Both the position numbers and the translations under genes were made by a program. A DNA stretch of 64,000 bases. Origin: Candidatus Collierbacteria bacterium UBA2277 (GTDB lineage Bacteria > Patescibacteriota > Microgenomatia > UBA1400 > MFAQ01). This document shows, piece by piece, positions 1-64,000 of this stretch. Location: positions 355,844 to 419,843 of the forward strand of contig DDWV01000001.1 in assembly GCA_002347045.1 (NCBI GenBank), given 5' to 3'. The stretch's first letter is position 1; every line of letters begins with the position of its first letter. The notes under the pieces were generated by a model. It was not told the origin of the DNA, made no database searches, and saw nothing but the letters and a program-made list of their open reading frames with translations.

Positions 1-89
1 GTCTGATCTGTAATCCGCCAGTACAGGCTTCATAGGAAATATAAGAAATACAAAGATGAAGGATAGTACTATTTTTGCGAAAGACTTCA

Positions 90-983
90 TTACTTTAAGG
101 ATAACCCTTGCCCTATGAGTTTTTCAACTACGGTTTGCCAGGTTGAAAAATGGAGGTCAAGTTTGTTTTCGGTAAATACTGTTTTTAGGCCTCCGTAAAC
201 AGGGTATCTACTTTTGTTTGCTTGTGTGGCCAAAAAATCAACGATGGAAGCTGACTTAATAAGTGAAGCGTCTCCGCCCAACTGATCTACCGTATAAGAA
301 ATCAACTCAAACGGAGTCGTGGTGTCGGACGCACAGTGGAAAACTCCTGAGCTGTTTGTGTCGATAATTTTTTCGATTGTTTCGGCAACTTCATCTATAA
401 AGGCAATGCAAATTTGTTGGTCATTGAATAACGGATACATTGTGCCGTCCGAGAATTTCTTGAGGGCACCTCGAATGTAATCAAGCTTTGGCTCAAAACG
501 AGAACGAACAGGATAGATGATTCGAAGAACGGTGCTGCCATTACCTAAAATAATTTTTTCTGCTCTGTTTTTTGTCCAGCCGTACCATGTGAGATTTTCA
601 GGGGAGTCAGGTGATTTGTCTGATTCTGCGTATGGTCCAGGAGATTCAACACTTCCTGGAAAGACCATGTCTGTAGAAATATGAATGATGTTTTGGGATG
701 GAAAAGCATCAACTAAGTTTTGGATACCTTTGACATTGATGTTCCAAGCAGATCCGTTTTCATCACCGGTCTGGGTCTCTGCTCCATTGACGTCTGTAAA
801 AGCAGCAAAGTTTACTATCCATTCTGGATTAAATTGATCAATGGATTTTTTGATTGACTCTTTGTTTGTGAGATCAAATTCCGGAAAACTTGGGGTAGAA
901 AATTCATATTTTTTCGCTAGTTCCAAAAAACGAGAACCTACTAACCCGGTTGATCCGGTGACGAGTACTTTTACTTTATTCAT
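90..983 (-). CDS. rmlD: dTDP-4-dehydrorhamnose reductase (RmlD-like NAD-dependent epimerase/reductase)
   Basis: 297 aa. N-terminal Rossmann motif VLVTGSTGLVGS. Lies downstream of rmlB and rmlA in the same orientation. Family call from overall fold motifs; the exact substrate is inference. Confidence 0.75.
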   Translation of the reverse strand: MNKVKVLVTGSTGLVGSRFLELAKKYEFSTPSFPEFDLTNKESIKKSIDQFNPEWIVNFAAFTDVNGAETQTGDENGSAWNINVKGIQNLVDAFPSQNIIHISTDMVFPGSVESPGPYAESDKSPDSPENLTWYGWTKNRAEKIILGNGSTVLRIIYPVRSRFEPKLDYIRGALKKFSDGTMYPLFNDQQICIAFIDEVAETIEKIIDTNSSGVFHCASDTTTPFELISYTVDQLGGDASLIKSASIVDFLATQANKSRYPVYGGLKTVFTENKLDLHFSTWQTVVEKLIGQGLSLK

Positions 984-986
984 TGT

Positions 987-1982
987 TTATTTATAAATTG
1001 ACTCTGACTGCTCTTTTATTGATTTCCACCAGTCTTCATTTTCTTTGTACCAGATTACTGTTTTCTCAAGCCAAGTGTCAAAATCATGTTCAGGCTTCCA
1101 GCCTAGATCCTTGTTTATCTTTGTCCAGTCTACCGCATAACGCCGATCGTGACCTGGTCTGTCTGTGACAAACTCGATTGAGTCTTTTTCGTCTTTTCCG
1201 AGAATCTTGATAACTTTCTGGGCTACTTCAAGGTTGTTTACATCTTCGGACATGCCCCCTACGCAGTATGTGGAGCCTGAAATGGCATTTTTAAAAACCA
1301 TCTCAATTGCTCGACAGTGATCAAAAACATGCAACCAGTCGCGAACATATTTTCCATCGCCGTAAACTTTGACTTTTTGACCAGTGAGAAGGTTGGATAT
1401 CATGCGAGGTAAAAATTTCTCTGGATCTTGAAAGGGACCAAAGTTGTTACTACAGTTGGTGATAGTGACTGGTATTTGAAAAGTGTCATGATAGGCTCTG
1501 ACAATGTGATCTGATGAAGCCTTTGAGGCGGCGTACGGACTGTGAGGATCGTAGCAAGTTTGCTCACTAAATTTTGTGTCGCTGTTCAAAGGAAGTGCGC
1601 CAAAAACTTCATCGGTTGAGACGTGATGAAATTTTTTGATGGCGTATTTTTTGGCCGCCTCAAGAAGAATCTGAGTGCCAAAAATATTTGTTTTTGTAAA
1701 AATAAGAGGATCGAGAATAGATCTATCAACGTGACTTTCAGCGGCAAAATGGATGATAGCATCAACTTTTGATACAACGTTGTCTACTGCGACAGCGTCG
1801 GTGATATCACCTTTTACAAACGAATAGCGAGGATTGTTTTCTACCTTTTTGAGTGACTCTAAGTGACCAGCGTAGGTAAGAAGGTCAAAATTAAGTATTT
1901 CATCGTTAGGATTATTGTCCAACCAGTATTGAATAAAGTTGGAGCCTATGAAGCCAGCACCGCCAGTGACAAGTATTTTCAT
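987..1982 (-). CDS. rmlB: dTDP-glucose 4,6-dehydratase
   Basis: 331 aa. MKILVTGGAGFIGSNF start and YxxxK (YAASKAS) SDR-type catalytic motif. Typical RmlB length and operon context. Confidence 0.9.
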   Translation of the reverse strand: MKILVTGGAGFIGSNFIQYWLDNNPNDEILNFDLLTYAGHLESLKKVENNPRYSFVKGDITDAVAVDNVVSKVDAIIHFAAESHVDRSILDPLIFTKTNIFGTQILLEAAKKYAIKKFHHVSTDEVFGALPLNSDTKFSEQTCYDPHSPYAASKASSDHIVRAYHDTFQIPVTITNCSNNFGPFQDPEKFLPRMISNLLTGQKVKVYGDGKYVRDWLHVFDHCRAIEMVFKNAISGSTYCVGGMSEDVNNLEVAQKVIKILGKDEKDSIEFVTDRPGHDRRYAVDWTKINKDLGWKPEHDFDTWLEKTVIWYKENEDWWKSIKEQSESIYK

Positions 1983-1984
1983 AT

Positions 1985-2719
1985 TTAGTTATTTTTTGAT
2001 TTTTCTGACATATGGATTCCGGCACTAAGTAGACTGTCAAAAGTACCAGCGTCTTCCCAGTAACTATCGAAGACACAGGCTTTGAACTCTCCCATCTCAA
2101 GATAGGTGTTGTTTACGCTTGGATTGCCACTTATCTCCAGTTCTCCTCTTCCGGAAGGCTTAAGGTTTTTGGCTATCTCTACAACTCGATGATCGTATGT
2201 GTACAGACCGACGGAAACAAACATCGATTTTGGATGTTCTGGCTTTTCTTCGATGGAGATGACATTGTTCTTTTCATCGAGCTCAACAACTCCTAGCCTT
2301 TTGACATCTTCGAGTTTTTTGAGTTCCTTGACGTAGATTTGTCCACCGGACTTAAATGCCTTGATTTGCTCTGAGAAGTCTTGGTCAAAAATATTGTCTC
2401 CGAGAACCATGGTAACATCATCGTTGTCGATGAAGTCTTCACCAATAATAAAGGCTTCTGCCAGCCCCTTTGGTTCTTTTTGGATAGCATAACTAAAATG
2501 AGCTCCAAACTGTTCACCCGTACCTAAAAGATTTAAAAATAGGCCTGAGTTTTCGGGAGCTAAGATAATGAGGATATCTTTGATGCCTGCCTTGATAAGA
2601 GTTTCAATTGGGTAGTAAATCATGGGCTTGTCGTAGATCGGCAAGAGTTGCTTACTAATTACCCAGGTAAGTGGCCTTAGGCGAGTGGCTCGACCTCCGG
2701 CAAGAATAATTCCTTTCAT
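1985..2719 (-). CDS. rmlA: glucose-1-phosphate thymidylyltransferase (short form)
   Basis: 244 aa. MKGIILAGGRATRLRPLT nucleotidyltransferase signature. Adjacent to rmlB/rmlD. Confidence 0.85.
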   Translation of the reverse strand: MKGIILAGGRATRLRPLTWVISKQLLPIYDKPMIYYPIETLIKAGIKDILIILAPENSGLFLNLLGTGEQFGAHFSYAIQKEPKGLAEAFIIGEDFIDNDDVTMVLGDNIFDQDFSEQIKAFKSGGQIYVKELKKLEDVKRLGVVELDEKNNVISIEEKPEHPKSMFVSVGLYTYDHRVVEIAKNLKPSGRGELEISGNPSVNNTYLEMGEFKACVFDSYWEDAGTFDSLLSAGIHMSEKSKNN

Positions 2720-2749
2720 AGACTGTTATTATACAACTGGTAATTGTGG

Positions 2750-3004
2750 TTATTTTAATAAACCTATAACTAAAATGCTTCCAAGAAGTGAAAATGCTGC
2801 ATATTCTAGAACGACTTTTGTCTCTAAAGTATGCTCTTTTGCGTGATGAAGAACGCCCCATATTATATATAGTATGGAAAAACTAATAATTATCACTTCC
2901 TGAATAGATTTATTGCCATTGAAATATAAGACCAGAATTACTGCGATCGAAGATATTAAAGTTAAGAGGAGATAGTCAAAAATATTTTTATTTCGCTTTT
3001 TCAT
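2750..3004 (-). CDS. small hypothetical membrane protein
   Basis: 84 aa with two hydrophobic helices. Overlaps the start of the CAP-domain gene by 4 nt, which suggests an operon. Confidence 0.4.
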   Translation of the reverse strand: MKKRNKNIFDYLLLTLISSIAVILVLYFNGNKSIQEVIIISFSILYIIWGVLHHAKEHTLETKVVLEYAAFSLLGSILVIGLLK

Positions 3005-3837
3005 AGGACAATTCCCTGACGAATAATGATAAGGATGATGGCTAGTGCGGCAAAGTACGTAAGGTGAGCCCAGGTTTTTCCAGAGATGCGAATAATGTTG
3101 TAGCGAAGAACAAATATCCAGTCAAGACTAAGGGCAAACACAATCAAGACCACAAAAGCCAGTGACCAGGCTCGAGAAAGATCCATGGGGGAAAGACCTG
3201 ACTCTGGAATGAGTTTTTCTTCTGCAAGAACCGTACTGACAACATTACTTGAGGCTATTCTAGCAACTGATGGTTGCTGAGTGGAGCCGAACATCTGAAC
3301 AACAAGAGTAGTTTCAACTCCGTTTATATATCCGTCCACAACGGCAATGCCGATGTCATGATAGCGGTCATCTAAGAGATTTTTGCGATGAGTGGGCGAG
3401 GCCATCCAGGCTTTGACAACATCTGTGGGATTGCTAAAGTCACGAGCTAGATTTTCGCCTGCGTGTAGATACTTGTAGCCTGAGCCAGTAACAAAGTACC
3501 ATGGCTCGGTACCAGTTGGACTTACGTGTGCCCAGTAATTGTTTTCAAACATGTCGGTTGCTTTGGCTAAAGCGGCTTGATTCAGGGCTGAGTTGTATTT
3601 GAGGGTGGAAACTCCAGCATTGAGACGCTCTTTGTTGGTTAGCTCTATTACAATGTCGGGGCTGATTTGAGAGGCGTAGCCAAGAACGCCTGGCTTGAGA
3701 CCAACGGTGATATCTACAATGGATCGGCCCATGATAAAGAGACCAATTAGTATCACTATCGACCTAGGCCATAAGATTTTTGCCTTGTGGTTGTTGTGAG
3801 GGTGAGGTGCAAAAAGAGTAATAATCGAGTGTGCCAT
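3001..3837 (-). CDS. CAP (SCP/PR-1/YkwD-like) domain membrane protein
   Basis: 278 aa. N-terminal TM segment. CAP hallmark ...VKAWMASPTHRKNLLDDRYHDIGIAVV. C-terminal TM helices. Confidence 0.7.
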   Translation of the reverse strand: MAHSIITLFAPHPHNNHKAKILWPRSIVILIGLFIMGRSIVDITVGLKPGVLGYASQISPDIVIELTNKERLNAGVSTLKYNSALNQAALAKATDMFENNYWAHVSPTGTEPWYFVTGSGYKYLHAGENLARDFSNPTDVVKAWMASPTHRKNLLDDRYHDIGIAVVDGYINGVETTLVVQMFGSTQQPSVARIASSNVVSTVLAEEKLIPESGLSPMDLSRAWSLAFVVLIVFALSLDWIFVLRYNIIRISGKTWAHLTYFAALAIILIIIRQGIVL

Positions 3838-3964
3838 AACTTACTTCATTATAAGAGCTTTCTCTGTCTCTTTACAACAACCGCGTTTTATTAAAGTATC
3901 CAGATCTTTTTTTCTCTAAGAAACCCTAGTTACTTCGCCACTTTGCTGGACTTCGATCTCAAGG

Positions 3965-4528
3965 CTACTTAGCTAAAATGATATATCTTTTTAGATCTGT
4001 TCCTGGAGGATAACAAGTCATGAGAGTTACTTGAGAGGCGTCAGATTTTCCGAGTAAATACTGCACTTCATTGGGGTCAACAATCTTTTTTTCAACGACG
4101 TGATAATCAAAACGATCATCCTCGTAATAAAGAGTTATTGTGTCCCCTATCTCAAGTTTTGGAAGGAGATAAAAAATGGAGTTGAAACGAACGGCTTCAT
4201 AAAAATTTTCTGAAGAATGAGAAAATATAAAAATATTTCCATTTTTTCCTGGAAGAGCGGTTCCGAGGGCGTGAGCTACTCCCTGAGTAAGTGCTTTCTG
4301 ATAAATATCGGAGTTATTGGGGTCTACGTTTTTAATTACTTTAGAGTTGATACCCAACTTGGGAATAACGATTCCAAAATCTGGGTAAAGAGGGGTGATT
4401 TCTTCATCTTCAAATCCACCTTTTTTTCTTGTCTGAAATTTTATTTCATCACGTGCCAAAGGAAAAAAGGTTGCGACAAGGATTGTAATAGAAATAGCAA
4501 TCAATAAAAACCCAAGTATCTTTTTCAT
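3965..4528 (-). CDS. sortase (cysteine transpeptidase)
   Basis: 187 aa. N-terminal TM anchor. Conserved His (IFIFSHSS), catalytic TLMTCYP Cys motif and downstream Arg (KRYIIL). Adjacent to an LPATG protein. Confidence 0.75.
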   Translation of the reverse strand: MKKILGFLLIAISITILVATFFPLARDEIKFQTRKKGGFEDEEITPLYPDFGIVIPKLGINSKVIKNVDPNNSDIYQKALTQGVAHALGTALPGKNGNIFIFSHSSENFYEAVRFNSIFYLLPKLEIGDTITLYYEDDRFDYHVVEKKIVDPNEVQYLLGKSDASQVTLMTCYPPGTDLKRYIILAK

Positions 4529-4534
4529 CTACCT

Positions 4535-5488
4535 CTATTGTGCGCGTTTTTTTGATCGAAAGAAAAAGTAACCCCCAATGACAACTAAGGCGACCAAAAA
4601 CCATCTATAATCAAATTTTTTAGAAGTTTCAGTACCTAGAACCTCAGGTGTTTCAGACTCTGTTGAGGGGGCCTCGGTACCATCTTCTAAGGTAATTGTC
4701 GACTCATCCTGTGGAGTAGTTTTATCTTCAGAAACTTGAGAGCCATCTCCAGCAAGTAGAGCACCTTGAGCGTTGGTTTCTGTTGTGATAGTTCCTGTTG
4801 TGGAAGTTGTAGATACTGTAGTGACTGTACTGCTGTCGCCTGTTGTACCGGATACATTGTCTGAGCTATCAACAGCTCTAATTACGTAGAAATACTCTTT
4901 TCCGCAAGAGGGTACACTATTGATGAAGCTTCCCTCTGTGTTTGGCCCGATGTTTTGTGAGGCAACTCTCCCGCCAGAGTCGAGAGATATGTTTTTTGTG
5001 TCTGATCTAAATAATTCTACTTTTACTGTTCTTCCATCGTCCGCAGTTTTAAACTTTATTTTGTAATCACAGTCATTAAGTCTTTCTTTGGAGTAGGAAC
5101 CTGGGGTACTTGGATAGTTTTTGTTGTAATCGATAGAGACAGTGTTGCTGACCACTCCATTGGCTTCAACATAGAATTTATATTCTCCGGCGTTACTTAA
5201 AATGCTACTGTCAACACTACAGTAATCGGTGTTTCCTCCTGGAATTAGAGTCTTACTGTCAAATTTTACATATGAACTATCCGAAGAATACTTTTTATAG
5301 CAATCGACAGTAATGTTTGCTGTTCCACCGACTTCGAGGGCAACAAAAGTAAGCTTAAGGTTATTCTGGTTCGTTGGTGTTTTTGGCTGGCCAAGCCTAA
5401 CTGAGATATTTGCCGCCCCAAAACTAACTGAAGGTATCATTAAGCCTAAAGCTGTTAGAGCAGTGAGAAAGAATAGTTTTAGTTTCAT
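4535..5488 (-). CDS. secreted surface protein with C-terminal TM anchor and basic tail
   Basis: 317 aa. Signal peptide MKLKLFFLTALTALGLMIPSVSFGA. Ser/Thr-rich region. C-terminal hydrophobic segment plus RSKKRAQ. No canonical LPXTG seen (..VLGTETSKK..). Confidence 0.6.
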   Translation of the reverse strand: MKLKLFFLTALTALGLMIPSVSFGAANISVRLGQPKTPTNQNNLKLTFVALEVGGTANITVDCYKKYSSDSSYVKFDSKTLIPGGNTDYCSVDSSILSNAGEYKFYVEANGVVSNTVSIDYNKNYPSTPGSYSKERLNDCDYKIKFKTADDGRTVKVELFRSDTKNISLDSGGRVASQNIGPNTEGSFINSVPSCGKEYFYVIRAVDSSDNVSGTTGDSSTVTTVSTTSTTGTITTETNAQGALLAGDGSQVSEDKTTPQDESTITLEDGTEAPSTESETPEVLGTETSKKFDYRWFLVALVVIGGYFFFRSKKRAQ

Positions 5489-8400
5489 TTATTTTTTGTT
5501 TGATGACTTAATAAATCTGATTCCGTATACCAAACAGACTAGGGCAAGCATAGACCAAGCTGGAGAAGCTCCTGTTGCTGGAAGGCTAGTTGAAGCACCG
5601 AGGACTTCACCTTCAACTTTTTTCTCTACATCGTAGGTTCCGCCATTGGTTTGATCCTTAATGACTTCAACGTCTGTACCGACGTTGTTTTCGTTAACAT
5701 ACTCGGAGTTTTCACCTAGAGCTAGAAAGGAAAGTCCTTGGTCGTAGGCGTCATCAGCAACAGCCCAGGCAAGGTCGGAATAGATTCCTGGATTAATATC
5801 TGAGGTAATGCTGGCTGTGTACTTGATAGTAATGGTGTCATCTTTTTCGTAATCACCTAAATTCCAGACACCTGGGGAGTGATACTCTGGATCACTGGCC
5901 AAAGTAACCGGTGCTGATCCTTTCATGACAGAGTATGATCCACTAAAAGAAAAACCATTTGGGAGAAGATCTGTGAGCTTTAGATTACGAACATTATTGT
6001 CTAACACTTTTATGGTAATGGTGTGTTCAACTGAAGATCCTGGAGATAAAGGTGAGGTAGCGTTGTTTGATCTACTGATTAGTAGTCTGGCGTCAACTTG
6101 CTTATTCCCAAAGTTGTATTCAGGACCAACTACTGCATTTTTTGAGATGATAAATCTACTTGAGTTTTGATCTGGAAGATTTACTTGGTGACAGGCTGGA
6201 TTAGGAAATGTCTGAGCCCAGCCTGATTTAAGCTCTTCGCACACTTCGTACTGACCTGGAAGTAGTCCTTCGAACCAGTACCAACCGAAATGTTTGTCTC
6301 CAGAATCAGTGACCTTGGTGTCGAAAAGTTCTTTTGTTGTTCCCTCGTCGCTCTCGGTTAATTTGTATAGATTGATTGTCCAGTCTGATAAAAGTGGTTC
6401 GGGAGTACAAACATAGTCACCTTCCACTACTCTCTCTAAGGACTGATCACAGGTTTGACGCATACCATCTCCATTAATATCACTCCACTTGAAACCATGA
6501 ATTGATCCTAAAACATATTGATTAAGAATTACGAGAGTTCTATTTGGACCAGCATCTAGCGCGAGATTGATTTCTCCATTTGAGTTGGTGTCGGCACCAT
6601 AAGTATAAAAATCATTAAGTGAATTTACAATCTCTGTATATTGATCATTGTACAGAGCGGTTTGCCAACCAGTTGAACCAGAGATTACCTCTTGGCTGTA
6701 AGTATAGTTGTCAATTGCAAGACCACTGTAAGTGATACAGTAGGCGTCGTCGCTTTCTGAGCTTGCTAGAAGCTTGGTGTTGGGGGTAAATCCTGATGTA
6801 AAGACAGTATCAGCTAAGCCTTTGTTCCAGTCAATAGTAAAGGTGCTGCTGCCCATTTCTGAACCATTGACAATATTTCTTTCGCCATCGATGATCATTT
6901 TACAGACCTTTATGGATCCGGTTGGTTTCGAAACCGTAAAGGTGTCTTCTGCATAACCAAAATAAACCCAATTGTTTGAATTTGAACAATTATTGTCACA
7001 TCTGCCAACTTGAATTTTCCAGGTACCGAGAGGAGCATTTGAAGGTAGTGAATAATCGCAAGTCACTGAGGAAGAATTAGTGTAATTACATGTTTTAGCC
7101 ACACTACCATTTGAGTCAATGTATCGAAGGCGCATGTTGGCTGCTGTACTTCGAGTTCCTTTTCCATAGACTGTTTGTCCGGTTATAAAATCATCCTTGG
7201 GGGTGGAATAAGTGTTTGAGCTATAAGTATCAACTGTATATGAGACTGCCGGAACAACACAGTTGTTTTCCCATATAGCTTGACCTTGTGTATCCCAGTT
7301 TAATCCGGGGTAGTATCCTCCGTAATATGAAAATGGAGGAATAATATCATTACTGTGACCTCCGTGACCAGTAGCACCTACGACAGAGTCATCATCTACC
7401 GTGAGATTTTGATAGTTTCCAGAGGCCCCAGAAGCGTGACAGACACGAACTTCTACATGTTGGATTTCTGTATATGAAACTACTACCCTGATAGTACCAA
7501 TGCGAACATTTGTGTTACCAACCTTGAGTACACCAATTTCAAGATTAGTATCATTTTTTTTAACAAAATCTGGAATATCAATTATTTGATCTCGTGCTGT
7601 ACAACCACTAAAACTTGTTGTTGCAAGGTTATAGCTCGCATCAGTATTTGTAGATCCAACACGAACAAATGTTTTATATGTTCCACCTATTGAACCACTA
7701 GCGCGGTCAGTGACATATATTCGAACACTGGTAACTGTGCTATTGTTTGGGATAGAAGATAGATTTATCTTAACTGATTCCCGATTCCCATTATGGTTAC
7801 TGGCAATATTGTCATTCCCGTCACTTTCTCCACACCGAGGAGTTCCATTTTCATCAACGTCACTTTCATCACCATTCCATTGATTATAAAATCCCTGTCC
7901 ATCAGGATAAAGTGTTCCAGTCGCAGCATCGGTGAAATCGTATGACGCAACAATTGATCCGTTGGTATCAGTAGCTTCGATCGTGTAATTTGGGCGGTAG
8001 TTGCCATCGAGAGTGAAGGAGAAAGAAATGTTGCCGTTTTCGTCTGAAGTTACTGTGGGATTGTAAATAAAGACTGGGTTGTCTAAAGAAGTGATCCTTA
8101 ATGTATAAGTCGTGTTAGGGAGGAAATTGATACCGGTGATGTAAACTGTGTCGGTTGGAAAGTAGTCTGGTTTGTCGGTTGTAAGTGTGGGTGAGACTTC
8201 AGAGATAGTAGACTGTCCGAGTTGAGCTACAACCGTATACTGTTCAGATAAGGACATGGTTGGGGAAGTTTCAGGCTCAGAAGAAGTGGAGTCGATAGAA
8301 GAAGGTTGCTGTTCATCTGACTGGGAAGGATCATCATTGGTTTCTGCTGGTGTTGACTCGGGAGATGTTTCGGGTGTGGTTTCAGGAACGATGGTTGGTT

Positions 8401-8599
8401 CTGGGGTAGTTTCCGGGTTTTGGTCGGGTGTGACTTCGGACGTGGTTTCCTGAGTTGGAGATTGCTCCACAATAACAGACTCAGAGGCAATATCTTCGGC
8501 ATAAACAGGCAAAGCTAGGGTAAGGGGAACAAAGGATTGAAGGGCTAGGCTAAAACAAGTAACTAAGGAAACTAATCTTCTTAGTTTTAGGAGTTTCAT
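5489..8599 (-). CDS. large LPXTG-anchored cell-surface protein (sortase substrate)
   Basis: 1036 aa. Signal peptide. Acidic Thr/Pro/Ser/Glu-rich linker. Long Cys- and Asn/Thr-rich body. C-terminal LPATG followed by a hydrophobic stretch and KSSNKK tail. Confidence 0.8.
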   Translation of the reverse strand: MKLLKLRRLVSLVTCFSLALQSFVPLTLALPVYAEDIASESVIVEQSPTQETTSEVTPDQNPETTPEPTIVPETTPETSPESTPAETNDDPSQSDEQQPSSIDSTSSEPETSPTMSLSEQYTVVAQLGQSTISEVSPTLTTDKPDYFPTDTVYITGINFLPNTTYTLRITSLDNPVFIYNPTVTSDENGNISFSFTLDGNYRPNYTIEATDTNGSIVASYDFTDAATGTLYPDGQGFYNQWNGDESDVDENGTPRCGESDGNDNIASNHNGNRESVKINLSSIPNNSTVTSVRIYVTDRASGSIGGTYKTFVRVGSTNTDASYNLATTSFSGCTARDQIIDIPDFVKKNDTNLEIGVLKVGNTNVRIGTIRVVVSYTEIQHVEVRVCHASGASGNYQNLTVDDDSVVGATGHGGHSNDIIPPFSYYGGYYPGLNWDTQGQAIWENNCVVPAVSYTVDTYSSNTYSTPKDDFITGQTVYGKGTRSTAANMRLRYIDSNGSVAKTCNYTNSSSVTCDYSLPSNAPLGTWKIQVGRCDNNCSNSNNWVYFGYAEDTFTVSKPTGSIKVCKMIIDGERNIVNGSEMGSSTFTIDWNKGLADTVFTSGFTPNTKLLASSESDDAYCITYSGLAIDNYTYSQEVISGSTGWQTALYNDQYTEIVNSLNDFYTYGADTNSNGEINLALDAGPNRTLVILNQYVLGSIHGFKWSDINGDGMRQTCDQSLERVVEGDYVCTPEPLLSDWTINLYKLTESDEGTTKELFDTKVTDSGDKHFGWYWFEGLLPGQYEVCEELKSGWAQTFPNPACHQVNLPDQNSSRFIISKNAVVGPEYNFGNKQVDARLLISRSNNATSPLSPGSSVEHTITIKVLDNNVRNLKLTDLLPNGFSFSGSYSVMKGSAPVTLASDPEYHSPGVWNLGDYEKDDTITIKYTASITSDINPGIYSDLAWAVADDAYDQGLSFLALGENSEYVNENNVGTDVEVIKDQTNGGTYDVEKKVEGEVLGASTSLPATGASPAWSMLALVCLVYGIRFIKSSNKK

Positions 8600-8733
8600 T
8601 GATTTTATTTAACAGTTTTACTGATCTAATATTTAGACCGGTTTCACTATTAGCTCCCTTATATCCAAAGTGACCATGTAAGGATATAGATCAATGCTCT
8701 CTAGGACGTATTGTACAGCTGGCCACAAGAATG

Positions 8734-9060
8734 TCAACTATCTTTCTTTTGAGTGATTGAGGGTGGAGAAGAGTAGATAGGTTCTACAGGAGTCATTGAA
8801 CCGTTTACTTTTATATCTAGGCCAAAACCTAGAGCATTGGCAATGCTGACTCCGACGCGAGTACCAGTGAAGGACCCAGGACCAGGGTTTACTTCTATGT
8901 CATCAATGTCTTCTGGACGAATATTTTCTTGCTCTAAACAGTGAATCAGAAACCCTAAAACATCTTGATCTCTGGGTGACTCAACATTTTTGACATATTC
9001 GTTGTCGTTGACTCTTATAACTGCTTTGGTGTTGTCTGTGGAGTCTATGTATATTCTCAT
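8734..9060 (-). CDS. tsaB: tRNA t6A biosynthesis protein TsaB, minimal N-terminal-domain-only form
   Basis: 108 aa. MRIYIDSTDN...GPGSFTGTRVGVSIANALG, the YeaZ/TsaB N-domain motif. Immediately downstream of tsaE. Confidence 0.65.
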   Translation of the reverse strand: MRIYIDSTDNTKAVIRVNDNEYVKNVESPRDQDVLGFLIHCLEQENIRPEDIDDIEVNPGPGSFTGTRVGVSIANALGFGLDIKVNGSMTPVEPIYSSPPSITQKKDS

Positions 9061-9061
9061 T

Positions 9062-9499
9062 TTATTTTTGCTCCTTTACTATTATCTCTCTTTCATTTTC
9101 ACTCTTGGCCTTAAGATGTACGTCAAAACGTTTTTTGGGTAAAAAATTTTTGAGTTTTTCTGGCCACTCTATAACTAATAGGTTCTCTGGATCTGACCAG
9201 ATCTCCTCAAGGTCAAAAGCCCTGATTTCTTCCAAGGAGTCGAGACGATAGAGATCAAGATGAAAAAAGGTTTTGATAGCTGGATGATTTGTAACTGGAT
9301 ACTGACGCATAATCATAAATGTAGGAGAGACTACTCTGTCTACACCAAGGTATTTTCCAATCCCTTGAGCAAACGTAGTCTTACCTGCAGCTAAGTCGCC
9401 ATACAAACAAAAAATTGCTCCTTGTTTTAGCTTTTGAACTAAGTTCTCGGCTATTTCCCTGGTTTCTTCGAATGAAGTGGAGATAAAAGTGGTTTCCAT
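9062..9499 (-). CDS. tsaE: tRNA t6A biosynthesis ATPase TsaE
   Basis: 145 aa. Walker A GDLAAGKTTF. Overall YjeE-like pattern. Confidence 0.8.
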   Translation of the reverse strand: METTFISTSFEETREIAENLVQKLKQGAIFCLYGDLAAGKTTFAQGIGKYLGVDRVVSPTFMIMRQYPVTNHPAIKTFFHLDLYRLDSLEEIRAFDLEEIWSDPENLLVIEWPEKLKNFLPKKRFDVHLKAKSENEREIIVKEQK

Positions 9500-9840
9500 A
9501 AATTTAATTTTACAATCAAGATGCTTGTAGTGATGATCCCGAGTGCGTCGATACCGACGTCTCTCAGGCGACCGGTTCTCCCCGGTACCAATAACTGATG
9601 AATTTCATCGGTGAAAGCGTAAATCAATGAAAATATAATTGCTTTTGTGGGATTTTTTTCTCCTATGGCTCTATACCAAAGGATAAAAAGGATAGAGTAC
9701 TCTAAAAAATGGGCCGTTTTTTTGAAAATGAAGTCTACAACATCGATATCGTTTGAAGGTAGCTCGGGAATTGATGAGACAACATATATCAGAACCATCC
9801 AAAGAACGACAGGAAGGAAACGGCTAATTTTTTGAGGCAT
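9451..9840 (-). CDS. VanZ-like family membrane protein
   Basis: 129 aa. KKTAHFLEYSILFILWY VanZ signature. 3-4 TM helices. The ORF overlaps tsaE by 49 nt, so the true start may be downstream. Confidence 0.55.
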   Translation of the reverse strand: MPQKISRFLPVVLWMVLIYVVSSIPELPSNDIDVVDFIFKKTAHFLEYSILFILWYRAIGEKNPTKAIIFSLIYAFTDEIHQLLVPGRTGRLRDVGIDALGIITTSILIVKLNLWKPLLSPLHSKKPGK

Positions 9841-9850
9841 CTTTGGTATT

Positions 9851-10711
9851 TTAATCTTTTCTGTGACGAAAATACAGTAGAGAGCCAGATAAGGTGGCTA
9901 TAAAAAGGCCTAAAAAGAAAATGTTTTTGGAGTTTGATAATCGTGGAGTCTTTGATGGAGTGGCGATATCGGCTTCCTCGAGATTTACTTCAAAATCATA
10001 AGTATCGGCTGAGTCACTGGCTGAGAGTACGCTTGATTGAGTTGACTGCTTATCCATGGTAGTCATTGAGGAAGATTTTGTGGCTATGGGCGTGGGAGTC
10101 TTTTTGAGAGTTGGAGTTGGTGTAGGAGTGGGGGTTATATTTGGAGTTTGGGTTACTAGTGCTGGAGTTGGAGTTGGTGTAGGAGTGGGGGTTATATTTG
10201 GAGTTTGGGTTACTGAGATCTCTTGAGTTGGGGATAGTGTCTGAGCTACTGTTGGTGTTGGTTCGGAAAGAATGATGTTGAGCATGTTTGATTCTCCAGC
10301 ATAAGATGTTGACTCTCCTGTAAAACGTTTGAGCCTTACTGTGTACTCGCCGGGGCCTTTGTAATCTGAGTCTTCCGGGTCAGAGTTGAATATTATTTGA
10401 GTAACTACGTCATTGTTTAACTTGATAAAGTTTTCAGAAATATATTCTTTTTCTGGTGACGATATATAGCTGAACCATTCCCCTTTTGAGCTCCATGTTT
10501 TTCCAAAGTATCTTGTAACTTCAGGTGCCGTGAGTGCTACTTGGACGAAACATGCCGATGAGGATGACACACCAGAAACCACTGCATCCAGGGAGTAGTA
10601 ACTCTCGTGTTGGGTAATATTGGAAATTTGAAGCGAAATTGCGGCGAGTATTTCCTGAGGCAACAAAAAGAAATAAAGGCAGGTTGTAAGTATTAGTGAA
10701 AGATTTTTCAC
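9851..10711 (-). CDS. secreted protein with Pro/Thr tandem repeats and C-terminal TM anchor
   Basis: 286 aa. Signal peptide. Two tandem 19-aa repeats VTQTPNITPTPTPTPTP(A)L. C-terminal hydrophobic segment plus RHRKD. Confidence 0.55.
   Translation of the reverse strand: MKNLSLILTTCLYFFLLPQEILAAISLQISNITQHESYYSLDAVVSGVSSSSACFVQVALTAPEVTRYFGKTWSSKGEWFSYISSPEKEYISENFIKLNNDVVTQIIFNSDPEDSDYKGPGEYTVRLKRFTGESTSYAGESNMLNIILSEPTPTVAQTLSPTQEISVTQTPNITPTPTPTPTPALVTQTPNITPTPTPTPTLKKTPTPIATKSSSMTTMDKQSTQSSVLSASDSADTYDFEVNLEEADIATPSKTPRLSNSKNIFFLGLFIATLSGSLLYFRHRKD
10108..10221. repeat. tandem direct repeat, 57-bp period x2, inside the 9851..10711 CDS
   Basis: ttggagttggtgtaggagtgggggttatatttggagtttgggttact occurs at 10111-10157 and again at 10168-10214. 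It encodes the PT-rich repeats. Confidence 0.8.
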
Positions 10712-10744
10712 TAATGATAATAATATCCTTTTTAAATCTTAATA

Positions 10745-11953
10745 TCAAAAACTAACTAATCTGAGGCTATTTATGTCTGACAGGCTGTATTTCTCACTGA
10801 AGTCACGATTGTTACCATTTTCAAGGAAGGGGTCGTGCATGATGTATTTGTCTCCTTCTTTTTTGACAATTACGATAAAGTGATCAGGTCCTCCATATAC
10901 ACCGGCGATTACAGACCTACCAGCGTTTAGTTCTGAGTCTAAATTACTTTTTGAAACGGCTGTAATCGTGACATTTATACCATTGACACTGAAAGAGTGA
11001 CGTAGCCAACCATTTCCCGGAACAAATGCACTAGATACAGCAGCAATATCCCCTGGCTTGATATCTTTCCCGGCATGACTGGCCATCATGGACACAGAAC
11101 TTACTAAACAGCCATACTCAGCTACTGAGTAAGATGAACCACCTAGTCCCATGTTCCCCCATTGAGAGTCTCTTTGGTTGTAGTAGCAACCCCAACTGTC
11201 ACACTTGGTCTGATTTGAGAGTATCGAAGCACCACCCTGACTGGCAACGTATCTTCTTAGAGCGGCTAGATTTGCTTTGGCATCGCTAAGCATTTTTTGG
11301 AACTTCTTTTCATCATTTTGGGTGAGTGTGAGAAGGTCTTTCTTTTCGGCTTGTTGGGCGTCAATTACTCTTTTCTGGGCAATAAGTTTTGCTTTTAATT
11401 CCTCGACTTCTTGCTGTTTTTCGACTTTATCCTGCTTTCTCTGGTCGTAGTCGTTTCTGGCTTTCTCAAGCTCAGCGAGAATTAACTGATCTTTTGTTTT
11501 TAGAGTATTTAGATATTTTAGCTTTGTGTAGTAGTCTCCTATGGAGTCTGATGAAAAAATGAGATCTACCGGCGTGGCACGAGACCGACGATAACTTTCC
11601 CTTACACGGCTAGTATAAATTGTTTCCAGTTGGCCCAAGGAATCGTTGACAGTGTCCAGTACTCCTCCCAATACATCGACTTCTTTTTCGAGCTGATTTA
11701 TTTGAACTTGAGTCTGATTTATCTGACCCTGAGCTAGGTTTATTTTTGAGTTTAGGGTGGTGATGGTTTGCTTAAGAGACAACTGCTCTCCCTGAAGAGA
11801 AGTAATTTTTTGACTGCAACTGTCGATATATTGTTGAATCTCCGCTTCTTTTCCGACTCCAGAAGGCGGTGTGCCTTCACACTCGACAGCATTTACAGGA
11901 TTAATCCATAAAAAGAATAGAAGAATTACAAAAACTAAGAGTAGTTTTTTCAT
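10745..11953 (-). CDS. PcsB/EnvC-like secreted coiled-coil protein with C-terminal C39-like (papain-fold) cysteine peptidase domain; putative FtsEX-controlled peptidoglycan hydrolase
   Basis: 402 aa. Signal peptide. About 200 aa of heptad-rich, Q/E/K/L-rich sequence. C-terminal domain carries a Q...C (YYNQRDSQWG..YSVAEYGCLVSSV) and H/D (DHFIVIV..YIMHDP) catalytic arrangement. Immediately downstream of ftsX. Confidence 0.6.
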   Translation of the reverse strand: MKKLLLVFVILLFFLWINPVNAVECEGTPPSGVGKEAEIQQYIDSCSQKITSLQGEQLSLKQTITTLNSKINLAQGQINQTQVQINQLEKEVDVLGGVLDTVNDSLGQLETIYTSRVRESYRRSRATPVDLIFSSDSIGDYYTKLKYLNTLKTKDQLILAELEKARNDYDQRKQDKVEKQQEVEELKAKLIAQKRVIDAQQAEKKDLLTLTQNDEKKFQKMLSDAKANLAALRRYVASQGGASILSNQTKCDSWGCYYNQRDSQWGNMGLGGSSYSVAEYGCLVSSVSMMASHAGKDIKPGDIAAVSSAFVPGNGWLRHSFSVNGINVTITAVSKSNLDSELNAGRSVIAGVYGGPDHFIVIVKKEGDKYIMHDPFLENGNNRDFSEKYSLSDINSLRLVSF

Positions 11954-12855
11954 TTTGATCGCTTAACAAACCTTGAAGTGGCAAAGAGACTAGAGAAAAA
12001 GGAGATAATCAAACCGAAAGTAATCAAGGAACCAAAAAGTATTAAGTAGACTGTGTAGTGAACTGGGAACGAGATGATGCTTCCGATTCTTGGAGCTAAG
12101 AATGGAGTGGAGTATAAAAGTACAATGAAACAGCCTAACCAGCCGATAATTGAACCTGATAAGCCGTAAATAACTGATTCTTGAAGGTATGGCTTGATAA
12201 TATATAAGTTTTTGGCACCCATAAGCTTAAAAGTTCTGATCTCGAAACGACGAGAGGAAATCTTCATGGAGATGATCGTCATGATAGTAAGAATGGCTAC
12301 AATAGTAAGGGCGATTACGAGAACAAGACCACCCATACGAATAGCGTTGGTCCACTTTGTGAGTTCGGCGACCACGTCTTGCGGATAATCAATCTCTTTT
12401 TTTCCTTGGGGAGTAATGCTGATCAGGTCACTGGCTTCAAGAGTTTTGGAGATATTGTCAAAAGACTCAGGGCTCTGGGCAGTAATCTCTACACTTGCCG
12501 GAAGAATATCAGCGGTGACTATTCCCCAGTCTGTGACAGTACCCAGAAGAACTGGATCGTTACCGACGCTCTTCTTGTATAGTTCAAGAGCATCTTCTTT
12601 GCTGATATAAATTGCTTTTTTTACACCTGTCGTAGCGCTAAGACTACTTAGAAGGCCTCCAACTTGTTCTGTCGTGTGACCGTCTTTGAGATAGGCAATT
12701 ATCTGTGGCTTTGTTTCAAAATTGTTAAGGATGATTTGAGAGGCAAAAGTAACGAGGGCAAAAATACCGACAATAAAGATAGTAAGACTAACAATAAAAA
12801 TGGCAGAGATCGCTTGATATGGTGAACGACGGATATTTTTTAGGGCAGTAATCAT
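11950..12855 (-). CDS. ftsX: cell division ABC transporter permease FtsX
   Basis: 301 aa. 4 TM with a large extracytoplasmic loop. Overlaps ftsE by 4 nt. Confidence 0.8.
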   Translation of the reverse strand: MITALKNIRRSPYQAISAIFIVSLTIFIVGIFALVTFASQIILNNFETKPQIIAYLKDGHTTEQVGGLLSSLSATTGVKKAIYISKEDALELYKKSVGNDPVLLGTVTDWGIVTADILPASVEITAQSPESFDNISKTLEASDLISITPQGKKEIDYPQDVVAELTKWTNAIRMGGLVLVIALTIVAILTIMTIISMKISSRRFEIRTFKLMGAKNLYIIKPYLQESVIYGLSGSIIGWLGCFIVLLYSTPFLAPRIGSIISFPVHYTVYLILFGSLITFGLIISFFSSLFATSRFVKRSK

Positions 12856-13595
12856 GCTATTTTTTTATCTTCATTAGTATCTTCTTTTTCATCATTTTTG
12901 TCTTTTCTCTTTGAGTCCTTTTTGCTTTCTGTGAAGTCTTCTTCTTTGACTATCTTACCTTTTTCGAGATGAATGTGACGGCCGATATTTAGACCTATTA
13001 GTGTAACGTCGTGTGTCGCCATGATCACTGTCGTTCCATCGGAGTTTATTTTTTGGAGCAGATCAAAGATCTCAACTGAAGTATCTTTATCAAGATTTCC
13101 TGTGGGTTCATCTGCAAACAGGATTGGCGGGTCCCCGGCTATGGATCGGGCAATAGAGGCTCGCTGAAGTTCACCACCTGAAAGTTGTCCTGGAAAAAGA
13201 TCTTCTTTCCCAGAAAGACCGACTAAATCAAGAATGTGTTTTACCTTTGTAGGAATTTTTTTGGAATCGTAGCCTGCAACCTCAAGAGCAACAACGATGT
13301 TTTCACCTACAGTTTTGTCGGGAATAATTCTAAAATCTTGAAAAGCAAAACCAATTTTTCGCCTTAAAAGTGGAATATTTTGAGGTTTTATTTTGTTTAG
13401 ATCTTCTCCGTCAACTACAATCCTGCCTTTGTTTGGAACCAGGTCTCTAAGAAGCAAACGGCCAATTGTGGTTTTGCCAGCTCCGGATTTACCAGTAATA
13501 ATTACAAAGTCACCTGGTGAAACTGAAAAGTCGATATCATCTAAGACAATGTCTCCATTTGGATACGACTTTGATATGTGAATAAAATCAATCAC
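12852..13595 (-). CDS. ftsE: cell division ATP-binding protein FtsE
   Basis: 247 aa. Walker A GKSGAGKTT, ABC signature LSGGELQR, Walker B ILFADEPTGNLD. Confidence 0.85.
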   Translation of the reverse strand: MIDFIHISKSYPNGDIVLDDIDFSVSPGDFVIITGKSGAGKTTIGRLLLRDLVPNKGRIVVDGEDLNKIKPQNIPLLRRKIGFAFQDFRIIPDKTVGENIVVALEVAGYDSKKIPTKVKHILDLVGLSGKEDLFPGQLSGGELQRASIARSIAGDPPILFADEPTGNLDKDTSVEIFDLLQKINSDGTTVIMATHDVTLIGLNIGRHIHLEKGKIVKEEDFTESKKDSKRKDKNDEKEDTNEDKKIA

Positions 13596-13657
13596 AGTTT
13601 TTTAATTATTTTTTATGATCCCTTTGTTGGGGTTCAAACAAGAGGATGCTAAGTACA

Positions 13658-14200
13658 TCATTCTGGTAATGGTGCGTTGAGTGCTTCAACTTTAGCGCGA
13701 CCTACATCCATGAGCCAACCAACTTTTTGACCTTTGAATGTTTCACCCCAGATAGTCACTTGATTACCAACAAGAGCATCAAGGTCGATAGTGGAGCTAG
13801 TGAGATAGACTGTCTGTGACACTCCCCCAACTCGAAGAAGCTTGTGCGTACCTTCGCCATTGAACCCTCCTTTGTCTAATACTCCTGTTGCGGGGTCTTT
13901 GAAACTCTTTTCGTCCGGAGATCCAAAAATGTCACCAACCTTTACTCCGGTCTCTGGCACATCGGCTTGGATTCCGGAAAGTTCTGGGGATACTATGGTT
14001 CCAGAGTTCATTGCTTTGAGTCTAGCTCCTGAGTAAAAACCAGCAGCAGTTACGACGATAAAGGCAATGATAACGGGGATAATGCTTTTGTTTTTCATTT
14101 TTGGTGGAGTCTCAGCCGTAAACGAAGGCGGAGTTGTGACAGAGTTGGTAATAGGGGCTACTGACTCAGCCTTGTCGAGGTCGATCATTTTTATATCCAT
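13658..14200 (-). CDS. hypothetical membrane-anchored extracytoplasmic protein
   Basis: 180 aa. Single TM near residues 38-60. Upstream of ftsE in the same orientation. Confidence 0.45.
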   Translation of the reverse strand: MDIKMIDLDKAESVAPITNSVTTPPSFTAETPPKMKNKSIIPVIIAFIVVTAAGFYSGARLKAMNSGTIVSPELSGIQADVPETGVKVGDIFGSPDEKSFKDPATGVLDKGGFNGEGTHKLLRVGGVSQTVYLTSSTIDLDALVGNQVTIWGETFKGQKVGWLMDVGRAKVEALNAPLPE

Positions 14201-14211
14201 GACTTAGTTTA

Positions 14212-15321
14212 TCAAATTTGTCGACCGGGAGCGAAGAATCTTAACTCTTCTTCGATAAAAGAATCGATGTCCCCGTCAAGAACAGCGTCTGGGTTGTTTG
14301 ATTCGTGCTCAGTGCGCAGGTCTTTTACCAATTTATAAGGATGAAGGATATATGACCTAATTTGGTGCCCCCAACTGGCTTGAGTTTTTTCGCCTCTCAC
14401 TGCTTCAATTTCACTTTGCCTTTTTTCTTCTTGAAGTTCCCAAAGCTTTGAGCGAAGCATATCCATGGCAATTTTTCTGTTTTGAACTTGGTAACGTTGA
14501 GTTTGACACTCAACCACAATACCTGTTGGAATGTGCTTTATTCGCACGGCCGTACTAACCTTGTTTACATTTTGTCCACCTGCGCCACCTGAACGACTGG
14601 CAGAAAATTCGATGTCCTCATCTGGAATTTTGATATCAGCATCCTCGGGAAGGACTGGAGTTACCTCAACTCCAGCAAAGGAAGTTTGTCTTAGTTTGTC
14701 TGCATTAAAGGGTGATAGACGAACAAGACGATGTGTTCCTTTTTCATTCTTAAGGAAACCATAAGCAAAACGGGCATGTACCATATAAGTAACGGTCTTG
14801 ATGCCGACTTCTTCTCCTGGAGAGTACTCAACAGTCTCATAGTTCCAGCCTTTTTTATCGAAGTACCTTGTGTACATACGAGAAAGCATACTGGCCCAGT
14901 CCATAGCTTCAGTACCACCCTGACCTGCTCTGATTGCAAAAATTGCTTCGGAAACGTCGTATTTGCCAGATAGGTAAGTTACGAGTTCGACTTTGGCAAT
15001 GTGCTTTTCCAAGGTTTCTTTGAGAATCATTATGTCTTCATCAAAGGAATCGTCTTCACTATCTGTTGCCATCTGAAGGAGTTCTTCTAGGTTTTCAAGT
15101 TCTTTTGAAAGATTGTTTACAGAGGAAATTAAATCTCGAATCTCTGCTAAGCTAGACATAACTCTTTTGGCGTTTGATTCATCCTGCCAAAGAGTAGGTT
15201 CACTAGACTCTATCTCGAGTTTGTTCTTTTCTTCTTCAAGAGCAAAGACGTTGATTTTGCTTCGGAGATCGTCAATTCTACGTTTTAGATCAGTTAGATT
15301 CAGCTGTGTTTCAGATATCAT
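14212..15321 (-). CDS. prfB: peptide chain release factor 2
   Basis: 369 aa. SPF tripeptide motif (RLSPFN) and GGQ ([11 protein letters not shown]). Single uninterrupted ORF with no +1 frameshift site. Confidence 0.9.
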
Positions 15322-15392
15322 TGTCTTTATTTTACAGCTTTGTTGTCGTTATACTAAAGGTATATAATCTTTTGGTTGGTAAATTTTGAAAC

Positions 15393-16421
15393 ATGAAGAT
15401 AATAAAAAGATTTTGGTGGTTATTCTTAATCGGATTTCTTGTTGGTGGTTTTTTTGTGTGGAAATCGAGCCAGAAAAAAGCTGAAAGTGCAAAAATAAAG
15501 ACGTTTACAGTAGTTAGAGAAGACTTGGTTGATTCATTGGGGCTCTCTGGAGAGATAGATGCTGGAGAAAAAGTATCTTTGCGATTCCAGACATCAGGTC
15601 TTTTAGCTTGGGTAGGAGTAAAAGAAGGTGATAGTGTGAAGAAATATCAAACCCTTGCTTCATTGGACAAGAGAGATCTTCAAAACAGAATGAGTCAGCT
15701 TCTAAATTCATACTCGAAAACAAGATGGGACTTTGAGCAGGCTCAAGATGACAATAAAGACTGGGAAACAGCAGGTATGACAGATGAAGCAAGAACTGCA
15801 GTAAAAAGAACTCTTGATAAATACCAGTTTGACTTAAACTATTCCGTGTTATCCGTAGAGTCTCAAGATTTATCACTAAAATTTGCGAACTTATGGACTC
15901 CTATTGAAGGACTTGTTACAAAAGTTGATGCGCCTTTGGCTGGACAAAACATAACTCCTGCAACAGCTACATTTGAAGTAATCAATCCAGAAACGATATA
16001 TTTTTCGGCTACAGCAGATCAAACAGAAGTGGTGAAGTTTAAAATTGGCCAAAAAGGCATTTTGGTTCTAGACTCGTACGATGAAAGAGAAATTCAGGGA
16101 ACTGTGACTTCCATCGCATTCACACCAAAGGCAGGAGAAACTGGAACAGTTTATGAAATAAAAATTGCCCTTGATCTTTCAAACTCTGATTATGCTATTA
16201 GAATGGGAATGACTGGGGACGTTGATTTTGTATTTAAAGAGATTAAAGACGTGTTAGTAGTTCCAAGTTCATATATTAAGACTGAAAAAGGCGAGTCTTA
16301 CGTTTATAAAGCAGTAGGAAAAGAAAAACAAAAAACGGCCGTAAAAGTTGGAGAGACAGTCGACGGCAATTCAGAAATTGTTTCTGGCCTAAATGAAAAA
16401 GATGTTATCTACAGTAATTAG
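15393..16421 (+). CDS. HlyD/MacA-family periplasmic adaptor subunit
   Basis: 342 aa. N-terminal TM. Coiled-coil and beta-barrel pattern. Upstream of the ABC ATPase and permease. Confidence 0.7.
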   Translation: MKIIKRFWWLFLIGFLVGGFFVWKSSQKKAESAKIKTFTVVREDLVDSLGLSGEIDAGEKVSLRFQTSGLLAWVGVKEGDSVKKYQTLASLDKRDLQNRMSQLLNSYSKTRWDFEQAQDDNKDWETAGMTDEARTAVKRTLDKYQFDLNYSVLSVESQDLSLKFANLWTPIEGLVTKVDAPLAGQNITPATATFEVINPETIYFSATADQTEVVKFKIGQKGILVLDSYDEREIQGTVTSIAFTPKAGETGTVYEIKIALDLSNSDYAIRMGMTGDVDFVFKEIKDVLVVPSSYIKTEKGESYVYKAVGKEKQKTAVKVGETVDGNSEIVSGLNEKDVIYSN

Positions 16422-17082
16422 CCTAAAGGATGTTTCCAAGAAGTACATAATGGGAGGAGATACAGTTTTTTATGCCTTAAAAAACGTAAACCTAGAAATA
16501 AAAGAGGGAGAGTATGCAGCTATTGTTGGTCCATCTGGAAGCGGAAAGTCGACTCTGATGCACATTATTGGCTTGCTAGACAAACCAACCGACGGCAAAG
16601 TAATAATAGGTAATAAAGATATATCAAGCTTAGATGATGATGCTACTTCTACTCTTAGGTCAGAGTTCGTTGGTTTTGTTTTCCAGCAGTTTAATTTATT
16701 AAACAAACTAACCATCAAGGAAAATATTCTTCTTCCCATAGGTTATGCAAGAAAAAAGTTTGACTACAACCCTGAAGAAAGAGCGGAGTACCTAATGGAA
16801 AGATTTGGAATACTCGACAAAAAAGACTCCTTCCCAAATAAGATTTCTGGAGGTCAGCAACAAAGAGTGGCTATCGCCCGCTCTTTGATCATGAAACCAA
16901 AGTTGATATTGGCAGACGAACCAACTGGAAATCTAGATACGAAAACCGGAAATGAGATTATGGAACTTTTTGGAGAACTAAATAAAGAGGGAATAACTAT
17001 TTTGGTCGTTACCCATGAGCCAGACATTGCAGAGAGGACTAGAAGACAAATTAAGATCAAAGATGGGGAGGTGGTTAAATGA
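16393..17082 (+). CDS. ABC transporter ATP-binding protein (MacB/LolD-like)
   Basis: 229 aa. [37 protein letters not shown]. Confidence 0.9.
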   Translation: MKKMLSTVISLKDVSKKYIMGGDTVFYALKNVNLEIKEGEYAAIVGPSGSGKSTLMHIIGLLDKPTDGKVIIGNKDISSLDDDATSTLRSEFVGFVFQQFNLLNKLTIKENILLPIGYARKKFDYNPEERAEYLMERFGILDKKDSFPNKISGGQQQRVAIARSLIMKPKLILADEPTGNLDTKTGNEIMELFGELNKEGITILVVTHEPDIAERTRRQIKIKDGEVVK

Positions 17083-18290
17083 CATATCTTGGATCAATAC
17101 TTAAGTCTGCAATCACAGACTTTGGAAAAAATAAGGGGAGAACTTTTTTGACATCACTTGGAATCTTGATTGGAGTTATGTCTGTAGTTTTACTGATGGC
17201 TGCAGGCGCAGGACTAAAAGTATATATCTCACAGCAGTTTGAAAGCATGGGATCGAATCTACTGTATGTAATGCCGGGAAATATGTTTGGCGAAGGCGGT
17301 TCTGGTTTGTCTGGCGCTGATGGCGGAATGGCTCCTTTGTTTGTGGAAAAAGATATTGTCACGTTAAAAAGACTCAAAGGAGCGGAGTACGTGATCCCCT
17401 ACTATCAAAAAACTGTTAAGGCTTCGTATGTAGGAACTACAAAATATGCGACACTCAATGGCACCTCTGAAGACGCTTTTCCTGGAAATAATTTTATCGC
17501 GGAGTATGGAACGGTCTTTTCTTCGGCCGACAACTCCGCAAAAAACAAAGTTGCTGTGATTGGATCCAACCTTGCCGAAAAATTATTTAAGGATGGATCT
17601 TTGGCTATAGGGAAAAAGATCCGAATTGATGATCAGTTGTTTAGAGTAATCGGAGTTCTTGAGTCAAAAGGAGGTGGTGGGTTGGGTGGGCCAAGTTTTG
17701 ACGACTACATCTTTATTCCCTACAAAACAGCATATATCTTTAATACGGATAAAAAATTTATTCAGATTACTGTAAAAGCTAAAACTGAAGAAGATCTTCC
17801 TGTTCTCAAGGAGGAGATAATGACCGAGTTAAAGAAGAGAATTAAAACTGATGAATTTTCTGTTGTGGAGTCAACAGAGATTTTAAATACTATTGGGTCG
17901 ATCTTTAGCATTTTGAATATTGTCCTAGTTGCTATAGCCGCGATCTCTTTGGTAGTAGGTGGTATAGGAATTTTAAATATCATGTATGTAACGGTGAGTG
18001 AGCGAATAAAAGAAATTGGTGTTCGAAGAGCTCTAGGAGCTAGGAGAAATGATATCTTGTGGCAGTTTTTGGCAGAAGCTGTTGTACTTTCAGTGTTCGG
18101 TGGAGCAATGGGGCTAGGATTATCGGCAACTGTAGTTTTGTTTTTACGAAGTTTTTTCCCTGCATATATATCTTGGCAATCAATTGCATTGGCTTTAGGA
18201 ACTTCGTCGGTGATTGGAGTTGTGTTTGGAGTGTTTCCGGCAAAGAAAGCGGCTGACCTGTCTCCGATTGATGCTATTAGATATGAATAG
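17079..18290 (+). CDS. ABC transporter permease, FtsX/MacB-type
   Basis: 403 aa. TM1, large periplasmic domain, then three C-terminal TMs. Ends ...DLSPIDAIRYE. Confidence 0.85.
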   Translation: MTYLGSILKSAITDFGKNKGRTFLTSLGILIGVMSVVLLMAAGAGLKVYISQQFESMGSNLLYVMPGNMFGEGGSGLSGADGGMAPLFVEKDIVTLKRLKGAEYVIPYYQKTVKASYVGTTKYATLNGTSEDAFPGNNFIAEYGTVFSSADNSAKNKVAVIGSNLAEKLFKDGSLAIGKKIRIDDQLFRVIGVLESKGGGGLGGPSFDDYIFIPYKTAYIFNTDKKFIQITVKAKTEEDLPVLKEEIMTELKKRIKTDEFSVVESTEILNTIGSIFSILNIVLVAIAAISLVVGGIGILNIMYVTVSERIKEIGVRRALGARRNDILWQFLAEAVVLSVFGGAMGLGLSATVVLFLRSFFPAYISWQSIALALGTSSVIGVVFGVFPAKKAADLSPIDAIRYE

Positions 18291-18305
18291 GATATAATCC
18301 GAGTC

Positions 18306-18770
18306 ATGAACTGCGAACGATTTGGAAGTATTGAGTTTGATGATGTATTTTTGTACCCAAAAAACTTTAAGGACAAAGTCCTCTTTCAAAATATTCACTG
18401 TGAGTTTTCACCAGTTGGATGGACAGTAATTGATGATAATTTTTACCCACTTGGTTATAAAGTAGTAACCGGAGACTTAAAGTCCTTGGGGCTTAGGAAA
18501 AATCCAAATATTATGGAGTTTCCTACTGGACAATGGGTGAGATTGCCAGAGAACTTGACTGTTCCTGGAGACTCGGACTTTGGCGGTATTTGGTCTGCTC
18601 TGAGAAAAAGTAGCATCAAAAAACTTCAAAAGCATTGCTTGGAGACCCATGGTGTAGAGACAAGAGCTTTTCTTGTGGCCATAGACAACCCGATGTATGC
18701 AAATAGCTACAGAATTAAGTCTCAGGGAGTAATGCTGCTTGAAGAGGTTTTTAGCTCAGTAAACTCCTAA
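18306..18770 (+). CDS. hypothetical protein
   Basis: 154-aa ORF following the ABC permease. No recognisable motif. Confidence 0.4.
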   Translation: MNCERFGSIEFDDVFLYPKNFKDKVLFQNIHCEFSPVGWTVIDDNFYPLGYKVVTGDLKSLGLRKNPNIMEFPTGQWVRLPENLTVPGDSDFGGIWSALRKSSIKKLQKHCLETHGVETRAFLVAIDNPMYANSYRIKSQGVMLLEEVFSSVNS

Positions 18771-19587
18771 CTAAAGAGATGTTTTTCGCATCACAACCAG
18801 ATCGATTGTCCCCTGGTACTTCAAGTATTAGAGGAAGTGAAGAAAGACTGGGGTGATTTATCAAGTTTTTTAGACCTTCTAGCCCTATCTCTCCTTCCCC
18901 TATGTTGGCATGCATATCTTTATGAGAGCCTAGTTTTGTAGCGGAGTCGTTGAGATGAAGGCAAACAAGTTTGTCTGTAAGTTTAAGATTGTCTAGTGTT
19001 TGTAAAAAATTTTTGAGTTGCTTAGCATCTCTAATATCAACACCTGACTCAAATAGATGAGCTGAGTCAAGACACATCTTGACCCTGGGGTTGGCTATCT
19101 TTTTTATCAAGAAACTAATTTCTTCGGGGGAGCCGATTTTTCCATTTTGACCAGCATCATTTTCGAGAATTAGATCACAGTTTTTTGTACTTGCCAGAAC
19201 TCTTTCAATTACAGCAACTAACTGATCTTTAACCGATTCAAAACCTGTACCCATGTGAGAACCAATATGAACTATTACACCGGCGGAGTTTATTCTTGCA
19301 CCGTTTTGCATGTCCATGACCAGCGAGTCAATAGACTTAGTTAGGATATCTTCTTTTTGTGAGGCAAGGTTTACAAGATACAAGGCGTGAATGAATATGG
19401 GAGAGATATTTTCTTTTTTTGTCTCTTTTATGAAGCCTTGCACTTGGTCTTCTGGAAAGGGCTTCCTGAACCAAAGCCTTGGAGAACCAGCAAATATTTG
19501 CATACAGTTTCCTCCAATTTTGAGAGTATTTGTGACAGAGTTGAGAAGGCTTCCGGCCATCGATACGTGACCACCTATTCGCCTCAT
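18751..19587 (-). CDS. nfo: endonuclease IV (deoxyribonuclease IV, TIM-barrel AP endonuclease)
   Basis: 278 aa. N-terminus GGHVSMAG...CMQIF matches the Nfo pattern (GAHVSAAGG...). Metal-binding His/Asp/Glu spacing. Confidence 0.75.
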   Translation of the reverse strand: MRRIGGHVSMAGSLLNSVTNTLKIGGNCMQIFAGSPRLWFRKPFPEDQVQGFIKETKKENISPIFIHALYLVNLASQKEDILTKSIDSLVMDMQNGARINSAGVIVHIGSHMGTGFESVKDQLVAVIERVLASTKNCDLILENDAGQNGKIGSPEEISFLIKKIANPRVKMCLDSAHLFESGVDIRDAKQLKNFLQTLDNLKLTDKLVCLHLNDSATKLGSHKDMHANIGEGEIGLEGLKNLINHPSLSSLPLILEVPGDNRSGCDAKNISLVRSLLS

Positions 19588-20249
19588 TCTTCCTCGATTA
19601 CTATAGACTCAATTACGACATCTTCAAGGGGCTTGTCGGAACCGTTTGTGGGGACTGTTGCGATATCGTCAACAGTTTTGAGACTGGCGGTGTCAGAAGG
19701 GTCTATACGACCAAAGATGGTGTAGTTTGGTGGAAGAGGATAATCTTTGTGCATAATGAAAAACTGAGAACCATTGGTGTTGGGACCAGAGTTGGCCATG
19801 GCAATGGTACCCCTTGAGTATTTTTCAGTAACGGGCTCATCTGCAAATTTGTATCCTGGACCACCTGTACCAGTGCCGTTTGGGTCACCACCCTGAATCA
19901 TGAATCCTTCAATTATGCGATGAAAAATAATGCCATCATAGAATGGTTTTTCGGAAACTAGTTTTTTTGTAACTGGACTAACTTTTGTTCCCTTTGCTAG
20001 TTCGACGAAGTTTCTAACTGTGTTTGGGGCGACTTTGGGGAAAAGAGCGACCTTCATAGTGCCCTTGTTTGTTTTTATAACTGCGGTGATATTTTCTGCT
20101 AGTGTTTCAGGTGTTTGATTTGTGTCTTCCATATTTGTTGGGGCGACGGTAACGTCTTTAATTTGATAACTGGGAACTTTTGGCACTTTTTGTGCAGTGC
20201 AACCTGCCAACGCCAAAGCTCCAATGATAATTGCAATATACTTCTTCAT
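19584..20249 (-). CDS. cyclophilin-type peptidyl-prolyl cis-trans isomerase, lipoprotein
   Basis: 221 aa. Lipobox LALAGC. FHRIIEGFMIQGGDP...GTGGPGY cyclophilin signature. Confidence 0.85.
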   Translation of the reverse strand: MKKYIAIIIGALALAGCTAQKVPKVPSYQIKDVTVAPTNMEDTNQTPETLAENITAVIKTNKGTMKVALFPKVAPNTVRNFVELAKGTKVSPVTKKLVSEKPFYDGIIFHRIIEGFMIQGGDPNGTGTGGPGYKFADEPVTEKYSRGTIAMANSGPNTNGSQFFIMHKDYPLPPNYTIFGRIDPSDTASLKTVDDIATVPTNGSDKPLEDVVIESIVIEEE

Positions 20250-20258
20250 AGCTGTTTA

Positions 20259-20969
20259 TTATAAAGAAAAATTTGTGTCTCCGGAGGAGATCTTTGAAAT
20301 TATGTCTTCAGACTCTCTTTTTCTAATGGGTAAACTGTGTTCTATGGCAATTTGAAGTGACTCTTGAGCAAGTTTGCTCGCTTCTTCTAGATTTCCTTCT
20401 TTTGCATAAATTTTTGCCAGTCCATTTAGAGTTCCTGTTTCCCAGGTTCTAACTTTGGAACTGGTCATGTCTCCCCTGCGAATATCCTCAAGGGACTCTT
20501 TGATAATTTCGATACCATTATCTTTGTCTCCCAAAACAAACTTGACACCTCCAATGTGGCTTTTTATCCTTCCCTTTTCGGACTGGTCACCAGTAGATAC
20601 TTCGTATGATTTTTCAAACAATGGTAGGGATTCTTGGAACTTTTCATTCATTACAAGTGCGTCTGCAAGACCAATGTATGATGTGGAAAGTGTAATACCG
20701 TCAAGGGCTTCTTTGTTCTTTTCGGCGATATCGTAGGCTTCTTGAGCGAAGGCAAGGGTAAGATTTTTGTAGATAGAGCTATTTTCTTTTCTGAAGAGAA
20801 TTTTGTAAACAAGACTCTGGCCTGAAAGGCAGTGAACTAACTGACTTAGATCACCTGATGGAATGAGCTGAATAAGGCAATCGGTGTAAAGTTTGGTGGA
20901 CTCTGAGTACTGTCCTTTTTCTCTGAGGGAGTTTGCTTCACCGAGTTTTTGTTCTACTTGGCTATCCAT
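20259..20969 (-). CDS. TPR-repeat protein
   Basis: 236 aa. Repeated 34-aa A/L/Y/G-patterned helices (e.g. EASKLAQESLQIAIEH, AYDIAEKNKEALDG). Confidence 0.5.
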   Translation of the reverse strand: MDSQVEQKLGEANSLREKGQYSESTKLYTDCLIQLIPSGDLSQLVHCLSGQSLVYKILFRKENSSIYKNLTLAFAQEAYDIAEKNKEALDGITLSTSYIGLADALVMNEKFQESLPLFEKSYEVSTGDQSEKGRIKSHIGGVKFVLGDKDNGIEIIKESLEDIRRGDMTSSKVRTWETGTLNGLAKIYAKEGNLEEASKLAQESLQIAIEHSLPIRKRESEDIISKISSGDTNFSL

Positions 20970-20991
20970 AACTTCATGATAACATGATTGT

Positions 20992-21294
20992 ATGCAGATG
21001 CCGGTAATTGTGGGTGTTTTAGTGGGTATTATTTTTTTAGTTGCTTTTTCTGAGTGGTTTTATCACTTGGTTTCAGGAATGAAGGAATATGTACTAGACG
21101 ACATTTATTTTCGATACAGAATTGCTGGATTTTCTGCGATATCAATTCTTGTTATGTTTGGCACTTTTTATGGACTGGCACTCGTGAATGAGTGCCCTAA
21201 AGAAACGGGGGAAGGCATATTCGCAAACCTAAAATGTGCAGAATACTTGAAAATAAAAGTTGAGGCAGAGAAGCTACTTTTTTCGGGTGAGTAG
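20992..21294 (+). CDS. small hypothetical membrane protein
   Basis: 100 aa, two TM helices. Confidence 0.4.
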   Translation: MQMPVIVGVLVGIIFLVAFSEWFYHLVSGMKEYVLDDIYFRYRIAGFSAISILVMFGTFYGLALVNECPKETGEGIFANLKCAEYLKIKVEAEKLLFSGE

Positions 21295-21594
21295 TTTTTC
21301 TAGTGAGACAACAAAGTTGTAGATAATCTTTTCTATGAAGGAGCGTTTGTTTAAGTTTGTAGATCCATTTACTGGATTCCACCAGGCAGAGGTCACCACC
21401 CAATCACTTCCTTGGCGTTTAACAGCAGCGACTATTTTGTAGCCATGAATGGTCTTGATGTGTTTGTTTGAGTTTGTAGAGTTGCTTTTTTGTACCTCAT
21501 CCGGAAAACGAATAGCAGTGTCTACCCAAGAAGGACTAAGGCCTCTCTGCTTAATTCTTTCATAAAGATGGTTTGTCCAGATTACTTTGCCCAT
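21274..21594 (-). CDS. small hypothetical protein, DUF4258-like
   Basis: 106 aa. N-terminal IWTNHLYERIKQRGLSPSWVDTAI resembles the H-A-x-x-R-x-x-E-R-G-I motif of the DUF4258 family. The start abuts the SDR stop. Confidence 0.35.
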   Translation of the reverse strand: MGKVIWTNHLYERIKQRGLSPSWVDTAIRFPDEVQKSNSTNSNKHIKTIHGYKIVAAVKRQGSDWVVTSAWWNPVNGSTNLNKRSFIEKIIYNFVVSLEKLLTRKK

Positions 21595-22629
21595 TTACTT
21601 GATAAGATTCACGAGGTCTGGATCTTCGGCCAAAGGGTTGACGACTGGAGAGCCCGAGGTTTCAAGAGGGGGCGCTGATGGTGTAGATGGCTCAGAGGAA
21701 ACAGGAGTTTGAGAAGGAGTAGGTATATCGGTAACGGGTGTTTCTGGAATTTGAGTTTCTGTCGGAACTGGGGTTGAGAATGAAGAGTCTGCTCCAGGAG
21801 TGATATCGATTATTCCGGGGGTTGGAGTAGCTGGCGGTATAACTGGGGAAGGGGACATTTTGGGAGAGTCGTCTTGAGGAGTGATCATGTTTGGATCGAT
21901 GTTTAGGTCAATAACGGGTGAGCTTGTGTTGTCCATAGAGTTTGTAGTATTTAAAATGTTTTTAATACCGACATCTGGTAAATAGGTGTTGGGTTTTAAG
22001 TTTATAACATAATCTATAAGTGACGCCACTTCAGACGGATCCAAGGAGTTTTTAAGATCTCTTTGAACACCGCTTTTTTGAAAAAGTGAGGTATTTAAAA
22101 GACCCGGATATACTCCTGTTACTTTGATGTTTTCTGAGGATAGATCTTCTTGAAGACATTTTGTGAAGCCGGTTATTGCCCATTTTGAAGCATGGTATAC
22201 AGAACGATCTCTTTTTGCACTGAGTCCATCCTGAGAAATAATATTGATTATTAATCCCGACTTTTGGGATTTAAGACTGGGCAAAACGGCCTTTGTAAGT
22301 AAAATTGTTCCTGAAGTATTAACATCGATTACTTCTTTGACTTTTTCTGGACTGTTTTCATCGAGAGTGCCATCTATCCAGATACCCGCGTTGTTTACCA
22401 GTACATCTATTTTTTTATGTTTGGCTATTACCTGATCTACAGCTGACTGTATAGAGTTAAAATCAGTGAGCTCAGCCTCGACATAATCACAACCCAACTC
22501 CTCTGCTGTGGCTTTGAGCTTGGAAAGATTATGAGCAAGAATGACGACTTGATTATCTAGGGAAAGCTTTTTAGCTATCGCCTTTCCAAGTCCATCGCTT
22601 CCTCCGGATATGAGAACTACCTTGGGCAT
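21595..22629 (-). CDS. short-chain dehydrogenase/reductase (SDR) with ~100-aa Pro/Thr/Ser-rich C-terminal tail
   Basis: 344 aa. GGSDGLGKA Rossmann motif, NNAG, YHASKWA catalytic YxxxK. The tail is PT-rich low complexity. Confidence 0.8.
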   Translation of the reverse strand: MPKVVLISGGSDGLGKAIAKKLSLDNQVVILAHNLSKLKATAEELGCDYVEAELTDFNSIQSAVDQVIAKHKKIDVLVNNAGIWIDGTLDENSPEKVKEVIDVNTSGTILLTKAVLPSLKSQKSGLIINIISQDGLSAKRDRSVYHASKWAITGFTKCLQEDLSSENIKVTGVYPGLLNTSLFQKSGVQRDLKNSLDPSEVASLIDYVINLKPNTYLPDVGIKNILNTTNSMDNTSSPVIDLNIDPNMITPQDDSPKMSPSPVIPPATPTPGIIDITPGADSSFSTPVPTETQIPETPVTDIPTPSQTPVSSEPSTPSAPPLETSGSPVVNPLAEDPDLVNLIK

Positions 22630-22638
22630 TAATTCATT

Positions 22639-25269
22639 CTACCCTAGTTTGGGATAGTGACATGATTTCCATTTTTTGCCACTTCCGCACCAGCAAGGAT
22701 CATTTCTACCCAGTTTTTTTTCTGTTTTTGGCGAAGCATTTTTTTCGCTCCCAGATGTTTTTTCTACACCTTTGAGAGGTTTGGCTAAAGCCGCGGGTGC
22801 CTCAACTTGAACGCGGAAAATACGGTGAGAAGCGACTGAGTCAATTCTGGAAAGAAGACTTTCGAACATGGAAAACGACTCTTGTTTGTACTCTACGAGG
22901 GGATCTTTTTGGGCGTAACCTCTAAGACCAATACCATCACGAAGGTTGTCTATAGCATCAAGATGATTCATCCATAGTTCATCGCTAGACTCAAGCAGAA
23001 CATATTTTTCTATCTGGGCAAGAGTTTCATCACCAAAACGCTCTTTCTGAGATTTACGAGCCTGAGAGATTATTTTTCCTAGCATTTCTTTTACTTCTTC
23101 AACTTCTTTGCCAACCAGACTCTTTTCAACTATGTCTGCTGATCTTGGATCGATGGGAAGAATAGACTGGAACTCTTTGATGATTTGGTCTGCTTCAGTT
23201 TTGTTTATGCCTGATGCCGAGTAAATATTGGCAAGATAGTCAACTTCTTTTTCTAGAGCCTGATCAATTCTTTTGGCTGAGACTTCAGGACCGCCAGAAA
23301 GAATGTTTAGACGACGTTTGTAGAAAATCTGACGTTGTTTGTTCATAACATCGTCATACTCCACAAGATGTTTTCTCTGATCAAAGTAGAAAGACTCAAC
23401 CTTGGTCTGAGCTGTTTCGATGGCTTTGGTGACCATACCGGCCTCAAGAGGCTGATCTTCTGGAACCTTAAGAAAGTCCATAAGACGTCCAACTTGTTCA
23501 CCGCCAAAAATGCGCATAATATCATCTTCGAGTGAGATATAAAAACGACTAGATCCAGGATCTCCCTGACGACCTGATCGTCCACGAAACTGATTATCTA
23601 TGCGACGAGACTCGTGGCGTACCGCACCGATAATGCACAAACCGCCTGCTTTTTTGACCTCTTCAGCCTCTTTTTCCCATTCTTTGATGTCTCTACCTCG
23701 GCTATCGCCTCCTAAAACAATATCAACTCCACGACCAGCGATGTTTGTAGCAACAGTAACAGCCCCGAAGCGTCCGGCCTCTGAGATAATCTGAGCTTCA
23801 TTTTCGTGGTTTTTGGCGTTTAGAACTTGATGAGGAATGCGTTTCTTTTTGAGGTACTGAGTTAGAACGTCGTTTTGTTCTATTGATTTTGTGCCGATTA
23901 GAATTGGCTGGCCGCTTGCGTGTATCTCTGCAACCTCGGCAACTAAAGCTCCGTACTTGGCCCTCTGGGTTTTGTAGACAATGTCAGAGAGGTCTTTTCG
24001 AATTAGGGGTCTATTTGTGGGGATAATAATTACGTCTAGATTGTAGATTTTTTTGAACTCTTCTGCTTCGGTAGCAGCAGTACCTGTCATGCCGGCAAGC
24101 TTTTGATATAGCCTAAAGTAGTTTTGAAGAGAAATTGTAGCGAGGGTACGACTTTCTTGTTGGACTTTGACGGACTCTTTGGCTTCTATGGCTTGGTGCA
24201 AACCGTCTGAGTATCGTCGGCCAAACATAAGGCGACCAGTGTGGTCATCAACGATTACAACTCCGTCATCTTTAACTACATAGTCTCTGTCTTTAACAAA
24301 AAGAGTGTGGGCCTTGAGGGCTTGTTCGAGGTGATGAAGAGTTTCGTATTGCTGTTGATATAAGTTTTCCACATTGAGGATTTTTTCGAGTTTACGAAGA
24401 CCGTGATCTGTGAGATTAGCTGTCCTTTGTTTTTCGTCTACCTCGTAGTCTGTGTCAGAGGAAAGGGTACGAATGAGCTGAGCAAAACGAAGATACTGGT
24501 CTGTGGCTTCCATATCGGGGGCTGAGATGATCAAAGGTGTTCGAGCTTCATCTATTAGGATCGAGTCGACTTCGTCGACAATAGCGAAGTGATGCGATCG
24601 CTGAACGAGTTGTTCTACTGAACGAGCCATGTTGTCTCTTAGGTAGTCAAAACCAAATTCATTGTTTGTTCCGTATGTTATGTCACAGCGATAGGCTTCG
24701 GAACGAGCTGCCGGCCTAAGATGCTGTAAACGAACATCTACATGAGTAGTATTAGTAAAATCAGGATCATAAACAGAAGCTGGTAGATCCCCTTGGCCTG
24801 AGAAAATACAGCCAACGGAAAGACCTAGAAAATTAAAAACTGGTCCCATCCAACCGGCGTCACGTCTGGCGAGGTAGTCGTTGACAGTAACTAAATGAGC
24901 GCCTTCTCCAGTGAGAGCATTAAGAACCATGGCGGGTACGGCTGCGAGGGTTTTTCCTTCACCAGTTTTTTGTTCGGCTATCTTACCCTGATGAAAAACA
25001 AGAGAAGCCATGATCTGAACATCATACGGTCTAAGGCCGAGAGTTCTAACAGCTGCTTCTCTGACTAAAGCAAACACTATGGGGAGCACGTCTTCTAAAG
25101 ATTTGTCGTTTTGAAGCTCTTCTCGAATCTGGGCGATCTCTGCCGGAAAGTCGTCATCCTTCATCTTTTTGACCTCTTTTTCGAGATCGTTGATGATAGC
25201 AACTGTCCTTTTGAGTTTTTCGACTTCTATTTTGTTTGGATTAAAAATTGGGTCTAAGAATGAGAACAT
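22639..25269 (-). CDS. secA: preprotein translocase ATPase SecA
   Basis: 876 aa. DEAD-like motor motifs. C-terminal zinc-binding CWCGSGKKWKSCH. Confidence 0.95.
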   Translation of the reverse strand: MFSFLDPIFNPNKIEVEKLKRTVAIINDLEKEVKKMKDDDFPAEIAQIREELQNDKSLEDVLPIVFALVREAAVRTLGLRPYDVQIMASLVFHQGKIAEQKTGEGKTLAAVPAMVLNALTGEGAHLVTVNDYLARRDAGWMGPVFNFLGLSVGCIFSGQGDLPASVYDPDFTNTTHVDVRLQHLRPAARSEAYRCDITYGTNNEFGFDYLRDNMARSVEQLVQRSHHFAIVDEVDSILIDEARTPLIISAPDMEATDQYLRFAQLIRTLSSDTDYEVDEKQRTANLTDHGLRKLEKILNVENLYQQQYETLHHLEQALKAHTLFVKDRDYVVKDDGVVIVDDHTGRLMFGRRYSDGLHQAIEAKESVKVQQESRTLATISLQNYFRLYQKLAGMTGTAATEAEEFKKIYNLDVIIIPTNRPLIRKDLSDIVYKTQRAKYGALVAEVAEIHASGQPILIGTKSIEQNDVLTQYLKKKRIPHQVLNAKNHENEAQIISEAGRFGAVTVATNIAGRGVDIVLGGDSRGRDIKEWEKEAEEVKKAGGLCIIGAVRHESRRIDNQFRGRSGRQGDPGSSRFYISLEDDIMRIFGGEQVGRLMDFLKVPEDQPLEAGMVTKAIETAQTKVESFYFDQRKHLVEYDDVMNKQRQIFYKRRLNILSGGPEVSAKRIDQALEKEVDYLANIYSASGINKTEADQIIKEFQSILPIDPRSADIVEKSLVGKEVEEVKEMLGKIISQARKSQKERFGDETLAQIEKYVLLESSDELWMNHLDAIDNLRDGIGLRGYAQKDPLVEYKQESFSMFESLLSRIDSVASHRIFRVQVEAPAALAKPLKGVEKTSGSEKNASPKTEKKLGRNDPCWCGSGKKWKSCHYPKLG

Positions 25270-25287
25270 ACGATTTGATTATACTTG

Positions 25288-25917
25288 CTAGACAAGAGAT
25301 ATGATGACGTTTGAGGGAGTATGGGTTTTGATAAAGAAAAAATGAAGTGAGATTGAGCGAAAAAATGCGAGAGATGCTTTTTTGTATCCATACCACCAAA
25401 CTCTGTTTACCAATACGAAACGAGAGTGTTTTTTAAGCTTTTTGAAAAACTCTGGCGATTGAAGCTTTTTGGGGATGTCTCTGCCAACAAAGCAGTCCAC
25501 CATCACCAGATCATAGATATCACTGTTTTGGAGATTGTTTACGTAAGAAAGGGCATCGTCTATGACAATCTCTAGATTTTTTATCTTGGAAAGATAAAAA
25601 TATTTTTTGCCAAGCTTGATCATTGAGGGATCTATCTCTACTGCAGAGATACTAGCTTTGGGAAAGTACTGATTTACGAGACGAGCGTTGCAACCTCCAG
25701 CAAGACCAAGGATAAGAACCTTTTGAGGTTTAAAAGACTTGGGTAAAAAAGAGGTAATCCCCTTTTTCCAGACACGAGTCATGACATCACCGGACTCTAC
25801 TAAGCCATCTACTACTAAGGTCGATGAGTTTAGATACTTTAGGATTGATATGTTTTTGTTGTACTTTGAGTCGGGAAAATTTATTTTCCGAGGTAGGAAA
25901 AAATCCAGAAGGTTCAT
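25288..25917 (-). CDS. spermidine-synthase-like (PABS fold) methyltransferase-family protein
   Basis: 209 aa. VLILGLAGG...AVEIDPSMIKLGKKYF and DLVMVDCF resemble the PABS/SAM-MTase fold. Function uncertain. Confidence 0.45.
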   Translation of the reverse strand: MNLLDFFLPRKINFPDSKYNKNISILKYLNSSTLVVDGLVESGDVMTRVWKKGITSFLPKSFKPQKVLILGLAGGCNARLVNQYFPKASISAVEIDPSMIKLGKKYFYLSKIKNLEIVIDDALSYVNNLQNSDIYDLVMVDCFVGRDIPKKLQSPEFFKKLKKHSRFVLVNRVWWYGYKKASLAFFRSISLHFFFIKTHTPSNVIISLV

Positions 25918-26970
25918 CTAATTATTTCCTTTCTCCGCTTTTATCTCAGCCTGAATTTTCCTAGCTAAGTCGCCCCACTCTTTGTAGTGAATGTTCAAGC
26001 TATTTTTATTGATACTGATTGGTTCTAGACCTACAGCCAAAAATCCAGCATCGAGTAGGTCGGCTGCTGCCAGATCTCTTTCAAGATATGAGTCGGCTCC
26101 GGAAACTATGGCAACCATAGAGTGACCATCTCGATTTGCAGTGACGATGGTGGAGTAACCGGCGTCTCCGGTGTAGGCAATTTTTAATCCCGTAACTCCG
26201 GGATAAACTCCAAGAAGTCCGTTCCAGTTTGGAAGATAGTAAAAACCATGTGTAGAGGTTTTTTGAATGTCTTGGTTGTCTGATTTGGCAGCCTCAAGTA
26301 TCTCTGGGTAATTTTTTTGTACATTATTTATGAGCTTGGAAAGGTCGAGCAATGTTGAGTACTGATTTTGATCATCTAGTCCATCGGGGTTTACGAAATG
26401 TGAGTTATTTAAACCTAGCATAGTAGCTTTGGCATTCATGTAATAGATAAACTCTGTTTTATTTATTCCGACAGACTTGGCGGCCCCGTCTGCAAGAGTT
26501 TGGGCAGCGTCGTTGGCACTTGTTGCTATTGCAGCACGAAGAAGATCAGAGACCGAGAGCTTTTCACCAACCTTTAAACCAAGGACTGTGGGGACTTTGT
26601 CTATAGATTCTTTTGTGGCTGTTATCAAATACTCCATAGGGACGAGATCTAGAGCCACTTGAGTTGACAAGAGCTTAGTAAATGATGCAGGAGACATGCG
26701 AATATCGGCACCTTTGGCATAGTAAACACGATTTGTGTCGTTGTTGTAGACAATGTAGCGAGGAATTCTTTGGAGGCTAGAAATAGTTTTTGCACTAGAA
26801 ATATCTAGTGGTTCAGTTGTGGAAATCTTTTGGGAGATTTTGTCTGTTTGGTCGGGACCTTGGAAAAAGGGAGAGATTAGGTTCGTGGGAACTATCTTGG
26901 AAATAAAAGGAACAATAAGCGCAGTTGTGGCTAGTGTTAGGAAAATAATTAGAGGAAGTCTTTTATGCAC
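25918..26970 (-). CDS. D-alanyl-D-alanine carboxypeptidase (S11 family, PBP5-like)
   Basis: 350 aa. N-terminal TM or signal. SxxK (SPASFTK), SxN (SAND) and a KTG-like (YTGDAG) motif. Confidence 0.8.
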   Translation of the reverse strand: MHKRLPLIIFLTLATTALIVPFISKIVPTNLISPFFQGPDQTDKISQKISTTEPLDISSAKTISSLQRIPRYIVYNNDTNRVYYAKGADIRMSPASFTKLLSTQVALDLVPMEYLITATKESIDKVPTVLGLKVGEKLSVSDLLRAAIATSANDAAQTLADGAAKSVGINKTEFIYYMNAKATMLGLNNSHFVNPDGLDDQNQYSTLLDLSKLINNVQKNYPEILEAAKSDNQDIQKTSTHGFYYLPNWNGLLGVYPGVTGLKIAYTGDAGYSTIVTANRDGHSMVAIVSGADSYLERDLAAADLLDAGFLAVGLEPISINKNSLNIHYKEWGDLARKIQAEIKAEKGNN

Positions 26971-28237
26971 GTCGAATCTCCGTTTTTCCCATTAGGGGAA
27001 CCAACACTTCTGGAATTTTGATGGAACCATCAGCTTGCTGGTAGTTTTCGAGTATGGCAACTAGCCAGCGAGGAGAGTTACTGGCAGTATTATTTAACAT
27101 ATGAACGAATTTAATTTCGTTTTTTGAGTCACGATATCGAATGTTGGCTCTTCTGGACTGGAAATCCAACATAATGGAGTCTGAAGCAAGCTCGCCGTAG
27201 GAGTTTCTCCCAGGCATCCAAGCTTCTAAATCGTATTTCTTGGCTTGAGGTTCTCCCATGTCGCCAGTACACATCTTGAGGACTCTGTATGGCAGACCAA
27301 GATCTTGGGCTATTTCTTCGGTGAGAGCCATCATCTCTTCGTGAATTTTTTTGGATTCTTCTAAATCATTCTTGCAGATAACAACCTGCTCTGTTTTTAC
27401 AAATTCGTGAACACGATAAACACCTTTAGTGTCTTTGCCGTAACTACCTGCTTCTTTGCGGAAACACGGAGAAAAACCAATCATGCGAAGGGGAAGATCT
27501 TTTTCTAAAAACACTTCATCTTGGTACATGGATACCAGGGGAACTTCGGCTGTTCCAGCCAGGAAAGTTTCTTCCTGACCTTCTTCTGTTTCAAATTTGT
27601 ATGTTTCTTTTTCTCCCCAAGGGAAGTGTCCGGTATTTGTAAAAGACCTTCTCTTTAGAATCACAGGTGGAGTAACTGGGGTGTAACCTTTGGCAATGAA
27701 TTTTTGGAGTGTGTACTGCATGAGAGCAAACTGCAACATCACAGCTTCGTTTTTCAAAAAATATCCTCTAAAACCAGCTACTTTAGAACCTCGCTCTATG
27801 TCTATAAGGTCCAAGGACTCTCCAAGCTCTATATGTGACTTGGGAGTGAAGTCTAGCTTGGGAATTTCTCCCCAGGTACGAACAACCTCATTGGCCGAGT
27901 CGTCTTTTCCTACGGGGACATCGTCTAGTGGAATTCCAGGAACCTGAAGCATAAGAGAGTCATACTCCATCTCAACTTGGCGAAGTTGTGGTTCCAGGTC
28001 TTGAAGCTTTTGCTTTAGTTCACTTGACTTTGCAATTAGTTCTGGGGTACGGGACGTTTTTAGTTCTTCGTTTAGTTTGTTTCTTTCGGATCTGATTGTT
28101 TCAATCTGACCGATAAGATCTCGACGCTTGGCGTCTGAGAGAAGAATGGAGTCAACAACATCAGGGTTTAAATTTTTGTTTGTGATCCCCTTTTTGACTT
28201 TGTCGGGGTTTTCACGAATGTAGGCAATATCAAGCAT
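26963..28237 (-). CDS. serS: seryl-tRNA synthetase
   Basis: 424 aa. N-terminal coiled-coil arm. Class II motifs (FRKEAGS..., GELASDS...). Confidence 0.95.
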   Translation of the reverse strand: MLDIAYIRENPDKVKKGITNKNLNPDVVDSILLSDAKRRDLIGQIETIRSERNKLNEELKTSRTPELIAKSSELKQKLQDLEPQLRQVEMEYDSLMLQVPGIPLDDVPVGKDDSANEVVRTWGEIPKLDFTPKSHIELGESLDLIDIERGSKVAGFRGYFLKNEAVMLQFALMQYTLQKFIAKGYTPVTPPVILKRRSFTNTGHFPWGEKETYKFETEEGQEETFLAGTAEVPLVSMYQDEVFLEKDLPLRMIGFSPCFRKEAGSYGKDTKGVYRVHEFVKTEQVVICKNDLEESKKIHEEMMALTEEIAQDLGLPYRVLKMCTGDMGEPQAKKYDLEAWMPGRNSYGELASDSIMLDFQSRRANIRYRDSKNEIKFVHMLNNTASNSPRWLVAILENYQQADGSIKIPEVLVPLMGKTEIRRA

Positions 28238-28255
28238 GGTTTGATTATATCCTTT

Positions 28256-28843
28256 TTATAATCCTAGGCTTGAGGATACTTTTTGCATAGAAGAAAGACA
28301 GATCTCGATAAAGGTTTCGAGCTTGAGATTGAGACCTTCTTCTTTCTCACAAAGAATTACTTCATCGCGGCGAGTTCCGGCTGCAAAGCGAGGTTCTTTT
28401 AAGAATCGCTTGAGAACGGAGCTGACTTTGACGTCAGCTAGTTTCTTGCTGGGATAGACATATGCAACAGCCATGATCAAGCCAGTGAGAGAGTCGGCAC
28501 AAAAAATTGACCACTGAGCTTTGGATTTGGGTTTTACTCCAGTTTTTTCAGGCGCATGAGCTTTGACGATATCAATAACAGCCTCTGGTACCTCCAAATC
28601 ATATTTCTTAAGAGCTTCTCTAGTTTTATTTGGGTGATCTTCTTTGAAGGGCTCTGAGTAGTCGATGTCGTGAATAAGACCGGCTGTGAGCCAGTCTTCT
28701 TTTGGAGGCTCGGAGGAACTTAGAAGATTATTTTGGGAAAAATAATCATAAAGACCAGACATGCATGCCTGTAAGGCAAGAGAGTGAGTAAATATTTTTT
28801 CGTCCAACTGAGAATTGACCGCAGAAAAATATGCTTCGTTCAT
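28256..28843 (-). CDS. HD-domain phosphohydrolase-family protein
   Basis: 195 aa. H...HD motif (LIHDIDYSE). Confidence 0.5.
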   Translation of the reverse strand: MNEAYFSAVNSQLDEKIFTHSLALQACMSGLYDYFSQNNLLSSSEPPKEDWLTAGLIHDIDYSEPFKEDHPNKTREALKKYDLEVPEAVIDIVKAHAPEKTGVKPKSKAQWSIFCADSLTGLIMAVAYVYPSKKLADVKVSSVLKRFLKEPRFAAGTRRDEVILCEKEEGLNLKLETFIEICLSSMQKVSSSLGL

Positions 28844-28867
28844 AAAGATATTTTAGAACAAAAAATC

Positions 28868-29341
28868 TTATTTAACTTCTTTGATACTGTAGGAGATTAT
28901 TCCAGATGGGGCCTCGACCTCTACACTTTCACCGACTTTTTTGCCCATAAGAGCTTTTCCAAGTGGAGATTCGTGACTGATTTTTTTGGCTGCTGGATCT
29001 GCTTCCCATTCACCCACGATTGTGTACTCATGAGCTGAACCATTAACTTCAATGTGGACTAAGCTTCCGATGCTAACTTGCTCCCCACCTTTTTTTGGAA
29101 GATCGACAACTAAGACACGATTAAGAATGTCTTTAAGTTCTTCTGCACGACCCTCAAGGTTTGAGAGAGCTTCTTTGGCAGAGTGATACTCGGCGTTCTC
29201 AGAGAGGTCACCAAAATCACGTGCACGAGAAAGACGCTCGATAGCTTCAGGTCGCTCTGTTTTTTCTAATTGTTCGAGCTCATCAACCAGTTGGCGATAG
29301 CCAAGAGGTGTCATTTGAACTCTTTGATTTTGCTGGTTCAT
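28868..29341 (-). CDS. greA: transcription elongation factor GreA
   Basis: 157 aa. N-terminal coiled coil. C-terminal FKBP-like domain ...ISHESPLGKALMGKKVGESVEV. Confidence 0.9.
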   Translation of the reverse strand: MNQQNQRVQMTPLGYRQLVDELEQLEKTERPEAIERLSRARDFGDLSENAEYHSAKEALSNLEGRAEELKDILNRVLVVDLPKKGGEQVSIGSLVHIEVNGSAHEYTIVGEWEADPAAKKISHESPLGKALMGKKVGESVEVEAPSGIISYSIKEVK

Positions 29342-29588
29342 ATTATCTTAGTTACAAAATATAAATATAAGGCCTGTTTGTCATTTGTCAATGTATCAAA
29401 ACAGGCATTTGGACCAAAAAAATGAATCTGCGGAACTATTTGATGGAATACCGACAGGTTTTCTTTCGTGGCCTAACGTGATGAATTGTACTCTTTTGAA
29501 CCTGAAATGTCAACATGCATAGTGTCTTTATAAGCATGAAGGGAACATGAAGCACGGAAAATTTGGTAGAATATACAGGTTCGACTAT

Positions 29589-29662
29589 GGTCCCGTCGTC
29601 TAGTGGTCTAGGACATTTGGTTCTCATCCAAAAGATCGCGGGTTCGACTCCCGCCGGGATCA
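29589..29662 (+). tRNA. tRNA-Glu (anticodon CTC)
   Basis: Manually folded cloverleaf. Acceptor GGTCCCG/CGGGATC with one G-U pair. D-arm GTC-TAGTGGTCTA-GGAC. Anticodon stem TTTGG/CCAAA with loop TTCTCAT (U33, C34-U35-C36, A37). T-arm GCGGG-TTCGACT-CCCGC. Discriminator A. No encoded CCA. Confidence 0.85.
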
Positions 29663-31441
29663 CAAGTCCGAGTTTATGACCGAGAACTCTCGATCAATAA
29701 AGTCGGATAAAATTGTTTCGGGCAGGTTCAAATAGATGTCAATCGTATTTGGTATCATTTGTCCTTCCTTTTTCTTGCCTGCTATTGAGTCTTCCTTAGT
29801 CTTTGGCCTTGAATGAACAACTACTTGATAAACAAGGTCGTGTATGAGGTCGTACAAAGCCTTCTGATCTGCCACCCTACCTTCTATCACCTCTTTATAT
29901 CTTTCTCTGTACTGATTAAGTCCGAGTTCGTAATCTTCTGATAAATATGATTGACTGATGCTGTAGTCAATTTCCTTTATTTTTTCTTGATACTCGCTGG
30001 CCTTTAGATTAAGTTCGGCTAGTTTCTCTTTTAGGGTATCTGTATCTATTATCATTAGCACAGCATGTTGATCTTGATAACCTTTTTTACGACCTGGTAT
30101 GCCATTGAGGAGGTCTATATAGTGTTGTCGTCTTACTTCCAGATCAGCCAGTACCTCACTTTCAAGTTTCTTTGATCTAAGATTTCTGGAATACTCGTAA
30201 ACATGTCTAGGGTCTTTTAGAAGTTCTTTTACGAACTCAACAACATAGTTTTCAAGAGCTTCGGCTGGAATGGGTATGGTGGGACAGGTCTCACTATTTT
30301 TTGTGTCATTCTTACGATTACATTGATAATAGTAGGAAAACTTGTGGGGTGAGTTTGTGAGTTTCTTCTTTACGCCTGTCCATGTTGAATACTTTTCATT
30401 TTCGTTTACATCTCGTTTGCAATGGTCGCATTTGAGAAGTGAAGACAATAGATAGAGATGGTCGTTTTCTTCTTTCTTTTTATTTAGATTTTTTCTATCC
30501 GCTATTTGCTTTACGTATGTTTGAGAGATTTCAAATATGTGGAGAGGAATAATTGGTTTATGCCTGTAGGGTGAAAGTTTCCAATCTTGCTTGGGTAACA
30601 GCTTTCCATAATGTGATTTGTTGTAGTAGTAGAAACCTGTGTAAATCTCATCGGAGAGAATATCTCTGATCTGACCTGACATCCAAAAGTTGTTAGGATT
30701 GAGTTTGTGAACTTCACCTTTTCGTTTGCCATACTTTACAGCAGATACCTCTGGGCTTAGTATGTTATCTTCTGCTAGTTTGTTAGCGATTATTTGATAG
30801 CTCAATCTATCAAGAACGAACGTCTTGTAAATTCTTTTGACTATTTCTGCCTCTGCTTTCAATATGGCGATTTTGCCTTCTTTGTCTTTGATGTAGCCAT
30901 AAGGCGGATGAGTTCCCATGAACTTACCTTGTGATACAGCCGCCTCCTTACCCTTTGAAGTTCTTTCTTTAATTGTTTCAAGTTCAAGCTCCGCAATGAC
31001 TCCTAATATGCCCAACATGGCTCTTCCAAAAGGTGATGAAGTGTCAATACTTTCGGTAGCAGAAATGAACTCTAGTTTGTGCTTTTTGAATAGGTCGAGA
31101 ACTTCGAGTAAGATTTTTAGCTTACGAGCAAACCTGTCAATTCTGTAAACAGCGATAACATCGAAGGGCAAACCATCTTCTGAGTTGCTTATGTCCTCAA
31201 TGATTCTTGAAAAGGCAGGTCTCTCATTTAGGTTCACCACTCCGCTGACCCCATCGTCTGAGTAAATGTAGTTTTTGTCTGCGAGAACCATAGCTGGACG
31301 ACCATCTTTGAGCAATCCCCTGGACTTGATCGCCGCCTCGATCGTGCTTCTTTGAGCGTCTAAGCCATACTTTTCAACCTGTTCATCAGTTGAGACTCTG
31401 AGGTAGATTGCTACCCTGAGCTGTTTCTCGTCATTATCCAT
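29660..31441 (-). mobile_element. large serine recombinase / integrase CDS (resolvase-like catalytic domain, recombinase domain, zinc ribbon); its stop codon overlaps the 3' end of tRNA-Glu
   Basis: 593 aa. N-terminus VAIYLRVSTDEQ with the catalytic Ser. Large C-terminal extension with a Cys cluster (CDHC...C). TGA stop at 29660-29662 overlaps the last 3 nt of the tRNA. Confidence 0.9.
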
Positions 31442-31651
31442 TTATCTATATTTCTCTAATAAGTTCTCGGTAATCAATCTCTATTTAATCATAATAATTG
31501 TTTTCAGGCTAATTGGTAGAGAATGGGCAGGAACACTACCGAGTGACTGAGGAGAGTACGTGACAAGCCTGCCTGGCTGTTTTTGTGTGTTTTGATGAGT
31601 CATAAAATGCCAAAACCGTGCCTATTTGTTCCTATGTATTAGACCTATAAC

Positions 31652-31680
31652 TTGACAAATGTTGTTTTGTGTGGTATTAT
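31652..31680 (+). promoter_or_regulatory. consensus sigma70-type promoter: TTGACA (31652-31657), 17-nt spacer, TATTAT (31675-31680)
   Basis: Read directly from the sequence. Lies about 55 nt upstream of the AGGAGG SD (31729-31734) and the ATG at 31740. Confidence 0.6.
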
Positions 31681-31739
31681 ATGACAGTTCTTTGAATCAA
31701 CTAATCCGTCCAATTCAGCTCAAACCAAAGGAGGCTATC

Positions 31740-32099
31740 ATGCCTAAGAACGATAAAATGATCGGTTTGTCTCTCTCTCTCTGCGTTTCCCAGATTGCTC
31801 GTGGGGAAGTGAAAGAAGAAGATGTCGAGAAGATCATCGCCGCCACCAATGCCCCCGACCTCGCCACTTTCGAAGAAGTTATCGCCAGCTACTGCGAAAC
31901 CTACTGGCACGACTACCCCGAAAAGGCTCGCGAGATCGCGATGCGTTTCTGGAACAATGGCAATGTTGATCAGCCTCGCACCCGCGGCGAAGATTGCCAC
32001 TATATCGGCGCAGGCAAATGGATGGATCACGAACAAAACACCTTCCACTATGTGGACGGCAAGCGGCAGTATTCAGGCGAGAAGTTACGCGCCTGGTAA
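31740..32099 (+). CDS. hypothetical protein encoded by a compositionally alien (GC-rich) gene
   Basis: I prefer the internal start MPKNDKMIGLS... (120 aa), which has a perfect AGGAGG SD 6 nt upstream; the ORF track begins at 31659. Local GC is ~53% against ~30-37% in the flanks (counted on two 60-nt lines). No family recognised. Confidence 0.5.
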   Translation: MPKNDKMIGLSLSLCVSQIARGEVKEEDVEKIIAATNAPDLATFEEVIASYCETYWHDYPEKAREIAMRFWNNGNVDQPRTRGEDCHYIGAGKWMDHEQNTFHYVDGKRQYSGEKLRAW

Positions 32100-32103
32100 C
32101 CAT

Positions 32104-32149
32104 CCCCCCAAGTAAGGAGAAATCTCCTCGCAAGGGGGGATTTTCTTTT
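32104..32149 (+). terminator. intrinsic terminator: CCCCCC...GGGGGG outer stem with inner GGAGA/TCTCC hairpin, then ATTTTCTTTT
   Basis: Starts 5 nt after the TAA of the GC-rich gene. The T-tract is on the + strand only. Confidence 0.6.
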
Positions 32150-32154
32150 GTCTG

Positions 32155-32586
32155 CTATTGATTGCTATTATTTGTTTTTATCCTTAGCTCACCTTCGAGT
32201 TTTTCTATGTGCTGTTTGAGATCAAGGTTGCCTGTGTTCATCATTTTGGAGTTTCTCTTTTGGGCTTTGTCAATTAAGGCTAGAGAAATAGCTTTGATGG
32301 CGAGATTGATGTACATGGCGATTACACTGGCCGTTTTATTGCTTGTATTATTTGCCCTAACATCATTTATCACCTGTTCAATTAAGTAAACTATATCTTC
32401 GTTGTTTCTGAGAATAATAGGCTCTTGGTCTGCATAACTTCTTTTAAGACTTTTGCCTCCGTTCATTACTGCCTCTAGGTGTTTATCTTTGTGCTTCTCG
32501 GAATGAGAGAAGCAAAACTCGTCATCTTTGACGGCGTAAGCATTACACTGACTGCCGTCTGGTTTGATAAAGTTACATGTTTTCAT
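32155..32586 (-). CDS. hypothetical protein with N-terminal Cys-rich (zinc-ribbon-like) segment
   Basis: 143 aa. C4, C14 and C25 followed by SH, then a charged helical region. Island cargo. Confidence 0.45.
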   Translation of the reverse strand: MKTCNFIKPDGSQCNAYAVKDDEFCFSHSEKHKDKHLEAVMNGGKSLKRSYADQEPIILRNNEDIVYLIEQVINDVRANNTSNKTASVIAMYINLAIKAISLALIDKAQKRNSKMMNTGNLDLKQHIEKLEGELRIKTNNSNQ

Positions 32587-32625
32587 ATTTGTTTGGTTAG
32601 ATAAGCTAGTGGGGTTGTTAATAAC

Positions 32626-32662
32626 AAAAAACCCAGATTATACAACTATGTAGCCTGGGTTA
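32626..32662 (-). terminator. intrinsic terminator on the minus strand (AACCCAG...CTGGGTT stem, then UUUUUUG on minus-strand RNA)
   Basis: Sits between the 32787..33119 gene and the 32155..32586 gene. Confidence 0.5.
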
Positions 32663-32786
32663 TCTCTCTATCGGCAATCGCTTGCCCCTCTTAGTTTCTC
32701 GTTTAATTACTAAGATTCGGATTGTTTAGCAAACAATCAAAAGTAACTTGTTAATAATTTCAGTTTAGCCCATTTATCCAGCTCAA

Positions 32787-33119
32787 TCAAATATCAATCG
32801 ACGGATTTCCATTCTGTTTCTCGATTTTCTTGCCTCTAATTTCCATGTGGATTTTATGTAGAAGTGAAAATCCTAAGTCCATTGTGGACATGAACTTTAC
32901 ACTGAGTTGTTTGACTGGACTCTGAGGAGTATCGAAGTTAATTACTTTTGTGTTAGGGTGTTCGAGAATAGTACCAGGCTTGACAAGCTGTCGTATAACG
33001 TCCTTTAGTAGAGGTAAGTCTTCGATTGATTGTTTTGCTTGTGGAGATTTTGTCCTGTTTGCCATGGCTGATTCTTCCAAGCCCTTTAAGAAGGTTTTCA
33101 ATTTCTCGTTGTCGTTCAT
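32787..33119 (-). CDS. hypothetical protein
   Basis: 110-aa ORF. No motif recognised. Island cargo. Confidence 0.4.
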   Translation of the reverse strand: MNDNEKLKTFLKGLEESAMANRTKSPQAKQSIEDLPLLKDVIRQLVKPGTILEHPNTKVINFDTPQSPVKQLSVKFMSTMDLGFSLLHKIHMEIRGKKIEKQNGNPSIDI

Positions 33120-33249
33120 TCTTACCTATTCTAACAATCTTGCTGTCTATTTGCTTGTGGGTGAATACGAGCATGAACTTATTCGAGTTGTTGAGAGTGA
33201 CTATCTTTTTGTCGGGGAGTTCCTGGTCATAAATGCGATCTGACACTTT

Positions 33250-33840
33250 GTGAATTTTCGCTCTCGTCAGGATACATGCTATCATTTTATGGTGAGACCC
33301 GATAATGACAACCCAAATTTGAATTTCGAAATAATTCAACTTCCAGTATCTGACTGGAGGAAATATAAATCTCTTCGGCTTGAAGCTTTGAAAACCGACC
33401 AACAAGCTTTTGCAAAGACATATGATGATGAAGCTACATATCCTGATGAAAAATGGATAGAAAGAATTGAACGAACTAAAAGTGGAGATGCCTGGATGTA
33501 CTTTGCCAAAGATACGGATACTGATGAGCTTGTAGGGATGATTGGAGGATATAGAGATGAAGAGAACCGAGCAAAGCACTCAGCCCAAATCTGGGGAGTA
33601 TATGTTCACCCTTCTCGTAGAGGAAAGGGATTATCTAGTTTATTAATGAGTAGAATTTTGACTGAGTTTGAGAAAAATGAAGATATTGCAAAAGCTGTAT
33701 TGGAAGTAAATGTAGATCAGCCTTCGGCAATGAAACTTTATGAAAAGTTTGGCTTTTCTGTAATAAATAGATTTACCTGCACACTCGGGGATGGAAAAAA
33801 GCATGAAGTGTGTATTATGGAAAAAGAGTTGAAACGATAA
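33250..33840 (+). CDS. GNAT family N-acetyltransferase
   Basis: 196 aa. Acetyl-CoA pocket motif RRGKGLSSLLMSRIL. Typical GNAT length. The true start may be an internal Met. Confidence 0.75.
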   Translation: MNFRSRQDTCYHFMVRPDNDNPNLNFEIIQLPVSDWRKYKSLRLEALKTDQQAFAKTYDDEATYPDEKWIERIERTKSGDAWMYFAKDTDTDELVGMIGGYRDEENRAKHSAQIWGVYVHPSRRGKGLSSLLMSRILTEFEKNEDIAKAVLEVNVDQPSAMKLYEKFGFSVINRFTCTLGDGKKHEVCIMEKELKR

Positions 33841-33848
33841 TTCTGTTT

Positions 33849-34379
33849 TTATCGGTGATTGGACAAATATTGCGAAAGTTGTCTGATTGGAGATTCAGTA
33901 TTATTTAGATCTTTATATATTACCCCACTTGCATTTGCTTCTTTGAATTTCTTGTTTGCTCTCATATCTGTAGAAAATCCAAATACTTTTCCCGGAAATT
34001 CTTTTTGATTAAGAATCTTTACTAAATCTGACCCCTTAATACCATTTGCCAAATTGTAATCAATTAAAACAGCATCAGGATTTGTTTTAATTAATTCATC
34101 AATTATTTCTTCTATTGTCTGACCTTGATGATAAATGAATGTAGCTTTGCCGTTGGTTTCGACGAGTAATCTTGGAACAAATGTTCCAAAAACAATCTCT
34201 TGATCATCTATCATCGTAATTTTTTTGTCTCTTAGATTTTCTGTACCAACAAGGGGAATTGGTAGAGTGTCTATAAAAGCATATTCTCCCTGAATTGTTT
34301 TTAAAATTGATTTGGCTTCTTTAAATAAATCTTTCTGCTCATCATTTTGGGGGTTTTCAATTATTTCTGAATAGTCCAT
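33849..34379 (-). CDS. CheY-like receiver-domain protein (orphan, N-terminal ~50-aa extension)
   Basis: 176 aa. KKITMIDDQ...(acidic pocket), AVLIDYNLANG (phospho-acceptor Asp position), FSTD (S/T), YKD (Lys). This pattern is consistent with a receiver fold. Confidence 0.45.
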   Translation of the reverse strand: MDYSEIIENPQNDEQKDLFKEAKSILKTIQGEYAFIDTLPIPLVGTENLRDKKITMIDDQEIVFGTFVPRLLVETNGKATFIYHQGQTIEEIIDELIKTNPDAVLIDYNLANGIKGSDLVKILNQKEFPGKVFGFSTDMRANKKFKEANASGVIYKDLNNTESPIRQLSQYLSNHR

Positions 34380-34551
34380 GTTTTTATCATACAGTATTCA
34401 TAATATTTGTTGAACAATTTTCTGCACTGAGATTAATTCACAAACTATTTGGTTCAGGTTTTGTATACTTGGGGTCACCTCAAAGAAGTGGGTTTGGTCA
34501 TCTCACAGATTGATTGAGAAAAATATTTTGTATTTCATTTGGAGATAAATC

Positions 34552-35298
34552 TTATGTTTTTTTATTGAGCCTAATTTCCAAATCTTCTAAAAATCTTGTA
34601 TATAGTTTAGTTTCGGAAACTATATTCCTTGCCGTGAAATCAGGATACAATCTCCATTGATCAAAGTAAGAAGAAAAGTCAAAGAGCGTAGGTTTGTCTC
34701 CCTCAATAATGACGTTGTTTAACTTCCAAAACCTTTTTCCATCAATAATCTTTTCTCGAAGATAAAGATCTGGTGCCCAACCTTCTTGTTTAATTAATCT
34801 GATAACTCCGAAGGCTAATTCAGCAAACTCCCTTTTTGTTTTTGACGAAAGGGTTTCGGTATCAATTAAATCAGCTTCTTTCCCCATCAATCTTGATTGT
34901 CTGATTGTATTTATTAACCCTTTGTCGGTATAGATTCTCTCAAAAGTACTATCAAGAATAAACTTATCAAGATATTCTTTACATAAATTGTACGAAGATA
35001 TTGTCTTCTCTAAATAATTCTCAGTATTGACCTCTTTGAATGCGCCTGAAGGAACTTTAATTATTTCATCTTCGTTAGGTAATGAATATGCTGCCCATTC
35101 CCAACCAGAACCAATTAGCTTTGAACCAGAAATATATGAAAGGCTTTGGGGAGGAGAGGGTCTTTTGTATGCAATACTCTTGAATTGTTTTTCCAATCTA
35201 TTTATTTCAGATGAAAGTTCTGCTTCAGAAGCTCCTCTTGTCAAAAGATCTTCCATAAGCCAATGTTTATTATTTGAAGCCCTTATTGTACGGTTCAT
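34552..35298 (-). CDS. hypothetical protein with protein-kinase-like motifs (RIO/Kdo-kinase/APH-like small kinase fold?)
   Basis: 248 aa. Gly-rich loop-like IGSGWEWAAYSL followed by IIKVP (VAIK-like). DFG-like KPTLFDFSSY. No canonical HRD. Overlaps the HAD gene by 4 nt, which suggests an operon. Confidence 0.4.
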   Translation of the reverse strand: MNRTIRASNNKHWLMEDLLTRGASEAELSSEINRLEKQFKSIAYKRPSPPQSLSYISGSKLIGSGWEWAAYSLPNEDEIIKVPSGAFKEVNTENYLEKTISSYNLCKEYLDKFILDSTFERIYTDKGLINTIRQSRLMGKEADLIDTETLSSKTKREFAELAFGVIRLIKQEGWAPDLYLREKIIDGKRFWKLNNVIIEGDKPTLFDFSSYFDQWRLYPDFTARNIVSETKLYTRFLEDLEIRLNKKT

Positions 35299-35903
35299 AT
35301 CCTTACTGAAACTCCCCTTAATTGCTCTAAGTATATTTCAAATCCTTGAAACAGAAAGGTTGTGATTCCTACAGCTTTTGCACCTGCAAGATTTTCAGAG
35401 TTATCATCGGCAAAAATAATTGATTTAGGATCAACCCCTGACTTATTGACAAGAGCAGTAAAAATCTTCTCGCTTGGTTTACTTTCACCAACTTGAAAGG
35501 AGAAAATTGAAAAATCAAAATCTTTTAAGAAACCAAACTTTTCTTGAAGTCCATTCACTCTTGCCGGAAAATTGTTGGAACAAATAGCAGTTTTATATCC
35601 CACCTCACGAAGTTTTCTAACTGTTGAAACGACATTTTCGTCGACTTCGTATCCATCGATTAGTGTCTTCACTAATTCATGCCATGATGAATCAAGTTTC
35701 CATTCTGAGATAGCCCAAGTCCAAAATTCTTCATCTGTCATTTTTCCATTCTTGTAGTCTTGGTTCATCTGGGGAGACTTCAAGAACACTCTCTTGGCTT
35801 CGTTTTCACTAACACCAAAATTTTCTATGGATTTTATAAAATTCGCTTTTCCGTTGGGAAAATATACTCCGTCAAGGTCGAAAGTGATTACTTTTATGTC
35901 CAT
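35295..35903 (-). CDS. HAD-superfamily hydrolase (subfamily IA-like)
   Basis: 202 aa. Motif I ITFDLDGVYF. Conserved S/T and K motifs. Motif IV FADDNSENL. Confidence 0.8.
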   Translation of the reverse strand: MDIKVITFDLDGVYFPNGKANFIKSIENFGVSENEAKRVFLKSPQMNQDYKNGKMTDEEFWTWAISEWKLDSSWHELVKTLIDGYEVDENVVSTVRKLREVGYKTAICSNNFPARVNGLQEKFGFLKDFDFSIFSFQVGESKPSEKIFTALVNKSGVDPKSIIFADDNSENLAGAKAVGITTFLFQGFEIYLEQLRGVSVRI

Positions 35904-36146
35904 TCTTAATATTTCTCTTTTCTTAAATACTTATATAATTGAAGTATAACAATGTTGTAAGTTTGAAAACAAACAAGACTCGATTATGATCCTCGTTTTA
36001 TAACTGGTTCCTTGGTATTTCACAGCCTTACAGTCTTTTTGTCTGATTGCAACGATAGTTTGTTTTCCAACTATTTAACCGTACGAAATATTGGTTTTAC
36101 CCCTTGTCACAAATTGTTCCGTTTCAGCATACCCAGGATCACATTT

Positions 36147-36581
36147 TTAGTAGGTTTGAGCGCTTGCGGTTGCCATAAATCTACCAATAGAGATCGATTG
36201 AGCTGTTAGAGCACCATTTGTAGTGTTCCCAATTATCATTACTTCTAAACCAACTTTTAAATCATCTGTTGTACCCTCTGAGGTAATATTTATCTTTGTG
36301 TCTCGAGATAAAAGAATAATATTGTTACTACCGTTATTCCCCTGAACAGTAATACTGTTGTCATCTATGCTGATAACATTCCCTTCCATCGGTACTCCGT
36401 TTCGCGAGTTTCCATTTTTTATACTTGTTCCACTCTGAATTGGGACTCCGTTTCCTTGACGACTGGTTAAACTTTGCGGAAAATTTACTTTCTTCGATTT
36501 CTGAAACGTGGTTCCAGCAAAGAAACCAGAAGAAAAAACTAAAACCCCAACGACTATGGAAAGAAATATGTTGTTTTTCAT
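36147..36581 (-). CDS. hypothetical secreted/membrane-anchored Asn/Gly/Ser-rich protein
   Basis: 144 aa. N-terminal hydrophobic segment. Last gene of the TCS-ABC operon on the minus strand. Confidence 0.45.
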   Translation of the reverse strand: MKNNIFLSIVVGVLVFSSGFFAGTTFQKSKKVNFPQSLTSRQGNGVPIQSGTSIKNGNSRNGVPMEGNVISIDDNSITVQGNNGSNNIILLSRDTKINITSEGTTDDLKVGLEVMIIGNTTNGALTAQSISIGRFMATASAQTY

Positions 36582-36621
36582 GAGTGTATTTATATATTGA
36601 TAACCTGATTATTGGCTTAAT

Positions 36622-37884
36622 TTACTCGTACCTTAAGGCTTCAATAGGTTGAAGGCTGGCTGCGCGTCTAGCAGGATACCAACCAAAGAGAATGCCTATG
36701 GCCGCAGAAACAACAAAAGCAAGAATTATGGAGATGGGGGAAATGTAAAAAGTGGACGAATTTATTTTTGAATAAATAAGTGATGCAATTATTCCCAGGA
36801 AGATACCAAGAATACCTCCTATAAAGGTAAGAATTACTGACTCGGTGAGAAATTGGGTGATGATAGTTTTTTTCTTGGCACCAAGGGCTTTCCTTAGACC
36901 AATTTCACGGGTTCTCTCTGTAACAGTAACCAGCATAATATTCATAATGCCAATTCCCCCAACAAGAAGTGAAATGGCAGCAATACCGGTCAAAAGGGAA
37001 GTAAACGTGCCTGTAACTGATGAAGCAGTACTTAAGATATCGTTTTGAGACATGATGGTGAAGTCTGCTTTGGACGGATCGGAAAGATTGTGTCGATCCA
37101 GTAAAAGGAAACCTATTTCATTTCTAGCCTCATCCATTAACTCAGCACTATTTGCCTCGATGGCTATTGAGGAAAGGTGCTTAGCGCCAAAAAGGAGCTT
37201 TTGTGCGGTGGTTAATGGTACATAAACGCAATCGTCTTGACTACCCAAACCAGAGCCACCTTTCGATTTAGTAATGCCAATAATGGTGAAATTTTGCAAT
37301 CCAATTCTTATTGACTGACCTATTGGGTCAACGTTTTCTCCGAACAAATCAACTACCGTTGTTGGGCCGAGAACTGCTACTCTGGCCGTTGAAGATACGT
37401 CTTTGTCTGATATAAAAGCGCCACTTGATAAAGTTACATTGTGGACCGCCATGTAGGTTGAAGTGGCTCCGATGATAGAAGTATTGGTGTTGTTTTTGCC
37501 CGTAACTACCTGTAAACGTCCGGTATATTCTGGTGAAACTGTTTTTACGGTGGTGATTTTTGTTGATGTTTTGATTGCGGTCGCGTCGGCGTTTGTAAGA
37601 GTGGTTCCTCCGCCTGATGTTCGTACCATACCGGAATTTCCGCGCATGGGTGATATGGTTAATAAATTTGAACCAAGAGACTGAATTTGAGAAGTAATTG
37701 ATTGTTGACTTGACTGCCCGAGGGAAACAAGGGCAATGACGGAGCCAATACCGATGACAATGCCGAGAACAGCTAGTCCAGTACGCATTTTGTTAAGCTT
37801 TAAAGTGCCGAAACTTTCTAAAATTTGTTCTGTAAATTGCATGTTATTTTTTGTGTCGAGTTTGGGTGTGATTTTTTGTGTCAC
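36622..37884 (-). CDS. ABC transporter permease, FtsX/MacB-type
   Basis: 420 aa. Paralogous to 17079..18290 (ends ...SLQPIEALRYE). Confidence 0.85.
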   Translation of the reverse strand: MTQKITPKLDTKNNMQFTEQILESFGTLKLNKMRTGLAVLGIVIGIGSVIALVSLGQSSQQSITSQIQSLGSNLLTISPMRGNSGMVRTSGGGTTLTNADATAIKTSTKITTVKTVSPEYTGRLQVVTGKNNTNTSIIGATSTYMAVHNVTLSSGAFISDKDVSSTARVAVLGPTTVVDLFGENVDPIGQSIRIGLQNFTIIGITKSKGGSGLGSQDDCVYVPLTTAQKLLFGAKHLSSIAIEANSAELMDEARNEIGFLLLDRHNLSDPSKADFTIMSQNDILSTASSVTGTFTSLLTGIAAISLLVGGIGIMNIMLVTVTERTREIGLRKALGAKKKTIITQFLTESVILTFIGGILGIFLGIIASLIYSKINSSTFYISPISIILAFVVSAAIGILFGWYPARRAASLQPIEALRYE

Positions 37885-38554
37885 TTACTATTTTTCCGTC
37901 TTTGATCTGGATAATCCTCTTTGCATGTTCTGCAATGTCTAGTTCATGAGTAATCATGACCACAGTGTGCCCCTTGTCGTTTAGATCTTGAAAAATATTC
38001 ATTATCTCTTCAGCTTGAATTGAAGCAATGTTTCCGGTAGGTTCATCCGCGAGAATTAAGGCAGGGTCCATAGCTAGGGATCTAGCTATAGCAACCCGTT
38101 GTTGTTGTCCTCCTGAAATTTGATTACTGGTGTGAAGCATTCGATCCGAAAGACCAACCATTGTAAGAAGTTTTTTTGCTTTTTTCTCTCTTTTTTCCTT
38201 GGACACACTTCCATAAACCATGGGTAACATGACATTTTTTAGACAAGTGGTTCTGGGCAATAGATTGAAAGCCTGAAAAATGAAACCTATTTTCCTGTTT
38301 CTTATATCACTTAATTCGTCATCGTTAAGTTTCTCGACATTTTCTCCGTCGAGAATGTAGATTCCTTTTGTTGGTTTGTCGAGAGCACCTAGAATGTGCA
38401 TAAGAGTTGATTTTCCTGAACCGGAAGGACCCATGATGGCGACAAACTCACCTCTATTTATTTTGAAGGAGACATTATCAAGTGCGGTTGTCTCCAATAT
38501 ATCAGTCTTGTAGATCTTGGAGAGGTTTGTTACCTCGATAATGGCATTAGTCAT
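37844..38554 (-). CDS. ABC transporter ATP-binding protein (MacB/LolD-like)
   Basis: 236 aa. [35 protein letters not shown]. Confidence 0.9.
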
Positions 38555-38557
38555 ATT

Positions 38558-39910
38558 TTAAAATCCTGGACCTCCTGGCATACCACCATTTCTGCTGTTT
38601 CCGGTAAAGAGAGTATTCCCTGAAGAGTTTTTTGAGGTTGTTGAACTTGTTTGAGTTGATGATGTAGCCGTTACTATGACATCTCCCTCCGAAAGACCAG
38701 AGATAATCTCGGTTTGGAAATCGTTTGAAGATCCTGTTTCGATAGCGACATCTGTTGTTTTGTCGTCTTTTAGCACTTGAATGTAAGAACCTGTTGTCGA
38801 TGTTTGTATTGCACTGGAAGAAACAAGCAAAACATCAGTTTTTGTAGAAGTAATTATTGTAGCGTTAACCGCCATATTGGTATAGATATCGATAGACGTT
38901 TTATCTAGAAGAATCGTGGCCGAGTAGGCCGTAACACCCGAGCTGACGCTACCGCTTGTATTAACCGCGAGAACTGTACCGGTGAAACTGCTTTCTGGAA
39001 AAGCGTCTAAAGTAAGAGTAACTTTTTGACCTGATTTTACAGTGGTCACATCAACCTCGGTGAGAGAGACTGTAGCTTGATACTGACCCTCAGGATTTTT
39101 GATGGCACCAATTTTTTGAGAATTAACAGAGACGGAGTTGCTGGTGCTATCGGTGCCTGAACTTACGGTAATTGATGATGTTTGAGTGTTGCCAATTGAG
39201 ACCCCAACTGCTAAAGCAAGGTTGTCAATGATTCCCGAAGCGGGTGCATAAACAGTACTGCTTACTTGTTGGTAACTGCGATAGGCGGCGCTGGCCTTTG
39301 CTTGAGCTAATGAGATGTTGGCGTTGGAGATGGAACTATTGGAGACGGCAGCATCATACCCAGCGATAGCCTCTTCGTATTGTTTGTCTACTATCATGAG
39401 TTCAGTATCGGTATATGGATTGCGAGTGGTAGGATTCCATCCACCTGAATGAGCATCTCTTTTGGCATTTTCAGCCTTTTTGAGAGCATCCTTTTTTTGA
39501 AGAACATTGATGGCGTCAATTTCTTTTTGAGTTTCTACGGTTTTGACATTGACTAGGGCTTTTTGATAGTTGTTCCAGGCAGTTGTTTTGGTTTCTTGTC
39601 CTAAGTCATCAAGGTTTATTTCAGCCAATTTTTGATTCTTTGTGACAACATCACCATTTTTTACAAATACCTTACTAACAGTTCCTGTTGAACCTGTTGT
39701 GATGTAAGTCGTGTCTCCTGAGGTGATGGTGCCAGAAGCTGAGATACTGGTCATCAAGGTTCCTATGGTAACTGTTTCGGTGATATAGGAAACTTTGGAT
39801 GTGTTCCCATAATACTTAGTTCCGAAAAATATTCCAAACCCCAGAAGAAGACTTGGAACGGCGATTTTGACCATAAATGGAAGTTTGGCGATTTTAATTT
39901 TTATTTTCAT
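38558..39910 (-). CDS. HlyD/MacA-family periplasmic adaptor subunit (long, Ser/Thr-rich C-terminal region)
   Basis: 450 aa. N-terminal TM. Coiled-coil segment. Beta-rich C-terminus. Context with the ABC pair. Confidence 0.65.
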   Translation of the reverse strand: MKIKIKIAKLPFMVKIAVPSLLLGFGIFFGTKYYGNTSKVSYITETVTIGTLMTSISASGTITSGDTTYITTGSTGTVSKVFVKNGDVVTKNQKLAEINLDDLGQETKTTAWNNYQKALVNVKTVETQKEIDAINVLQKKDALKKAENAKRDAHSGGWNPTTRNPYTDTELMIVDKQYEEAIAGYDAAVSNSSISNANISLAQAKASAAYRSYQQVSSTVYAPASGIIDNLALAVGVSIGNTQTSSITVSSGTDSTSNSVSVNSQKIGAIKNPEGQYQATVSLTEVDVTTVKSGQKVTLTLDAFPESSFTGTVLAVNTSGSVSSGVTAYSATILLDKTSIDIYTNMAVNATIITSTKTDVLLVSSSAIQTSTTGSYIQVLKDDKTTDVAIETGSSNDFQTEIISGLSEGDVIVTATSSTQTSSTTSKNSSGNTLFTGNSRNGGMPGGPGF

Positions 39911-39940
39911 TTATGCGAGTTTAAGAAAAATATCTGAATA

Positions 39941-40954
39941 CTAGCTGAAGTTTTGAGGGAGAGAAACTGTGAAAGTACTACCCTCTCCCGGACTACTTTT
40001 GACCTTGATGCTGCCATGATGATTTTCGACGATCATTTTGGCGATGGATAAGCCTAGGCCAAAACCTGGGGTTGTCCTTCCAGTACGAGAAGTGTCGGCG
40101 CGATAAAAACGATCAAAAATATAGGGTAAATCTTTTTTACTAATACCTAAACCGTGGTCAGTAACAGAAATGTCGATATTTTTGCCAGACTTGACTGCTT
40201 TTACTTGAATGATTTTGGCTGATGGACTATATTTGATGGCGTTGTCAAGAAGGATATCCAATAGACTGTGCAGTTTTTCTTGGTCACCTTTTATCTTGCA
40301 GTTTTGAATTTTCTTATTGATAATTACTCCCTTGTGTTCGGCCTGTGGTCTTATTTTTTCGATTGAGGAGCCTATTAATTTAGAAAGAGAAATATCTTCG
40401 AGATTAAGAGCTCTTTTTTGTTCTTTATTTTTTGAGAGATTGATAAGCGAATCGGATAAATTTTGAAGCCTGTTTATATCTTCGATATTTTCTTTGATTA
40501 GTTTTTTGGCACCTGGGAGAGTCAAATTTTTATCCATTAGTGCCACTTCCATGGAGGACTTAAGAGAAGTGATAGGAGTACGAATTTCGTGAGATGAGTC
40601 AGAAATGAACCTATCTTGTTCGTCAAGGGCTTCTTTGATAGGTTTAAGTGTTTTGCCAGCTAATAAATAGCCAAAACCTCCGGAAATAACAATGATGATT
40701 CCATTTAAAATAGTTAGGTTGATAAGAATTCTTTTTCCTGTTTCAGCTATTAAGTCCGGATCAATTGTAGGTGGTTTGGGAGGTAAGTGTAACACCGTGG
40801 GAAATTGCCTTTCAATCCGAGTCCTTTGAACTTTTGCAAAGCGGTTTACTTCAGACATTTGGATTCTAAAAATGACACCGCTTAAAGTAAAGCAAACAAT
40901 GGTAATGATAAATAAATACCAAGCAGTAAGTTTTATCCTAGCCTTTTGGAACAT
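39941..40954 (-). CDS. sensor histidine kinase
   Basis: 337 aa. Two TMs. H-box SHEIRTP. N, G1 (DHGLGI) and G2 (GFGLGLSI) boxes. Confidence 0.85.
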   Translation of the reverse strand: MFQKARIKLTAWYLFIITIVCFTLSGVIFRIQMSEVNRFAKVQRTRIERQFPTVLHLPPKPPTIDPDLIAETGKRILINLTILNGIIIVISGGFGYLLAGKTLKPIKEALDEQDRFISDSSHEIRTPITSLKSSMEVALMDKNLTLPGAKKLIKENIEDINRLQNLSDSLINLSKNKEQKRALNLEDISLSKLIGSSIEKIRPQAEHKGVIINKKIQNCKIKGDQEKLHSLLDILLDNAIKYSPSAKIIQVKAVKSGKNIDISVTDHGLGISKKDLPYIFDRFYRADTSRTGRTTPGFGLGLSIAKMIVENHHGSIKVKSSPGEGSTFTVSLPQNFS

Positions 40955-40955
40955 A

Positions 40956-41630
40956 TCAGTTTTCTATTTTGTATCCAAAACCCCTAACTGTTTTTATGAG
41001 GGTTTTTTTATTCTTAAATGGTGTTTCAATTTTTTGTCTGAGTTTTCGAATGAAAACTTCTACAGTGTTGGGAAGAATGTCATCGTCATAATTCCAAACA
41101 TGGCTAGTGATTTGTTCTTTGGAAATAATATTTCCGGTTTGGCGCATTAAGTACTCAAGAAGTGAGTATTCTTTTCCAGATAAATTAATTGAGGCACCAC
41201 CTCTTTTTACCTCGAAATTGATAGTATCCAACGTTAGGTCTGCGACTCTTAACTCTGGGTTGTGACCTCCTGGAGGTCGTCGGGTGAGAGCCCTGACTCT
41301 GGCTAGAAGTTCTTCGAAGGAAAAGGGTTTGGTCAAATAGTCGTCAGCCCCTGAGTCAAGACCGGCGATTTTGTCTTCCAACTGACTTTTGGCCGTAAGA
41401 ATAAGAATAGGCGTGTGGATATTGAGTTGACGAAGCTTTTTGCAAATAGTGATTCCATCCATCCCCGGAAGCATAAGGTCAAGTATCAGACAGTCATACT
41501 CTTCTGTTGAAGCTAAATCAAATCCGTCACGACCATCATAGGCGAGATCGACTGCGAACTTTTCCAATTCAAGACCCTTCTTTATTGAAGTGCCAATACG
41601 GTGTTCATCTTCTACAACTAAGATTCTCAT
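40956..41630 (-). CDS. OmpR-family response regulator
   Basis: 224 aa. Receiver (MRILVVEDE...DLMLPGMDG) plus winged-helix (..TVRGFGYK). Confidence 0.9.
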   Translation of the reverse strand: MRILVVEDEHRIGTSIKKGLELEKFAVDLAYDGRDGFDLASTEEYDCLILDLMLPGMDGITICKKLRQLNIHTPILILTAKSQLEDKIAGLDSGADDYLTKPFSFEELLARVRALTRRPPGGHNPELRVADLTLDTINFEVKRGGASINLSGKEYSLLEYLMRQTGNIISKEQITSHVWNYDDDILPNTVEVFIRKLRQKIETPFKNKKTLIKTVRGFGYKIEN

Positions 41631-41726
41631 GTGGCTAGATTATATCGATTTACTGAATTATTGCTGAATATTAAACATTACCGTTGTTTTGATTGCAGGG
41701 GTACATTATCCAAGCTAGAATTACGT

Positions 41727-42749
41727 ATGACCGAAGAAATAAAAAAGACCTCTCTGGATATATTGAAGGCAATCAAAGGGGCAAAAAATGTTTTACTTCA
41801 TTGCCATCCATACGCAGATCCCGATAGTATTGGATCGGTTTTGGCAATGACAATGGTGCTTAAAAATATGGGTATCAGTGCGACTCCAATATCGGGAGAT
41901 TCTAATTACCCTAGTAACCTTACATCTCTCCCCCAGCACGACTTAATTGTTCCGAAAAACTTTACGCAGATTAATGTTAGCGACTTTGATTTGTTTATTA
42001 TTATGGATAGTTCTTCCCCAAACCAAATAACTAAACTCACTGAGGTGGTATTTCCAAAAAGTTTAAAGACTATCGTGATAGATCACCATGTGTCGAACCA
42101 GAAATATGGTGATATTAACCTAGTTGTGAATGATAGCTCATCAACGTGTGAAGTTTTGTTTAACTTGTTTAAGGAATGGAAGGTTGAAATTGACAAAGAT
42201 ATTGCGATTTGTTTGTTTTTGGGAATATTTTCTGACACTGGCGGATTTAAATACCAAGCAACAACAGCTGACACACTTCTGGCCGCTTCAGAGCTGGCGA
42301 GAATAAATGATGGTTTCCCGGACGTAATTTTTGAGATGGAAAACAGTAGAAATGCCCAAGAAATTGAGTTTACCGGATTGGCTTTGTCATCCTTAAGAAA
42401 ATATTTTTCTGGAAGGGTGGTAATGGCAACGGTACCTTTTTCTGATATTGAAAAACTTGGTATTTCCAAAGAACATACTCAGGTTGGAATTGCCAATATT
42501 TTACTGTCTGTTGTGGGTTGGGATATTGCTATTAGTTTGGTGGAAACAGAGCCAAATGTAGTAACAGTCAGTCTGAGAACTAGGGACTCTGAAAAATATG
42601 ATGTTAGCCTGATAGCCATGGCAGTTGGAAAAGGAGGAGGACACAAAGCGGCAGCGGGAACCTCGATTAATGAATCTTTTGAAAAATCGATTGAGATGCT
42701 CGTAGATACGATTGCCACGACTTTCCCTGAACTGGGGAGTGCAGAGTAG
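41727..42749 (+). CDS. nrnA: DHH-family phosphoesterase (NrnA-like bifunctional oligoribonuclease / pAp phosphatase)
   Basis: DHH motifs (CHPYADPDSIGS, DHH at VIDHHVSN) and DHHA1 (GGGH). Start placed at the internal ATG 41727 (MTEEIKK...), because the ORF-track start at 41631 abuts the divergent response-regulator start. Confidence 0.7.
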   Translation: MTEEIKKTSLDILKAIKGAKNVLLHCHPYADPDSIGSVLAMTMVLKNMGISATPISGDSNYPSNLTSLPQHDLIVPKNFTQINVSDFDLFIIMDSSSPNQITKLTEVVFPKSLKTIVIDHHVSNQKYGDINLVVNDSSSTCEVLFNLFKEWKVEIDKDIAICLFLGIFSDTGGFKYQATTADTLLAASELARINDGFPDVIFEMENSRNAQEIEFTGLALSSLRKYFSGRVVMATVPFSDIEKLGISKEHTQVGIANILLSVVGWDIAISLVETEPNVVTVSLRTRDSEKYDVSLIAMAVGKGGGHKAAAGTSINESFEKSIEMLVDTIATTFPELGSAE

Positions 42750-42781
42750 GTTTTTGTTTGGTGCCATAAAAAATCCCCCCT

Positions 42782-43315
42782 CTAGAGATTTTGGCGATGA
42801 ATGCCTTTTACCTTGCCGTTTTGTGGCTGTGTTGGTTTAGTTAAAGGAGCTGGTGCTTGTCTATTTATCTGTTGGTAGATACGGTTTACCGGTCTTTTTG
42901 TAGACCAAATATCATTGAGCCCTAGTGAGTCTATTGCGTAGGCTGATATAAGGACGGAGATAATAAAACCAATCATGATAATCACGAAATTCTTTTTGTA
43001 GGAGAAGTCGTACTTTTTTAACATCCATATTCCCATGGCAGTGCCTGCGGTAGCTAGGAAAGGTACCCATACTGGGAAACTATCAAGCAGTGTCTCTAGT
43101 CGCCATTGGCCCATAGGACCGTGTTTACGTACTAAAAAGAAGGTAAGGTTTGTTAGAAAAACAGTTCCAATACAAATAGCAACCAGACCAACTATTAATG
43201 ATAGTGAGCCCAAAACAAAGTACCAGCGTGGCTTCATGGAAATCTCACTTGACTTCACTTTTGCCATGATGACATTTTCTATATCTATTGGTGTTACTTT
43301 CTGTTTTTTTCGCAT
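42782..43315 (-). CDS. putative anti-sigma factor (membrane protein downstream of ECF sigma)
   Basis: 177 aa. 3-4 TM helices. Overlaps the sigma gene end. Function inferred from context only. Confidence 0.4.
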   Translation of the reverse strand: MRKKQKVTPIDIENVIMAKVKSSEISMKPRWYFVLGSLSLIVGLVAICIGTVFLTNLTFFLVRKHGPMGQWRLETLLDSFPVWVPFLATAGTAMGIWMLKKYDFSYKKNFVIIMIGFIISVLISAYAIDSLGLNDIWSTKRPVNRIYQQINRQAPAPLTKPTQPQNGKVKGIHRQNL

Positions 43316-43842
43316 AGTTTTTTCATGATTTTTTTGGCGCGACTAATTCGAGTACCTACTGTTCCTATTGGTATCCTTAAAATGTCACTTATTTCTTCGT
43401 ATGTCTTTTCGTCTAGAAAAAACAAGGATAGAGGCTCTCTATATAGTATTGGCATTTTGTTTAGACAGTTGTGAGTATGATTGATTAATTCTTTTTTGAT
43501 TAAATCATCCTCAAGGTCAATGCCGCTGTCGTATTCTATTTGATCGTTCATCAAAACATGTTTTTTATTTTTGGATATTAGAGTCATTGCTTCGTTGTGG
43601 ACGATGCGATATATCCAACTGGAGAACTTTTTTTTCGTATTAAAACTATTTAGATTTATATATGCCTTGATAAAAGCTTCTTGGACAGCGTCGGAGGCCA
43701 TGTGATCATCATTTAGAAGATATCTGGCGTAACGTAATAGTTTTTGCTGATATCTAGCGATTATTTCTCTATATATTTCTTTGTCACTATTTCTTACAAC
43801 TTTTACGACAGCTTCGTCTGATAGTTTTGATAAATTTTCCAT
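43294..43842 (-). CDS. ECF-type sigma-70 family RNA polymerase sigma factor
   Basis: 182 aa. Region 2 (DAVQEAFIKAYINLNSF...FSSWIYRIVHNEA). Region 4 HTH (TYEEISDILRIPIGTVGTRISRAKK). Confidence 0.8.
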   Translation of the reverse strand: MENLSKLSDEAVVKVVRNSDKEIYREIIARYQQKLLRYARYLLNDDHMASDAVQEAFIKAYINLNSFNTKKKFSSWIYRIVHNEAMTLISKNKKHVLMNDQIEYDSGIDLEDDLIKKELINHTHNCLNKMPILYREPLSLFFLDEKTYEEISDILRIPIGTVGTRISRAKKIMKKLCEKNRK

Positions 43843-43919
43843 AGGTACTGAATTAGTTTAGCAGTCCTTCCAAAACCCCACTAAAAAAGTGGGGTTAGTG
43901 GAGCTATGTATGAGACGTT

Positions 43920-44291
43920 TTAGCGATTCATACCGCGACCGTTTCCTTGTTTGTTTCCAGAACCATTTTTTAGTCCTAGTCCAAGCTCGGCACGGATAGC
44001 TTTTGCTTCATCTACTTTTCCTTGATCTGCAAGCTTGTGGGCTTCTGCAAACTTGGAGAAGTTTTCAGCGTTGACTACTTTGGTTACTCTTCCATGGCCG
44101 TTTGAGAGAGCCTTCCAAGCATTGTAGTCGTTGGTCTCGAAAGCTTTTTGCATAGCTTCGTGACGTTCGGCTGTGTAGTTTGGACCCTGAACTCCAGGAT
44201 CACCTTTATATGCGAAAACTGCTTGAGGAGCGAGTACTGCTCCTACAAGAGCGAAACTAGATAAGCCTAGTAGCATTGACTTTTTGGTCAT
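43920..44291 (-). CDS. hypothetical secreted protein
   Basis: 123 aa. Signal peptide ..ALVGAVLAPQAVFA. Confidence 0.45.
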   Translation of the reverse strand: MTKKSMLLGLSSFALVGAVLAPQAVFAYKGDPGVQGPNYTAERHEAMQKAFETNDYNAWKALSNGHGRVTKVVNAENFSKFAEAHKLADQGKVDEAKAIRAELGLGLKNGSGNKQGNGRGMNR

Positions 44292-44428
44292 ATGTTTTTG
44301 TTTTTTAATTACTAACTACCAGTAATACTTAAATGGGATGGATTTTATTTCAGGCATCTATGTAAAAGACGATATGCTTTACTAAGTGTTATAGTTTCCG
44401 ATACATTATGTTGTATATAATCTAGGCC

Positions 44429-45481
44429 ATGCTGAGTATTCTATTTTCAATATTATATGTATTCGTTTTTACAGTTTTGATAAGTGATTCTTTTAGAGCC
44501 TTTGACTCAAGCATTAAATTTATTGGGGTTGAGTCAAATTTTTTGGCTGTTGTTTTCCTGACACTTAATATTGTCCTAGCTTTCATGAATGTTTATCAAC
44601 TACCCAAGAAGGTGCTAAGTATCAGTAAAGGAATCTTTTGTATCAGCTCATTCTTATCAGTAATCTTCATACTCCTTGGTTATATTATCGACAGAAATAT
44701 TATTTTTAGACTAACTAATATTCAGGTGGAGAACTTTATAACCCTACCGTTGTTCACTGGTGGAATTTTGTATATCAATTATGCTCCAAGACTAACCAAG
44801 GAAATTATTTGGAAGAAATTAATCTTTTTTATTCCACCCCTATTTTTGTTTACCCTCTTTTTCGTAGATATTTTTGACCCAGAACTTTTTAAAAATATCA
44901 CTTCTGAAGATCGTCTATTTGAAAATGCTCAGTTTCTTTTTTTCTTTTTATCTTCTGCTGTGGCTTTTTTGACTGCGTTATTTTTTTTAAGAAAGAGGTC
45001 TGCCTTACAAGCAGTATTGTTTTTAGGCCTGGCAGTAGGATTATTTTTTATTTCTGGAGAGGAAATATCGTGGGGACAGAGAATAATTGGGTTTGAGACT
45101 CCCTACTATTTTGAACAGTATAATTTGCAAAAAGAATCAACCTTCCACAACATAGGCACTTTCCATAGATATACGCAAATATTTTATATGGTAGTAGGTT
45201 TGTATGGTGCCCTAAGTAGGGTTATATTAACAAAGTTTTTTCCTCGACTTGCCAAACTTTTTTGTTTTATTACTCCACCAACTTTGTTTTTCTTTTACTT
45301 CTTTGCCGTATTCCTATTTTACTTTTTGAACCAGTATCTAACTTTTTACTATGAAATACTTACAACAGCGAGAATGGGTATGGGTAAATGGCAAGAAGTG
45401 GCGGAGTTATATGTGGCTACAGGATTTTTATTGTTCACTCTTTCTGCTTACAAGGAAGCTCGGCAAGACAAGAAATACTAG
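44429..45481 (+). CDS. hypothetical polytopic membrane protein
   Basis: 350 aa, about 10 TM. Conserved-looking GEEISWGQRI loop. Confidence 0.5.
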   Translation: MLSILFSILYVFVFTVLISDSFRAFDSSIKFIGVESNFLAVVFLTLNIVLAFMNVYQLPKKVLSISKGIFCISSFLSVIFILLGYIIDRNIIFRLTNIQVENFITLPLFTGGILYINYAPRLTKEIIWKKLIFFIPPLFLFTLFFVDIFDPELFKNITSEDRLFENAQFLFFFLSSAVAFLTALFFLRKRSALQAVLFLGLAVGLFFISGEEISWGQRIIGFETPYYFEQYNLQKESTFHNIGTFHRYTQIFYMVVGLYGALSRVILTKFFPRLAKLFCFITPPTLFFFYFFAVFLFYFLNQYLTFYYEILTTARMGMGKWQEVAELYVATGFLLFTLSAYKEARQDKKY

Positions 45482-45515
45482 AAAATGTTGCATTGGTTTT
45501 TGTTGTGGTAGCGTA

Positions 45516-47192
45516 TTATTTTTGTATATCTTTTGCCTTGAATTTAATGTTACACATCTTGAAGTATATTTCCTCTAAAAAAAGATTAAGTTTGTACGCA
45601 TCAACAGTAAAAATGTATGCTGCTTTCCAAGATGGCTTTTTGAAGTCATTATTAATAAATGAAACCAATTCTCTAACAGAGTTTACCCCCAAAACTGAAC
45701 TGGCTTTTTGAATCATTCCTACGTAATCACTTGAGATTTCAGTGTCTTGTAACAGAAATGATGTATTTTCACACAACTCATCAATATTCATTGCAAAAAA
45801 ATCATCGACTCTTTGCAAGTGAGGCTCCATGAAAACTTGGCGATCAGTAGCTTCTTTATTATTATATTCGCTAATCAAAGATGACAAGACTCGGATTTTG
45901 GCTTCAACATCTTCTTCAAGATCCTTAATAAATTCGTTTTCAGATTCACCAATTGGTATGTTTGGTAACTCAACCTTGGCTCCGTCTAAATGATTTTTTA
46001 GCATAACTGGCTCACCTAGATATGATTCCATCAATATTTGCATTTCATTATTGATTCTCGCCTCAAAGATATCCGTGGTTTCGTTGTTATTTCTAATATA
46101 ACTATCAAAATCAAATCGCCTAAATTCACTTTCATCCCCTTCAAAAAAGTCATATCTATTAACAGCGGGGAGTCCTTTTTTGTGAGCAAATAAAAATCTA
46201 TCTGGATTGTCAATTGCGTTAACTGTACCAGTCCTCAACTCCTTAATTTGTGTATTTATCCCAAGTCCATACACCCCCTTGCTACGATCAATAACTTTGC
46301 TTATTTTTGATGATAAATCAACCTCTTCTCCAATATTGATATCTTTGTTAAAACCACCAGCTTCTGTGTAAAGCCAAGTTCTATATGCTCCGAGCCCAAC
46401 GATACGATCATTAAATACTTGATTCATCCTATCTTCCATGTGAGCAGCAAAGGCTAGAGAAGGGAATCTTTCGTTTATAAATCTAGGCAGCTCTGCCACA
46501 CTCTTGCATTGAACAATATCTGTATTACTTAAGGCATTAATCGTATTATCGACATATCTTCGGCTCCTACCTCTTGCATCCACCCCACCTGTTTTCATAA
46601 TGTGATTTGCTTTGACTGACTGGTCAGCCTCCCTTTCTGTGTTTCTTTTTACAATTAAGTCACCCAAAATTTTGTAAATTAAACCCATTTTTCTCTGAAT
46701 CTTCCCTTTTTCTGACCCAATTTTTTTTATTGGATACTCGATTTTTGACTTTACCAAATGAACATTAATTTCTTCGTGTTCATCAATAAATTCTATGATA
46801 CCTTTTTCGGTATCGGCGTCAAGCTCACTATTTTGATCGCAGTTTAAAAAAATTAAATACTCGACCTCATCTTGATCAATTGGATTACCAACAAGATCTT
46901 CCTGGCCAACAATCGTATTCTCAAGTAACTTTTTTACTTCATACCCTTCTTTATAGGCAGGAACTCCAATTGATAGCTTGCATTCTGGTTTCATTTTTTC
47001 ACCAATCTGCATATCAAGAGAATCGACTATTTTTTCTACACTCTTGTTAATTAGTTTTTCTTTGGCAATGTACATCTTCTGTACAAGTGATCTGTAGTGA
47101 TCAGCCATGCTAACCCTCTCAATATTTCCTTCTTTTCTTTCTGTAAAACCGTTTACAGGCTGACTGATCTGGTCATCTTCATTTCCTTCCAT
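45516..47192 (-). CDS. hypothetical protein (possible GT-A-like N-terminal region)
   Basis: 558 aa. LSIGVPAYKEG... and LDAD are faintly GT2-like. Otherwise unrecognised. Confidence 0.4.
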   Translation of the reverse strand: MEGNEDDQISQPVNGFTERKEGNIERVSMADHYRSLVQKMYIAKEKLINKSVEKIVDSLDMQIGEKMKPECKLSIGVPAYKEGYEVKKLLENTIVGQEDLVGNPIDQDEVEYLIFLNCDQNSELDADTEKGIIEFIDEHEEINVHLVKSKIEYPIKKIGSEKGKIQRKMGLIYKILGDLIVKRNTEREADQSVKANHIMKTGGVDARGRSRRYVDNTINALSNTDIVQCKSVAELPRFINERFPSLAFAAHMEDRMNQVFNDRIVGLGAYRTWLYTEAGGFNKDINIGEEVDLSSKISKVIDRSKGVYGLGINTQIKELRTGTVNAIDNPDRFLFAHKKGLPAVNRYDFFEGDESEFRRFDFDSYIRNNNETTDIFEARINNEMQILMESYLGEPVMLKNHLDGAKVELPNIPIGESENEFIKDLEEDVEAKIRVLSSLISEYNNKEATDRQVFMEPHLQRVDDFFAMNIDELCENTSFLLQDTEISSDYVGMIQKASSVLGVNSVRELVSFINNDFKKPSWKAAYIFTVDAYKLNLFLEEIYFKMCNIKFKAKDIQK

Positions 47193-47257
47193 GCCTTATT
47201 ACTTTAGCAAAAAATGCGTCAAAATATAAGATATCTCGGAATATTGTATGATTAGTT

Positions 47258-47575
47258 ATGAAATGGAGCTTAAGACTGTTGTATCTATATTTATTTTCTT
47301 TTGTGGGTTTACTCATCGTGGTGATTGGAAGTATTCAGATGGTGAACTTGGGACTGAAGACTTTTGTGTTTAGGGATGTGGATAAATATGAAGTGTATAT
47401 AGATAAAATGGTCCCGGAGTTAGAAAGAGAGTCTGTTGAAGAAATAGAAAAGAGACAAGAGGTGGAAATAAAAAGACAAAGAGAGCGTGAGTTCGTTAAT
47501 TCACTATCAATGATAGTGGTGGGTTTACCTCTATATCTATATCACTGGAAAACGATTCAAAAAACAAAAGCGTAG
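47258..47575 (+). CDS. small hypothetical membrane protein
   Basis: 105 aa. TM helices at both ends with a charged EKRQEVEIKRQRER segment between. Confidence 0.4.
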   Translation: MKWSLRLLYLYLFSFVGLLIVVIGSIQMVNLGLKTFVFRDVDKYEVYIDKMVPELERESVEEIEKRQEVEIKRQREREFVNSLSMIVVGLPLYLYHWKTIQKTKA

Positions 47576-47586
47576 AATATTGATGC

Positions 47587-48549
47587 TTGGCAGTTAAAGC
47601 AAAAAATATGGCAGTTGAAATTGAAAATAAAGATTTTTTAGAAAGATATAGAGAGCAGTTACGTGAAGAAAAATGTTCAAGGTCTTTTGGGGAAGATGAT
47701 TCGGGTGTTTACTGGCAATGCCCTTTGGGTGACTATAGTAAACCAATTTTCTTTTCTGATAATGGTGTGCCAACTCTCACCGGCATTGATAAAATAATTA
47801 GGCGCGAAAATGAACACTCACAAGAGTTGATTGGAGTGGAAAAAAGCATTGGGCATATGGTAAGGGAGCTGTTGCAAAAATCAAAGAAGAGACCTATTTT
47901 GGTGATGGATTTTGGGGGTGGAGTTGGACTGAGTTGGAGTCGCTTGGCTGTGAAGTTTGAAGAGGAGGTTCGTGCCAACGAAGTATATTTTGTGGTTACA
48001 AATATCGAAAAAAATTTTTTAGTAGGGGCTGCGATTGAAAATTGCTATAACAAAGATAGCCAAAAAGATGGTCGGGAAGTAGTAAAGTATGCACACGAAC
48101 AAGGACTTGTAATGCACATAGAGGCTGAGCTTTCAGGTGCCGATAAAGATGATATTAATTCATTGAGACAGTATCGAGTTGAGATTGATCACAAATCTGT
48201 ACCTTTTATTGGAAACGTAGACATCATTCATACAAGAATGTCTTTGGTACACTCCGTGATTCCTGAGATTCACTATCCTAGACTATTTGAACTTTTTTCA
48301 AAGAATGGAGTGTTTCTAGATACTTCTTTTTCGGCAAAAACCCCTGCAACACCAAGTACTTCAGTTGATGATGGCGATTTAATTGACTCTAAGATAAAGC
48401 AAGCAAAATACAATGCATATCAGTATGTAATTAAGAATTATGACATGCAACCAGTAGAGTTTGTAGAATCTGGAGAAAAGGCGGGCGAAAAAATGTTTGC
48501 GACAGTACTAAGGAAGAAAGGTTCGGATTATCCACAAATCTGGGCTTAG
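47587..48549 (+). CDS. hypothetical protein, possible SAM-methyltransferase-like fold
   Basis: 320 aa. ILVMDFGGGVGLSW resembles MTase motif I. Weak. Confidence 0.35.
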   Translation: MAVKAKNMAVEIENKDFLERYREQLREEKCSRSFGEDDSGVYWQCPLGDYSKPIFFSDNGVPTLTGIDKIIRRENEHSQELIGVEKSIGHMVRELLQKSKKRPILVMDFGGGVGLSWSRLAVKFEEEVRANEVYFVVTNIEKNFLVGAAIENCYNKDSQKDGREVVKYAHEQGLVMHIEAELSGADKDDINSLRQYRVEIDHKSVPFIGNVDIIHTRMSLVHSVIPEIHYPRLFELFSKNGVFLDTSFSAKTPATPSTSVDDGDLIDSKIKQAKYNAYQYVIKNYDMQPVEFVESGEKAGEKMFATVLRKKGSDYPQIWA

Positions 48550-48605
48550 AGCTAAAGTAGGAGTCAAGTATAATGATAGGGTTGGTTTTAATTTTTAATT
48601 TTTGA

Positions 48606-49358
48606 ATGAATAATATCGCAACGCCACTCTTATTATCCTTTTTGGCTGGAATTAGTACAGTAATAGGAAGTTTGTTTTTGTTTTCTTTTAAGAAGTTCAA
48701 TGACAAACATCTCAGCTTCTTTTTGGGAGTGTCTGCTGGTTCAATGGTTTACCTTTCTTTTATGGAACTAATGCCAGAGGCCATTTCAAACATTGGTTTT
48801 GCTTACTCAAATATCACTTTCTTTTTGGGTATTTTGTTTATGTCTCTTTTTGATATTTTTGTACCTCATCACATCATGAGTTTTTGTAATAGAAAAGGGA
48901 TAAAGTTCGACAAGCTAATGGTTTCTGGAATAATGGTGGCTATTGCAATTACAATACATAATTTCCCTGAAGGGATTGCCGTTTTTATGAGCTCTCTTGG
49001 CGACATAAGACTAGGATTACTAATCGCCTTTGCAACTGCAATTCACAATATTCCTGAAGGTCTAGCAGTAGCTGCTCCGATTTATTACTCATCAAAAAGT
49101 AAGCTGAAGGCTGTTGGTTTTTCTTTTCTAGCGGGCATTGCAGAACCCATTGGCGCAATTCTTGCTTATTTAATCCTAAAACCATATTTGTCCGTCGAGT
49201 TTTTGAACTACATATTTGCCTTTGTTGCTGGAGTAATGGTCTATATAAGTTTTGACGAACTATTGCCTTCTTGTTTTGAGTATAAATGTGGACACACTGC
49301 AATAATAGGAATTATTTCTGGGATGATGCTCATGGCTTTGAGCCTTAGTTTTATTTAG
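48606..49358 (+). CDS. zupT: ZIP-family zinc transporter ZupT
   Basis: 250 aa, 8 TM. HNFPEGIAV and HNIPEGLAV metal-binding motifs. Confidence 0.85.
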   Translation: MNNIATPLLLSFLAGISTVIGSLFLFSFKKFNDKHLSFFLGVSAGSMVYLSFMELMPEAISNIGFAYSNITFFLGILFMSLFDIFVPHHIMSFCNRKGIKFDKLMVSGIMVAIAITIHNFPEGIAVFMSSLGDIRLGLLIAFATAIHNIPEGLAVAAPIYYSSKSKLKAVGFSFLAGIAEPIGAILAYLILKPYLSVEFLNYIFAFVAGVMVYISFDELLPSCFEYKCGHTAIIGIISGMMLMALSLSFI

Positions 49359-49475
49359 TTTTTTCCCTATTTTTAATGGTGGTTTTGTGAGAAACAGGAC
49401 TATAAATAAGGATGTTTTGGGAATTAGTCTACAAAAATGCTATAGCGACCAAGGCCTAAGTGGTAATATATAAAA

Positions 49476-49754
49476 ATGTCGAGACCAAAAGTACGCCGTT
49501 TTTTAAATTTTGACCCAAAAATAGTTCATTTTAAGCCTCAAGGTGTTCCCTTACGTGAACTTGAAGAGGTGATTCTTCAGTCTGATGAGATTGAGGCAAT
49601 TAAGCTTTATCATATAGATAATCTTAATCAGGTTGAGGCGGCAAAAATGATGAAAATTTCACAGCCCACTTTCGCGAGAATCTTGGATGGTGCTTTCAAA
49701 AAAGTTGCGAGTGCATTGATAGTAGGGAAATCTATTCTGATTGAGAAAAAATAA
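49476..49754 (+). CDS. DUF134/UPF0251-like predicted DNA-binding protein
   Basis: 92 aa. N-terminal RPKVRRFLNFDPKIVHFKPQGVP plus a sigma-70-region-4-like HTH (EAAKMMKISQPTFARIL). Confidence 0.55.
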   Translation: MSRPKVRRFLNFDPKIVHFKPQGVPLRELEEVILQSDEIEAIKLYHIDNLNQVEAAKMMKISQPTFARILDGAFKKVASALIVGKSILIEKK

Positions 49755-49794
49755 TTGAGTGTTTATTTTTCATTTGATTGAGCAGATAAAGAAA

Positions 49795-49822
49795 AAACCC
49801 GTCAATGACGGGTTTGGATAGG
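49795..49822 (-). terminator. intrinsic terminator hairpin AAACCCGTCA-a-TGACGGGTTT. The U-tract is strongest on the minus strand (bidirectional potential)
   Basis: Immediately downstream of the L,D-transpeptidase stop at 49825. The minus-strand RNA would end ...GGGUUUUUUCUUU. Confidence 0.7.
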
Positions 49823-49824
49823 TT

Positions 49825-50574
49825 TTATGGATTGACTATGACAGGGGTTCCAAGAGGCGCCCAGTGATATAGCCATCTGGCTTCTTCTGGCCTGAAATTT
49901 ACACAACCATGGCTCATTGGCTGGCCAAAGTTGCTGTGCCAGTATGCCCCATGAAGAGCGTAGCCTTCAAAAAAATACATTGTCCAGGGAACATTTGGAG
50001 TACTGTATCCTGGTCCAGACATGGTCGTTGACTCGTATTTGAGATAGATAGCAAACTCACCAATAACCGTTGGGGTGCTTGGTTTGCCTGTTGAGACAAC
50101 AAAGCTTTTAACTACCAAGTCGCCCTTATAGGCATAGGCCATTTGTTGTGACAGAATAACAACGACCTTCTTCTGTGGAGCTTCCTTTGGCTCAAAAGCT
50201 TCTGTGGAGCTTGGGATCGTGATTACCTGCCCAAGGTAGATACTATCAACATCTGTGATGTTGTTTGCTAGGGCAAGAGATTCTACAGAAACACCATACA
50301 ATTCGGATATCCGACTTAACGTATCCCCTGCAACAACGAGGTGTTCACTAATTACTGGCCCTGTGGCATCGATAATGATGGTAGCTGTTACCGTAGGGTC
50401 GGGTGTGGGTGTCTCTGTAGAGATGGGCGTCTGAGTAGTAACAATGATTGGCATAGGTGTCAGTGATGGCTGAGCGGTAACAACGGTTGTGGGAGTCGTG
50501 TCTGGCTGATCTGATGACAGAAAAAGTACAAATAGTACAAAGGTAACTACAAACAAAATCCTTTTTGTAGACAA
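49825..50574 (-). CDS. LysM-domain L,D-transpeptidase (YkuD family)
   Basis: 249 aa. Signal/TM. LysM (AGDTLSRISELYGVSVESLALANNI). Catalytic SHGCVNF. Confidence 0.8.
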   Translation of the reverse strand: MSTKRILFVVTFVLFVLFLSSDQPDTTPTTVVTAQPSLTPMPIIVTTQTPISTETPTPDPTVTATIIIDATGPVISEHLVVAGDTLSRISELYGVSVESLALANNITDVDSIYLGQVITIPSSTEAFEPKEAPQKKVVVILSQQMAYAYKGDLVVKSFVVSTGKPSTPTVIGEFAIYLKYESTTMSGPGYSTPNVPWTMYFFEGYALHGAYWHSNFGQPMSHGCVNFRPEEARWLYHWAPLGTPVIVNP

Positions 50575-50718
50575 AATTCCTCCAATCTATTTAAAGAGCT
50601 TAGTCCTGATATTGTATCAGGAAAACTTGATTTGAAAGGAAAAACTGTTTATACTGAAGTTCCAGGAGATGAGATATACAAACCTGGGTTTTCGACAAAA
50701 AGTTATTAATCGAGTTTT

Positions 50719-51822
50719 TTGGCCCTTATGAAAGAGGGTCTTTTTTTTAGAACTGCAAAAGAGATAGAGAATGAAAAAATTGATATCGAAAGATATGGAC
50801 AGATAATTTATAACTCTGAGGTTTATCGACCTTGGCTGGGAGAGTGTTCTCAGATATCTGTGCTGGAAACTGGTCTTAAAGGAAAACCAAAGAATATTTC
50901 AATTGTGTCTTCTCCTGAAGCAGAAGCAATAAGTGGAGCAGGGTGTTTTATCCTTGACCCTAATAATCATAATTTGAGATTTGTACTACCTAGATTTCAC
51001 CTGGGAGTCCCAGCTCAGATTGACATGGAGATGGCTGTTAACCAACTTGTACATACGAGAATTATTTCTGAGGCTGTTGAAGAAATTGACTCAAACGACA
51101 GCGGAATAATTTACTTTGCAAGAGAGGGTCATCTTACTCAAATGCAAAAGGCAGTATTTTTACACTCTTATAAAAATCTGCCGACAACCTTGATAAGCAT
51201 CAGCCACAAGCCAGCTGATAACGAGTACTCTCGATTGGCATTTTTTTCGGCAGAGCCAAACCTAGAAGGATTTGGAGACAATCTCCACACAGTAATTCTT
51301 TGTGACCCAGTAGCTTCGGGGATGCAACACGTAGCAATGATAGAGAAGCTCGAAGAGATGGGAAGACTACCAAAAAAGATTGTCGTGATTGCTCCGATGG
51401 CTACAAAATTTGGATTGAGTGTTATTGAAAGAGTTTGTAAAGAAAAAAACGTTGAGTTTGTAGCTGGCGTGGCAGGCGTTTTGCTAGATACTCAACCTCC
51501 TCTACGGTATTACTCTCCATATCCAGTTGACGTGCATCAAGCTGCAGATAGTGACTTGCATGCTTTAATGAGAGGTCTCTTTGGAGACAAATTGGGTAAA
51601 TCATGCATTCGCTGTAACTGGACTGGTACTTTTTGGGGAGGAACAAAAATGCCACTAATAGACTCAGATGAAGAGTTGTCTCAGGTTGACCTTTCAAACG
51701 AGGAGTTATTCAGAATATGCGCTCAACTTAGCGAGAATATTGCGAACGACATTAATGTTTTAGAGAAATTGCTGCCTTTATCGACAAAAATCTTGCTTAG
51801 AGATAGACAAAGGATAAGATAA
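50719..51822 (+). CDS. hypothetical protein with C-terminal phosphoribosyltransferase (PRTase, Upp-like) domain and unrecognised ~160-aa N-terminal domain
   Basis: 367 aa. PRPP-binding loop TVILCDPVASGMQHVAMIEKL..KKIVVIAPMAT. Upp-like C-terminal GLFGDKLGK. Confidence 0.45.
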   Translation: MALMKEGLFFRTAKEIENEKIDIERYGQIIYNSEVYRPWLGECSQISVLETGLKGKPKNISIVSSPEAEAISGAGCFILDPNNHNLRFVLPRFHLGVPAQIDMEMAVNQLVHTRIISEAVEEIDSNDSGIIYFAREGHLTQMQKAVFLHSYKNLPTTLISISHKPADNEYSRLAFFSAEPNLEGFGDNLHTVILCDPVASGMQHVAMIEKLEEMGRLPKKIVVIAPMATKFGLSVIERVCKEKNVEFVAGVAGVLLDTQPPLRYYSPYPVDVHQAADSDLHALMRGLFGDKLGKSCIRCNWTGTFWGGTKMPLIDSDEELSQVDLSNEELFRICAQLSENIANDINVLEKLLPLSTKILLRDRQRIR

Positions 51823-51831
51823 AATAGAGTC

Positions 51832-52569
51832 GTGAACAAAAAAATTAATTTTATTACTCTTGAAGGCCGAAACATGGTGCATGACGCCTTGCTGTCGGGC
51901 CAGAAGATTGTTTCAGTTATTATTTCTACCTCTTCACTTAAAGAGCCCAGAATTATAGAGATCGAAACACTTGCAAACAAAAAAGGTGTCCGAGTTCAGA
52001 AAGTAAGTTCTGAAGAGATCAGTGAAATTAGTGACTCCAGAAATCCTCAGGGGGTTGTGGCTCTTATGAACATACTTGAGCCTCCTTCTTTAGAAGAGGT
52101 TCTAAAAGAAAAGAGGGATGTTAACATCCTGCTACTCAACCACATTGATTATGAACAAAACTTGGGTGCTATTTTACGTAGCGCATGGGCATCTGGAGTT
52201 GATTTGGTAATTGCATCGCCAAACGGTGTACACGAAGTTACTCCAGTTGTGGCAAAGGTATCAATGGGTGCTGCTGCATATGTTCCTCTTCTATCGATGA
52301 GTCTTTTTCAAGCAATCAAATTGCTGCATAAATACGCCGTACCTGTTGTAGGAGTTGAGGTTAATATGGGAGATTCTTACACCAACACAAACTTGAGAGG
52401 GCCTGTAGCTTTTGTGATGGGAGGAGAGGCTGTTGGACTTTCAGAACCACTGCAGAAAGAGTGCGATATATTTGTAAATATTCCTATGAATGTAGAGGTT
52501 GCCTCGCTGAACGTGAGTGTAGCCACTGCCCTAGTCTTGTTTGAAAAGATGAGGCAAGAGAATCAATAA
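51832..52569 (+). CDS. rlmB: SpoU/TrmH-family RNA 2'-O-methyltransferase (RlmB-like)
   Basis: 245 aa. SPOUT motifs LLLNHIDYEQNLGAILRSA, FVMGGEAVGLS, VASLNVSVA. Confidence 0.75.
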   Translation: MNKKINFITLEGRNMVHDALLSGQKIVSVIISTSSLKEPRIIEIETLANKKGVRVQKVSSEEISEISDSRNPQGVVALMNILEPPSLEEVLKEKRDVNILLLNHIDYEQNLGAILRSAWASGVDLVIASPNGVHEVTPVVAKVSMGAAAYVPLLSMSLFQAIKLLHKYAVPVVGVEVNMGDSYTNTNLRGPVAFVMGGEAVGLSEPLQKECDIFVNIPMNVEVASLNVSVATALVLFEKMRQENQ

Positions 52570-52599
52570 ATTTGTAATATTTCGTGCTAGTATTGATAC

Positions 52600-52908
52600 A
52601 TGGAAATAGCATATAAGTTGGCGGGCAGCGATGCGGAAATAAAAAATTGGGTAGAGAGCCATGGAGGAAAGCCAGCTATCATTGATGATGTTGAGGTCAC
52701 CCAGGACGAAACTGGACTAAGAATAAACTGGGAAGGAAAAAGAGATGAGTTGATGCTGAGTAAGGGCAGAGAGACCACGAAAGATATTTCTTGGGAAGAG
52801 TTTTTTTCGATAATGAAAAGGAAGGATCTAATTTTCTTGTATTCAGATTCAGAGGAAGTTGACCAAACATTGAGCTATAAATTTTCAAACAAGTACAAAG
52901 AAAGATAA
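52600..52908 (+). CDS. hypothetical protein
   Basis: 102-aa ORF, acidic, no motif. Confidence 0.35.
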   Translation: MEIAYKLAGSDAEIKNWVESHGGKPAIIDDVEVTQDETGLRINWEGKRDELMLSKGRETTKDISWEEFFSIMKRKDLIFLYSDSEEVDQTLSYKFSNKYKER

Positions 52909-52957
52909 AGATACCGTTTTGCCAATAGGAAAAATCAGTTTTATGAAATAAAATATT

Positions 52958-53263
52958 TTGATGGCAACCAAGTACCTAGAGACATTTAATGAAATGGTAT
53001 CAAAATATGAAAAAGAGTTTGATGCCTTCCAAGAGCTGCACGATAAATATGAAGAGGATCCGGTGAAGTGGCAAGCGGAGTTTAACAAAGAAGGGTTTAA
53101 GATTATGGAGATTGTTCGAGAGTATGAAAATAGACTATGCGGACACATGGAAAACACTCAGAATGCAACCTATTCTGCTAGACTTGCTGAAAAGTTTCAC
53201 AACGAAATAAAGAGATATCTACCCAAACTTGACATGATAGGCGTGACGATATCGAATGGGTAG
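52958..53263 (+). CDS. hypothetical protein
   Basis: 101-aa ORF, helical and charged. Confidence 0.35.
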   Translation: MMATKYLETFNEMVSKYEKEFDAFQELHDKYEEDPVKWQAEFNKEGFKIMEIVREYENRLCGHMENTQNATYSARLAEKFHNEIKRYLPKLDMIGVTISNG

Positions 53264-53266
53264 TAC

Positions 53267-53638
53267 TTATTGAACTCCGCAGTCCGTTTTGATTTTCTCT
53301 AAGAGAATTGAACAAAATTGGTCAGAAGCTGCTTTTTTTATCTGAATTATTTGCTCATTTGCTAGATCTGCGGCTTTTTGGGTGACGTCATCAGTAATTT
53401 GTTTAAGAGGTGAGTCTTTGGAGTAGTCAGTATATGTACCCATGACTTGAGGAGTGGGAACCTGAATTTTGGAAGGAAGAATTTTGTTTGCTGTTTCTAC
53501 TGCGGGTATGACAACGGATGTTTGAAAAGATGGATTTTTTATGTAATAGTCAACTGGTTTGGAGATTTGGGGAAACATTTTGTACAGTCCAAATATTGCG
53601 AACGTAATTAGAAGTATTCGAACAAATATATTATCCAT
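53267..53638 (-). CDS. hypothetical membrane-anchored protein
   Basis: 123 aa, N-terminal TM. Its start overlaps the upstream ATP-cone gene by 8 nt. Confidence 0.4.
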   Translation of the reverse strand: MDNIFVRILLITFAIFGLYKMFPQISKPVDYYIKNPSFQTSVVIPAVETANKILPSKIQVPTPQVMGTYTDYSKDSPLKQITDDVTQKAADLANEQIIQIKKAASDQFCSILLEKIKTDCGVQ

Positions 53639-54482
53639 TATCTTTGCAGATACTAGCGATATTTTTTAATATTAGAGATTTTTCATTTTCGTCTAGGAGA
53701 TCGTGGGTTTGATTGTTGAGTATTGCTGTCTTTAGTCTCGAACAAGTCACTATTCCAAGATCTAACAAAAATTTTATTTTGTTTTTTGGCACTTCACTGA
53801 GTAAAGTGACCGGATGCAACCCTGAAGAAACTATCATGTCCTGCAAACTTTTTCCTTTTGGGTATGTCCAAGTAGTGACTTTTTGACCGACACAGTTGCA
53901 GTAACTTTCTACATCTGAGGTAACTTTTGTATTGGTTACAAGCCAAGAATGGTTTTTTACTGGATTATTGGTGCCTCCTTGAGCGTTATCAATGTCTAAA
54001 AATCTTGAGTGTGTATATAAAGCAACTTGTATATCTGTTTTGTGACCGGGGTTGTTGTGAAACTTGCACTCAATGTAGTTTTTTTCTTCTTTTTTTAAGG
54101 CGATAACATCGACTTCATGGGTGACACATTTTCCCTGAGTCACTACACCAACCTCTGTCCTGTAGCCATCCATCTTTAAGATATCTGAAAATAAAATCTC
54201 GAAGGGGAAACCAGACGGTCCCATGGCCATTACAGCTCTTTTTAGACCATAGTTAAAGTAATTATTGACTGGTGCGTTTTGATGTAAAAATGAAAAAAGG
54301 TGACCATATATAGCGTCGGTAGAGATTCCTGGCTTGAGATGGTGTCTTAGGTGGTCAACTGCGCGAGAAGTGGTATCGAGTGACAGTCCCGATGAAGCAA
54401 GGGATCTAATTACTTTCTCTTCACTGTAAGGCTCTGTTGTGCCAGAGGCCTTGATGACATTGATAGGACGTAAATTTTGCAT
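53631..54482 (-). CDS. ATP-cone domain fused to restriction-endonuclease-fold (Mrr-like PD-(D/E)xK) domain
   Basis: 283 aa. N-terminus INVIKASGTTEPYSEEKVIRSL is ATP-cone-like (compare NrdR/RNR VIKRDGTxExFDxxKI). Central ...GYRTEVGV..HEVDVIALK..YIECKFH matches the PD-(D/E)xK arrangement. Confidence 0.5.
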   Translation of the reverse strand: MQNLRPINVIKASGTTEPYSEEKVIRSLASSGLSLDTTSRAVDHLRHHLKPGISTDAIYGHLFSFLHQNAPVNNYFNYGLKRAVMAMGPSGFPFEILFSDILKMDGYRTEVGVVTQGKCVTHEVDVIALKKEEKNYIECKFHNNPGHKTDIQVALYTHSRFLDIDNAQGGTNNPVKNHSWLVTNTKVTSDVESYCNCVGQKVTTWTYPKGKSLQDMIVSSGLHPVTLLSEVPKNKIKFLLDLGIVTCSRLKTAILNNQTHDLLDENEKSLILKNIASICKDNG

Positions 54483-54589
54483 CTAACTTTATAATAGCAG
54501 GTTGGCCATTTTGAATATGGTAGCGATCAGAAGATCGTGCTTTGAATGATTGATTAGAAAGTAAACTGAATATAGGTTAAAATTGTAGT

Positions 54590-55831
54590 ATGAAAATGAG
54601 TAAGATGGGCATTCGCCCAGAAAAGACATCCCCTAGAGATGCTGAGTCGATAAATCATAAACTTTTAGTACAAGCTGGCTTTATTCACCAAGAGATGGCT
54701 GGCGTTTATTCTTTTTTGCCTTTAGGTCTTCGAGTTTTGAATAAAATTGAAGGCATAGTGAGGAAGCACATGGACGAAATAGGATCAGAGCTATTGATGC
54801 CGGCTTTGTCCCCAAAAGACTACTGGAGAACTACTGGAAGGCTTGAAACAATAGATGTTTTGTTTAAGGCTTGTGCTGCAAATGAAGTATCTTTGGCAAA
54901 AAGTGATTCTGAGTATATTTTGTGTCCTACACATGAAGATGTGGTAACACCTCTCATTCAGGCATATAACCCCAGCTACAAAGACTTACCGATAACAGTG
55001 TATCAGATACAGACAAAATTTCGGAATGAACCAAGAGCCAAGTCGGGACTACTTAGATGTCGCGAGTTTCGTATGAAAGATCTGTATAGCTTCCACACTG
55101 ATGAGACAGACCTAAAAAAGTTTTATGAGGATGCAAAAAGAGTGTACATGGATATATTTAACGAGATTGGAATTGGAGATGATACTGTAGTGGCGCTTGC
55201 TTCTGGAGGAGACTTTACCAAGGATTATTCTCATGAATTTCAGACTCGCTGTGATAATGGTGAAGATACTATCTATTTTGACAAGACAACAAAAATTGCT
55301 TACAACAAAGAGGTTAAGCCAGAAGGTGCAGATAATAATCCAAATTTTGAAGTGTATAGCGCCTCTGAAGTTGGAAACATCTTCCCTTTGGGAACGAAGT
55401 ACTCCAAAGCATATGGCTATGAGTATACGGACAAAGATGGATCTAAAAAACCGGTTGTTATGGGTAGCTATGGATTGGGAACAAGCAGACTAATGGGTGT
55501 GTTGGTTGAGAAGTTCCATGATGATAAAGGAATTATCTGGCCAAAGAATGTAGCACCATTCTCAGTTCACTTAATAGACTTGCAGCAAACTGACGAAGCA
55601 CAAAAATGCTATGACAAGTTAAAAAAGAATGGCATAGATGTTCTCTGGGATGATCGAGATCTTAGCGCAGGTGAAAAGTTTGCAAATGCAGACTTAATAG
55701 GATGCCCTGTGAGAGTGGTAATCTCAAAGAGGAGTCTTGACCAAGAAGGACTAGAAGTAAAACTGAGAAATGAATCTGAAAGTAAAATTATTTCTTCTGA
55801 TAACTTGAAGGAATTTATTGAAAATGTTTGA
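54590..55831 (+). CDS. proS: prolyl-tRNA synthetase (compact form without the large editing insertion)
   Basis: 413 aa. Class II motifs (FRNEPRAKSGLLRCREFRMKD, GSYGLGTSR). C-terminal anticodon-binding domain. Confidence 0.9.
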   Translation: MKMSKMGIRPEKTSPRDAESINHKLLVQAGFIHQEMAGVYSFLPLGLRVLNKIEGIVRKHMDEIGSELLMPALSPKDYWRTTGRLETIDVLFKACAANEVSLAKSDSEYILCPTHEDVVTPLIQAYNPSYKDLPITVYQIQTKFRNEPRAKSGLLRCREFRMKDLYSFHTDETDLKKFYEDAKRVYMDIFNEIGIGDDTVVALASGGDFTKDYSHEFQTRCDNGEDTIYFDKTTKIAYNKEVKPEGADNNPNFEVYSASEVGNIFPLGTKYSKAYGYEYTDKDGSKKPVVMGSYGLGTSRLMGVLVEKFHDDKGIIWPKNVAPFSVHLIDLQQTDEAQKCYDKLKKNGIDVLWDDRDLSAGEKFANADLIGCPVRVVISKRSLDQEGLEVKLRNESESKIISSDNLKEFIENV

Positions 55832-56498
55832 GATTGCTGGAATTTCTTTTCACTGGTATGGCCTTTTGATAGGGATAGGGACTTGGATTGCGATGGAGAT
55901 AGCTTTGATCAATCCAAAAAAAATCCAAAAGACACTCCTCGAATCTTCTATGTGGTGGACTATTGCGGGTGGAGTTGTGGGGGCAAGAGTTTATCATGTA
56001 ATTGACTTTTGGAATCAGTATTACTCTGCTAATTTCAGTAGAATATTTTATCTTTGGGATGGAGGACTTGGGATATTTGGGGCATTGGCTGGAGGAATGA
56101 TGGGGTTGGGAGCTTTTTGTGTTTTTAACAAACAAAAGTACTGGATTATGACTGACTCTTTGGTAGTTGGGATCCCTTTGGCGCAAACTATTGGAAGACT
56201 AGGAAATTGGATAAATGGAGAGCTGATTGGAAAGAATGGAGAGCCTTTGTTTGCTATTGAAGGGGCCCTTAACTTGGCGTTGTTCCTTTTACTTATTTTT
56301 GCCTCAGAAAAAAATCTTAAAACTGGACAACTTACCGGGGTGTATTTCTTGGGATACTCTGTAATAAGATTCTTTTTGGAACAAATGAGACCCATAGAGG
56401 CAATCTGGATGATTGGCAGTATTCCTACAGCTCAGATATTTTCACTGGTTTTTGGAGTAACAGGACTATGGCTTATTTTCCGGAAAAAACAATCTTAA
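55818..56498 (+). CDS. lgt: prolipoprotein diacylglyceryl transferase
   Basis: 226 aa. HWYGLLIGIG N-terminal signature, G-rich TM segments, GRLGNWINGE. Confidence 0.8.
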   Translation: MKMFEIAGISFHWYGLLIGIGTWIAMEIALINPKKIQKTLLESSMWWTIAGGVVGARVYHVIDFWNQYYSANFSRIFYLWDGGLGIFGALAGGMMGLGAFCVFNKQKYWIMTDSLVVGIPLAQTIGRLGNWINGELIGKNGEPLFAIEGALNLALFLLLIFASEKNLKTGQLTGVYFLGYSVIRFFLEQMRPIEAIWMIGSIPTAQIFSLVFGVTGLWLIFRKKQS

Positions 56499-58839
56499 CG
56501 ACGTCGTCCATACTGCCTACAAAACTAAATTTAAGATCATTTCTTACCTTTTCAGGAAGGTCTACCAGATTTTTTTCGTTGTCTTTAGGCAGAATTATTC
56601 TCTTTATCCCTGCTCTGTGAGCTGCGACAACTTTTTCTCTTACTCCACCTATCTCCAGTGCCCTACCCCTGAGAGTTACTTCGCCTGTCATAGCTAAATC
56701 TTTGGGAACTGACTTTCCGGTAAGGGCGGAGACTATTGCTGTAGTGATCGCCAGGCCTGCGCTTGGACCATCTTTGGGAACTGCTCCTTCTGGAACGTGA
56801 ATATGGATGTCTGTTTTGGCAATTCTGGAGTCTTTGATGCCCAGAGAGTCACTGTGTGAACGAACATATGAAAAAGCAGCTTTTGCCGATTCTTTCATAA
56901 CGTCCCCCAGCTGACCTGTAAGTATAATTTTGCCTTGACCGTGCATAACGGCGACTTCAATAAATAAAATATCTCCTCCAGCTCTTGTATAAGCTAGCCC
57001 AGTGACCAATCCAACCTGGTCTTTTTCTTCAGCAAGTGTGTGACTATATATAACAGGTCCAAGATATTTACTAATTTTTTGTTTTGTAATTGAGATGGGG
57101 AGGTCTGAAGAAGAAGCTTTTGCTCTTGCTATCTTTCTCATAATTGAGGCTATTTGACGCTCTAGATTTCTGACACCCGCTTCTCTGGTGTAGTGACGAA
57201 CTAGGAACCTTAGAATATTTGATGAAAGTACAAAATCTTTTAGGCTGATAGCGTTTGCTTCTGCCTGCTTTTTGATGAGATATTTCTTTGCAATTGAGAA
57301 TTTTTCTTCCTCAGTGTAGCCTGAAAATTCGATAACTTCAAGACGATCTCTGAGCGCTGCAGGAATAGTGTCTAAGACATTGGCTGTAGTAATAAACAGA
57401 ACTTGAGAAAGATCAAAGGGGATATCTAAATAGTGATCTTGAAAAGCAAAGTTTTGTTCTGGGTCGAGGGCTTCAAGTAGAGCCGAGCTAGGATCGCCGC
57501 GGAAATCAGCACCTATTTTGTCTATTTCATCTAGCATAAAGACGGGGTTACTAACTCCGCTGTCTTTAATTGACTGAATTATCCTTCCCGGCATAGCCCC
57601 AACATATGTTCTTCTGTGGCCACGAATTTCTGCTTCATCTTTTAGACCACCTAGTGACATTTTGACAAATTTTCTGCCGATGGCCTTTGCAATTGAACGC
57701 CCGACTGATGTTTTTCCAACACCGGGAGGCCCAACAAAACAAAGAATTGTCGGGGGGTTAACTGCTTGTTTCTTTGTTTTTTTAACCAGGTCATTTTTTA
57801 GCTTCAAAACTGCAATATATTCCAGAATTCTTTCTTTAACTTTTTCTAGTCCATAGTGGTCTTGGTTTAAAATTTTTTCTGCTTTTATTAGAGAGTAATT
57901 ACTTTTTGTGAGACTGTTCCAAGGAAGTTCTAAAACTGTTTCTGTCCAGGTACGAAGATACGAAGTTTCTGGATTGTGAACAGATAGCTTACTAAGACGT
58001 TTTAGCTCTTTGGATACTTTTGTGTGTATTTCTTGAGGAAGTTTAGCGCTTTTAAGTTTGTTTCTAAGTTCTGTGATTTCCTCTTCTTCGTTCCCCTCTC
58101 CGAGTTCTTTTTGGATAGCTCTCATTCGCTCTCGAAGAACAGCTTCTTTCATACTTTCGTCAAAGTGCTTTTGGGTTTTGTTTTCGATCTTTTTTTCTAG
58201 TTCTAGAATTTTTATCTCGTCGGTGAGATGCTCGTTGACAAAAGATAATCTGCTGCTGAGTGAGTTATTTTCCAGAAGTTTTTGCTTACTGTCGTTTTTT
58301 ATGTCTAGGACTGAGGAAATTTGGTGAGATATAAGCAAAGGGTCTGAACTACTGGATATTTTTGACAAGACACCCGGCTCTACATTGACCTTTCCTAGCT
58401 CAACAGCTCTTTTTATCTGAGCAACAGCTCTTTTTGAGAGGGCTGATATTTCGTTGGTTACATTGTTGTCTTCAGGAAGTTCTTCTACGGTAGCCCAGAC
58501 CAATCCATCTTTTTCTTCTAGGTTACTGATTCTTACACGGAATAATCCACGAACTATTGCATGAAGCTCTTCGTTGACAGGAAGCGTCTTTACTATGCGA
58601 CAAACAGTGCCAATAAAATAGTAGTCGTCTAAACTTGCGGCATTAATTCTGGGATCTTTCTGCGAGACAAAACAGACCTCCCTGTTACTTGTGAAGGCAT
58701 TATTGATACCGGCGATAGACACTGGCCTACCAAAGGTAAGGACAGCTTCTGTATCTGGAAAAATTACTCCTTCTCGTAAACCAATGAAGGGTACTATTTT
58801 TGAGGAATCTGATTTTTTTACAGGTTCGGTTACTGACAT
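56473..58839 (-). CDS. lon: ATP-dependent Lon protease
   Basis: 788 aa. LON N-domain. AAA+ GPPGVGKTS. Catalytic Ser in PKDGPSAG and Lys in TGEVTLRGRA. Confidence 0.95.
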   Translation of the reverse strand: MSVTEPVKKSDSSKIVPFIGLREGVIFPDTEAVLTFGRPVSIAGINNAFTSNREVCFVSQKDPRINAASLDDYYFIGTVCRIVKTLPVNEELHAIVRGLFRVRISNLEEKDGLVWATVEELPEDNNVTNEISALSKRAVAQIKRAVELGKVNVEPGVLSKISSSSDPLLISHQISSVLDIKNDSKQKLLENNSLSSRLSFVNEHLTDEIKILELEKKIENKTQKHFDESMKEAVLRERMRAIQKELGEGNEEEEITELRNKLKSAKLPQEIHTKVSKELKRLSKLSVHNPETSYLRTWTETVLELPWNSLTKSNYSLIKAEKILNQDHYGLEKVKERILEYIAVLKLKNDLVKKTKKQAVNPPTILCFVGPPGVGKTSVGRSIAKAIGRKFVKMSLGGLKDEAEIRGHRRTYVGAMPGRIIQSIKDSGVSNPVFMLDEIDKIGADFRGDPSSALLEALDPEQNFAFQDHYLDIPFDLSQVLFITTANVLDTIPAALRDRLEVIEFSGYTEEEKFSIAKKYLIKKQAEANAISLKDFVLSSNILRFLVRHYTREAGVRNLERQIASIMRKIARAKASSSDLPISITKQKISKYLGPVIYSHTLAEEKDQVGLVTGLAYTRAGGDILFIEVAVMHGQGKIILTGQLGDVMKESAKAAFSYVRSHSDSLGIKDSRIAKTDIHIHVPEGAVPKDGPSAGLAITTAIVSALTGKSVPKDLAMTGEVTLRGRALEIGGVREKVVAAHRAGIKRIILPKDNEKNLVDLPEKVRNDLKFSFVGSMDDVVKIVFSGK

Positions 58840-58986
58840 AGTTTTAAGATTTTAGCAGAAAGATATGTAATTTGCTAATGATTTATTGATTAAGAAACCT
58901 GAGCCCAAGAAGGATGGTTGCTAGAATGGCCATAAAAGTTACGAGTGTGAAAAATGTAAAGGAAAACTTAGAGTTTTTTGTCATTT

Positions 58987-59442
58987 TTAGTTTGAAGTAA
59001 CTTTGATAGTTTTTTCCTCGGACCAAAGATGATTCTCCCCAACTTTGGCATAGGCTCTAAAGAAAACTTTTCCTGAGTCGGAGAACTTGATGTTAAGATC
59101 AAAAGTATCTGGAAGCTTGAAAGAGCCAGAGTAATAATCATTTAATCGATTTGGATAGCCAACGGCATCAGGCGAGTCTGTGATTAAAAGGCCGCTAGGG
59201 GAAGAGATTGGGCCCCAAAAAATTGTAGTGTCTGTGGCAATTTGATCTGGAGAGGTTTTTATCTCCCAAGAAAATGACCCAGAGTTTCCTGTCTTTACGG
59301 TTTCAGGGTATGATTTGAGAGTTATCTCTTGTGGTGATCGACCTGTGTCTTTTAGGCTTTTCTGGGCTGACTGGTAGTTGTAATAAATTAGACACAAAAA
59401 TAGAAGAATGGCTAAATATAAATAGTTTGTTTTATTTTTCAT
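58987..59442 (-). CDS. hypothetical secreted protein
   Basis: 151 aa. Signal/TM YLYLAILLFLCLIYY. Confidence 0.4.
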   Translation of the reverse strand: MKNKTNYLYLAILLFLCLIYYNYQSAQKSLKDTGRSPQEITLKSYPETVKTGNSGSFSWEIKTSPDQIATDTTIFWGPISSPSGLLITDSPDAVGYPNRLNDYYSGSFKLPDTFDLNIKFSDSGKVFFRAYAKVGENHLWSEEKTIKVTSN

Positions 59443-59891
59443 ATTTTGTCTGAGTCTAAAACAATAGTTACTGGCCCATTTAGGTTTACTTTTATGTCCA
59501 TGTGCTCGCCAAAAAAGCCTGTTTTTACCTTAAGTCCCACTTTAGTTAGTTTATCAGCAAACTGCTGATAGAGAGGAATCGCAATTTCTTTGTCGGCAGC
59601 TAGATAAAAACTTGGGCGGTTGTTGCCCTTGACATCTCCAAGGAGAGTAAATTGTGAAATTAGAAGGATCTCTGATTTGACAGTGAGAATGTCTAAGTTC
59701 ATTTTTTTGTCTTCATCAGGAAAGATGCGAAGCTTAAGTAGCTTTGAAGCTAACTTATCTACCGTTTTTTCTGTGTCTGATTTTGAAATACCTAAAAAAA
59801 CAATTAAACCCGACCTTGTTGCCCGCTTGGTTTTGGGCATGTCTTTTATGCAGACTGAGGCAGAGTCTACCAACTGTACGATAGCAATCAT
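59439..59891 (-). CDS. dtd: D-aminoacyl-tRNA deacylase
   Basis: 150 aa. SQFTL motif, NRPSF, C-terminal GPVT. Confidence 0.85.
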   Translation of the reverse strand: MIAIVQLVDSASVCIKDMPKTKRATRSGLIVFLGISKSDTEKTVDKLASKLLKLRIFPDEDKKMNLDILTVKSEILLISQFTLLGDVKGNNRPSFYLAADKEIAIPLYQQFADKLTKVGLKVKTGFFGEHMDIKVNLNGPVTIVLDSDKI

Positions 59892-59950
59892 ATGGTTTGA
59901 TTATAGTGGCATTTAGGGCACATTAGGCAAGTATTGTTTGAGAAATAAAA

Positions 59951-61111
59951 CTATTTTGAAGTGAAGTATATTTTGCCTTTCAGCTGATCTGGAAGTAGAT
60001 CTGAGTCTGTGTACATTTCATAGTCTTTTCCATAGCCGAGCTTTTTCATAAGCTTTGTAGGGGCATTTCTGAGATTTAGAGGTATTGGTAAATTTCCAAA
60101 CTGAGCAACATCTGCTTGGGCGGCACGAAACCCGTTGTAGACTGAGCGATTCTTTGGAGAGTTTGAGAGGTATACAACACCATGGGCCAAGTTAATGGCA
60201 CATTCTGGGTAGCCGATGGTTTCACAGGCTCTAAAGACGTCGTTGGCAACAACTAGTGCGGTTGGCTGAGCAATACCAATATCCTCCGAAGAAAAGATAA
60301 CCATGCGACGGGCGATAAATAGAGGGTCTTCACCGGAGTCAACCAGCCGTGCCAGGTAATATAGAGCAGCATTTGGGTTGCTGGCTCTCATGGACTTAAT
60401 GAAAGCCGATATGGTGTTGTAGTGTTCTTCTCCTTGTTTGTCAAAACGAAGAAAACGAGATTGAAGAGCTGTTTTGAAGTTTTCTACAGTTAGTTCTCCA
60501 TACAACGAAGCAGTAGATTCGATAAGACCAATAGCTTGTCGGGCGTCTCCATTTGCAAATATTGATAACCATTCTTTAGCTTCTTTGTCTGTTTTTAGTT
60601 TTAGGACTTTAATGGCACGAGAGATAATTTTCTCAATTTCTTTAGCTGAAAGCTCGTTAAGAACAAACACACGGCACCGCGAAAGCAATGGAGCGATGAT
60701 TTCAAAACTAGGGTTTTCTGTAGTAGCTCCGATTAAAGTTAGCTTACCTCTTTCAACAAACGGAAGAAGAAAGTCTTGCTGAGCCTTGTTGAAGCGATGG
60801 ATTTCATCAAGAAAAAGAACTACTGGTTTTTCTGTTTTTTCGGTGTTGTTTAGTATTTCTCGAATGTCGTTTTTACCAGCTGACACGGCGGATAGCTCAT
60901 AAAAATCTGCCTCAATAGCATCTGAGTAAATTCTGGCGATAGTAGTTTTACCGGTACCAGGAGGACCCCAGAGAATAAAGGAAAAAATGTGTTTGTTTTC
61001 GATAGCTTGACGTAGAGGCTTCCCTTTTCCAACTAGATGCTCTTGACCAACATACTGACTGATTGTGCTTGGGCGAATTTTTGAAGCAAGAGGTTCTATT
61101 AGGTTTGACAT
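59951..61111 (-). CDS. rarA: replication-associated recombination protein A (MgsA/RarA AAA+ ATPase)
   Basis: 386 aa. GPPGTGKTT Walker A. FLDEIHRFNKAQQD. C-terminal MgsA helix domain. Confidence 0.9.
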   Translation of the reverse strand: MSNLIEPLASKIRPSTISQYVGQEHLVGKGKPLRQAIENKHIFSFILWGPPGTGKTTIARIYSDAIEADFYELSAVSAGKNDIREILNNTEKTEKPVVLFLDEIHRFNKAQQDFLLPFVERGKLTLIGATTENPSFEIIAPLLSRCRVFVLNELSAKEIEKIISRAIKVLKLKTDKEAKEWLSIFANGDARQAIGLIESTASLYGELTVENFKTALQSRFLRFDKQGEEHYNTISAFIKSMRASNPNAALYYLARLVDSGEDPLFIARRMVIFSSEDIGIAQPTALVVANDVFRACETIGYPECAINLAHGVVYLSNSPKNRSVYNGFRAAQADVAQFGNLPIPLNLRNAPTKLMKKLGYGKDYEMYTDSDLLPDQLKGKIYFTSK

Positions 61112-61183
61112 TTTCGGTTTTTATTTGGGTATAGTCTATATTATGATGATTTTAAAACAGTGTCAAGGGCTATGCACATAAAA

Positions 61184-61210
61184 AAATCAGCCCCTCTATG
61201 GGGCTGAAAA
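61184..61210 (-). terminator. intrinsic terminator on the minus strand (CAGCCCC-auaga-GGGGCUG followed by AUUUUUUU)
   Basis: 12 nt downstream of the 61222..61608 gene stop. Confidence 0.65.
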
Positions 61211-61221
61211 TGATACTAAAC

Positions 61222-61608
61222 TCATTTTTTTATTTCATCTTGAAGATCTTTGAGAGAACTCATATGTTCTGCAAGAACTGACTTTGCTGTTTCAAAAAGC
61301 TTGTCTTTTGGCATTTCCGTAACTACGCCATAAGTTTCTGAAAATTTATCTATTGACATTAGCTCAATTGTTTCTTGGTCGTTTAACATGACTATTACGA
61401 GTATCGCAGGGTCACTCTCAACCAAAGATGATGATGATGATGAGGGGATATCAAGATTGCAGAGATCAAGCTTTATTGCGCTTGATTTGGCTATGAGGGT
61501 CTTTGCGCACCACGTTTGTGATGGATAAGTAGTGATACAAAGAACTAACCATAGCTCTGTGTCCTGATTGGGTGAGAGTCTTTTTTTTCCTTCATTGAAA
61601 AGGGCCAT
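61222..61608 (-). CDS. hypothetical protein
   Basis: 128-aa ORF followed by a clean terminator. Confidence 0.4.
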   Translation of the reverse strand: MALFNEGKKRLSPNQDTELWLVLCITTYPSQTWCAKTLIAKSSAIKLDLCNLDIPSSSSSSLVESDPAILVIVMLNDQETIELMSIDKFSETYGVVTEMPKDKLFETAKSVLAEHMSSLKDLQDEIKK

Positions 61609-61748
61609 TTATACCTCCTGAGTATTGTTGTATTATAGGGCCAGAACTGTAAAGTGTCAATGAAGCTGGTCTAATCGTCTTATTGCTTGATAGTGAGTCG
61701 TGGATAGTTAACGTAAGGTTTGATGTGATTTGTGTTAAAATATGGGAT

Positions 61749-62237
61749 ATGACATATTTCAATCGAGGAGGATTCGGAGGTGGTCAAGGAGGAAGACCAA
61801 GTTACAACAATCGTGATTCAGGAAGACAGGAAATGCACAAGGCTACCTGTGAAGAATGCGGTAAAGACTGCGAGGTTCCTTTTAGACCCAATGGCAGCAG
61901 ACCAGTATACTGTAGTTCTTGTTTTGAGGCTAGAGGTGGAGGAAGCTCTGATAGACCTCAGTCTAGAGATTATGGCCGAGATAACTCACGAAGTTTTGGA
62001 AGAGATAGCTATTCCCCAAACAGAGGTAACAGAGATGAAAGACCGGCGTCAAGACAAGTTGACTATTCTGGAGATTTTGCAGCTTTGAACAAAAGAATTG
62101 ACAAAGTAGTAGAGCTTCTGTACGTACTTAAACAACAGAACCAGGGTGATGATGTAGTAGAAGTAAAAAAAGAATCAACTAAAAAAGCACCTAAAAAAAT
62201 AGTTAAGAAGGCAAAGAAAAAGACACTAAAAGTTTAA
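61749..62237 (+). CDS. Gly/Arg-rich CxxC...CxxC zinc-ribbon protein with basic C-terminal tail
   Basis: Start placed at the internal ATG (MTYFNRGGFGGGQGG...). CEECGKDCEV..16 aa..CSSC treble-clef-like pattern. KK-rich C-terminus. Followed by a terminator. Confidence 0.5.
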   Translation: MTYFNRGGFGGGQGGRPSYNNRDSGRQEMHKATCEECGKDCEVPFRPNGSRPVYCSSCFEARGGGSSDRPQSRDYGRDNSRSFGRDSYSPNRGNRDERPASRQVDYSGDFAALNKRIDKVVELLYVLKQQNQGDDVVEVKKESTKKAPKKIVKKAKKKTLKV

Positions 62238-62258
62238 TCTATCTTTTTTACAAAAAAA

Positions 62259-62283
62259 GCTGGAGATACTCCGGCTTTTTTTG
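62259..62283 (+). terminator. intrinsic terminator GCTGGAG-ata-CTCCGGC plus T8
   Basis: Lies 22 nt after the 61749..62237 stop. It also lies inside the annotated 3' end of the 62234..63910 ORF, which argues that this tail is not coding. Confidence 0.65.
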
Positions 62284-62313
62284 TGCTTAAAATGGTAGAA
62301 TATACGGGTACAT

Positions 62314-62385
62314 TGCCGGATCGTCTAATGGTAGGACGTCGCCCTCTGGAGGCGAATATTCTAGGTTCGAGTCCTAGTCCGGCAA
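62314..62385 (+). tRNA. tRNA-Gln (anticodon CTG)
   Basis: Manual fold. U1:A72 acceptor TGCCGGA/TCCGGCA, which is a bacterial tRNA-Gln hallmark. D-arm GTCT-AATGGTA-GGAC. Anticodon stem TCGCC/GGCGA with loop CTCTGGA. T-arm CTAGG-TTCGAGT-CCTAG. Discriminator A. G37 is atypical. Confidence 0.7.
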
Positions 62386-62460
62386 CAGAAAGGGATTCCC
62401 CGCCCGTTTTCGTGGTAGTCGCCCGCGCGCCCGCCCACGCGCGGAGCGATGCGAAGGGCT

Positions 62461-62480
62461 TTTCCCATTCCACAATAATC
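62461..62480. repeat. left copy of 20-bp imperfect inverted repeat gcggagcgatgcgaagggct
   Basis: Its reverse-complement partner at 63981-64000 reads gcggagcgatgctcagggct, an 18/20 match. Both copies are GC-rich in an AT-rich background. Confidence 0.6.
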
Positions 62481-63980
62481 TGTTTATCTTTCAAAAAGAA
62501 GTTCGAACCGATGTTTTGGACGAAGATCCGCAGATCTGAGTCCACGGAACCCTTGCGCGCGATTTTTTGCGCCATTATGGCACTATTTACAAATTTAGAA
62601 AAAGGTTCGAGCCAACTACAACCTTCTTCCTCTGTTTTGGATATCTGTTGCTCAAGCTTTAGCTTTTCTTGGAATAATTGACTCTTTTTGGTTTTGTAGA
62701 CATCGGAATCAACTGTGCCGTCCAGATATCCATCGAGTAAGACATTGAGTTTGGTATCAAAGCTTTCGGTTTGAGTATGAAGCAAAGCGAGAACTTTTTC
62801 TTTGGACTCATCCGCTAGGACTTTATCTTGTGCCAAACGAGTTTTCCACTCAGATTGCCAAGATCTGGGGAGGGCGGAGGACTTAACCTGACTCTTTAAT
62901 TGACCGAAGAGTTTGTTTTCTTCCAGATACGGCTGAGAGCAGGCCTTAATTTTCTTAGTACAGCGGTAGTAAATATATTTGACTGTTCTGTTTGTTCTAC
63001 GATAGTTTTTGATATGTTGCTCAGCCGTGATGGTAGCGCCGCACTCACCACACCGCATTAGTCCAGAAAAAGCAAAGTCGTGACTGGTTTCTCTTGGTCG
63101 AGAAAGCTTTTTGGTTCTTTCTTGTACTTTCTCAAAAAGTTGTTTGCTGATGAAAGTCGGGTGGGAAGCCGGAAACTCCTCGCCATTAAACTCCATCGTG
63201 CCGATGTAGAACTTTTTCTTAAACATCTGAGATATTTTGTCGATTTTGAGAGGCTTCCCCTTGCCCGACTGGATTCCATTGTCAAAAAGAAAACGAGTGA
63301 TACCTGCGAAAGAAGTTTTCCCTTCAGCAAACAACTCAAAAGCTTTCTTGATTATTTTTGCTTTTTCCGGATCGATGTCAATCGATTTGTTCTCCACTAT
63401 ATTCTTGTAGCCAAGAGGGGCTTTGTTCGGCCAAACGCCATTCCGTAACTTTTGTCGATTACCTCGCTTTACATTTTCACTTAGGTTATCGACATAGTAT
63501 TTAGACTGGCCAAAAGCGATGTTGAGCATAAACTTGCCTTGAGGGGTGTTTTCAAACCAAAACGATGGGAATTTCAGATCAACGATTATGCCAGTATCAA
63601 CGAGGTAGATTATTTGTCCGCCATCGACCGAGTTTCTGGCCAGTCTATCTGGGTGCCAACTGAGAATGGCGTTGGCTTGGCCGGACTGGAGAAGCTTCAT
63701 CATTTGCTGAAAGACTAATCTTCCAGGTTCTTTGGCCGTTTTGCTTTCAACTAATGTTTCGACAATGTGAAGCTTCTCCCTCTTGGCGAATTCTTTGAGT
63801 TCGGCAATCTGAGCCTCAATCGACAAAACTTGTCGATCCTTCTCATCTGTGGACTTCCGACAGTACGCAATGTACTTTGTCATACATTCATTTAACCATA
63901 AATTACCCAAAGCTTCCGCAGAAGTTTACCGAATTCATTTTTGCGTTTTCTGTCGCTTTTTGAAAGATACAGATTATTAA

Positions 63981-64000
63981 AGCCCTGAGCATCGCTCCGC
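63981..64000. repeat. right copy of inverted repeat (agccctgagcatcgctccgc); truncated by window end
   Basis: See the partner at 62461-62480. The repeat may extend beyond the window. Confidence 0.6.

Follow-up and report, generated by a model that had tools for sequence, protein, structure and literature searches.

A probable integrative mini-element behind a tRNA-Glu gene of Collierbacteria, with the attachment site inside the reading frame of its own serine integrase

In the window analysed here (the whole stretch of DNA, 64,000 nucleotides), a 3.58-kb element, 29663-33244, lies directly after the discriminator base of tRNA-Glu(CUC) (Table 1). In all likelihood it is an integrative mini-element inserted by serine-integrase recombination, the free circle of which encodes a longer form of the integrase. 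The large serine recombinase (LSR) would insert the element by a crossover at an AC dinucleotide (A73 of the tRNA and the next base), and on integration the last 96 residues of the enzyme would be lost in favour of a stop codon read from the antisense strand of the tRNA gene. Besides the LSR, the element holds three small ORFs and one cargo gene of foreign composition.

Table 1. Positions of the element, its attachment sites and the neighbouring genes in the window
Feature	Position	Strand	Basis or remark
Host tRNA-Glu(CTC), intact integration target	29589-29662	+	ARAGORN (called 29589-29663); Rfam (RF00005, 64.2 bits)
attL	29642-29687	not assigned	B arm, AC core and P' arm
attL B arm	29642-29661		GTTCGACTCCCGCCGGGATC; tRNA T-loop/acceptor 3' strand
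attL core AC	29662-29663		tRNA A73 and next base
attL P' arm	29664-29687		final 8 integrase codons
LSR, integrated-state form, 593 aa, complete	29660-31441	-	Pfam, PHROG, AF2, Foldseek
Cargo o146, 146-aa ORF (JGI: 119 aa from 31740)	31659-32099	+	composition; opposite strand to LSR
o143, small ORF, Cys/His-rich N-terminus	32155-32586	-	ORF list; integrase strand
o110, "ORF-B" family	32787-33119	-	BLASTP; overlaps 3' half of tail frame
Detached integrase 3' end (tail, "ORF-A"), 96 codons and stop	32953-33243	-	in frame with LSR codon 593 in the circle
attR	33219 to about 33281	not assigned	P arm, AC core and B'
attR P arm	33219-33242		GTTCCTGGTCATAAATGCGATCTG
attR core AC	33243-33244		
attR B'	33245-33277		ACTTTGTGAATTTTCGCTCTCGTCAGGATACAT
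GNAT	33250-33840		PF00583, 3e-18; outside element
Receiver-like (REC-like) protein	33849-34379		PF00072, 2.5e-05, below gathering score; outside element
o248			outside element
HAD	35295-35903		PF00702, 2e-18; outside element

The host tRNA gene, found by both ARAGORN and Rfam where the initial annotation had placed it, is identical at 74/74 positions to the GreA-adjacent tRNA of seven recombinase-free relatives (L003-L007, L009 and L010), and the recombinase is missing at 11/11 related Collierbacteria loci with the same tRNA-Glu. The empty site of L003 reads tRNA-Glu, CA, CTTTGTGAGG, with the REC-like orthologue coming next, and that of L004 reads tRNA-Glu, CA, CTCAGAGAGTTTTCGCTCTCGTCAGGGTACAT; in both, the post-tRNA sequence matches B' of the window. 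These sites bear out the earlier idea of an integrated mobile element, marked by a recombinase, at the 3' end of tRNA-Glu. An empty site had been expected to join the tRNA to the flank at 36.1 kb; the two relatives do carry the tRNA without a recombinase, but joined to B' (33245 in the window) and not to that flank. No empty site was found within the species, L001, L002 and L151 all being occupied.

At attL, identity with the L003 and L004 sites continues through ...GGGATCACA and breaks there. At attR, the AC core and B' are 85.7% identical over 35 nt to the post-tRNA sequence of L004, and B' matches that of L003 (CACTTTGTGA). The P arm of attR forms an inverted repeat with the LSR 3' end (P'), matching at 17/24 positions; it is the best match to P' on either strand of the whole window, and a score of at least 17 was reached in 1/60 simulated 64-kb sequences. 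Two related elements (L036 and L045) have attR sequences that limit the core to AC. The reconstructed attP is 50 bp long, with two 24-nt imperfect inverted arms flanking AC, P' being the last eight codons of the integrase, while P codes for the eight residues with which a further tail begins. The LSR, convergent with the tRNA gene as first described, ends on a TGA that is the reverse complement of T71-C72-A73 of the tRNA (29660-29662), its G and A being supplied by host nucleotides 72 and 71. A GTTC motif lies 20 nt from the core in the chromosomal B half-site versus 24 nt in the P arms, and this one 4-nt motif and its spacing suggest that the T-arm may be the sequence read by the enzyme. The insertion itself was probably catalysed by the LSR.

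Since the element ends at 33244, with attR from 33219 onward, the island is shorter than the one initially drawn to 36146, and four of the genes counted within it (GNAT, REC-like, o248 and HAD) fall outside. Pfam agrees with the GNAT, receiver-like (below gathering score) and HAD assignments; the ORF at 34552-35298, labelled kinase-like, had no Pfam or PHROG match. The operon that follows (DUF5666/MacB/ABC/HlyD/HK/RR) is indeed an ordinary TCS/ABC operon. The stretch from 33.7 to 36.2 kb has a GC content of 0.31-0.36 and lacks synteny with most relatives; in L004, the sequence matching 33243-33277 continues into an 81-aa relic of the end of an LSR2-type gene. The low GC and missing synteny of 33.2-36.1 kb, together with this 35-nt match to the flank of a relic, thus suggest that older accessory DNA may sit at the hotspot. 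We regard it as a serious, if tentative, proposal that the hotspot is composite, the 3.58-kb element being the newest arrival and 33245 to about 36146 (GNAT, REC-like, o248, HAD) being older accessory DNA. Compared with L003, GNAT is an indel; the post-tRNA genes differ in every relative, and the tRNA is where the contigs of L005 and L011 break off, all of which is in favour of such a history. However, neither a further integrase nor another att arm or tail homologue was found within 33.3-36.2 kb, the stretch has no definable right boundary, and the REC-like gene, which adjoins tRNA-Glu in the closest relative, L003, diverges as if vertically inherited (87% amino acid identity, the level of housekeeping genes).

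The LSR matches the Pfam families Resolvase (E 8e-33), Recombinase (1e-14) and Zn_ribbon_recom (4e-09), as well as the integrase family phrog_95 (2e-96); its NCBIfam scores are far under the XisF and Ccr cut-offs (for Ccr, 76-111 bits versus cut-offs of 700-900). Y13, R15, S17, D102-R103 and R106 are invariant, as are Cys338/341/374/386. With its ORF and catalytic residues intact, the recombinase shows no sign of being dead or fragmentary, which would have told against the reading of the initial annotation. The AF2 model comprises catalytic, recombinase and zinc domains and a long coiled coil. Foldseek places it closest to att DNA-bound serine integrases (9dxh and related entries) and to Bxb1, LI Int and PhiC31, at only 17-20% identity to the solved integrases.

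The reading frame of the LSR stays open up to the edge of the element, the stop being provided by the tRNA, and in the circle it must therefore read on into the tail. With attP placed within this ORF, the integrase encoded by the free circle is longer (689 aa here), and integration removes the tail of the enzyme. The reconstructed circular junction is ...VINSDL/SDRIYDQELPDKK... (the slash marking the junction), and in the reconstructed circles of 10/10 elements the ORF continues in frame across attP into the tail with no intervening stop. Over the first ~50 tail codons, variation at codon positions 1/2/3 is 0.27/0.28/0.51, and of the codon differences 511 are synonymous and 945 nonsynonymous; judged by these substitutions, the residues are conserved and under purifying selection. 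The window has a single copy of the tail, at 33243 (tblastn), the most divergent of the ten. Neither the circular junction nor a long-form protein was present among 5.8 billion database proteins, so the excised form is reconstructed rather than observed.

Gene callers treat the tail as a separate protein of 97-105 aa starting from an NTG codon at the junction, and one may ask if ORF-A is simply an independent small gene at the edge of the element, its in-frame relation to the integrase being functionally meaningless. Some 35 database proteins of 97-105 aa begin at the junction codon, which in 7/10 elements is ATG, GTG or TTG and able to initiate translation, and length and C-terminal ...LLN are both reasonably well conserved. 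We think this unlikely, on account of the uninterrupted frame in all ten elements and of the three junction codons (CTG, TAG, TAG) that are unable to start translation; moreover, the start codon would be half host-derived, no element-borne ribosome-binding site lies upstream, and AF2 predicts no autonomous fold. There was no confident AF2 fold for the tail in either form (pLDDT 55 alone; below 50 past residue 586 when fused). If the tail belongs to the integrase, as we prefer, its exchange on integration may alter the activity or direction of the enzyme.

By sequence comparison, the LSR belongs to a large CPR-specific clade of more than 100 proteins, 43-56% identical, which appears to be unreported and whose members use at least ten different tRNA/tmRNA genes, at the same position in each; the expectation that homologues would sit at tRNA genes thus proved correct. 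In the ten elements with both ends (3471-4360 bp), the GT/AC core is invariant at attL and attR, AC corresponds to tRNA nucleotides 73-74, and the 24-nt inverted P/P' arms (GTTCnnGGTGAGAA...) match at 13-17/24 positions. Among 19 loci scanned, the last conserved Leu codon abuts the 3' end of a t(m)RNA in 16/16 with a detectable downstream t(m)RNA, and also in four further arrangements; 72/104 family proteins end right after that Leu, and at least 21 of the other 32 have tails with an antisense-T-arm signature. Particularly clear is one element (L134) that lies between tRNA-Arg and tRNA-Lys genes which are adjacent in L039 and L132. By contrast, at two loci (L040 and L045) the integrase adjoins non-tRNA DNA. 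An identical element (99.9% over 10.3 kb) is shared by L135, where it lies at tRNA-Glu, and L136, where it lies at tRNA-Ile.

This last observation, a sign of mobility, speaks against the view of the recombinase as an immobile relic or domesticated host gene placed beside the tRNA by chance. No excised form was seen and all contigs of the species carry the recombinase, but that view is very improbable given the intact ORF, catalytic residues and both att arms, the 11 loci that lack the gene, and the more than 100 homologues at many t(m)RNAs. Least credible of all is the single recombinase-headed island of 6.5 kb, 29589-36146, which has for it the low GC and poor synteny of its right half and a 13-mer at 36131-36143 that shares its last 8 nt with the tRNA end, but of which the 8-mer is at chance frequency (GGATCACA, 3 in the window versus 1.95 expected; 33/100 shuffles reach 3), so that it was rejected as an attR remnant in favour of the far better attR and matching host flank at 33219-33277, with the only tail homologue at 33243 and the REC-like gene next to the tRNA in L003; attL and attR of this LSR family share only 2-3 nt (AC(A)), and no duplication of the tRNA end is therefore expected.

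The domain order of the LSR (catalytic, recombinase, zinc ribbon, coiled coil) and its catalytic Ser/Arg set are those of phage and ICE enzymes (Bxb1, PhiC31, A118/LI Int, SPbeta SprA, TP901-1), which likewise have an attP of ~50 bp, imperfect inverted repeats, a 2-nt crossover and no long attL/attR identity. The motif lies farther from the core in the P-type arm than in the B-type arm, echoing the half-site offset reported between attP and attB of LI Int. The element LSR differs from these enzymes in its target (the extreme 3' end of many tRNA/tmRNA genes), in having attP inside its own ORF, and in its carrier of 3.5-4.4 kb, in which no phage or conjugation genes were found. SCCmec Ccr and TnpX of Tn4451 are also LSRs that drive small to medium-sized elements; the target of Ccr is the 3' end of rlmH, a conserved housekeeping gene that stays active after the insertion, and the circular junction of Tn4451 makes a state-specific promoter for tnpX, whereas here the target is a tRNA and not a protein gene, and the state-specific feature is a change of coding sequence and not a promoter. 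Islander/TIGER islands, which carry tyrosine integrases, likewise enter t(m)RNA genes on their 3' side and leave them intact, have the integrase at the edge beside the tRNA and show hotspot behaviour with serial insertions, but the element has no tyrosine integrase and no direct repeat of a tRNA 3' segment beyond AC(A), and its crossover falls after the discriminator, not in the anticodon/T loop or acceptor stem.

"Suicidal" tyrosine integrases of the SSV1 type, from viruses and plasmids of archaea, also recombine within their own gene, fragmenting it, at a tRNA target, and are exclusive to archaea according to a review (PMC8371274). Here, the chemistry is that of serine, the hosts are CPR bacteria, and only the last 66-121 codons are detached; all recognised domains are kept together, and the integrated copy may thus still be active. 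In mycobacteriophage BPs and relatives, attP is in the 3' part of a regulatory gene, giving state-dependent C-termini as here, but the split gene is a repressor, the integrase a tyrosine one and the removed tail a degradation tag (PMC4557955), whereas in our element it is the serine integrase that is split. S-Ints have been described as "not known for targeting tRNA genes", with t(m)RNA use at 44.5% for Y-Ints versus 14/297 for S-Ints, the latter called unreported (PMC7192596). Our literature search found no report of tRNA-dedicated serine integrases, or of bacterial integrases with the att site in their own gene.

Finally, the ten elements have a common gene layout, and related elements are mostly of 3.5-4.4 kb with one variable cargo gene each, for example an Erm/KsgA-like methyltransferase in one of them. 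In the window, o146 sits at this variable-cargo position, and the compositionally alien gene of the initial annotation corresponds to the high-GC stretch at 31500-32250 (0.47-0.50 versus 0.37-0.42 nearby). o146 has no Pfam, PHROG or NCBIfam match and just 6 database homologues, not all of which belong to LSR elements. o143 has no match in these three collections, nor by BLASTP among the small ORFs of the other elements. ORF-B is a conserved small family present in all elements, and o110 matches its members in six of them by BLASTP (E 1e-8 to 1e-14).

The element integrated at the tRNA-Glu(CTC) of this Candidatus Collierbacteria contig (CPR/Patescibacteria, judging by the relatives of its SerRS) is real, as the initial annotation had proposed, and the stop codon of its large serine recombinase (LSR) does lie inside the tRNA, its TGA being the reverse complement of T71-C72-A73. 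The island of 6.5 kb that had been drawn around it turns out to be too large, the element itself measuring 3.58 kb. The Resolvase, Recombinase and Zn_ribbon_recom domains of the LSR all score above the Pfam gathering scores (PF00239, E 8.4e-33; PF07508, 55 bits; PF13408, 37 bits), and the PHROG integrase family matches the same ORF (E 2e-96). Residues Y13, R15, S17, D102, R103 and R106 of the catalytic domain and C338, C341, C374 and C386 of the zinc ribbon are invariant among 35 homologues. In an AF2 model (pLDDT mostly 83-95) a coiled coil is predicted from helices 424-446, 448-461 and 467-520, and Foldseek searches with this model matched, over the full length, Bxb1 and a set of att-DNA-bound serine integrases (9dxh and related entries) at E 1e-17 to 1e-19; these, together with LI Int and PhiC31, are the nearest solved relatives, at 14-20% identity. 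Apart from its tail, the predicted structure has the usual LSR architecture, including an extended coiled coil. The hallmarks of a large serine integrase are thus present: the catalytic domain, Recombinase and zinc ribbon, a (predicted) coiled-coil insertion and short dyad att sites. By contrast, scores are far below the NCBIfam cut-offs for XisF (114 vs 375 bits) and for the SCCmec recombinases CcrA (88 vs 700), CcrB (111 vs 900) and CcrC (77 vs 900), so that the protein is an equivalog neither of XisF nor of Ccr.

Features of the tRNA-Glu element, its surroundings and other loci of the window
Feature	Position	Strand	Remark
1036-aa ORF	5489-8599		downstream of the riboswitch
c-di-GMP-II riboswitch	8627-8710	-	54.9 bits
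tRNA-Glu(CTC)	29589-29662/3		ARAGORN and Rfam agree
attL	29642-29687
LSR	29660-31441	-	593 aa
Element	29663-33244
ORF-B (o110)	32787-33119	-
ORF-A (tail)	32953-33243	-	detached 3' end of the integrase ORF
attR	33219-33277
GNAT gene	33250-33840	+
Second LSR	62234-63910	-	558 aa
tRNA-Gln(CTG)	62314-62385	+
Inverted repeats	62441-62498 / 63956-64000		22 nt at 91%, 14 nt at 100%
attP junction of the excised circle (predicted)			GTTCCTGGTCATAAATGCGATCTGACAAGTCCGAGTTTATGACCGAGAAC
attB junction of the empty chromosome (predicted)			GGTTCGACTCCCGCCGGGATCACACTTTGTGAATTTTCGCTC

The clean case for the boundaries is the metagenomic locus L134, in which the element lies between tRNA-Arg and tRNA-Lys, adjacent genes in two other loci (L039 and L132), and an inverted copy of the integrase 3' end (25 nt, 16/25) is present at the distal junction. 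Far ends were sought by scanning upstream of each integrase for such a copy, and tblastn with the conserved peptide beside the element arm (P) located the far end in three further loci and, in part, in locus L145. In the window, the best inverted copy begins at 33219, 3.58 kb from attL, with 17 matches under either scoring, 25-mer plus CA or 24-mer plus AC; it is the top match in all 64 kb on both strands, and a score of at least 17 was reached in 1 of 60 simulated sequences. After this P arm comes ACACTTTGTGAATTTTCGCTCTCGTCAGGATACAT, which is the post-tRNA sequence of L003 (first 10 nt) and of L004 (85.7% over 35 nt), two empty sites from related Collierbacteria.

Both ends are now known for ten elements (3471-4360 bp), the GT/AC core being invariant at all 20 junctions and the 24-nt arms (GTTCnnGGTGAGAA...) matching at 13-17 of 24 positions. 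The attP is a 50-bp site (24+2+24 nt) with an imperfect dyad around AC. There is no extended identity between attL and attR, which share only ACA, and their comparison with the empty site limits the crossover to A73-C74-A75. Two relatives, one at a tmRNA (L036) and one from a viral contig (L045), have an attR that shares only AC with attL and narrow the core to this dinucleotide, the symmetry centre of attP; crossovers at CA (nt 74-75) or at C72-A73 are thereby ruled out. The chromosomal B arm consists of the T-loop, T-stem and acceptor 3' strand, with consensus GGGTTCGAnTCCC-N7-C followed by the AC core, and its GTTC lies 20 nt from the core vs 24 nt in both P arms; no conservation was seen across elements in the opposite host arm, B'. 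We infer from the sequences that the zinc domain may read the GTTC of the B arm, which would account for the use of any tRNA or tmRNA that has C72-A73.

Other boundaries and another type of island were considered. A boundary at about 33846 (GNAT stop/REC-like stop), obtained from the comparison with L003 alone and for which the 2-nt cores TC, GT and AA were tried, is ruled out by the L004 flank together with the P arm at 33219: the GNAT gene, which L003 lacks in the interval from the conserved CTTTGTGA to the REC-like stop codon, is on this alignment an indel of its own with respect to L003 and no part of the LSR element. The 13-mer at 36131-36143, which had been read as an attR-type remnant, does exist, but its exact 8-mer is about as frequent as chance predicts (3 copies against 1.95 expected) and no copy of the 24-nt tRNA 3' end was found at three mismatches or fewer, so that this site too is discarded. 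The same search leaves no direct repeat for a classical tyrosine-integrase tRNA island, a class also rejected because the integrase is a serine recombinase and none of the nine ORFs scanned (29660-36581) matches PF00589.

The suggestion that homologues of the recombinase might sit at tRNA genes was borne out, since they abut the 3' ends of many tRNA and tmRNA genes. More than 120 full-length homologues share 43-56% identity with the LSR, and the few with a source name come from CPR lineages (Levybacteria). All fetched contexts are convergent with a tRNA or tmRNA, with the last conserved Leu codon at the 3' end of that gene: tmRNA in L036-38, tRNA-Lys in L039 and L041, tRNA-Leu and tRNA-Gln in L042. 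A metagenome scan with a C-terminal profile added 18 loci, making 19 with L045 (from a viral scan) that were scanned for tRNAs; the Leu codon abuts the t(m)RNA 3' end in 16/16 of those where a t(m)RNA is detectable downstream (Lys-CTT, Lys-TTT, Arg-TCG, Glu-CTC, Glu-TTC, Ile-TAT, Gly-TCC, Ala-GGC and tmRNA). The conserved C-terminus of the family reads ...LNLPQxLLxELYTQKFGVKSDNL in the alignment, and longer members extend it with W/C-x-x-R-D/E-S-N-P, which is the antisense translation of acceptor stem and T-arm: 72 of 104 proteins end directly after the Leu, and at least 21 of the other 32 bear this antisense signature. Direct evidence of movement between tRNA genes comes from an eleventh element of about 11.8 kb, 99.9% identical over 10.3 kb between loci L135 and L136 and located at tRNA-Glu(CTC) in the former and at tRNA-Ile(TAT) in the latter. 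The anatomy described here is well supported and belongs to a family-wide design, that of a serine integrase clade whose insertion point in tRNA and tmRNA genes directly follows the discriminator base. The 11.8-kb element, identical in the two samples (the L136 copy being the same as L145), also encodes a caspase-helicase fusion, a tyrosine recombinase, an MgsA_C protein and an SNase/Excalibur nuclease.

The overlap of the stop codon with the tRNA is the visible tip of a design in which the attachment site falls within the integrase ORF itself. Two bases of this stop, G and A, belong to the host (complements of C72 and T71), so that the element itself has no stop for its integrase, and when the ends are joined at the core in silico the ORF stays in frame for 66-121 codons in all ten elements. 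The free element thus encodes a longer integrase (689 aa in the window), from which integration detaches the tail. The first 50 or so tail codons are conserved (S.TDSHQELP.DYIIP.EYYDKY.LVFSHY.IDRKI.RIG.NE.Q) and vary as coding sequence does, with differences of 0.27/0.28/0.51 at codon positions 1/2/3 and 511 synonymous vs 945 nonsynonymous differing codons. The rest of the tail, which overlaps ORF-B, has no coding signature in the tail frame, although the length of ORF-A and its C-terminal ...LLN are fairly constant. Gene callers list the tail as a separate protein of about 100 aa starting at the junction codon. A junction-spanning profile found no fused long integrase among database proteins, nor was a circular junction found in the databases, and AF2 predicts no confident structure for the tail, alone or fused.

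This arrangement recalls the SSV-type "suicidal" integrases, in which the att site also lies inside the integrase ORF and integration splits the gene (here with a host-derived stop, in frame in 10/10); those are however tyrosine recombinases of archaea, whereas ours is a serine recombinase in Candidatus Collierbacteria, and the kinship is one of analogy only, not of membership. An att site within the integrase's own gene has been held to be a speciality of archaea and tyrosine recombinases (PMC8371274), and in mycobacteriophage BPs the attP is inside the repressor gene (PMC4557955). The element might be a bacterial serine counterpart of the archaeal "suicidal" integrases, long in the circle and short when integrated, with the tail swap setting the direction and the enzyme reading the conserved tRNA T-arm as a half-site, a joint reading that we put forward tentatively and consider somewhat less probable than its negation. 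Serine integrases recombine attP with attB unidirectionally and require a directionality factor for excision; no candidate for such a factor was found in the element by Pfam, PHROG and NCBIfam scans. Integration would remove only the conserved C-terminal tail, leaving a long integrase in the circle and a short one in the chromosome, and this swap could act as a built-in direction switch without a separate directionality factor, or else the detached tail could itself act as one. The universally conserved T-arm, as chromosomal half-site, would offer a landing pad dozens of times per genome. The functional meaning of both tail swap and T-arm recognition is proposed here as hypotheses.

The 3.58-kb element consists of the LSR and four small ORFs. 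The short elements have a common order: attR, a conserved region with the overlapping ORF-A and ORF-B, a variable gene on the opposite strand, a small ORF upstream of the integrase, the LSR and attL. Both overlapping frames are conserved across elements by BLASTP, which for ORF-B is the only basis. The variable gene is o146 in the window, with rare homologues that are not element-specific, and an RrnaAD/Erm-like methyltransferase in locus L139 (2644-3558, minus strand; RrnaAD rRNA adenine dimethylase, E 3e-50), from a family that includes the Erm resistance methylases and KsgA. The small ORF is o143 in the window, an HTH_7 gene in L134 (66% identical in L127) and a member of a 205-230 aa family in four elements. 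Neither o146, o143 nor o110 has a Pfam, PHROG or NCBIfam match. No phage, replication or conjugation genes occur in the short elements. A prophage is rejected, as structural, packaging and lysis genes are absent and the integrase alone gives PHROGs matches in the element; a scan of 2.9 million viral contigs turned up a single member of the family (L045).

In this viral contig (L045/L143, IMG/VR UViG 3300020195_001091, 10,084 bp), a 4.3-kb element has P-arm-like sequence rather than a tRNA on its attL side, and a second, inverted copy of the tail/P end and of an HTH_7 gene lies nearby, together with an IS1595 transposase and a Fic protein; the attL flank possibly reflects tandem elements or a rearrangement. 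Similarly, L039/L041 and L040 have the same integrase, element and distal host flank (99.98% over 9782 nt, junction at locus 9782), while in L040 the tRNA-Lys side is swapped exactly at the core for a defence island (ThsB-TIR, SLATT, LexA-like, methylase, McrBC) with a P-arm-like start, a difference that may be due to tandem insertion or rearrangement at att.

The tRNA-Glu site is a hotspot. The order PBP-SerRS-HD-GreA-tRNA-Glu is kept in 10 of 11 related Collierbacteria loci (L013 ends before GreA) and the tRNA is identical (74/74) in seven, whereas the gene content after it is different in each genome and the recombinase is absent from all 11. In L003, tRNA-Glu and CA-CTTTGTGAGG are directly followed by an orthologue (87% aa) of the window's REC-like gene; in L004 the sequence after the tRNA is CA-CTCAGAGAGTTTTCGCTCTCGTCAGGGTACAT. 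Homology of the window to this L004 sequence covers 35 nt, from the AC core outwards (33243-33277), and in L004 the sequence continues into a relic of a second LSR type, 81 aa of the gene's 3' end directly after the tRNA (12667-12811, reverse complement). The first 32 nt after CA in this relic match the window's B' flank (33246-33277), indicating that the element inserted beside the stump of an older one; the flank is thus likely to have received earlier elements. Up to about 36.1 kb the DNA is low in GC and non-syntenic and may be their debris; no boundary could be defined for it. The gene inventory of the initial annotation stands in part: the GNAT, a weak receiver-like protein and the HAD gene are present, as is the alien high-GC gene (GC 0.47-0.50), but the "kinase-like" ORF has no family match. 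Beyond, DUF5666 and a MacB/ABC/HlyD/HK/RR operon agree with the ordinary flank described there. Exact-protein look-ups of GreA, DUF5666 and GNAT for a same-species empty site returned occupied copies at most. Two MAG contigs start right at tRNA-Glu (L005 at position 1, L011 at position 5); assembly seems to fail at this hotspot, probably owing to differences between strains.

To our knowledge, serine integrases are textbook non-users of tRNA genes, and full-text literature searching found nothing on CPR serine integrases at such genes. With 3.5 kb and one cargo gene, these elements rank with the smallest integrative units that are self-contained; little is known of how their hosts, the CPR bacteria, exchange genes, and the cargo of one relative is an Erm/KsgA-like rRNA methyltransferase. 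Serine integrases are prized tools for genome engineering, and a compact 50-bp attP, a half-site common to all tRNAs and possibly an intrinsic state switch would make this a directly testable and possibly useful tool family. In a survey of 2168 genomes, t(m)RNA genes were used by 44.5% of tyrosine integrases vs 14 of 297 serine integrases, the latter cases being called previously unreported and in need of proof (PMC7192596). Set against these few cases, we have here an entire clade specialised for the final base of tRNA and tmRNA genes.

The window contains a second LSR with all three domains, 21% identical to the first and unrelated to it, whose 3' end runs antisense through the entire tRNA-Gln(CTG). 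It is 90% identical to a second LSR of L042 that overlaps tRNA-Gln(TTG) likewise, so that at least two LSR clades of CPR bacteria seem to target tRNA ends. Its element body extends past the window end, which also cuts inverted repeats between its 3' coding region and the DNA just upstream of its start. Elsewhere in this CPR genome, a c-di-GMP-II riboswitch scores just above its gathering score (53.5).

Follow-up and report, generated by a model that had tools for sequence, protein, structure and literature searches.

The DNA analysed here, hereafter the window, is a 64,000-nucleotide (64-kb) stretch from Candidatus Collierbacteria bacterium UBA2277. On its plus strand, at 31643..32150, lies a self-contained, moron-type transcription unit of 508 bp, made up of a promoter, a leader, a 119-codon gene and a terminator. 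The limits of this mobile unit were set by where BLASTN homology to its copies in other genomic contexts begins and ends. The gene occupies 31740..32099 (+), exactly the open reading frame described in an earlier sequence-only reading of this DNA, and encodes 119 aa plus the stop codon. At the left edge of the cassette is a CCTATA element (31644..31649, +), located 2–4 nt 5′ of the –35 hexamer and invariant in 5/5 copies; the arrangement CCTATA-N2-4-TTGAC occurs at 1 site in the 64-kb window, compared to 0.03 expected. A CCTATA element was also found 5′ of the next gene in L011, one of the other loci that carry the cassette.

The sigma-70-type promoter (31652..31680, +) has an extended –10 arrangement, with TTGACA at 31652–57, a 17-nt spacer, TG-n and TATTAT at 31675–80, and matches the consensus at 11/12 positions. 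A consensus match alone is weak evidence for a promoter here, since a 6-kb scan returned 13 promoter-like sites compared to 15 expected. What argues for the TTGACA-N17-TATTAT promoter of the earlier reading is its conservation: the –35 hexamer, the TG, positions T1, A2 and T6 of the –10 hexamer and the sequence AGGAGGC were unchanged in five diverged copies, while the spacers differed. The predicted Shine-Dalgarno sequence AGGAGG (31729–31734, +), 5 nt 5′ of the ATG, is part of this invariant AGGAGGC and was likewise called correctly. The leader between promoter and start codon (31681..31739, +) is short and unstructured, with a fold no better than that of shuffled sequences (z = 0.43). Downstream of the gene, the terminator scan identified a compound intrinsic terminator (32102..32149, +) in which a C6/G6 stem encloses a GGAGA/TCTCC stem and a T-run follows. 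The hairpin (32102–32141) with its T-run folds at –25.3 kcal/mol (z = –4.0 versus shuffles) and was kept in 5/5 cassette copies, as expected for the compound hairpin terminator proposed earlier. No covariation was found in the terminator stems across the copies, because the terminator is nearly invariant among them. A Rfam scan of the locus gave no match, so we assign no riboswitch or leader RNA to the cassette. Judging from these sequence signals, expression would be constitutive, insulated, efficient and independent of the element's own genes, and the high expression that had been suggested for the gene is likewise a prediction from the signals. The predicted transcript would span ~460 nt, from ~31687 to ~32150, and would be abundant relative to the recombinase and the 143-aa gene that flank the cassette.

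The sequence-only reading had also placed a GC-richer structured patch at ~31487–31545. The letters concerned lie ~40 nt away, at 31526..31594 (GGCAGG at 31526–31531, CCTGCC at 31568–31573, T-run at 31580–94), outside the cassette, and the patch did not hold up as a structure. Its fold was indistinguishable from shuffles (z = 0.11 on the plus strand, –0.94 on the minus strand), the terminator scan did not pick it up, and it was absent from every other copy, where homology begins at 31643.

Divergent from the cassette is the gene of a large serine recombinase of 593 aa (29660..31441, –), identified by its Pfam Resolvase, Recombinase and Zn_ribbon_recom domains, in agreement with the earlier placement of the cassette next to a recombinase. 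The protein resembles phage integrases, and the stop codon of its gene lies over the 3′ end of a tRNA-Glu(CTC) gene (29589..29663, +; found by ARAGORN and Rfam), where the recombinase element probably integrates. The 3′ end of a recombinase gene also lies over a tRNA at 62234–63910 in the window (tRNA-Gln) and in a related element, L036 (tRNA-Trp). On the other side of the cassette, a 143-aa accessory gene of the recombinase element (32155..32586, –) has a 65%-identical homologue, P0242, in L036. There, a gap of 48 bp, free of the cassette, separates P0242 from the large serine recombinase downstream of it; here the gap between the 143-aa gene and the recombinase measures 713 bp and contains the cassette. 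The L036 recombinase, however, is only 23% identical to the one described here. We propose that the cassette entered what would be a tRNA-Glu-targeting large-serine-recombinase element at a point between its recombinase and its 143-aa gene, and that it is oriented opposite to them. A tBLASTn search of GenBank phages with the 143-aa neighbour gave no match. Among the cassette's neighbours we found no capsid, portal, terminase or tail genes, the PHROG scan being blank; the neighbouring genes encode GNAT, REC-like, HAD, ABC/MacB and HlyD proteins and a two-component system. Since no phage structural genes lie nearby, we describe the carrier as a serine-recombinase island and the cassette as moron-type, not as a proven phage moron. 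A search for direct repeats between 29.4 and 50 kb that might mark att sites or island ends gave nothing convincing.

By BLASTN, the cassette was found in four other contexts, on five contigs from Collierbacteria-like genomes, with unrelated flanking sequences. L026 and L027 align to 31643–32150 at 92% identity, and L028 aligns from 31643 until its contig stops inside the ORF. The alignments of L011 (31644–32148, 86%) and L001 (31640–32148, 85%) end at nearly the same positions, and L002 aligns to 31727–32153 at 69%. One of the five contexts adjoins the core genes map-adk-secY, and in two loci a large serine recombinase is found at most 1.3 kb from the cassette. Synonymous divergence (pS) was 0.21 for the cassette compared to 0.76 for a HAD gene in the same genome pair; this yardstick (window 35295–35903), which in L027 directly follows the cassette, is one gene only, situated in a low-GC block, and could be mobile too. 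The common boundaries in five contexts, together with a synonymous divergence far below that of the host gene, support movement of the cassette as one block between Collierbacteria-like (CPR/Patescibacteria) genomes, and with it the earlier view of an acquired single-gene cargo. Between cassette copies dS ranged from 0.25 to 1.0, indicating that the cassette, including its AT-rich promoter, has been in circulation for some time among low-GC CPR genomes. Close homologues of the cassette protein numbered only 6 among 5.8 billion proteins, which argues that this is not a core gene.

The base composition of the gene sets it apart from its surroundings. With a GC content of 0.528, the ORF stands out as the most GC-rich 360 nt in the 64-kb window; 8 of 6,364 sliding 360-nt windows reached that value, every one of them overlapping the cassette locus, and the sliding-window maximum was 0.55 (window start 31781). 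The immediate flanks have a GC content of 0.37–0.38 (0.37–0.40 when adjacent genes are taken in), and the cassette's own promoter and leader 0.36. At third codon positions the gene reached a GC3 of 0.65 compared to a mean of 0.351 (sd 0.045, maximum 0.463) for the 63 other ORFs, or z ~6.7, so that the GC contrast noted earlier is real on both measures. The main excess was in C3 (0.44 vs 0.209 ± 0.053 in the 63 other ORFs), with G3 mildly raised (0.21 vs 0.142 ± 0.039). GC2 was host-like (0.38), and GAA was still favoured over GAG. The preferences for CGC (Arg), GGC (Gly), GCC (Ala) and ACC (Thr) were unlike those of any of the 63 other window genes.

Two explanations of this bias have to be weighed. 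The earlier reading named a high-GC donor or host as a possible source. Alternatively, the cassette could hold a native, vertically inherited and highly expressed host gene, with C-rich third positions that reflect translational selection for C-ending codons; codon selection, too, could yield an excess that is mostly C3 with host-like GC2. The scarcely raised G3, the preference for GAA, an expression apparatus (promoter, Shine-Dalgarno sequence and unstructured leader) that appears tuned, and non-coding cassette parts as AT-rich as the host all fit the native gene. Nevertheless, we consider this explanation very improbable. A native gene is hard to reconcile with so few close homologues, with five genomic contexts that share sharp boundaries, with a pS well below that of the flanking gene, or with codon preferences that no other window gene matches. 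Moreover, lineage-specific third-position changes were strongly directional (34 S>W vs 6 W>S, p = 8e-6), whereas a selection bias at equilibrium would be balanced. This GC→AT flux supports a GC-richer foreign source for the cassette gene, whose third codon positions have been decaying since. The GC-richer origin is thus supported; a specifically high-GC donor, actinobacterial or proteobacterial, is not, given the host-like GC2 and an excess that is mostly C3.

The pattern of substitutions confirmed that the plus-strand frame is a protein-coding gene. In comparisons with three copies, dN/dS of the cassette gene was 0.04–0.23. When the window was compared with L001, a competing antisense ORF (31701–32048, –), the kind of minus-strand frame that the earlier reading had named as a possible refutation, gave a dN/dS of ~1.25 and the sense frame 0.23; the antisense ORF was rejected as a true gene.

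The product had been said to match no family, and here the earlier reading needs correction: a homologue search placed the protein in a family that is unnamed but very large, with at least 1,301 representative clusters (E ≤ 1e-3; clusters at 50% identity), and mostly phage-borne. Its members are found mainly in phage accessory or early regions, those of jumbo-sized phages included, and in other mobile elements. In L017, L023 and L025 they lie among small ORFs that all run in one direction, as is typical of phage early regions, and some adjoin the DNA-modification genes MT-A70, QueC and dCMP deaminase. The phage members include proteins as short as the 90-aa P0024, and a homologue is present in the cultivable Sinorhizobium phage Phosso (27630–27923 of PV764938.1). 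Invariant residues comprise the GLSLSLC motif (G9-S11-S13-C15), T36, Y51/Y55/W56, Q78-P79-R80 and W94. The cassette product is a small, predicted cytoplasmic alpha/beta protein with a ~90-residue core, and its AF2 model has a pLDDT of 94.1.

Searches of annotated collections gave the family no name. The best Pfam match of the cassette protein (E = 0.043) fell below the cut-off, and PHROG, NCBIfam and PADLOC returned no match for the protein or for diverse or longer, possibly fused, relatives. No curated family recurred when 78 members were scanned singly, and scanning the neighbours with Pfam, NCBIfam, PHROGs and PADLOC did not help. Across 21 loci, no gene neighbour was conserved beyond closely related phages. 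A fold search of the PDB with the model found no match, a sequence-profile search of the PDB produced nothing beyond an insignificant match to PglZ (E = 0.55), a BFVD structure search returned only two uncharacterised phage proteins, and a literature search on the family's motif strings yielded nothing relevant. The L-S-L-C segment might suggest a bacterial lipoprotein; this was rejected, as many members begin M-I-G-L-S-L-S-F-C with no signal peptide and the LSLC segment forms beta1/alpha1 of the globular fold (pLDDT ~98). A thioredoxin- or ArsC-like protein, an idea prompted by the Cys at a helix N-terminus and the conserved Pro, was unsupported by the fold searches.

A feature absent from the sequence-only reading lies within the most conserved part of the gene. 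A (TC)6 tract (31770..31781, +), which we regard as a new candidate for a slipped-strand ON/OFF frameshift switch, supplies the codons for S-L-S-L in the GLSLSLC motif. No other dinucleotide repeat in the 64-kb window reaches 5 units, and only 6 of 200 Markov simulations yielded such a repeat. The repeat number is polymorphic: L026 has (TC)6, L027 and L028 have (TC)7, and so does L011, which represents an independent lineage. The seventh unit shifts the frame and brings a stop after 24 codons. Over 1,380 bp, the 2-nt TC indel is the sole difference between L026 and L027, and it is this occurrence of (TC)6 and (TC)7 in otherwise identical contigs that makes the tract a candidate phase-variation switch. 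In L011 the OFF allele showed a dN/dS of 0.04, indicating that its inactivation was recent or is reversible. In the mechanism we propose, the length of the tract would change by slipped-strand mispairing, with (TC)6 in frame and ON and (TC)7 OFF, which would produce heritable on/off variation; we infer that the switch can revert.

The (TC)7 copies might also be ordinary dead alleles or assembly errors, and the repeat a chance by-product of the C-rich S-L-S-L codons. We consider this unlikely. It is true that only n = 5 alleles were observed, that the repeat behind the motif is interrupted in L001 and L002 (TCTCTTTCTCTC; TCTCTTTCACTC), and that (TC)7 could arise as loss-of-function mutations at a hotspot and not as an evolved switch. 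Yet dead alleles would not readily account for the isolated 2-nt difference between L026 and L027 or for the recurrence of (TC)7 in L011, and the OFF alleles keep strong signatures of purifying selection. As for assembly errors, (TC)7 is carried by three independent assemblies, and dinucleotide tracts of 12–14 nt are not where Illumina consensus errors typically arise. A full-text literature search for ‘phase variation’ with ‘Patescibacteria’ returned nothing relevant.

What the protein does can be approached from its family and its setting. We propose that it acts in the conflict between phages or mobile elements and their hosts, either in exclusion or defence or in counter-defence. With some reserve, we lean towards a conflict role of one kind or another, and the mostly phage-borne distribution of the wider family is compatible with the anti-defence, immunity or host-interaction role suggested earlier. 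Strong expression may be costly, which would explain an off-switch.

One form of such a role is counter-defence in the manner of Acr/Ard, with the gene kept on by the integrative element against host immunity and its family used by lytic phages early in infection. An orphan protein of small size, encoded beside an integrase and behind a predicted autonomous promoter of great strength, would suit this role, and so would the phage-early-type arrays and neighbouring DNA-modification genes of the family and the lack of a match to any known defence protein model. We nonetheless find this doubtful: no Aca-type regulator is adjacent, the model is unlike any solved anti-defence structure, and the family is unusually broad, with invariant Cys, Ser, Tyr, Trp and QPR residues, whereas most anti-defence proteins are narrow in distribution and fast-evolving. 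In addition, on/off switching by simple sequence repeats (SSRs) is classic for defence and surface genes, not for anti-defence genes. A lysogenic-conversion or superinfection-exclusion gene, which would protect host and element together from other phages and be phase-varied because it is costly, accommodates the SSR polymorphism, which resembles that of phase-variable restriction systems; moron architecture, constitutive-type signals and the location on an integrative element point the same way. PADLOC was blank, though, and no partner gene of this single 119-aa protein is conserved across loci. The abundance of the family in lytic-looking and jumbo phages also makes host protection less obvious, even if phages do carry exclusion genes. 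This defence reading is, to us, equally doubtful.

Whichever side it serves, a tentative mechanism, which we consider possible and rather less than probable, is that the protein binds or modifies a phosphate-bearing, aromatic (nucleotide-like) small ligand or a host target that is universally conserved. For the pocket, the candidate residues are G9-S11-S13-C15, T36, Y51/Y55/W56, Q78-P79-R80 and W94, at the ends of predicted beta-strands; the idea derives from sequence conservation and the order of secondary-structure elements. Taking the cassette as a whole, we consider it probable that it is a mobile moron-type unit of GC-richer origin, with a TC switch and a role in conflict. A bolder reading would make it the first recognised SSR contingency locus of the CPR/Patescibacteria and its product the founder of a new-fold superfamily. 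This superfamily, found in no fewer than 1,300 lineages of phages and mobile elements, would intercept a nucleotide-like immune or metabolic signal by an invariant Cys/Ser/Trp/QPR pocket. We hold this to be rather improbable; if true, effectors of phage-host conflict would gain a new class, here passed between genomes as a 508-bp module ready for expression.

The genomes of CPR bacteria are very small, and their mobile elements and ways of varying phenotype are poorly known. Here, a ready-to-express module has been exchanged among related CPR genomes with identical end points, and its substitution pattern suggests that it is still “cooling” from its GC-richer origin. If reversibility is confirmed, the TC tract would be a contingency locus in a lineage for which none has been described. 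The product family, with at least 1,300 clusters, a confident model and no PDB match, is among the larger unnamed phage accessory families, and the protein, with its ~90-residue core, invariant Cys15, QPR and two Trp, is a tractable target in the search for a new phage-host conflict activity.

The cassette can be set against four known kinds of system. Like an integron cassette, it is a single-gene mobile unit found in varied contexts and beside a site-specific recombinase. Integron cassettes are promoterless and carry attC, whereas this unit has its own conserved promoter and a Rho-independent 3′ terminator with a T-run; its neighbour is a large serine recombinase and not an IntI tyrosine integrase, and the window holds no cassette array. 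An integron gene cassette is ruled out by these signals and by the recombinase type. With anti-CRISPR and ArdA-type genes it shares a small product without annotated domains, an occurrence in mobile elements and phage early regions, and an unusually strong predicted autonomous promoter. It differs from them in having no Aca/HTH regulator and no sequence or fold similarity to solved anti-defence proteins, and its family is far broader and more conserved than typical Acr families.

The SSR contingency loci of Haemophilus, Neisseria, Campylobacter and Mycoplasma, including phase-variable restriction-modification systems, resemble the cassette in having a tandem repeat inside the frame, in the frameshift and truncation that result from 7 instead of 6 units, and in a repeat length that is the sole difference between otherwise identical sequences. 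In the cassette, unlike in these loci, the tract is a TC dinucleotide repeat that encodes part of the most conserved motif of the protein, and the gene is that of a small cytoplasmic protein on a mobile cassette of an uncultivated CPR lineage.

The closest likeness is to the morons, autonomous units of temperate phages in which a sigma-70-type promoter, an accessory gene and a factor-independent terminator form a block of differing composition (PMC3714127). The cassette departs from them in its host, a CPR (Collierbacteria-like) bacterium, and in its carrier, a large-serine-recombinase island that probably targets a tRNA and in which phage structural genes were not recognised. It differs also in the recurrence of an identical block in five contexts, one of them beside map-adk-secY, in its internal dinucleotide-repeat switch and in its uncharacterised product family. 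As in the morons first described in HK97/HK022 and in lambda bor and lom, a single accessory gene is flanked by a sigma-70-type promoter and a factor-independent terminator, its G+C content is clearly unlike that of its neighbours, and it is transferable as a functional block; as in them, too, it may interrupt a pair of genes that stand side by side in a related element (L036, with a recombinase 23% identical).

The cassette, a 508-bp promoter-leader-ORF-terminator block at 31643–32150 (+), carried an ORF at 31740–32099 (+), exactly where the sequence-only reading had placed it, with 119 codons plus a stop. The ORF's GC content of 0.528, compared to a window mean of 0.396, was reached by 8 of 6,364 360-nt sliding windows, every one overlapping the ORF locus, and the maximum (0.55, start 31781) also fell within that locus, confirming the compositional shift as exceptional. 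ORF GC1/GC2/GC3 was 0.55/0.38/0.65, and GC3 of the 63 other long ORFs in the window was 0.351 ± 0.045 (maximum 0.463). Cytosine made up the bulk of the third-position excess (C3 0.44 vs 0.209 ± 0.053; G3 0.21 vs 0.142 ± 0.039). The non-coding parts of the cassette were host-like in composition, with a GC content of 0.36 for promoter plus leader. Sense-frame dN/dS against three other copies was 0.04–0.23. The antisense ORF at 31701–32048 (115 codons) gave about 1.25, indicating no constraint, and was rejected as a coding frame. The ORF at 31740–32099 is a real plus-strand gene.

The promoter consisted of TTGACA (31652–31657, +), a 17-nt spacer, the TG of an extended –10, and TATTAT (31675–31680), scoring 11/12 against consensus. 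Since 13 promoter-like matches were found in the region compared to 15 expected, i.e. no enrichment, a match in a lone sequence is weak proof. The cassette promoter is nevertheless credible because its motifs were conserved in five diverged copies: CCTATA, the –35 hexamer, TG, T1/A2/T6 of the –10 and AGGAGGC were invariant, and the spacers and leader varied. The leader was unstructured (fold z = 0.43). The strong terminator described earlier was also borne out, as a conserved hairpin at 32102–32141 followed by a T-run (–25.3 kcal/mol, z = –4.0). These signals predict strong autonomous expression. The 'structured patch' proposed upstream fared differently: its true position is 31526–31594, its fold was at the level of shuffled sequence (z = 0.11), and it lay outside all conserved sequence. 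The CCTATA/TTGAC-type site of the cassette promoter was the only one in the window. In L011, the cassette locus of Candidatus Collierbacteria RIFOXYD1_FULL_40_9, the same layout (8438–8451, CCTATA-N3-TTGACT...TGgTAGAAT) preceded the next gene, which is a 393-aa ORF lacking Pfam hits. These mobile genes may have CCTATA in common as an upstream promoter element or regulator element.

Rfam contained no RNA family matching the cassette locus. Elsewhere in the window, a cyclic-di-GMP-II riboswitch aptamer at 8627–8710 (–) scored 54.9 bits (gathering score 53.5), directly upstream of a 1,036-aa ORF (5489–8599, –) with only a weak MG2-domain hit; such an aptamer is notable in a small CPR genome.

Only six close homologues of the cassette protein were found among 5.8 billion proteins, so the gene is not a core gene. 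DNA similarity between cassette loci began and ended at the same points: window 31643–32150 matched L026 and L027 (92% identity), 31644–32148 matched L011 (86%), 31640–32148 matched L001 (85%), and 31727–32153 matched L002 (69%), where the match starts later and the promoter motifs were still recognisable. L026, L027 and L028 are one locus in three metagenomes, truncated in L028. The flanks were unrelated in all of these loci. The cassette neighbours a serine recombinase in the window, the 393-aa ORF and beyond it, at a distance of 1.3 kb, a large serine recombinase in L011, small ORFs and a SocA/Panacea-domain gene in L001, and map-adk-secY in L002. In L027, a HAD hydrolase gene lay 53 bp downstream; its window orthologue is 3.2 kb from the cassette in opposite orientation. 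Between the window and L026-L027, the cassette had pS of 0.21 (dS 0.25) and the HAD gene a saturated pS of 0.76, indicating that the common ancestor of the cassette is much more recent than that of at least the HAD gene, a difference that reads as a signature of horizontal exchange.

Of the earlier proposal of a high-GC donor, a GC-richer origin was supported. If third-position C were held by selection at equilibrium, S→W and W→S changes should balance. In a four-taxon comparison, lineage-specific third-position changes were instead 34 S→W vs 6 W→S (p = 8e-6), and in a three-taxon comparison 37 vs 7, the majority being C→T. Of all copies, that of the window was highest in GC3 and sat on the shortest branch; GC3 was 0.60, 0.59, 0.57 and 0.44 in those that had diverged further. 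This flux, together with the short branch and highest GC3 of the window copy, argues that the coding sequence is ameliorating from a GC-richer ancestor. The host-like GC2 and weak G3 excess speak against a very high-GC source, and also leave codon selection a minor role in the C-rich third positions beside the GC-richer ancestry.

The sequence-only reading had made no mention of a perfect (TC)6 tract at 31770–31781 (+), encoding S-L-S-L of an invariant GLSLSLC motif. It was the only dinucleotide repeat of at least five units in the 64-kb window, which held no homopolymer of at least nine; first-order Markov simulations produced a dinucleotide repeat of at least six units in only 6 of 200 cases. 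The L026 allele had (TC)6 and an intact ORF, and the L027 and L028 alleles, from other samples and apart from this identical to it, had (TC)7, causing a frameshift and a stop after 24 codons; this 2-nt indel was the sole difference between L026 and L027 over 1,380 bp. L011, a separate lineage, likewise had (TC)7. L001 and L002 encoded the GLSLSLC motif with interrupted repeats. The dN/dS of the L011 OFF allele against the window copy was 0.04, so inactivation in L011 is recent or reversible. At the sequence level, the (TC)n tract has the features of an SSR contingency locus and is a candidate switch. A full-text literature search for phase variation in Patescibacteria gave no relevant result. 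Besides the (TC)n tract, the window held only one short tandem repeat, (GAT)5 at 61427–61441 inside ORF 61222–61608 (–), which as a trinucleotide repeat preserves the reading frame.

The left neighbour of the cassette is a large serine recombinase (29660–31441, –; Resolvase, Recombinase and Zn-ribbon domains) whose stop codon overlaps the 3' end of tRNA-Glu(CTC), and the right neighbour is a 143-aa protein gene (32155–32586, –) with four homologues and no family hit. One homologue (P0242, 65% identical) is encoded at 8001–8417 of contig L036. A 505-aa large serine recombinase follows 48 bp downstream, its 3' end overlapping tRNA-Trp; LexA-like, Dam-methylase and HTH genes lie upstream. An end module of tRNA-targeting serine-recombinase elements, the 143-aa gene followed by the recombinase, thus exists in related bacteria. 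In the window the two genes are 713 bp apart, apparently split by an insert that contains the cassette in opposite orientation; this comparison is limited by the 23% identity of the two recombinases. We found no phage structural genes in the window island, and a search for its far end did not locate it.

A second large serine recombinase (62234–63910, –; 558 aa) with the same three domains overlaps, at its 3' end, tRNA-Gln(CTG) on the opposite strand (62314–62386, +), a geometry shared with the tRNA-Glu pair (29589–31441) and the L036 tRNA-Trp pair. Homologues of it lie beside the 143-aa homologue in L036 and, in L011, at 1.3 kb from the cassette. The geometry and these locations together suggest that serine-recombinase elements targeting tRNA genes form a family in CPR genomes. 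Near its N-terminus the 143-aa protein carries a Cys/His-rich motif (C4, C14, C25, H28). Its gene keeps its position immediately upstream of large serine recombinases from different subfamilies; the protein is a candidate for a recombination directionality factor or a regulator of the element. Two low-GC blocks (0.30–0.36 in a 0.40-GC window; 33800–36000 and 44000–49000), holding a REC-like gene, a 248-aa ORF, the HAD hydrolase and several ORFs with no family hits, may be further foreign segments or island cargo.

The sequence-only reading had recognised no family for the product. Profile searching across 1.84 billion cluster representatives placed it in a family of 1,301 clusters at E ≤ 1e-3 (690 at E ≤ 1e-10), mostly of 90–120 aa with residues 7–95 as the common core; the members listed by word-index search were all unnamed and without Pfam domains. 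The contexts examined were mostly viral: eight IMG/VR contigs, a phage with portal/terminase/HNH/MT-A70, a 97-kb phage with ThyX, dCMP deaminase and QueC, contigs of 405, 241 and 49 kb with arrays of small co-oriented ORFs and RNA ligase or RtcB nearby, and the 469-kb Sinorhizobium phage Phosso. Non-viral contexts included a TraG/TrwB-type element in a Levybacteria genome, a Bdellovibrionales MAG and a gyrA neighbourhood. No gene neighbour was conserved across unrelated family loci. In four unrelated contexts (L005, L012, L018, L030) the family gene was markedly GC-richer than the phage or genome background (0.49 vs 0.34 in L018, 0.60 vs 0.45 in L030), and in others (L014, L017) it was not; GC-rich family genes could reflect either frequent transfer or intrinsic constraint. 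In the Levybacteria element (L013), a repeated 52-nt GC hairpin brackets the family member, and hammerhead type III-like motifs (CTGATGAG...CGAAAC) come after it (hairpins and motifs at 5879–5930, 6303–6398, 8038–8093 and 9836–9887). Rfam scored these motifs at 35 bits (E = 8e-5 and 1e-4), short of its gathering score (48.5). The layout could represent ribozyme-punctuated gene units.

In a 78-sequence alignment, G9, S11, C15, Y51, W56 and W94 were invariant, and L12, S13, V29, I32, Q78-P79-R80 and G92 nearly so. The AF2 model built from it was confident (pLDDT 94.1, pTM 0.88) and had the order β1-α1-β2-α2-α3-(β3)-α4, then a C-terminal hairpin found only in the CPR clade and some relatives. Foldseek against the PDB gave a best E of 0.48 and a PDB sequence-profile search E = 0.55; BFVD matched only two uncharacterised phage proteins, and Pfam, NCBIfam, PHROGs and PADLOC gave no match. 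Ligand-binding sites of α/β proteins usually follow β-strands. The conserved residues, comprising helix-N-terminal Ser/Ser/Cys, an Arg and four aromatics, follow the predicted β1, β2 and β3, from which we infer a putative pocket that would bind either a conserved partner or an aromatic ligand bearing phosphate. The cellular role of the cassette would most likely lie in phage or element conflict.

On the best-supported account, the cassette is an expression unit of the moron type that came from a GC-richer foreign source and moves horizontally. It has entered the end module of a serine-recombinase element that targets tRNA in a Collierbacteria-like bacterium, and its (TC)n tract would make it switchable, as a candidate contingency switch; its product belongs to a family that is very large, uncharacterised, carried mostly by phages and without a known fold. 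The main observation of the sequence-only reading stands, and its interpretation is supported in part. The main value lies in the candidate contingency switch, seen here in a CPR bacterium, and in drawing attention to a large orphan protein family that is tractable. The cassette is a variation on a known kind of element rather than a new category. Morons are classically recognised by an extra unit splitting otherwise contiguous genes (PMC3714127), and the cassette, lying between two genes that are neighbours in a related element, appears to have this layout. Morons belong to phages, whereas the island here showed no phage structural genes; given this and the low recombinase identity, we label the cassette moron-type and stop short of calling it a proven phage moron.

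What the first reader, a model, noticed from the sequence alone, without database searches (positions are those of the whole stretch)
33849..35903. HAD phosphatase - kinase-like - receiver-like module (plus divergent GNAT) as island cargo
Seen in sequence: a HAD-IA hydrolase overlaps by 4 nt a 248-aa protein with a Gly-rich loop/VAIK-like/DFG-like pattern (IGSGWEWAAY...IIKVP...LFDFSSY) but no HRD. Then comes an orphan CheY-like receiver with a 50-aa N-extension, and a GNAT acetyltransferase on the other strand.

A kinase-fold protein paired with a phosphatase and a receiver, inside a mobile island, is not a standard two-component layout. It could be a phospho-signalling or small-molecule-modifying module. 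An APH-like kinase plus a GNAT would suggest antibiotic modification; a toxin/effector kinase with an antagonist is another possibility.
Basis: inference. Interest (0 to 1): 0.55.

Follow-up and report, generated by a model that had tools for sequence, protein, structure and literature searches.

The report
Unannotated minimal kinase paired with phosphatase
The genes are real and the 248-aa protein does have a kinase fold, from a small family that no database names, but the "phosphatase–kinase–receiver–acetyltransferase island module" is three unrelated pieces that sit side by side in one Collierbacteria-like (CPR) genome.

Summary
All four ORFs exist as described. The HAD-IA phosphatase (35295-35903, -) and the 248-aa ORF (34552-35298, -) share an ATGA stop/start overlap.

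The 248-aa protein matches nothing in Pfam, NCBIfam, PADLOC, PHROGs or PDB sequences. An exhaustive HMMER search found about 70 related clusters. With that alignment AlphaFold2 gave pLDDT 94, and the top 50 Foldseek hits in PDB were all kinase-fold proteins (APH(2''), OspG, PknB/G, YopO). HRD is replaced by W-x-P-D177.

The module reading fails. Comparison with sister genomes puts the serine-recombinase island at 29665 to about 33858, from the recombinase to the GNAT, inserted between tRNA-Glu and the receiver's stop codon. The receiver is a syntenic core gene with an intact phospho-acceptor Asp. HAD and kinase lie outside the island.

HAD + kinase recurs once, on one related contig, where no receiver follows. 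Other family members sit beside glycosyltransferases or beside unrelated phosphohydrolases (HD fusion, IMPase, NUDIX, EEP).

Best reading: a two-gene phosphatase plus minimal-kinase cassette acting on an unknown small molecule or glycan. The substrate is inferred only.

The parts
35295..35903 (-). HAD-IA (variant 3) phosphatase, 202 aa, with a C1 cap between motifs I and II. Catalytic motifs D9-x-D11, S109, K142, D166/D167.
   Evidence: Pfam PF00702 2.1e-18 and PF13419 9.6e-14. TIGR01509 50.4 bits, above the 29.4 cutoff. Motif positions. At least 581 clusters at 60-79% identity across CPR lineages.
34552..35298 (-). Minimal protein-kinase-like protein, 248 aa, from an unannotated family. It has an N-terminal helical extension of about 50 aa, then a G-loop (G63-S-G65-W-E-W), K81 on beta3, E89, Q134 at the hinge, W174-x-P176-D177, a beta-hairpin at 181-192, N195, and D207-F-S. 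D213 and R216 are also conserved.
   Evidence: No Pfam, NCBIfam, PADLOC, PHROGs or PDB-sequence match. 73 related clusters found by exhaustive HMMER. Conservation. AF2 model pLDDT 94.1, pTM 0.89. Foldseek top 50 in PDB are all kinase-fold and BFVD hits are mostly annotated protein kinases.
35295..35298 (-). ATGA overlap: the HAD stop codon TGA overlaps the kinase-like start codon ATG (translational coupling).
   Evidence: Sequence read directly. The same 4-nt overlap is kept on L001 (303-911 / 908-1660).
33849..34379 (-). Orphan single-domain receiver (REC), 176 aa, with an N-terminal extension of about 50 aa. It is a core syntenic gene, not cargo. D58/D59, D107 (phospho-acceptor), S136/T137 and K156 are present.
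   Evidence: PF00072 at 24.9 bits, below the 30.2 cutoff. Alignments to solved receivers. Orthologue alignment. Synteny next to tRNA-Glu/GreA in L002-L007. 85% nucleotide identity over 33854-34439.
29665..33858 (.). Integrated island of about 4.2 kb, absent from sister genomes. It holds a large serine recombinase (29660-31441, -), three small ORFs with no family match, and the GNAT. It is inserted between the 3' end of tRNA-Glu and the receiver's stop codon. The receiver's last three codons differ at the junction.
   Evidence: Homology to L002 ends at 29664 and resumes at 33854. Empty-site sequence in L002. Resolvase, Recombinase and Zn_ribbon_recom domains. tRNA-Glu at 29589-29663.
33289..33840 (+). 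GNAT N-acetyltransferase (183 aa from the ATG at 33289; the mechanical ORF starts at 33250). This is the island's cargo and is convergent with the receiver.
   Evidence: PF00583 2.8e-18. Gene call of 183 aa on L008. It lies inside the island.
34440..41781 (.). Second variable segment relative to sister genomes. It holds the HAD + kinase-like pair, a DUF5666-like protein, a MacAB-type ABC exporter with its periplasmic adaptor, and an HK/OmpR-type RR pair. Sister genomes carry a Hanks kinase, a methyltransferase and a DsbD/thioredoxin protein at this position.
   Evidence: blastn breakpoints. Gene tables of L008 and L002. None of the three L002 proteins is encoded anywhere in the window.

Best explanation
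The interval is a junction of three independent units. (a) A 4.2-kb serine-recombinase island carrying a GNAT, integrated next to tRNA-Glu. (b) A core orphan receiver gene. (c) A two-gene cassette in which a capped HAD-IA phosphatase is translationally coupled to a roughly 190-residue minimal protein-kinase-like domain with a 50-aa helical N-extension. That kinase-like protein belongs to a small, unannotated family found mostly in CPR bacteria. It keeps the nucleotide- and Mg-binding residues of an active phosphotransferase: G-loop, beta3 Lys81, Glu89, Asn195 and the DFG-type Asp207. It replaces HRD with an invariant W-x-P-Asp177 followed by a beta-hairpin insertion. Inferred mechanism: it uses ATP or GTP to phosphorylate a small molecule or glycan, not a protein. 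The HAD acts in the same pathway, either removing a phosphate before the kinase adds one at another position (as MupP then AmgK do in MurNAc salvage) or reversing the kinase. What is shown: fold, motifs, gene coupling, island boundaries, and lack of co-occurrence with the receiver. What is inferred: catalytic competence, substrate class, and any pathway link to envelope glycans.
For: Fold: AF2 pLDDT 94.1 with a 69-sequence alignment. The Foldseek PDB top 50 are all kinase-fold, with E about 1e-4 and prob 1.00; OspG scores TMt 0.56. BFVD hits are mostly viral Ser/Thr kinases. 3 of 53 members give weak Kinase-PolyVal hits and 1 gives a weak Pkinase hit. The consensus aligns its G-loop and VxK with SteC (E 0.088). 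Motif conservation. Coupling: the ATGA overlap here and on L001, although the downstream gene differs there. Phosphohydrolase theme: an HD_3/YfbR-like fusion (P0028), IMPase directly upstream (L016), NUDIX directly upstream (L027), EEP overlapping downstream (L017), and TatD overlapping upstream (L011 group). Glycosyltransferase theme: GT2, PMT_2 or GT1 genes adjacent in 6 of about 19 non-redundant locus groups. The capped C1-type HAD is the small-molecule type (established knowledge of HAD cap classes). Island boundaries and core status of the receiver. Precedent for a HAD phosphatase working with a kinase-fold sugar kinase: MupP/AmgK (PMC5371407).
Against: TM-scores to solved kinases are low (0.34-0.42 normalised to the query), and no sequence method reaches significance. 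Family placement inside the superfamily is therefore open. The Asp177-to-Asn195 spacing is 18 instead of 5, and I could not inspect the model's coordinates, so the role of Asp177 as catalytic base is unverified. The protein could be an ATPase or a pseudokinase. The HAD-kinase pairing is seen in only two related genomes. HAD orthologues elsewhere have other neighbours and no kinase-like gene, and most kinase-family members have no HAD. The neighbour themes were tallied by eye, without a background rate or phylogenetic correction, and glycosyltransferases are common in CPR genomes. No glycosyltransferase lies next to the pair in this window.
Confidence: 0.6

Rival explanations
1. The 248-aa protein is a protein kinase or a regulatory ATPase, in the manner of the minimal kinases OspG/NleH, RIO or Bud32. 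The HAD is its antagonist phosphatase or is unrelated. The neighbouring receiver could be a target.
For: The best compact structural match is the minimal effector kinase OspG (TMt 0.56). PknB, PknG, YopO and many viral Ser/Thr kinases score like APH. Weak Kinase-PolyVal and Pkinase hits. In sister genomes the receiver's neighbour at the same position is a Hanks kinase.
Against: There is no activation segment, APE motif or GHI subdomain; only about 40 residues follow the DFG Asp. The HAD has a C1 cap, which fits small substrates. The receiver and the kinase-like gene never co-occur elsewhere. 172 nt separate them, and the 60 nt just upstream of the receiver are conserved with genomes that lack the kinase-like gene.
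Confidence: 0.2
2. The kinase-like family works on nucleotides or nucleic-acid ends: nucleoside or nucleotide salvage, or 5'-kinase/3'-phosphatase end healing as in PNKP, whose phosphatase is a HAD. The HAD would then be a nucleotidase.
For: Fusion to a YfbR-like 5'-deoxynucleotidase HD domain, with a dNK gene three genes downstream in the same cluster. Neighbours include NUDIX, TatD DNase, EEP, a 5'-3' exonuclease and RarA/MgsA. The HAD gives sub-threshold matches to pyrimidine 5'-nucleotidase, YjjG and GMP/IMP nucleotidase models.
Against: Those HAD matches are far below their cutoffs (37.6 bits against 142.9, and similar) and are matched or exceeded by sugar-phosphatase models (glucose-1-phosphatase 49.1 bits). 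PNKP-type HADs are capless, and this one is capped. No neighbour is conserved across the family.
Confidence: 0.15
3. One reading: a phosphatase-kinase-receiver(-GNAT) signalling or antibiotic-modifying module carried as cargo of a mobile island.
For: The four genes lie within 2.7 kb next to a serine recombinase and a tRNA. GC content is lower here than the window mean of 0.396: REC 0.31, kinase-like 0.34, HAD 0.36.
Against: The island ends at the receiver's stop codon, and the receiver is syntenic in genomes without the island. The three genes do not co-occur anywhere else. There is no APH or AAC membership and no defence-system match.
Confidence: 0.04

Closest known systems
OspG/NleH-type minimal effector kinases (PDB 4bvu_A)
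   Same: A compact kinase core of about 170-200 residues with G-loop, beta3 Lys and DFG Asp, and without the substrate-binding GHI subdomain. It is the best size-normalised structural match (TMt 0.56, E 2.4e-4).
   Different: 16% identity and no sequence-level relationship. Here HRD is replaced by WxPD plus a 13-residue hairpin, and there is a 50-aa helical N-extension. The family is not a secreted effector and occurs in housekeeping contexts of CPR genomes.
Aminoglycoside 2''-phosphotransferases APH(2'')-IVa/Ia (APH family, PF01636)
   Same: Top Foldseek E-values (about 1e-4). Small-molecule kinases of the same superfamily.
   Different: TM is only about 0.35. There is no PF01636 hit, no HxDxxxxN (Brenner) motif, and no C-terminal helical substrate-binding subdomain. 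The protein is about 50 residues shorter, or about 100 if the N-extension is discounted.
Kinase-PolyVal (PF18762), the minimal kinase of polyvalent phage/conjugative-element proteins
   Same: The only Pfam family hit by more than one family member (3/53, best E 9e-4). The match covers the N-lobe.
   Different: All scores are below the gathering threshold (15 bits against 27). The window protein itself does not hit. No member was found in viral contigs or phage genomes.
MupP (HAD phosphatase) + AmgK (kinase-fold anomeric sugar kinase) of MurNAc recycling
   Same: A HAD-family phosphatase and a kinase-fold small-molecule kinase acting one after the other, so that a phosphate is moved from one sugar position to another to feed cell-wall synthesis (PMC5371407). 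This is a working analogy for the cassette.
   Different: No homology to AmgK was shown. No MurU-like nucleotidyltransferase is adjacent. The substrate here is unknown.
LPS core kinases WaaP/KdkA (Kdo family, PF06293); comparison from my own knowledge
   Same: Kinase-fold enzymes of about 235-265 aa, encoded among glycosyltransferase genes, that phosphorylate sugars of a nascent envelope glycolipid. Several members of this family sit inside GT2/GT1/PMT_2 clusters.
   Different: No PF06293 hit at E <= 1 for any of the 53 members. CPR bacteria have no LPS. These structures were not among the top 50 Foldseek hits.

Membership tests
Protein-kinase-like (PKL) superfamily | Bilobal kinase fold: N-lobe beta-sheet plus helix C, and a C-lobe with helix E, catalytic loop and DFG strands | tested here: met
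   AF2 pLDDT 94.1; element order b1-b2-b3-aC-b4-b5-aE-loop-b-b-DFG. The top 50 PDB hits are all kinase-fold at prob 0.99-1.00 and BFVD hits are mostly annotated kinases, but TM is only 0.34-0.56.
Protein-kinase-like (PKL) superfamily | Gly-rich loop, beta3 Lys and Mg-binding DFG Asp | tested here: met
   G63/G65 (G65 53/53), K81 52/53, D207 53/53; N195 48/53 lies 12 residues before D207, as in canonical kinases.
Protein-kinase-like (PKL) superfamily | Catalytic-loop Asp (HRD / HxD) five residues before the Asn | tested here: inconclusive
   No HRD or HxD. The conserved W174-x-P176-D177 (D 51/53) lies 18 residues before N195, with a hairpin in between. I could not read the model's coordinates to check the geometry.
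Hanks-type Ser/Thr/Tyr protein kinases (PF00069) | Pfam model match; HRDLKxxN, an activation segment ending in APE, and the GHI subdomain | tested here: not met
   No hit for the window protein. 1/53 members hit at E 0.066. hhalign against the Hanks kinase of L002 gave probability 0.5%. Only about 40 residues follow the DFG Asp.
APH / choline-kinase-like phosphotransferases (PF01636) | Pfam model match; Brenner motif HxDxxxxN; C-terminal helical substrate-binding subdomain | tested here: not met
   No PF01636 hit in any of 53 members. hhalign against an APH-family protein from L032 gave probability 0.2%. The motif is absent.
Kinase-PolyVal (PF18762) | Score at or above the gathering threshold of 27 bits | tested here: not met
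   Best member E 9e-4; P0019 scores 15.4 bits; the window protein has no hit.
HAD superfamily, subfamily IA | Motifs I (DxDG[T/V]), II (S/T), III (K) and IV (DD), with a C1 cap between motifs I and II; model above cutoff | tested here: met
   D9/D11, S109, K142, D166/D167. PF00702 67.9 bits against 26.4. TIGR01509 50.4 bits against 29.4. No equivalog-level model is reached, so the substrate is undefined.
Response-regulator receiver domain (PF00072) | Acidic pair, phospho-acceptor Asp, Ser/Thr and Lys; model above cutoff | tested here: inconclusive
   The residues D58/D59, D107, S136/T137 and K156 are present, and D59, D107, S136 and K156 are invariant in the orthologues (D58 is Glu in P0006, T137 is Ile in P0006). 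The Pfam score of 24.9 bits is below the 30.2 cutoff. The precomputed annotations of P0003 and P0004 list PF00072.
Two-component system (cognate HK-RR pair) | Adjacent histidine kinase; output domain on the regulator | tested here: not met
   The receiver has no output domain. Its neighbours are the kinase-like gene and the GNAT here, and a Hanks kinase and tRNA-Glu in sister genomes. The nearest HK/RR pair (39941-41630) is a separate OmpR-type pair.
Genomic-island cargo | The gene lies between the island's junctions, as defined by an empty site in related genomes | tested here: not met
   Island is 29665 to about 33858. The GNAT is inside. The receiver, kinase-like gene and HAD are outside.
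Aminoglycoside acetyltransferase (AAC) / antibiotic-modifying GNAT | NCBIfam AAC model at or above its cutoff | tested here: not met
   AAC models score about 13-22 bits against cutoffs of 140-450. The best match is RimI at 43.8 bits against 86.4.
Known anti-phage defence or toxin-antitoxin kinase systems | Match to PADLOC models; conserved partner gene | tested here: not met
   No PADLOC hit for the HAD, the kinase-like protein or the receiver. The partner gene is not conserved across the family.

The most novel reading that the evidence does not exclude
The WxPD minimal-kinase family is a new, mostly CPR-restricted enzyme that pairs with interchangeable, non-homologous phosphohydrolases (HAD, HD, IMPase, NUDIX, EEP). 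Together they would run a phosphorylation/dephosphorylation step in salvage or decoration of envelope-glycan precursors. Alternatively, like SelO or SidJ, its rearranged catalytic loop may carry out a non-kinase reaction such as AMPylation or another nucleotidyl or acyl transfer.
Probability: 0.2. Interest if true: 0.65.

Novelty: new variant of a known kind. Interest (0 to 1): 0.4.

Why it matters
CPR bacteria have tiny genomes full of unannotated genes and depend on salvage. This work gives a fold and a candidate active site to a family that all sources currently label "hypothetical protein". Its repeated pairing with different phosphohydrolases and with glycosyltransferases provides testable leads on how these organisms process scavenged sugars or nucleotides. 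Atypical kinase-fold families have also repeatedly turned out to catalyse unexpected reactions. The result corrects a plausible but wrong "island module" reading as well: the precise island boundaries show a serine-recombinase element inserted between a tRNA and the stop codon of a core gene.

Tried and rejected
1. Pfam, NCBIfam, PADLOC and PHROGs scans of the 248-aa protein found nothing.
2. PDB sequence searches gave only chance-level hits. I tried the single protein, the 53-sequence profile and the family consensus. The hits were a superoxide dismutase "GSGWxWAAY" match at E 0.048 and the SteC G-loop at E 0.088.
3. A Pfam scan of the family consensus found nothing relevant.
4. AF2 with only two sequences gave pLDDT 39.9, which is unusable. 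I repeated it with 69 sequences.
5. hhalign of the family profile against a Hanks kinase and an APH-like protein taken from fetched loci gave no signal.
6. The word-indexed homologue search found only 2 relatives. The exhaustive search was needed.
7. The search for related loci with the 53-sequence alignment failed because the alignment was too divergent. It worked with the 9 closest sequences.
8. I looked for a direct repeat of the tRNA 3' end to mark att sites and found none. The boundaries were set by comparison with the empty site instead.
9. The terminator scan between the genes found none, and promoter-like sites were at background frequency.
10. I tested whether the 248-aa protein derives from the Hanks kinase that occupies the same position in sister genomes. 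There is no similarity, and that kinase is not encoded in the window.
11. I tested whether HAD orthologues elsewhere are followed by cryptic kinase-like genes. None was found.
12. The N-terminal 180 aa of the fusion protein P0015 has no Pfam or PDB match.
Full report
**1. What is in the sequence**

The interval holds three minus-strand ORFs:
- a 202-aa protein at 35295-35903;
- a 248-aa protein at 34552-35298;
- a 176-aa protein at 33849-34379.

A plus-strand GNAT ends at 33840, 8 nt from the stop codon of the 176-aa gene. The two are therefore convergent.

The first two ORFs overlap by ATGA at 35295-35298. A gap of 172 nt separates the 248-aa gene from the 176-aa gene.

The source is a Collierbacteria-like (CPR) genome. 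Identical proteins lie on contigs of 640-647 kb, and the closest named relatives are Candidatus Collierbacteria.

**2. The easy genes**

- **HAD.** The 202-aa protein is a HAD-IA phosphatase. It scores PF00702 at 2.1e-18 and TIGR01509 above its cutoff. Its motifs are D9xD11, S109, K142 and D166/D167, with a cap between motifs I and II. No equivalog-level model is reached, so its substrate is undefined. It is highly conserved, with at least 581 clusters at 60-79% identity across Woese-, Gottesman-, Collier- and Nealsonbacteria.
- **GNAT.** The match is solid (PF00583, 66.7 bits) but it is not an AAC. The best NCBIfam match is RimI, below its cutoff.
- **Receiver.** The 176-aa protein is a single-domain receiver with an N-terminal extension of about 50 aa. 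It scores just under the Pfam threshold (24.9 bits against 30.2). Its D58/D59, D107, S136/T137 and K156 align with the catalytic residues of several solved receivers, and D59, D107, S136 and K156 are invariant in the orthologues.

**3. The 248-aa protein**

It matches nothing in Pfam, NCBIfam, PADLOC or PHROGs, and gives only chance-level matches to PDB sequences. The word-indexed search of 5.8 billion proteins found only itself and one 63%-identical relative.

The exhaustive HMMER search of 1.84 billion representatives found 73 clusters. Most are 230-255 aa. Every member for which a source gives a name is called "hypothetical protein".

In a 53-sequence alignment the following residues are invariant or nearly so: G65, W66, E67, K81, F87, E89, Y95, Y103, F119, Q134, W174, P176, D177, N195, D207, D213 and R216.

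AlphaFold2 gave pLDDT 40 with two sequences and pLDDT 94.1, pTM 0.89 with 69 sequences. The order of secondary-structure elements is:
- N-terminal helices;
- beta1, G-loop, beta2, then beta3 carrying K81;
- a long helix C, then beta4 and beta5 ending at Q134;
- helix E, then W-x-P-D177;
- a beta-hairpin at 181-192;
- N195, two strands and D207;
- one final helix.

In Foldseek against PDB, all top 50 hits were kinase-fold proteins. They were mostly APH(2'')-IVa/Ia structures, with OspG, PknG, PknB, PknS, YopO and a reconstructed ancestral Src/Abl tyrosine kinase. E-values were about 1e-4 and probability 0.99-1.00. TM-scores were low (0.34-0.42), with the best size-normalised match to OspG at TMt 0.56. 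BFVD returned mainly viral Ser/Thr kinases, plus some nidovirus polyprotein segments and unnamed proteins.

Weak sequence echoes agree with this. Three of 53 members hit Kinase-PolyVal and one hits Pkinase. The family consensus aligns its G-loop and VxK with SteC (E 0.088, not significant).

I conclude with high confidence that this is a minimal kinase-like domain from an unannotated family.
- The nucleotide- and Mg-binding residues are present.
- HRD is absent. The only conserved acidic candidate in that region is D177, which lies 18 residues before N195 instead of 5. I could not check its geometry.
- No activation segment or GHI subdomain follows the DFG Asp.

**4. Is it a module, and is it island cargo?**

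It is neither.

The receiver's 87%-identical orthologues (P0004) lie on many contigs in one fixed arrangement: DHH, DsbD/thioredoxin, methyltransferase, Hanks kinase (divergent), receiver, tRNA-Glu, GreA, SerRS and onward to SecA.

blastn of the window against such a locus (L002) shows the following:
- Homology runs from 21863 to 29664, ending exactly at the 3' end of tRNA-Glu.
- It resumes at 33854-34439, which is the receiver plus 60 nt upstream, at 85% identity.
- It resumes again only at 41782, in the DHH gene.

In L002 the tRNA end and the receiver's stop codon are about 12 nt apart.

The mobile island is therefore 29665 to about 33858. It holds a large serine recombinase, three small ORFs with no family match, and the GNAT. 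It was inserted at the very end of the receiver gene, whose last three codons differ at the junction.

The receiver is a core gene. The HAD and the kinase-like gene lie on its other side, in a second variable segment (34440-41781). That segment also carries a DUF5666-like protein, a MacAB-type exporter and an HK/RR pair. In the sister genomes the same position holds the Hanks kinase, methyltransferase and DsbD genes.

The HAD + kinase-like pair recurs once. On L001 the HAD is 74% identical (P0096), the kinase-like protein is 63% identical, and the same 4-nt overlap is kept. The gene that follows there is unrelated, with no Pfam match, rather than a receiver.

HAD orthologues elsewhere sit next to a KAP NTPase and an EcoRI R-M system, next to an unknown 143-aa ORF, or inside a suf operon. 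No kinase-like gene is nearby.

**5. What the rest of the family says**

I looked at about 19 non-redundant locus groups from GTDB genomes, metagenomes and direct look-ups. No single neighbour is conserved. Two themes recur.

*Non-homologous phosphohydrolases fused to or touching the gene:*
- HAD-IA (window and L001);
- an N-terminal HD_3/YfbR-like domain fused in P0028;
- IMPase directly upstream (L016);
- NUDIX directly upstream (L027);
- EEP overlapping downstream (L017);
- TatD overlapping upstream (L011 group).

*Glycosyltransferases, in 6 of the ~19 groups:*
- a 502-aa membrane GT2 directly downstream in the L011 group and in L044, separated by an EEP gene in L017;
- PMT_2 and GT1 flanking the gene in L032 and L034/35;
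- GT2 in L037;
- GT1 in L038.

Other neighbours are RarA/SDR, SulP, FtsH with a 5'-3' exonuclease, a SpoIID-domain protein, spermidine synthase, and a Mur ligase with MurL.

These are tallies without a background rate, so they are leads, not tests. The family is absent from viral contigs and phage genomes.

**6. Mechanism proposed**

*Shown:*
- a capped HAD phosphatase, of the small-molecule type, is translationally coupled to a minimal kinase-fold protein;
- that protein carries intact ATP/Mg-binding residues.

*Inferred:*
- the pair acts on one small molecule or glycan precursor;
- either the phosphatase acts first and the kinase then phosphorylates another position, or the two oppose each other.

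The first order of events is what MupP then AmgK do in MurNAc recycling (PMC5371407).

Rivals are a protein kinase or ATPase role (OspG/RIO-like) and a nucleotide or nucleic-acid role. The second is suggested by the HD nucleotidase fusion and by dNK, NUDIX, TatD and exonuclease neighbours. I cannot separate these with the tools at hand.

**7. Comparison with known families, and novelty**

The protein belongs to the kinase-like superfamily by fold and by core motifs. It fails every family-level test I ran: Pkinase, APH and Kinase-PolyVal directly, and no PF06293 or RIO hit appears.

It is best described as a new variant: a minimal core with WxPD in place of HRD, a hairpin inserted into the catalytic loop, and a helical N-extension.

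The "module" itself is not a real feature. It is a juxtaposition created by an island insertion on one side of a core gene and a segment replacement on the other.

**8. Verdict**

- The kinase-fold guess is right.
- The island-module, antibiotic-modification and toxin readings are not supported.
- Interest is moderate (0.4). It rests on the unannotated kinase family, not on the locus architecture.

Noticed in passing
window 8627-8710 (-), upstream of the 1036-aa ORF at 5489-8599 (-): Match to the c-di-GMP-II riboswitch (RF01786), just above its gathering score (54.9 bits against 53.5). It sits in the 5' leader of a large gene. A c-di-GMP riboswitch would be notable in a ~0.64-Mb CPR genome.
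   Followed up: no
L002-L007, 5585-7849 (-) next to 8001-8522 (+); the window equivalent would lie upstream of 34439: In sister Collierbacteria genomes the orphan receiver is divergently paired with a 754-aa canonical Hanks kinase (GxGxxG, AAK, HRDLKPEN, DFG). That kinase, its methyltransferase and its DsbD neighbours are not encoded anywhere in this 64-kb window. A receiver next to a Ser/Thr kinase may be a real signalling pair that this genome has lost or moved.
   Followed up: partly
window 29660-29663 and 33849-33860: The serine recombinase's stop codon overlaps the last 4 nt of tRNA-Glu. At the other junction the island changes the receiver's C-terminus from ...QYFS* to ...QYLSNHR*. The insertion site is therefore a roughly 12-nt spacer between a tRNA and a gene end. 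No att repeat was detectable.
   Followed up: partly
window 31659-32161: A stretch of about 500 nt inside the island has GC 0.50 against the window mean of 0.40. It is open in several frames on both strands. The ORF called there (119-146 aa) has no family match.
   Followed up: no
window 42750-50621: A further block of about 8 kb is absent from the sister-genome locus. Homology to L002 jumps from 42736 to 50622, and GC is low at 44-49 kb (0.34-0.37). This looks like a third variable region close to the first two.
   Followed up: no
L048 1625-6681: A 76%-identical orthologue of the HAD sits between a KAP-family NTPase and an EcoRI restriction-modification pair. This very conserved HAD therefore turns up in variable or defence-type regions as well as in a suf operon (L052).
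   Followed up: no
L014 1900-2997 (-): A fused Sua5/YrdC-TsaE protein (t6A synthesis) lies two genes from a member of the kinase-like family. Bud32, the kinase-fold ATPase of the archaeal/eukaryotic t6A machinery, makes this worth a look, but it is a single case.
   Followed up: no
L011 and L014 (record titles 'uncultured Gammaproteobacteria'), L013 ('Weeksellaceae'): These contigs carry CPR-like gene content, for example PMT_2/GT2 clusters and close relatives of Shapirobacteria proteins. The taxonomic labels of these MAGs may be wrong, which affects any statement about the family's host range.
   Followed up: no
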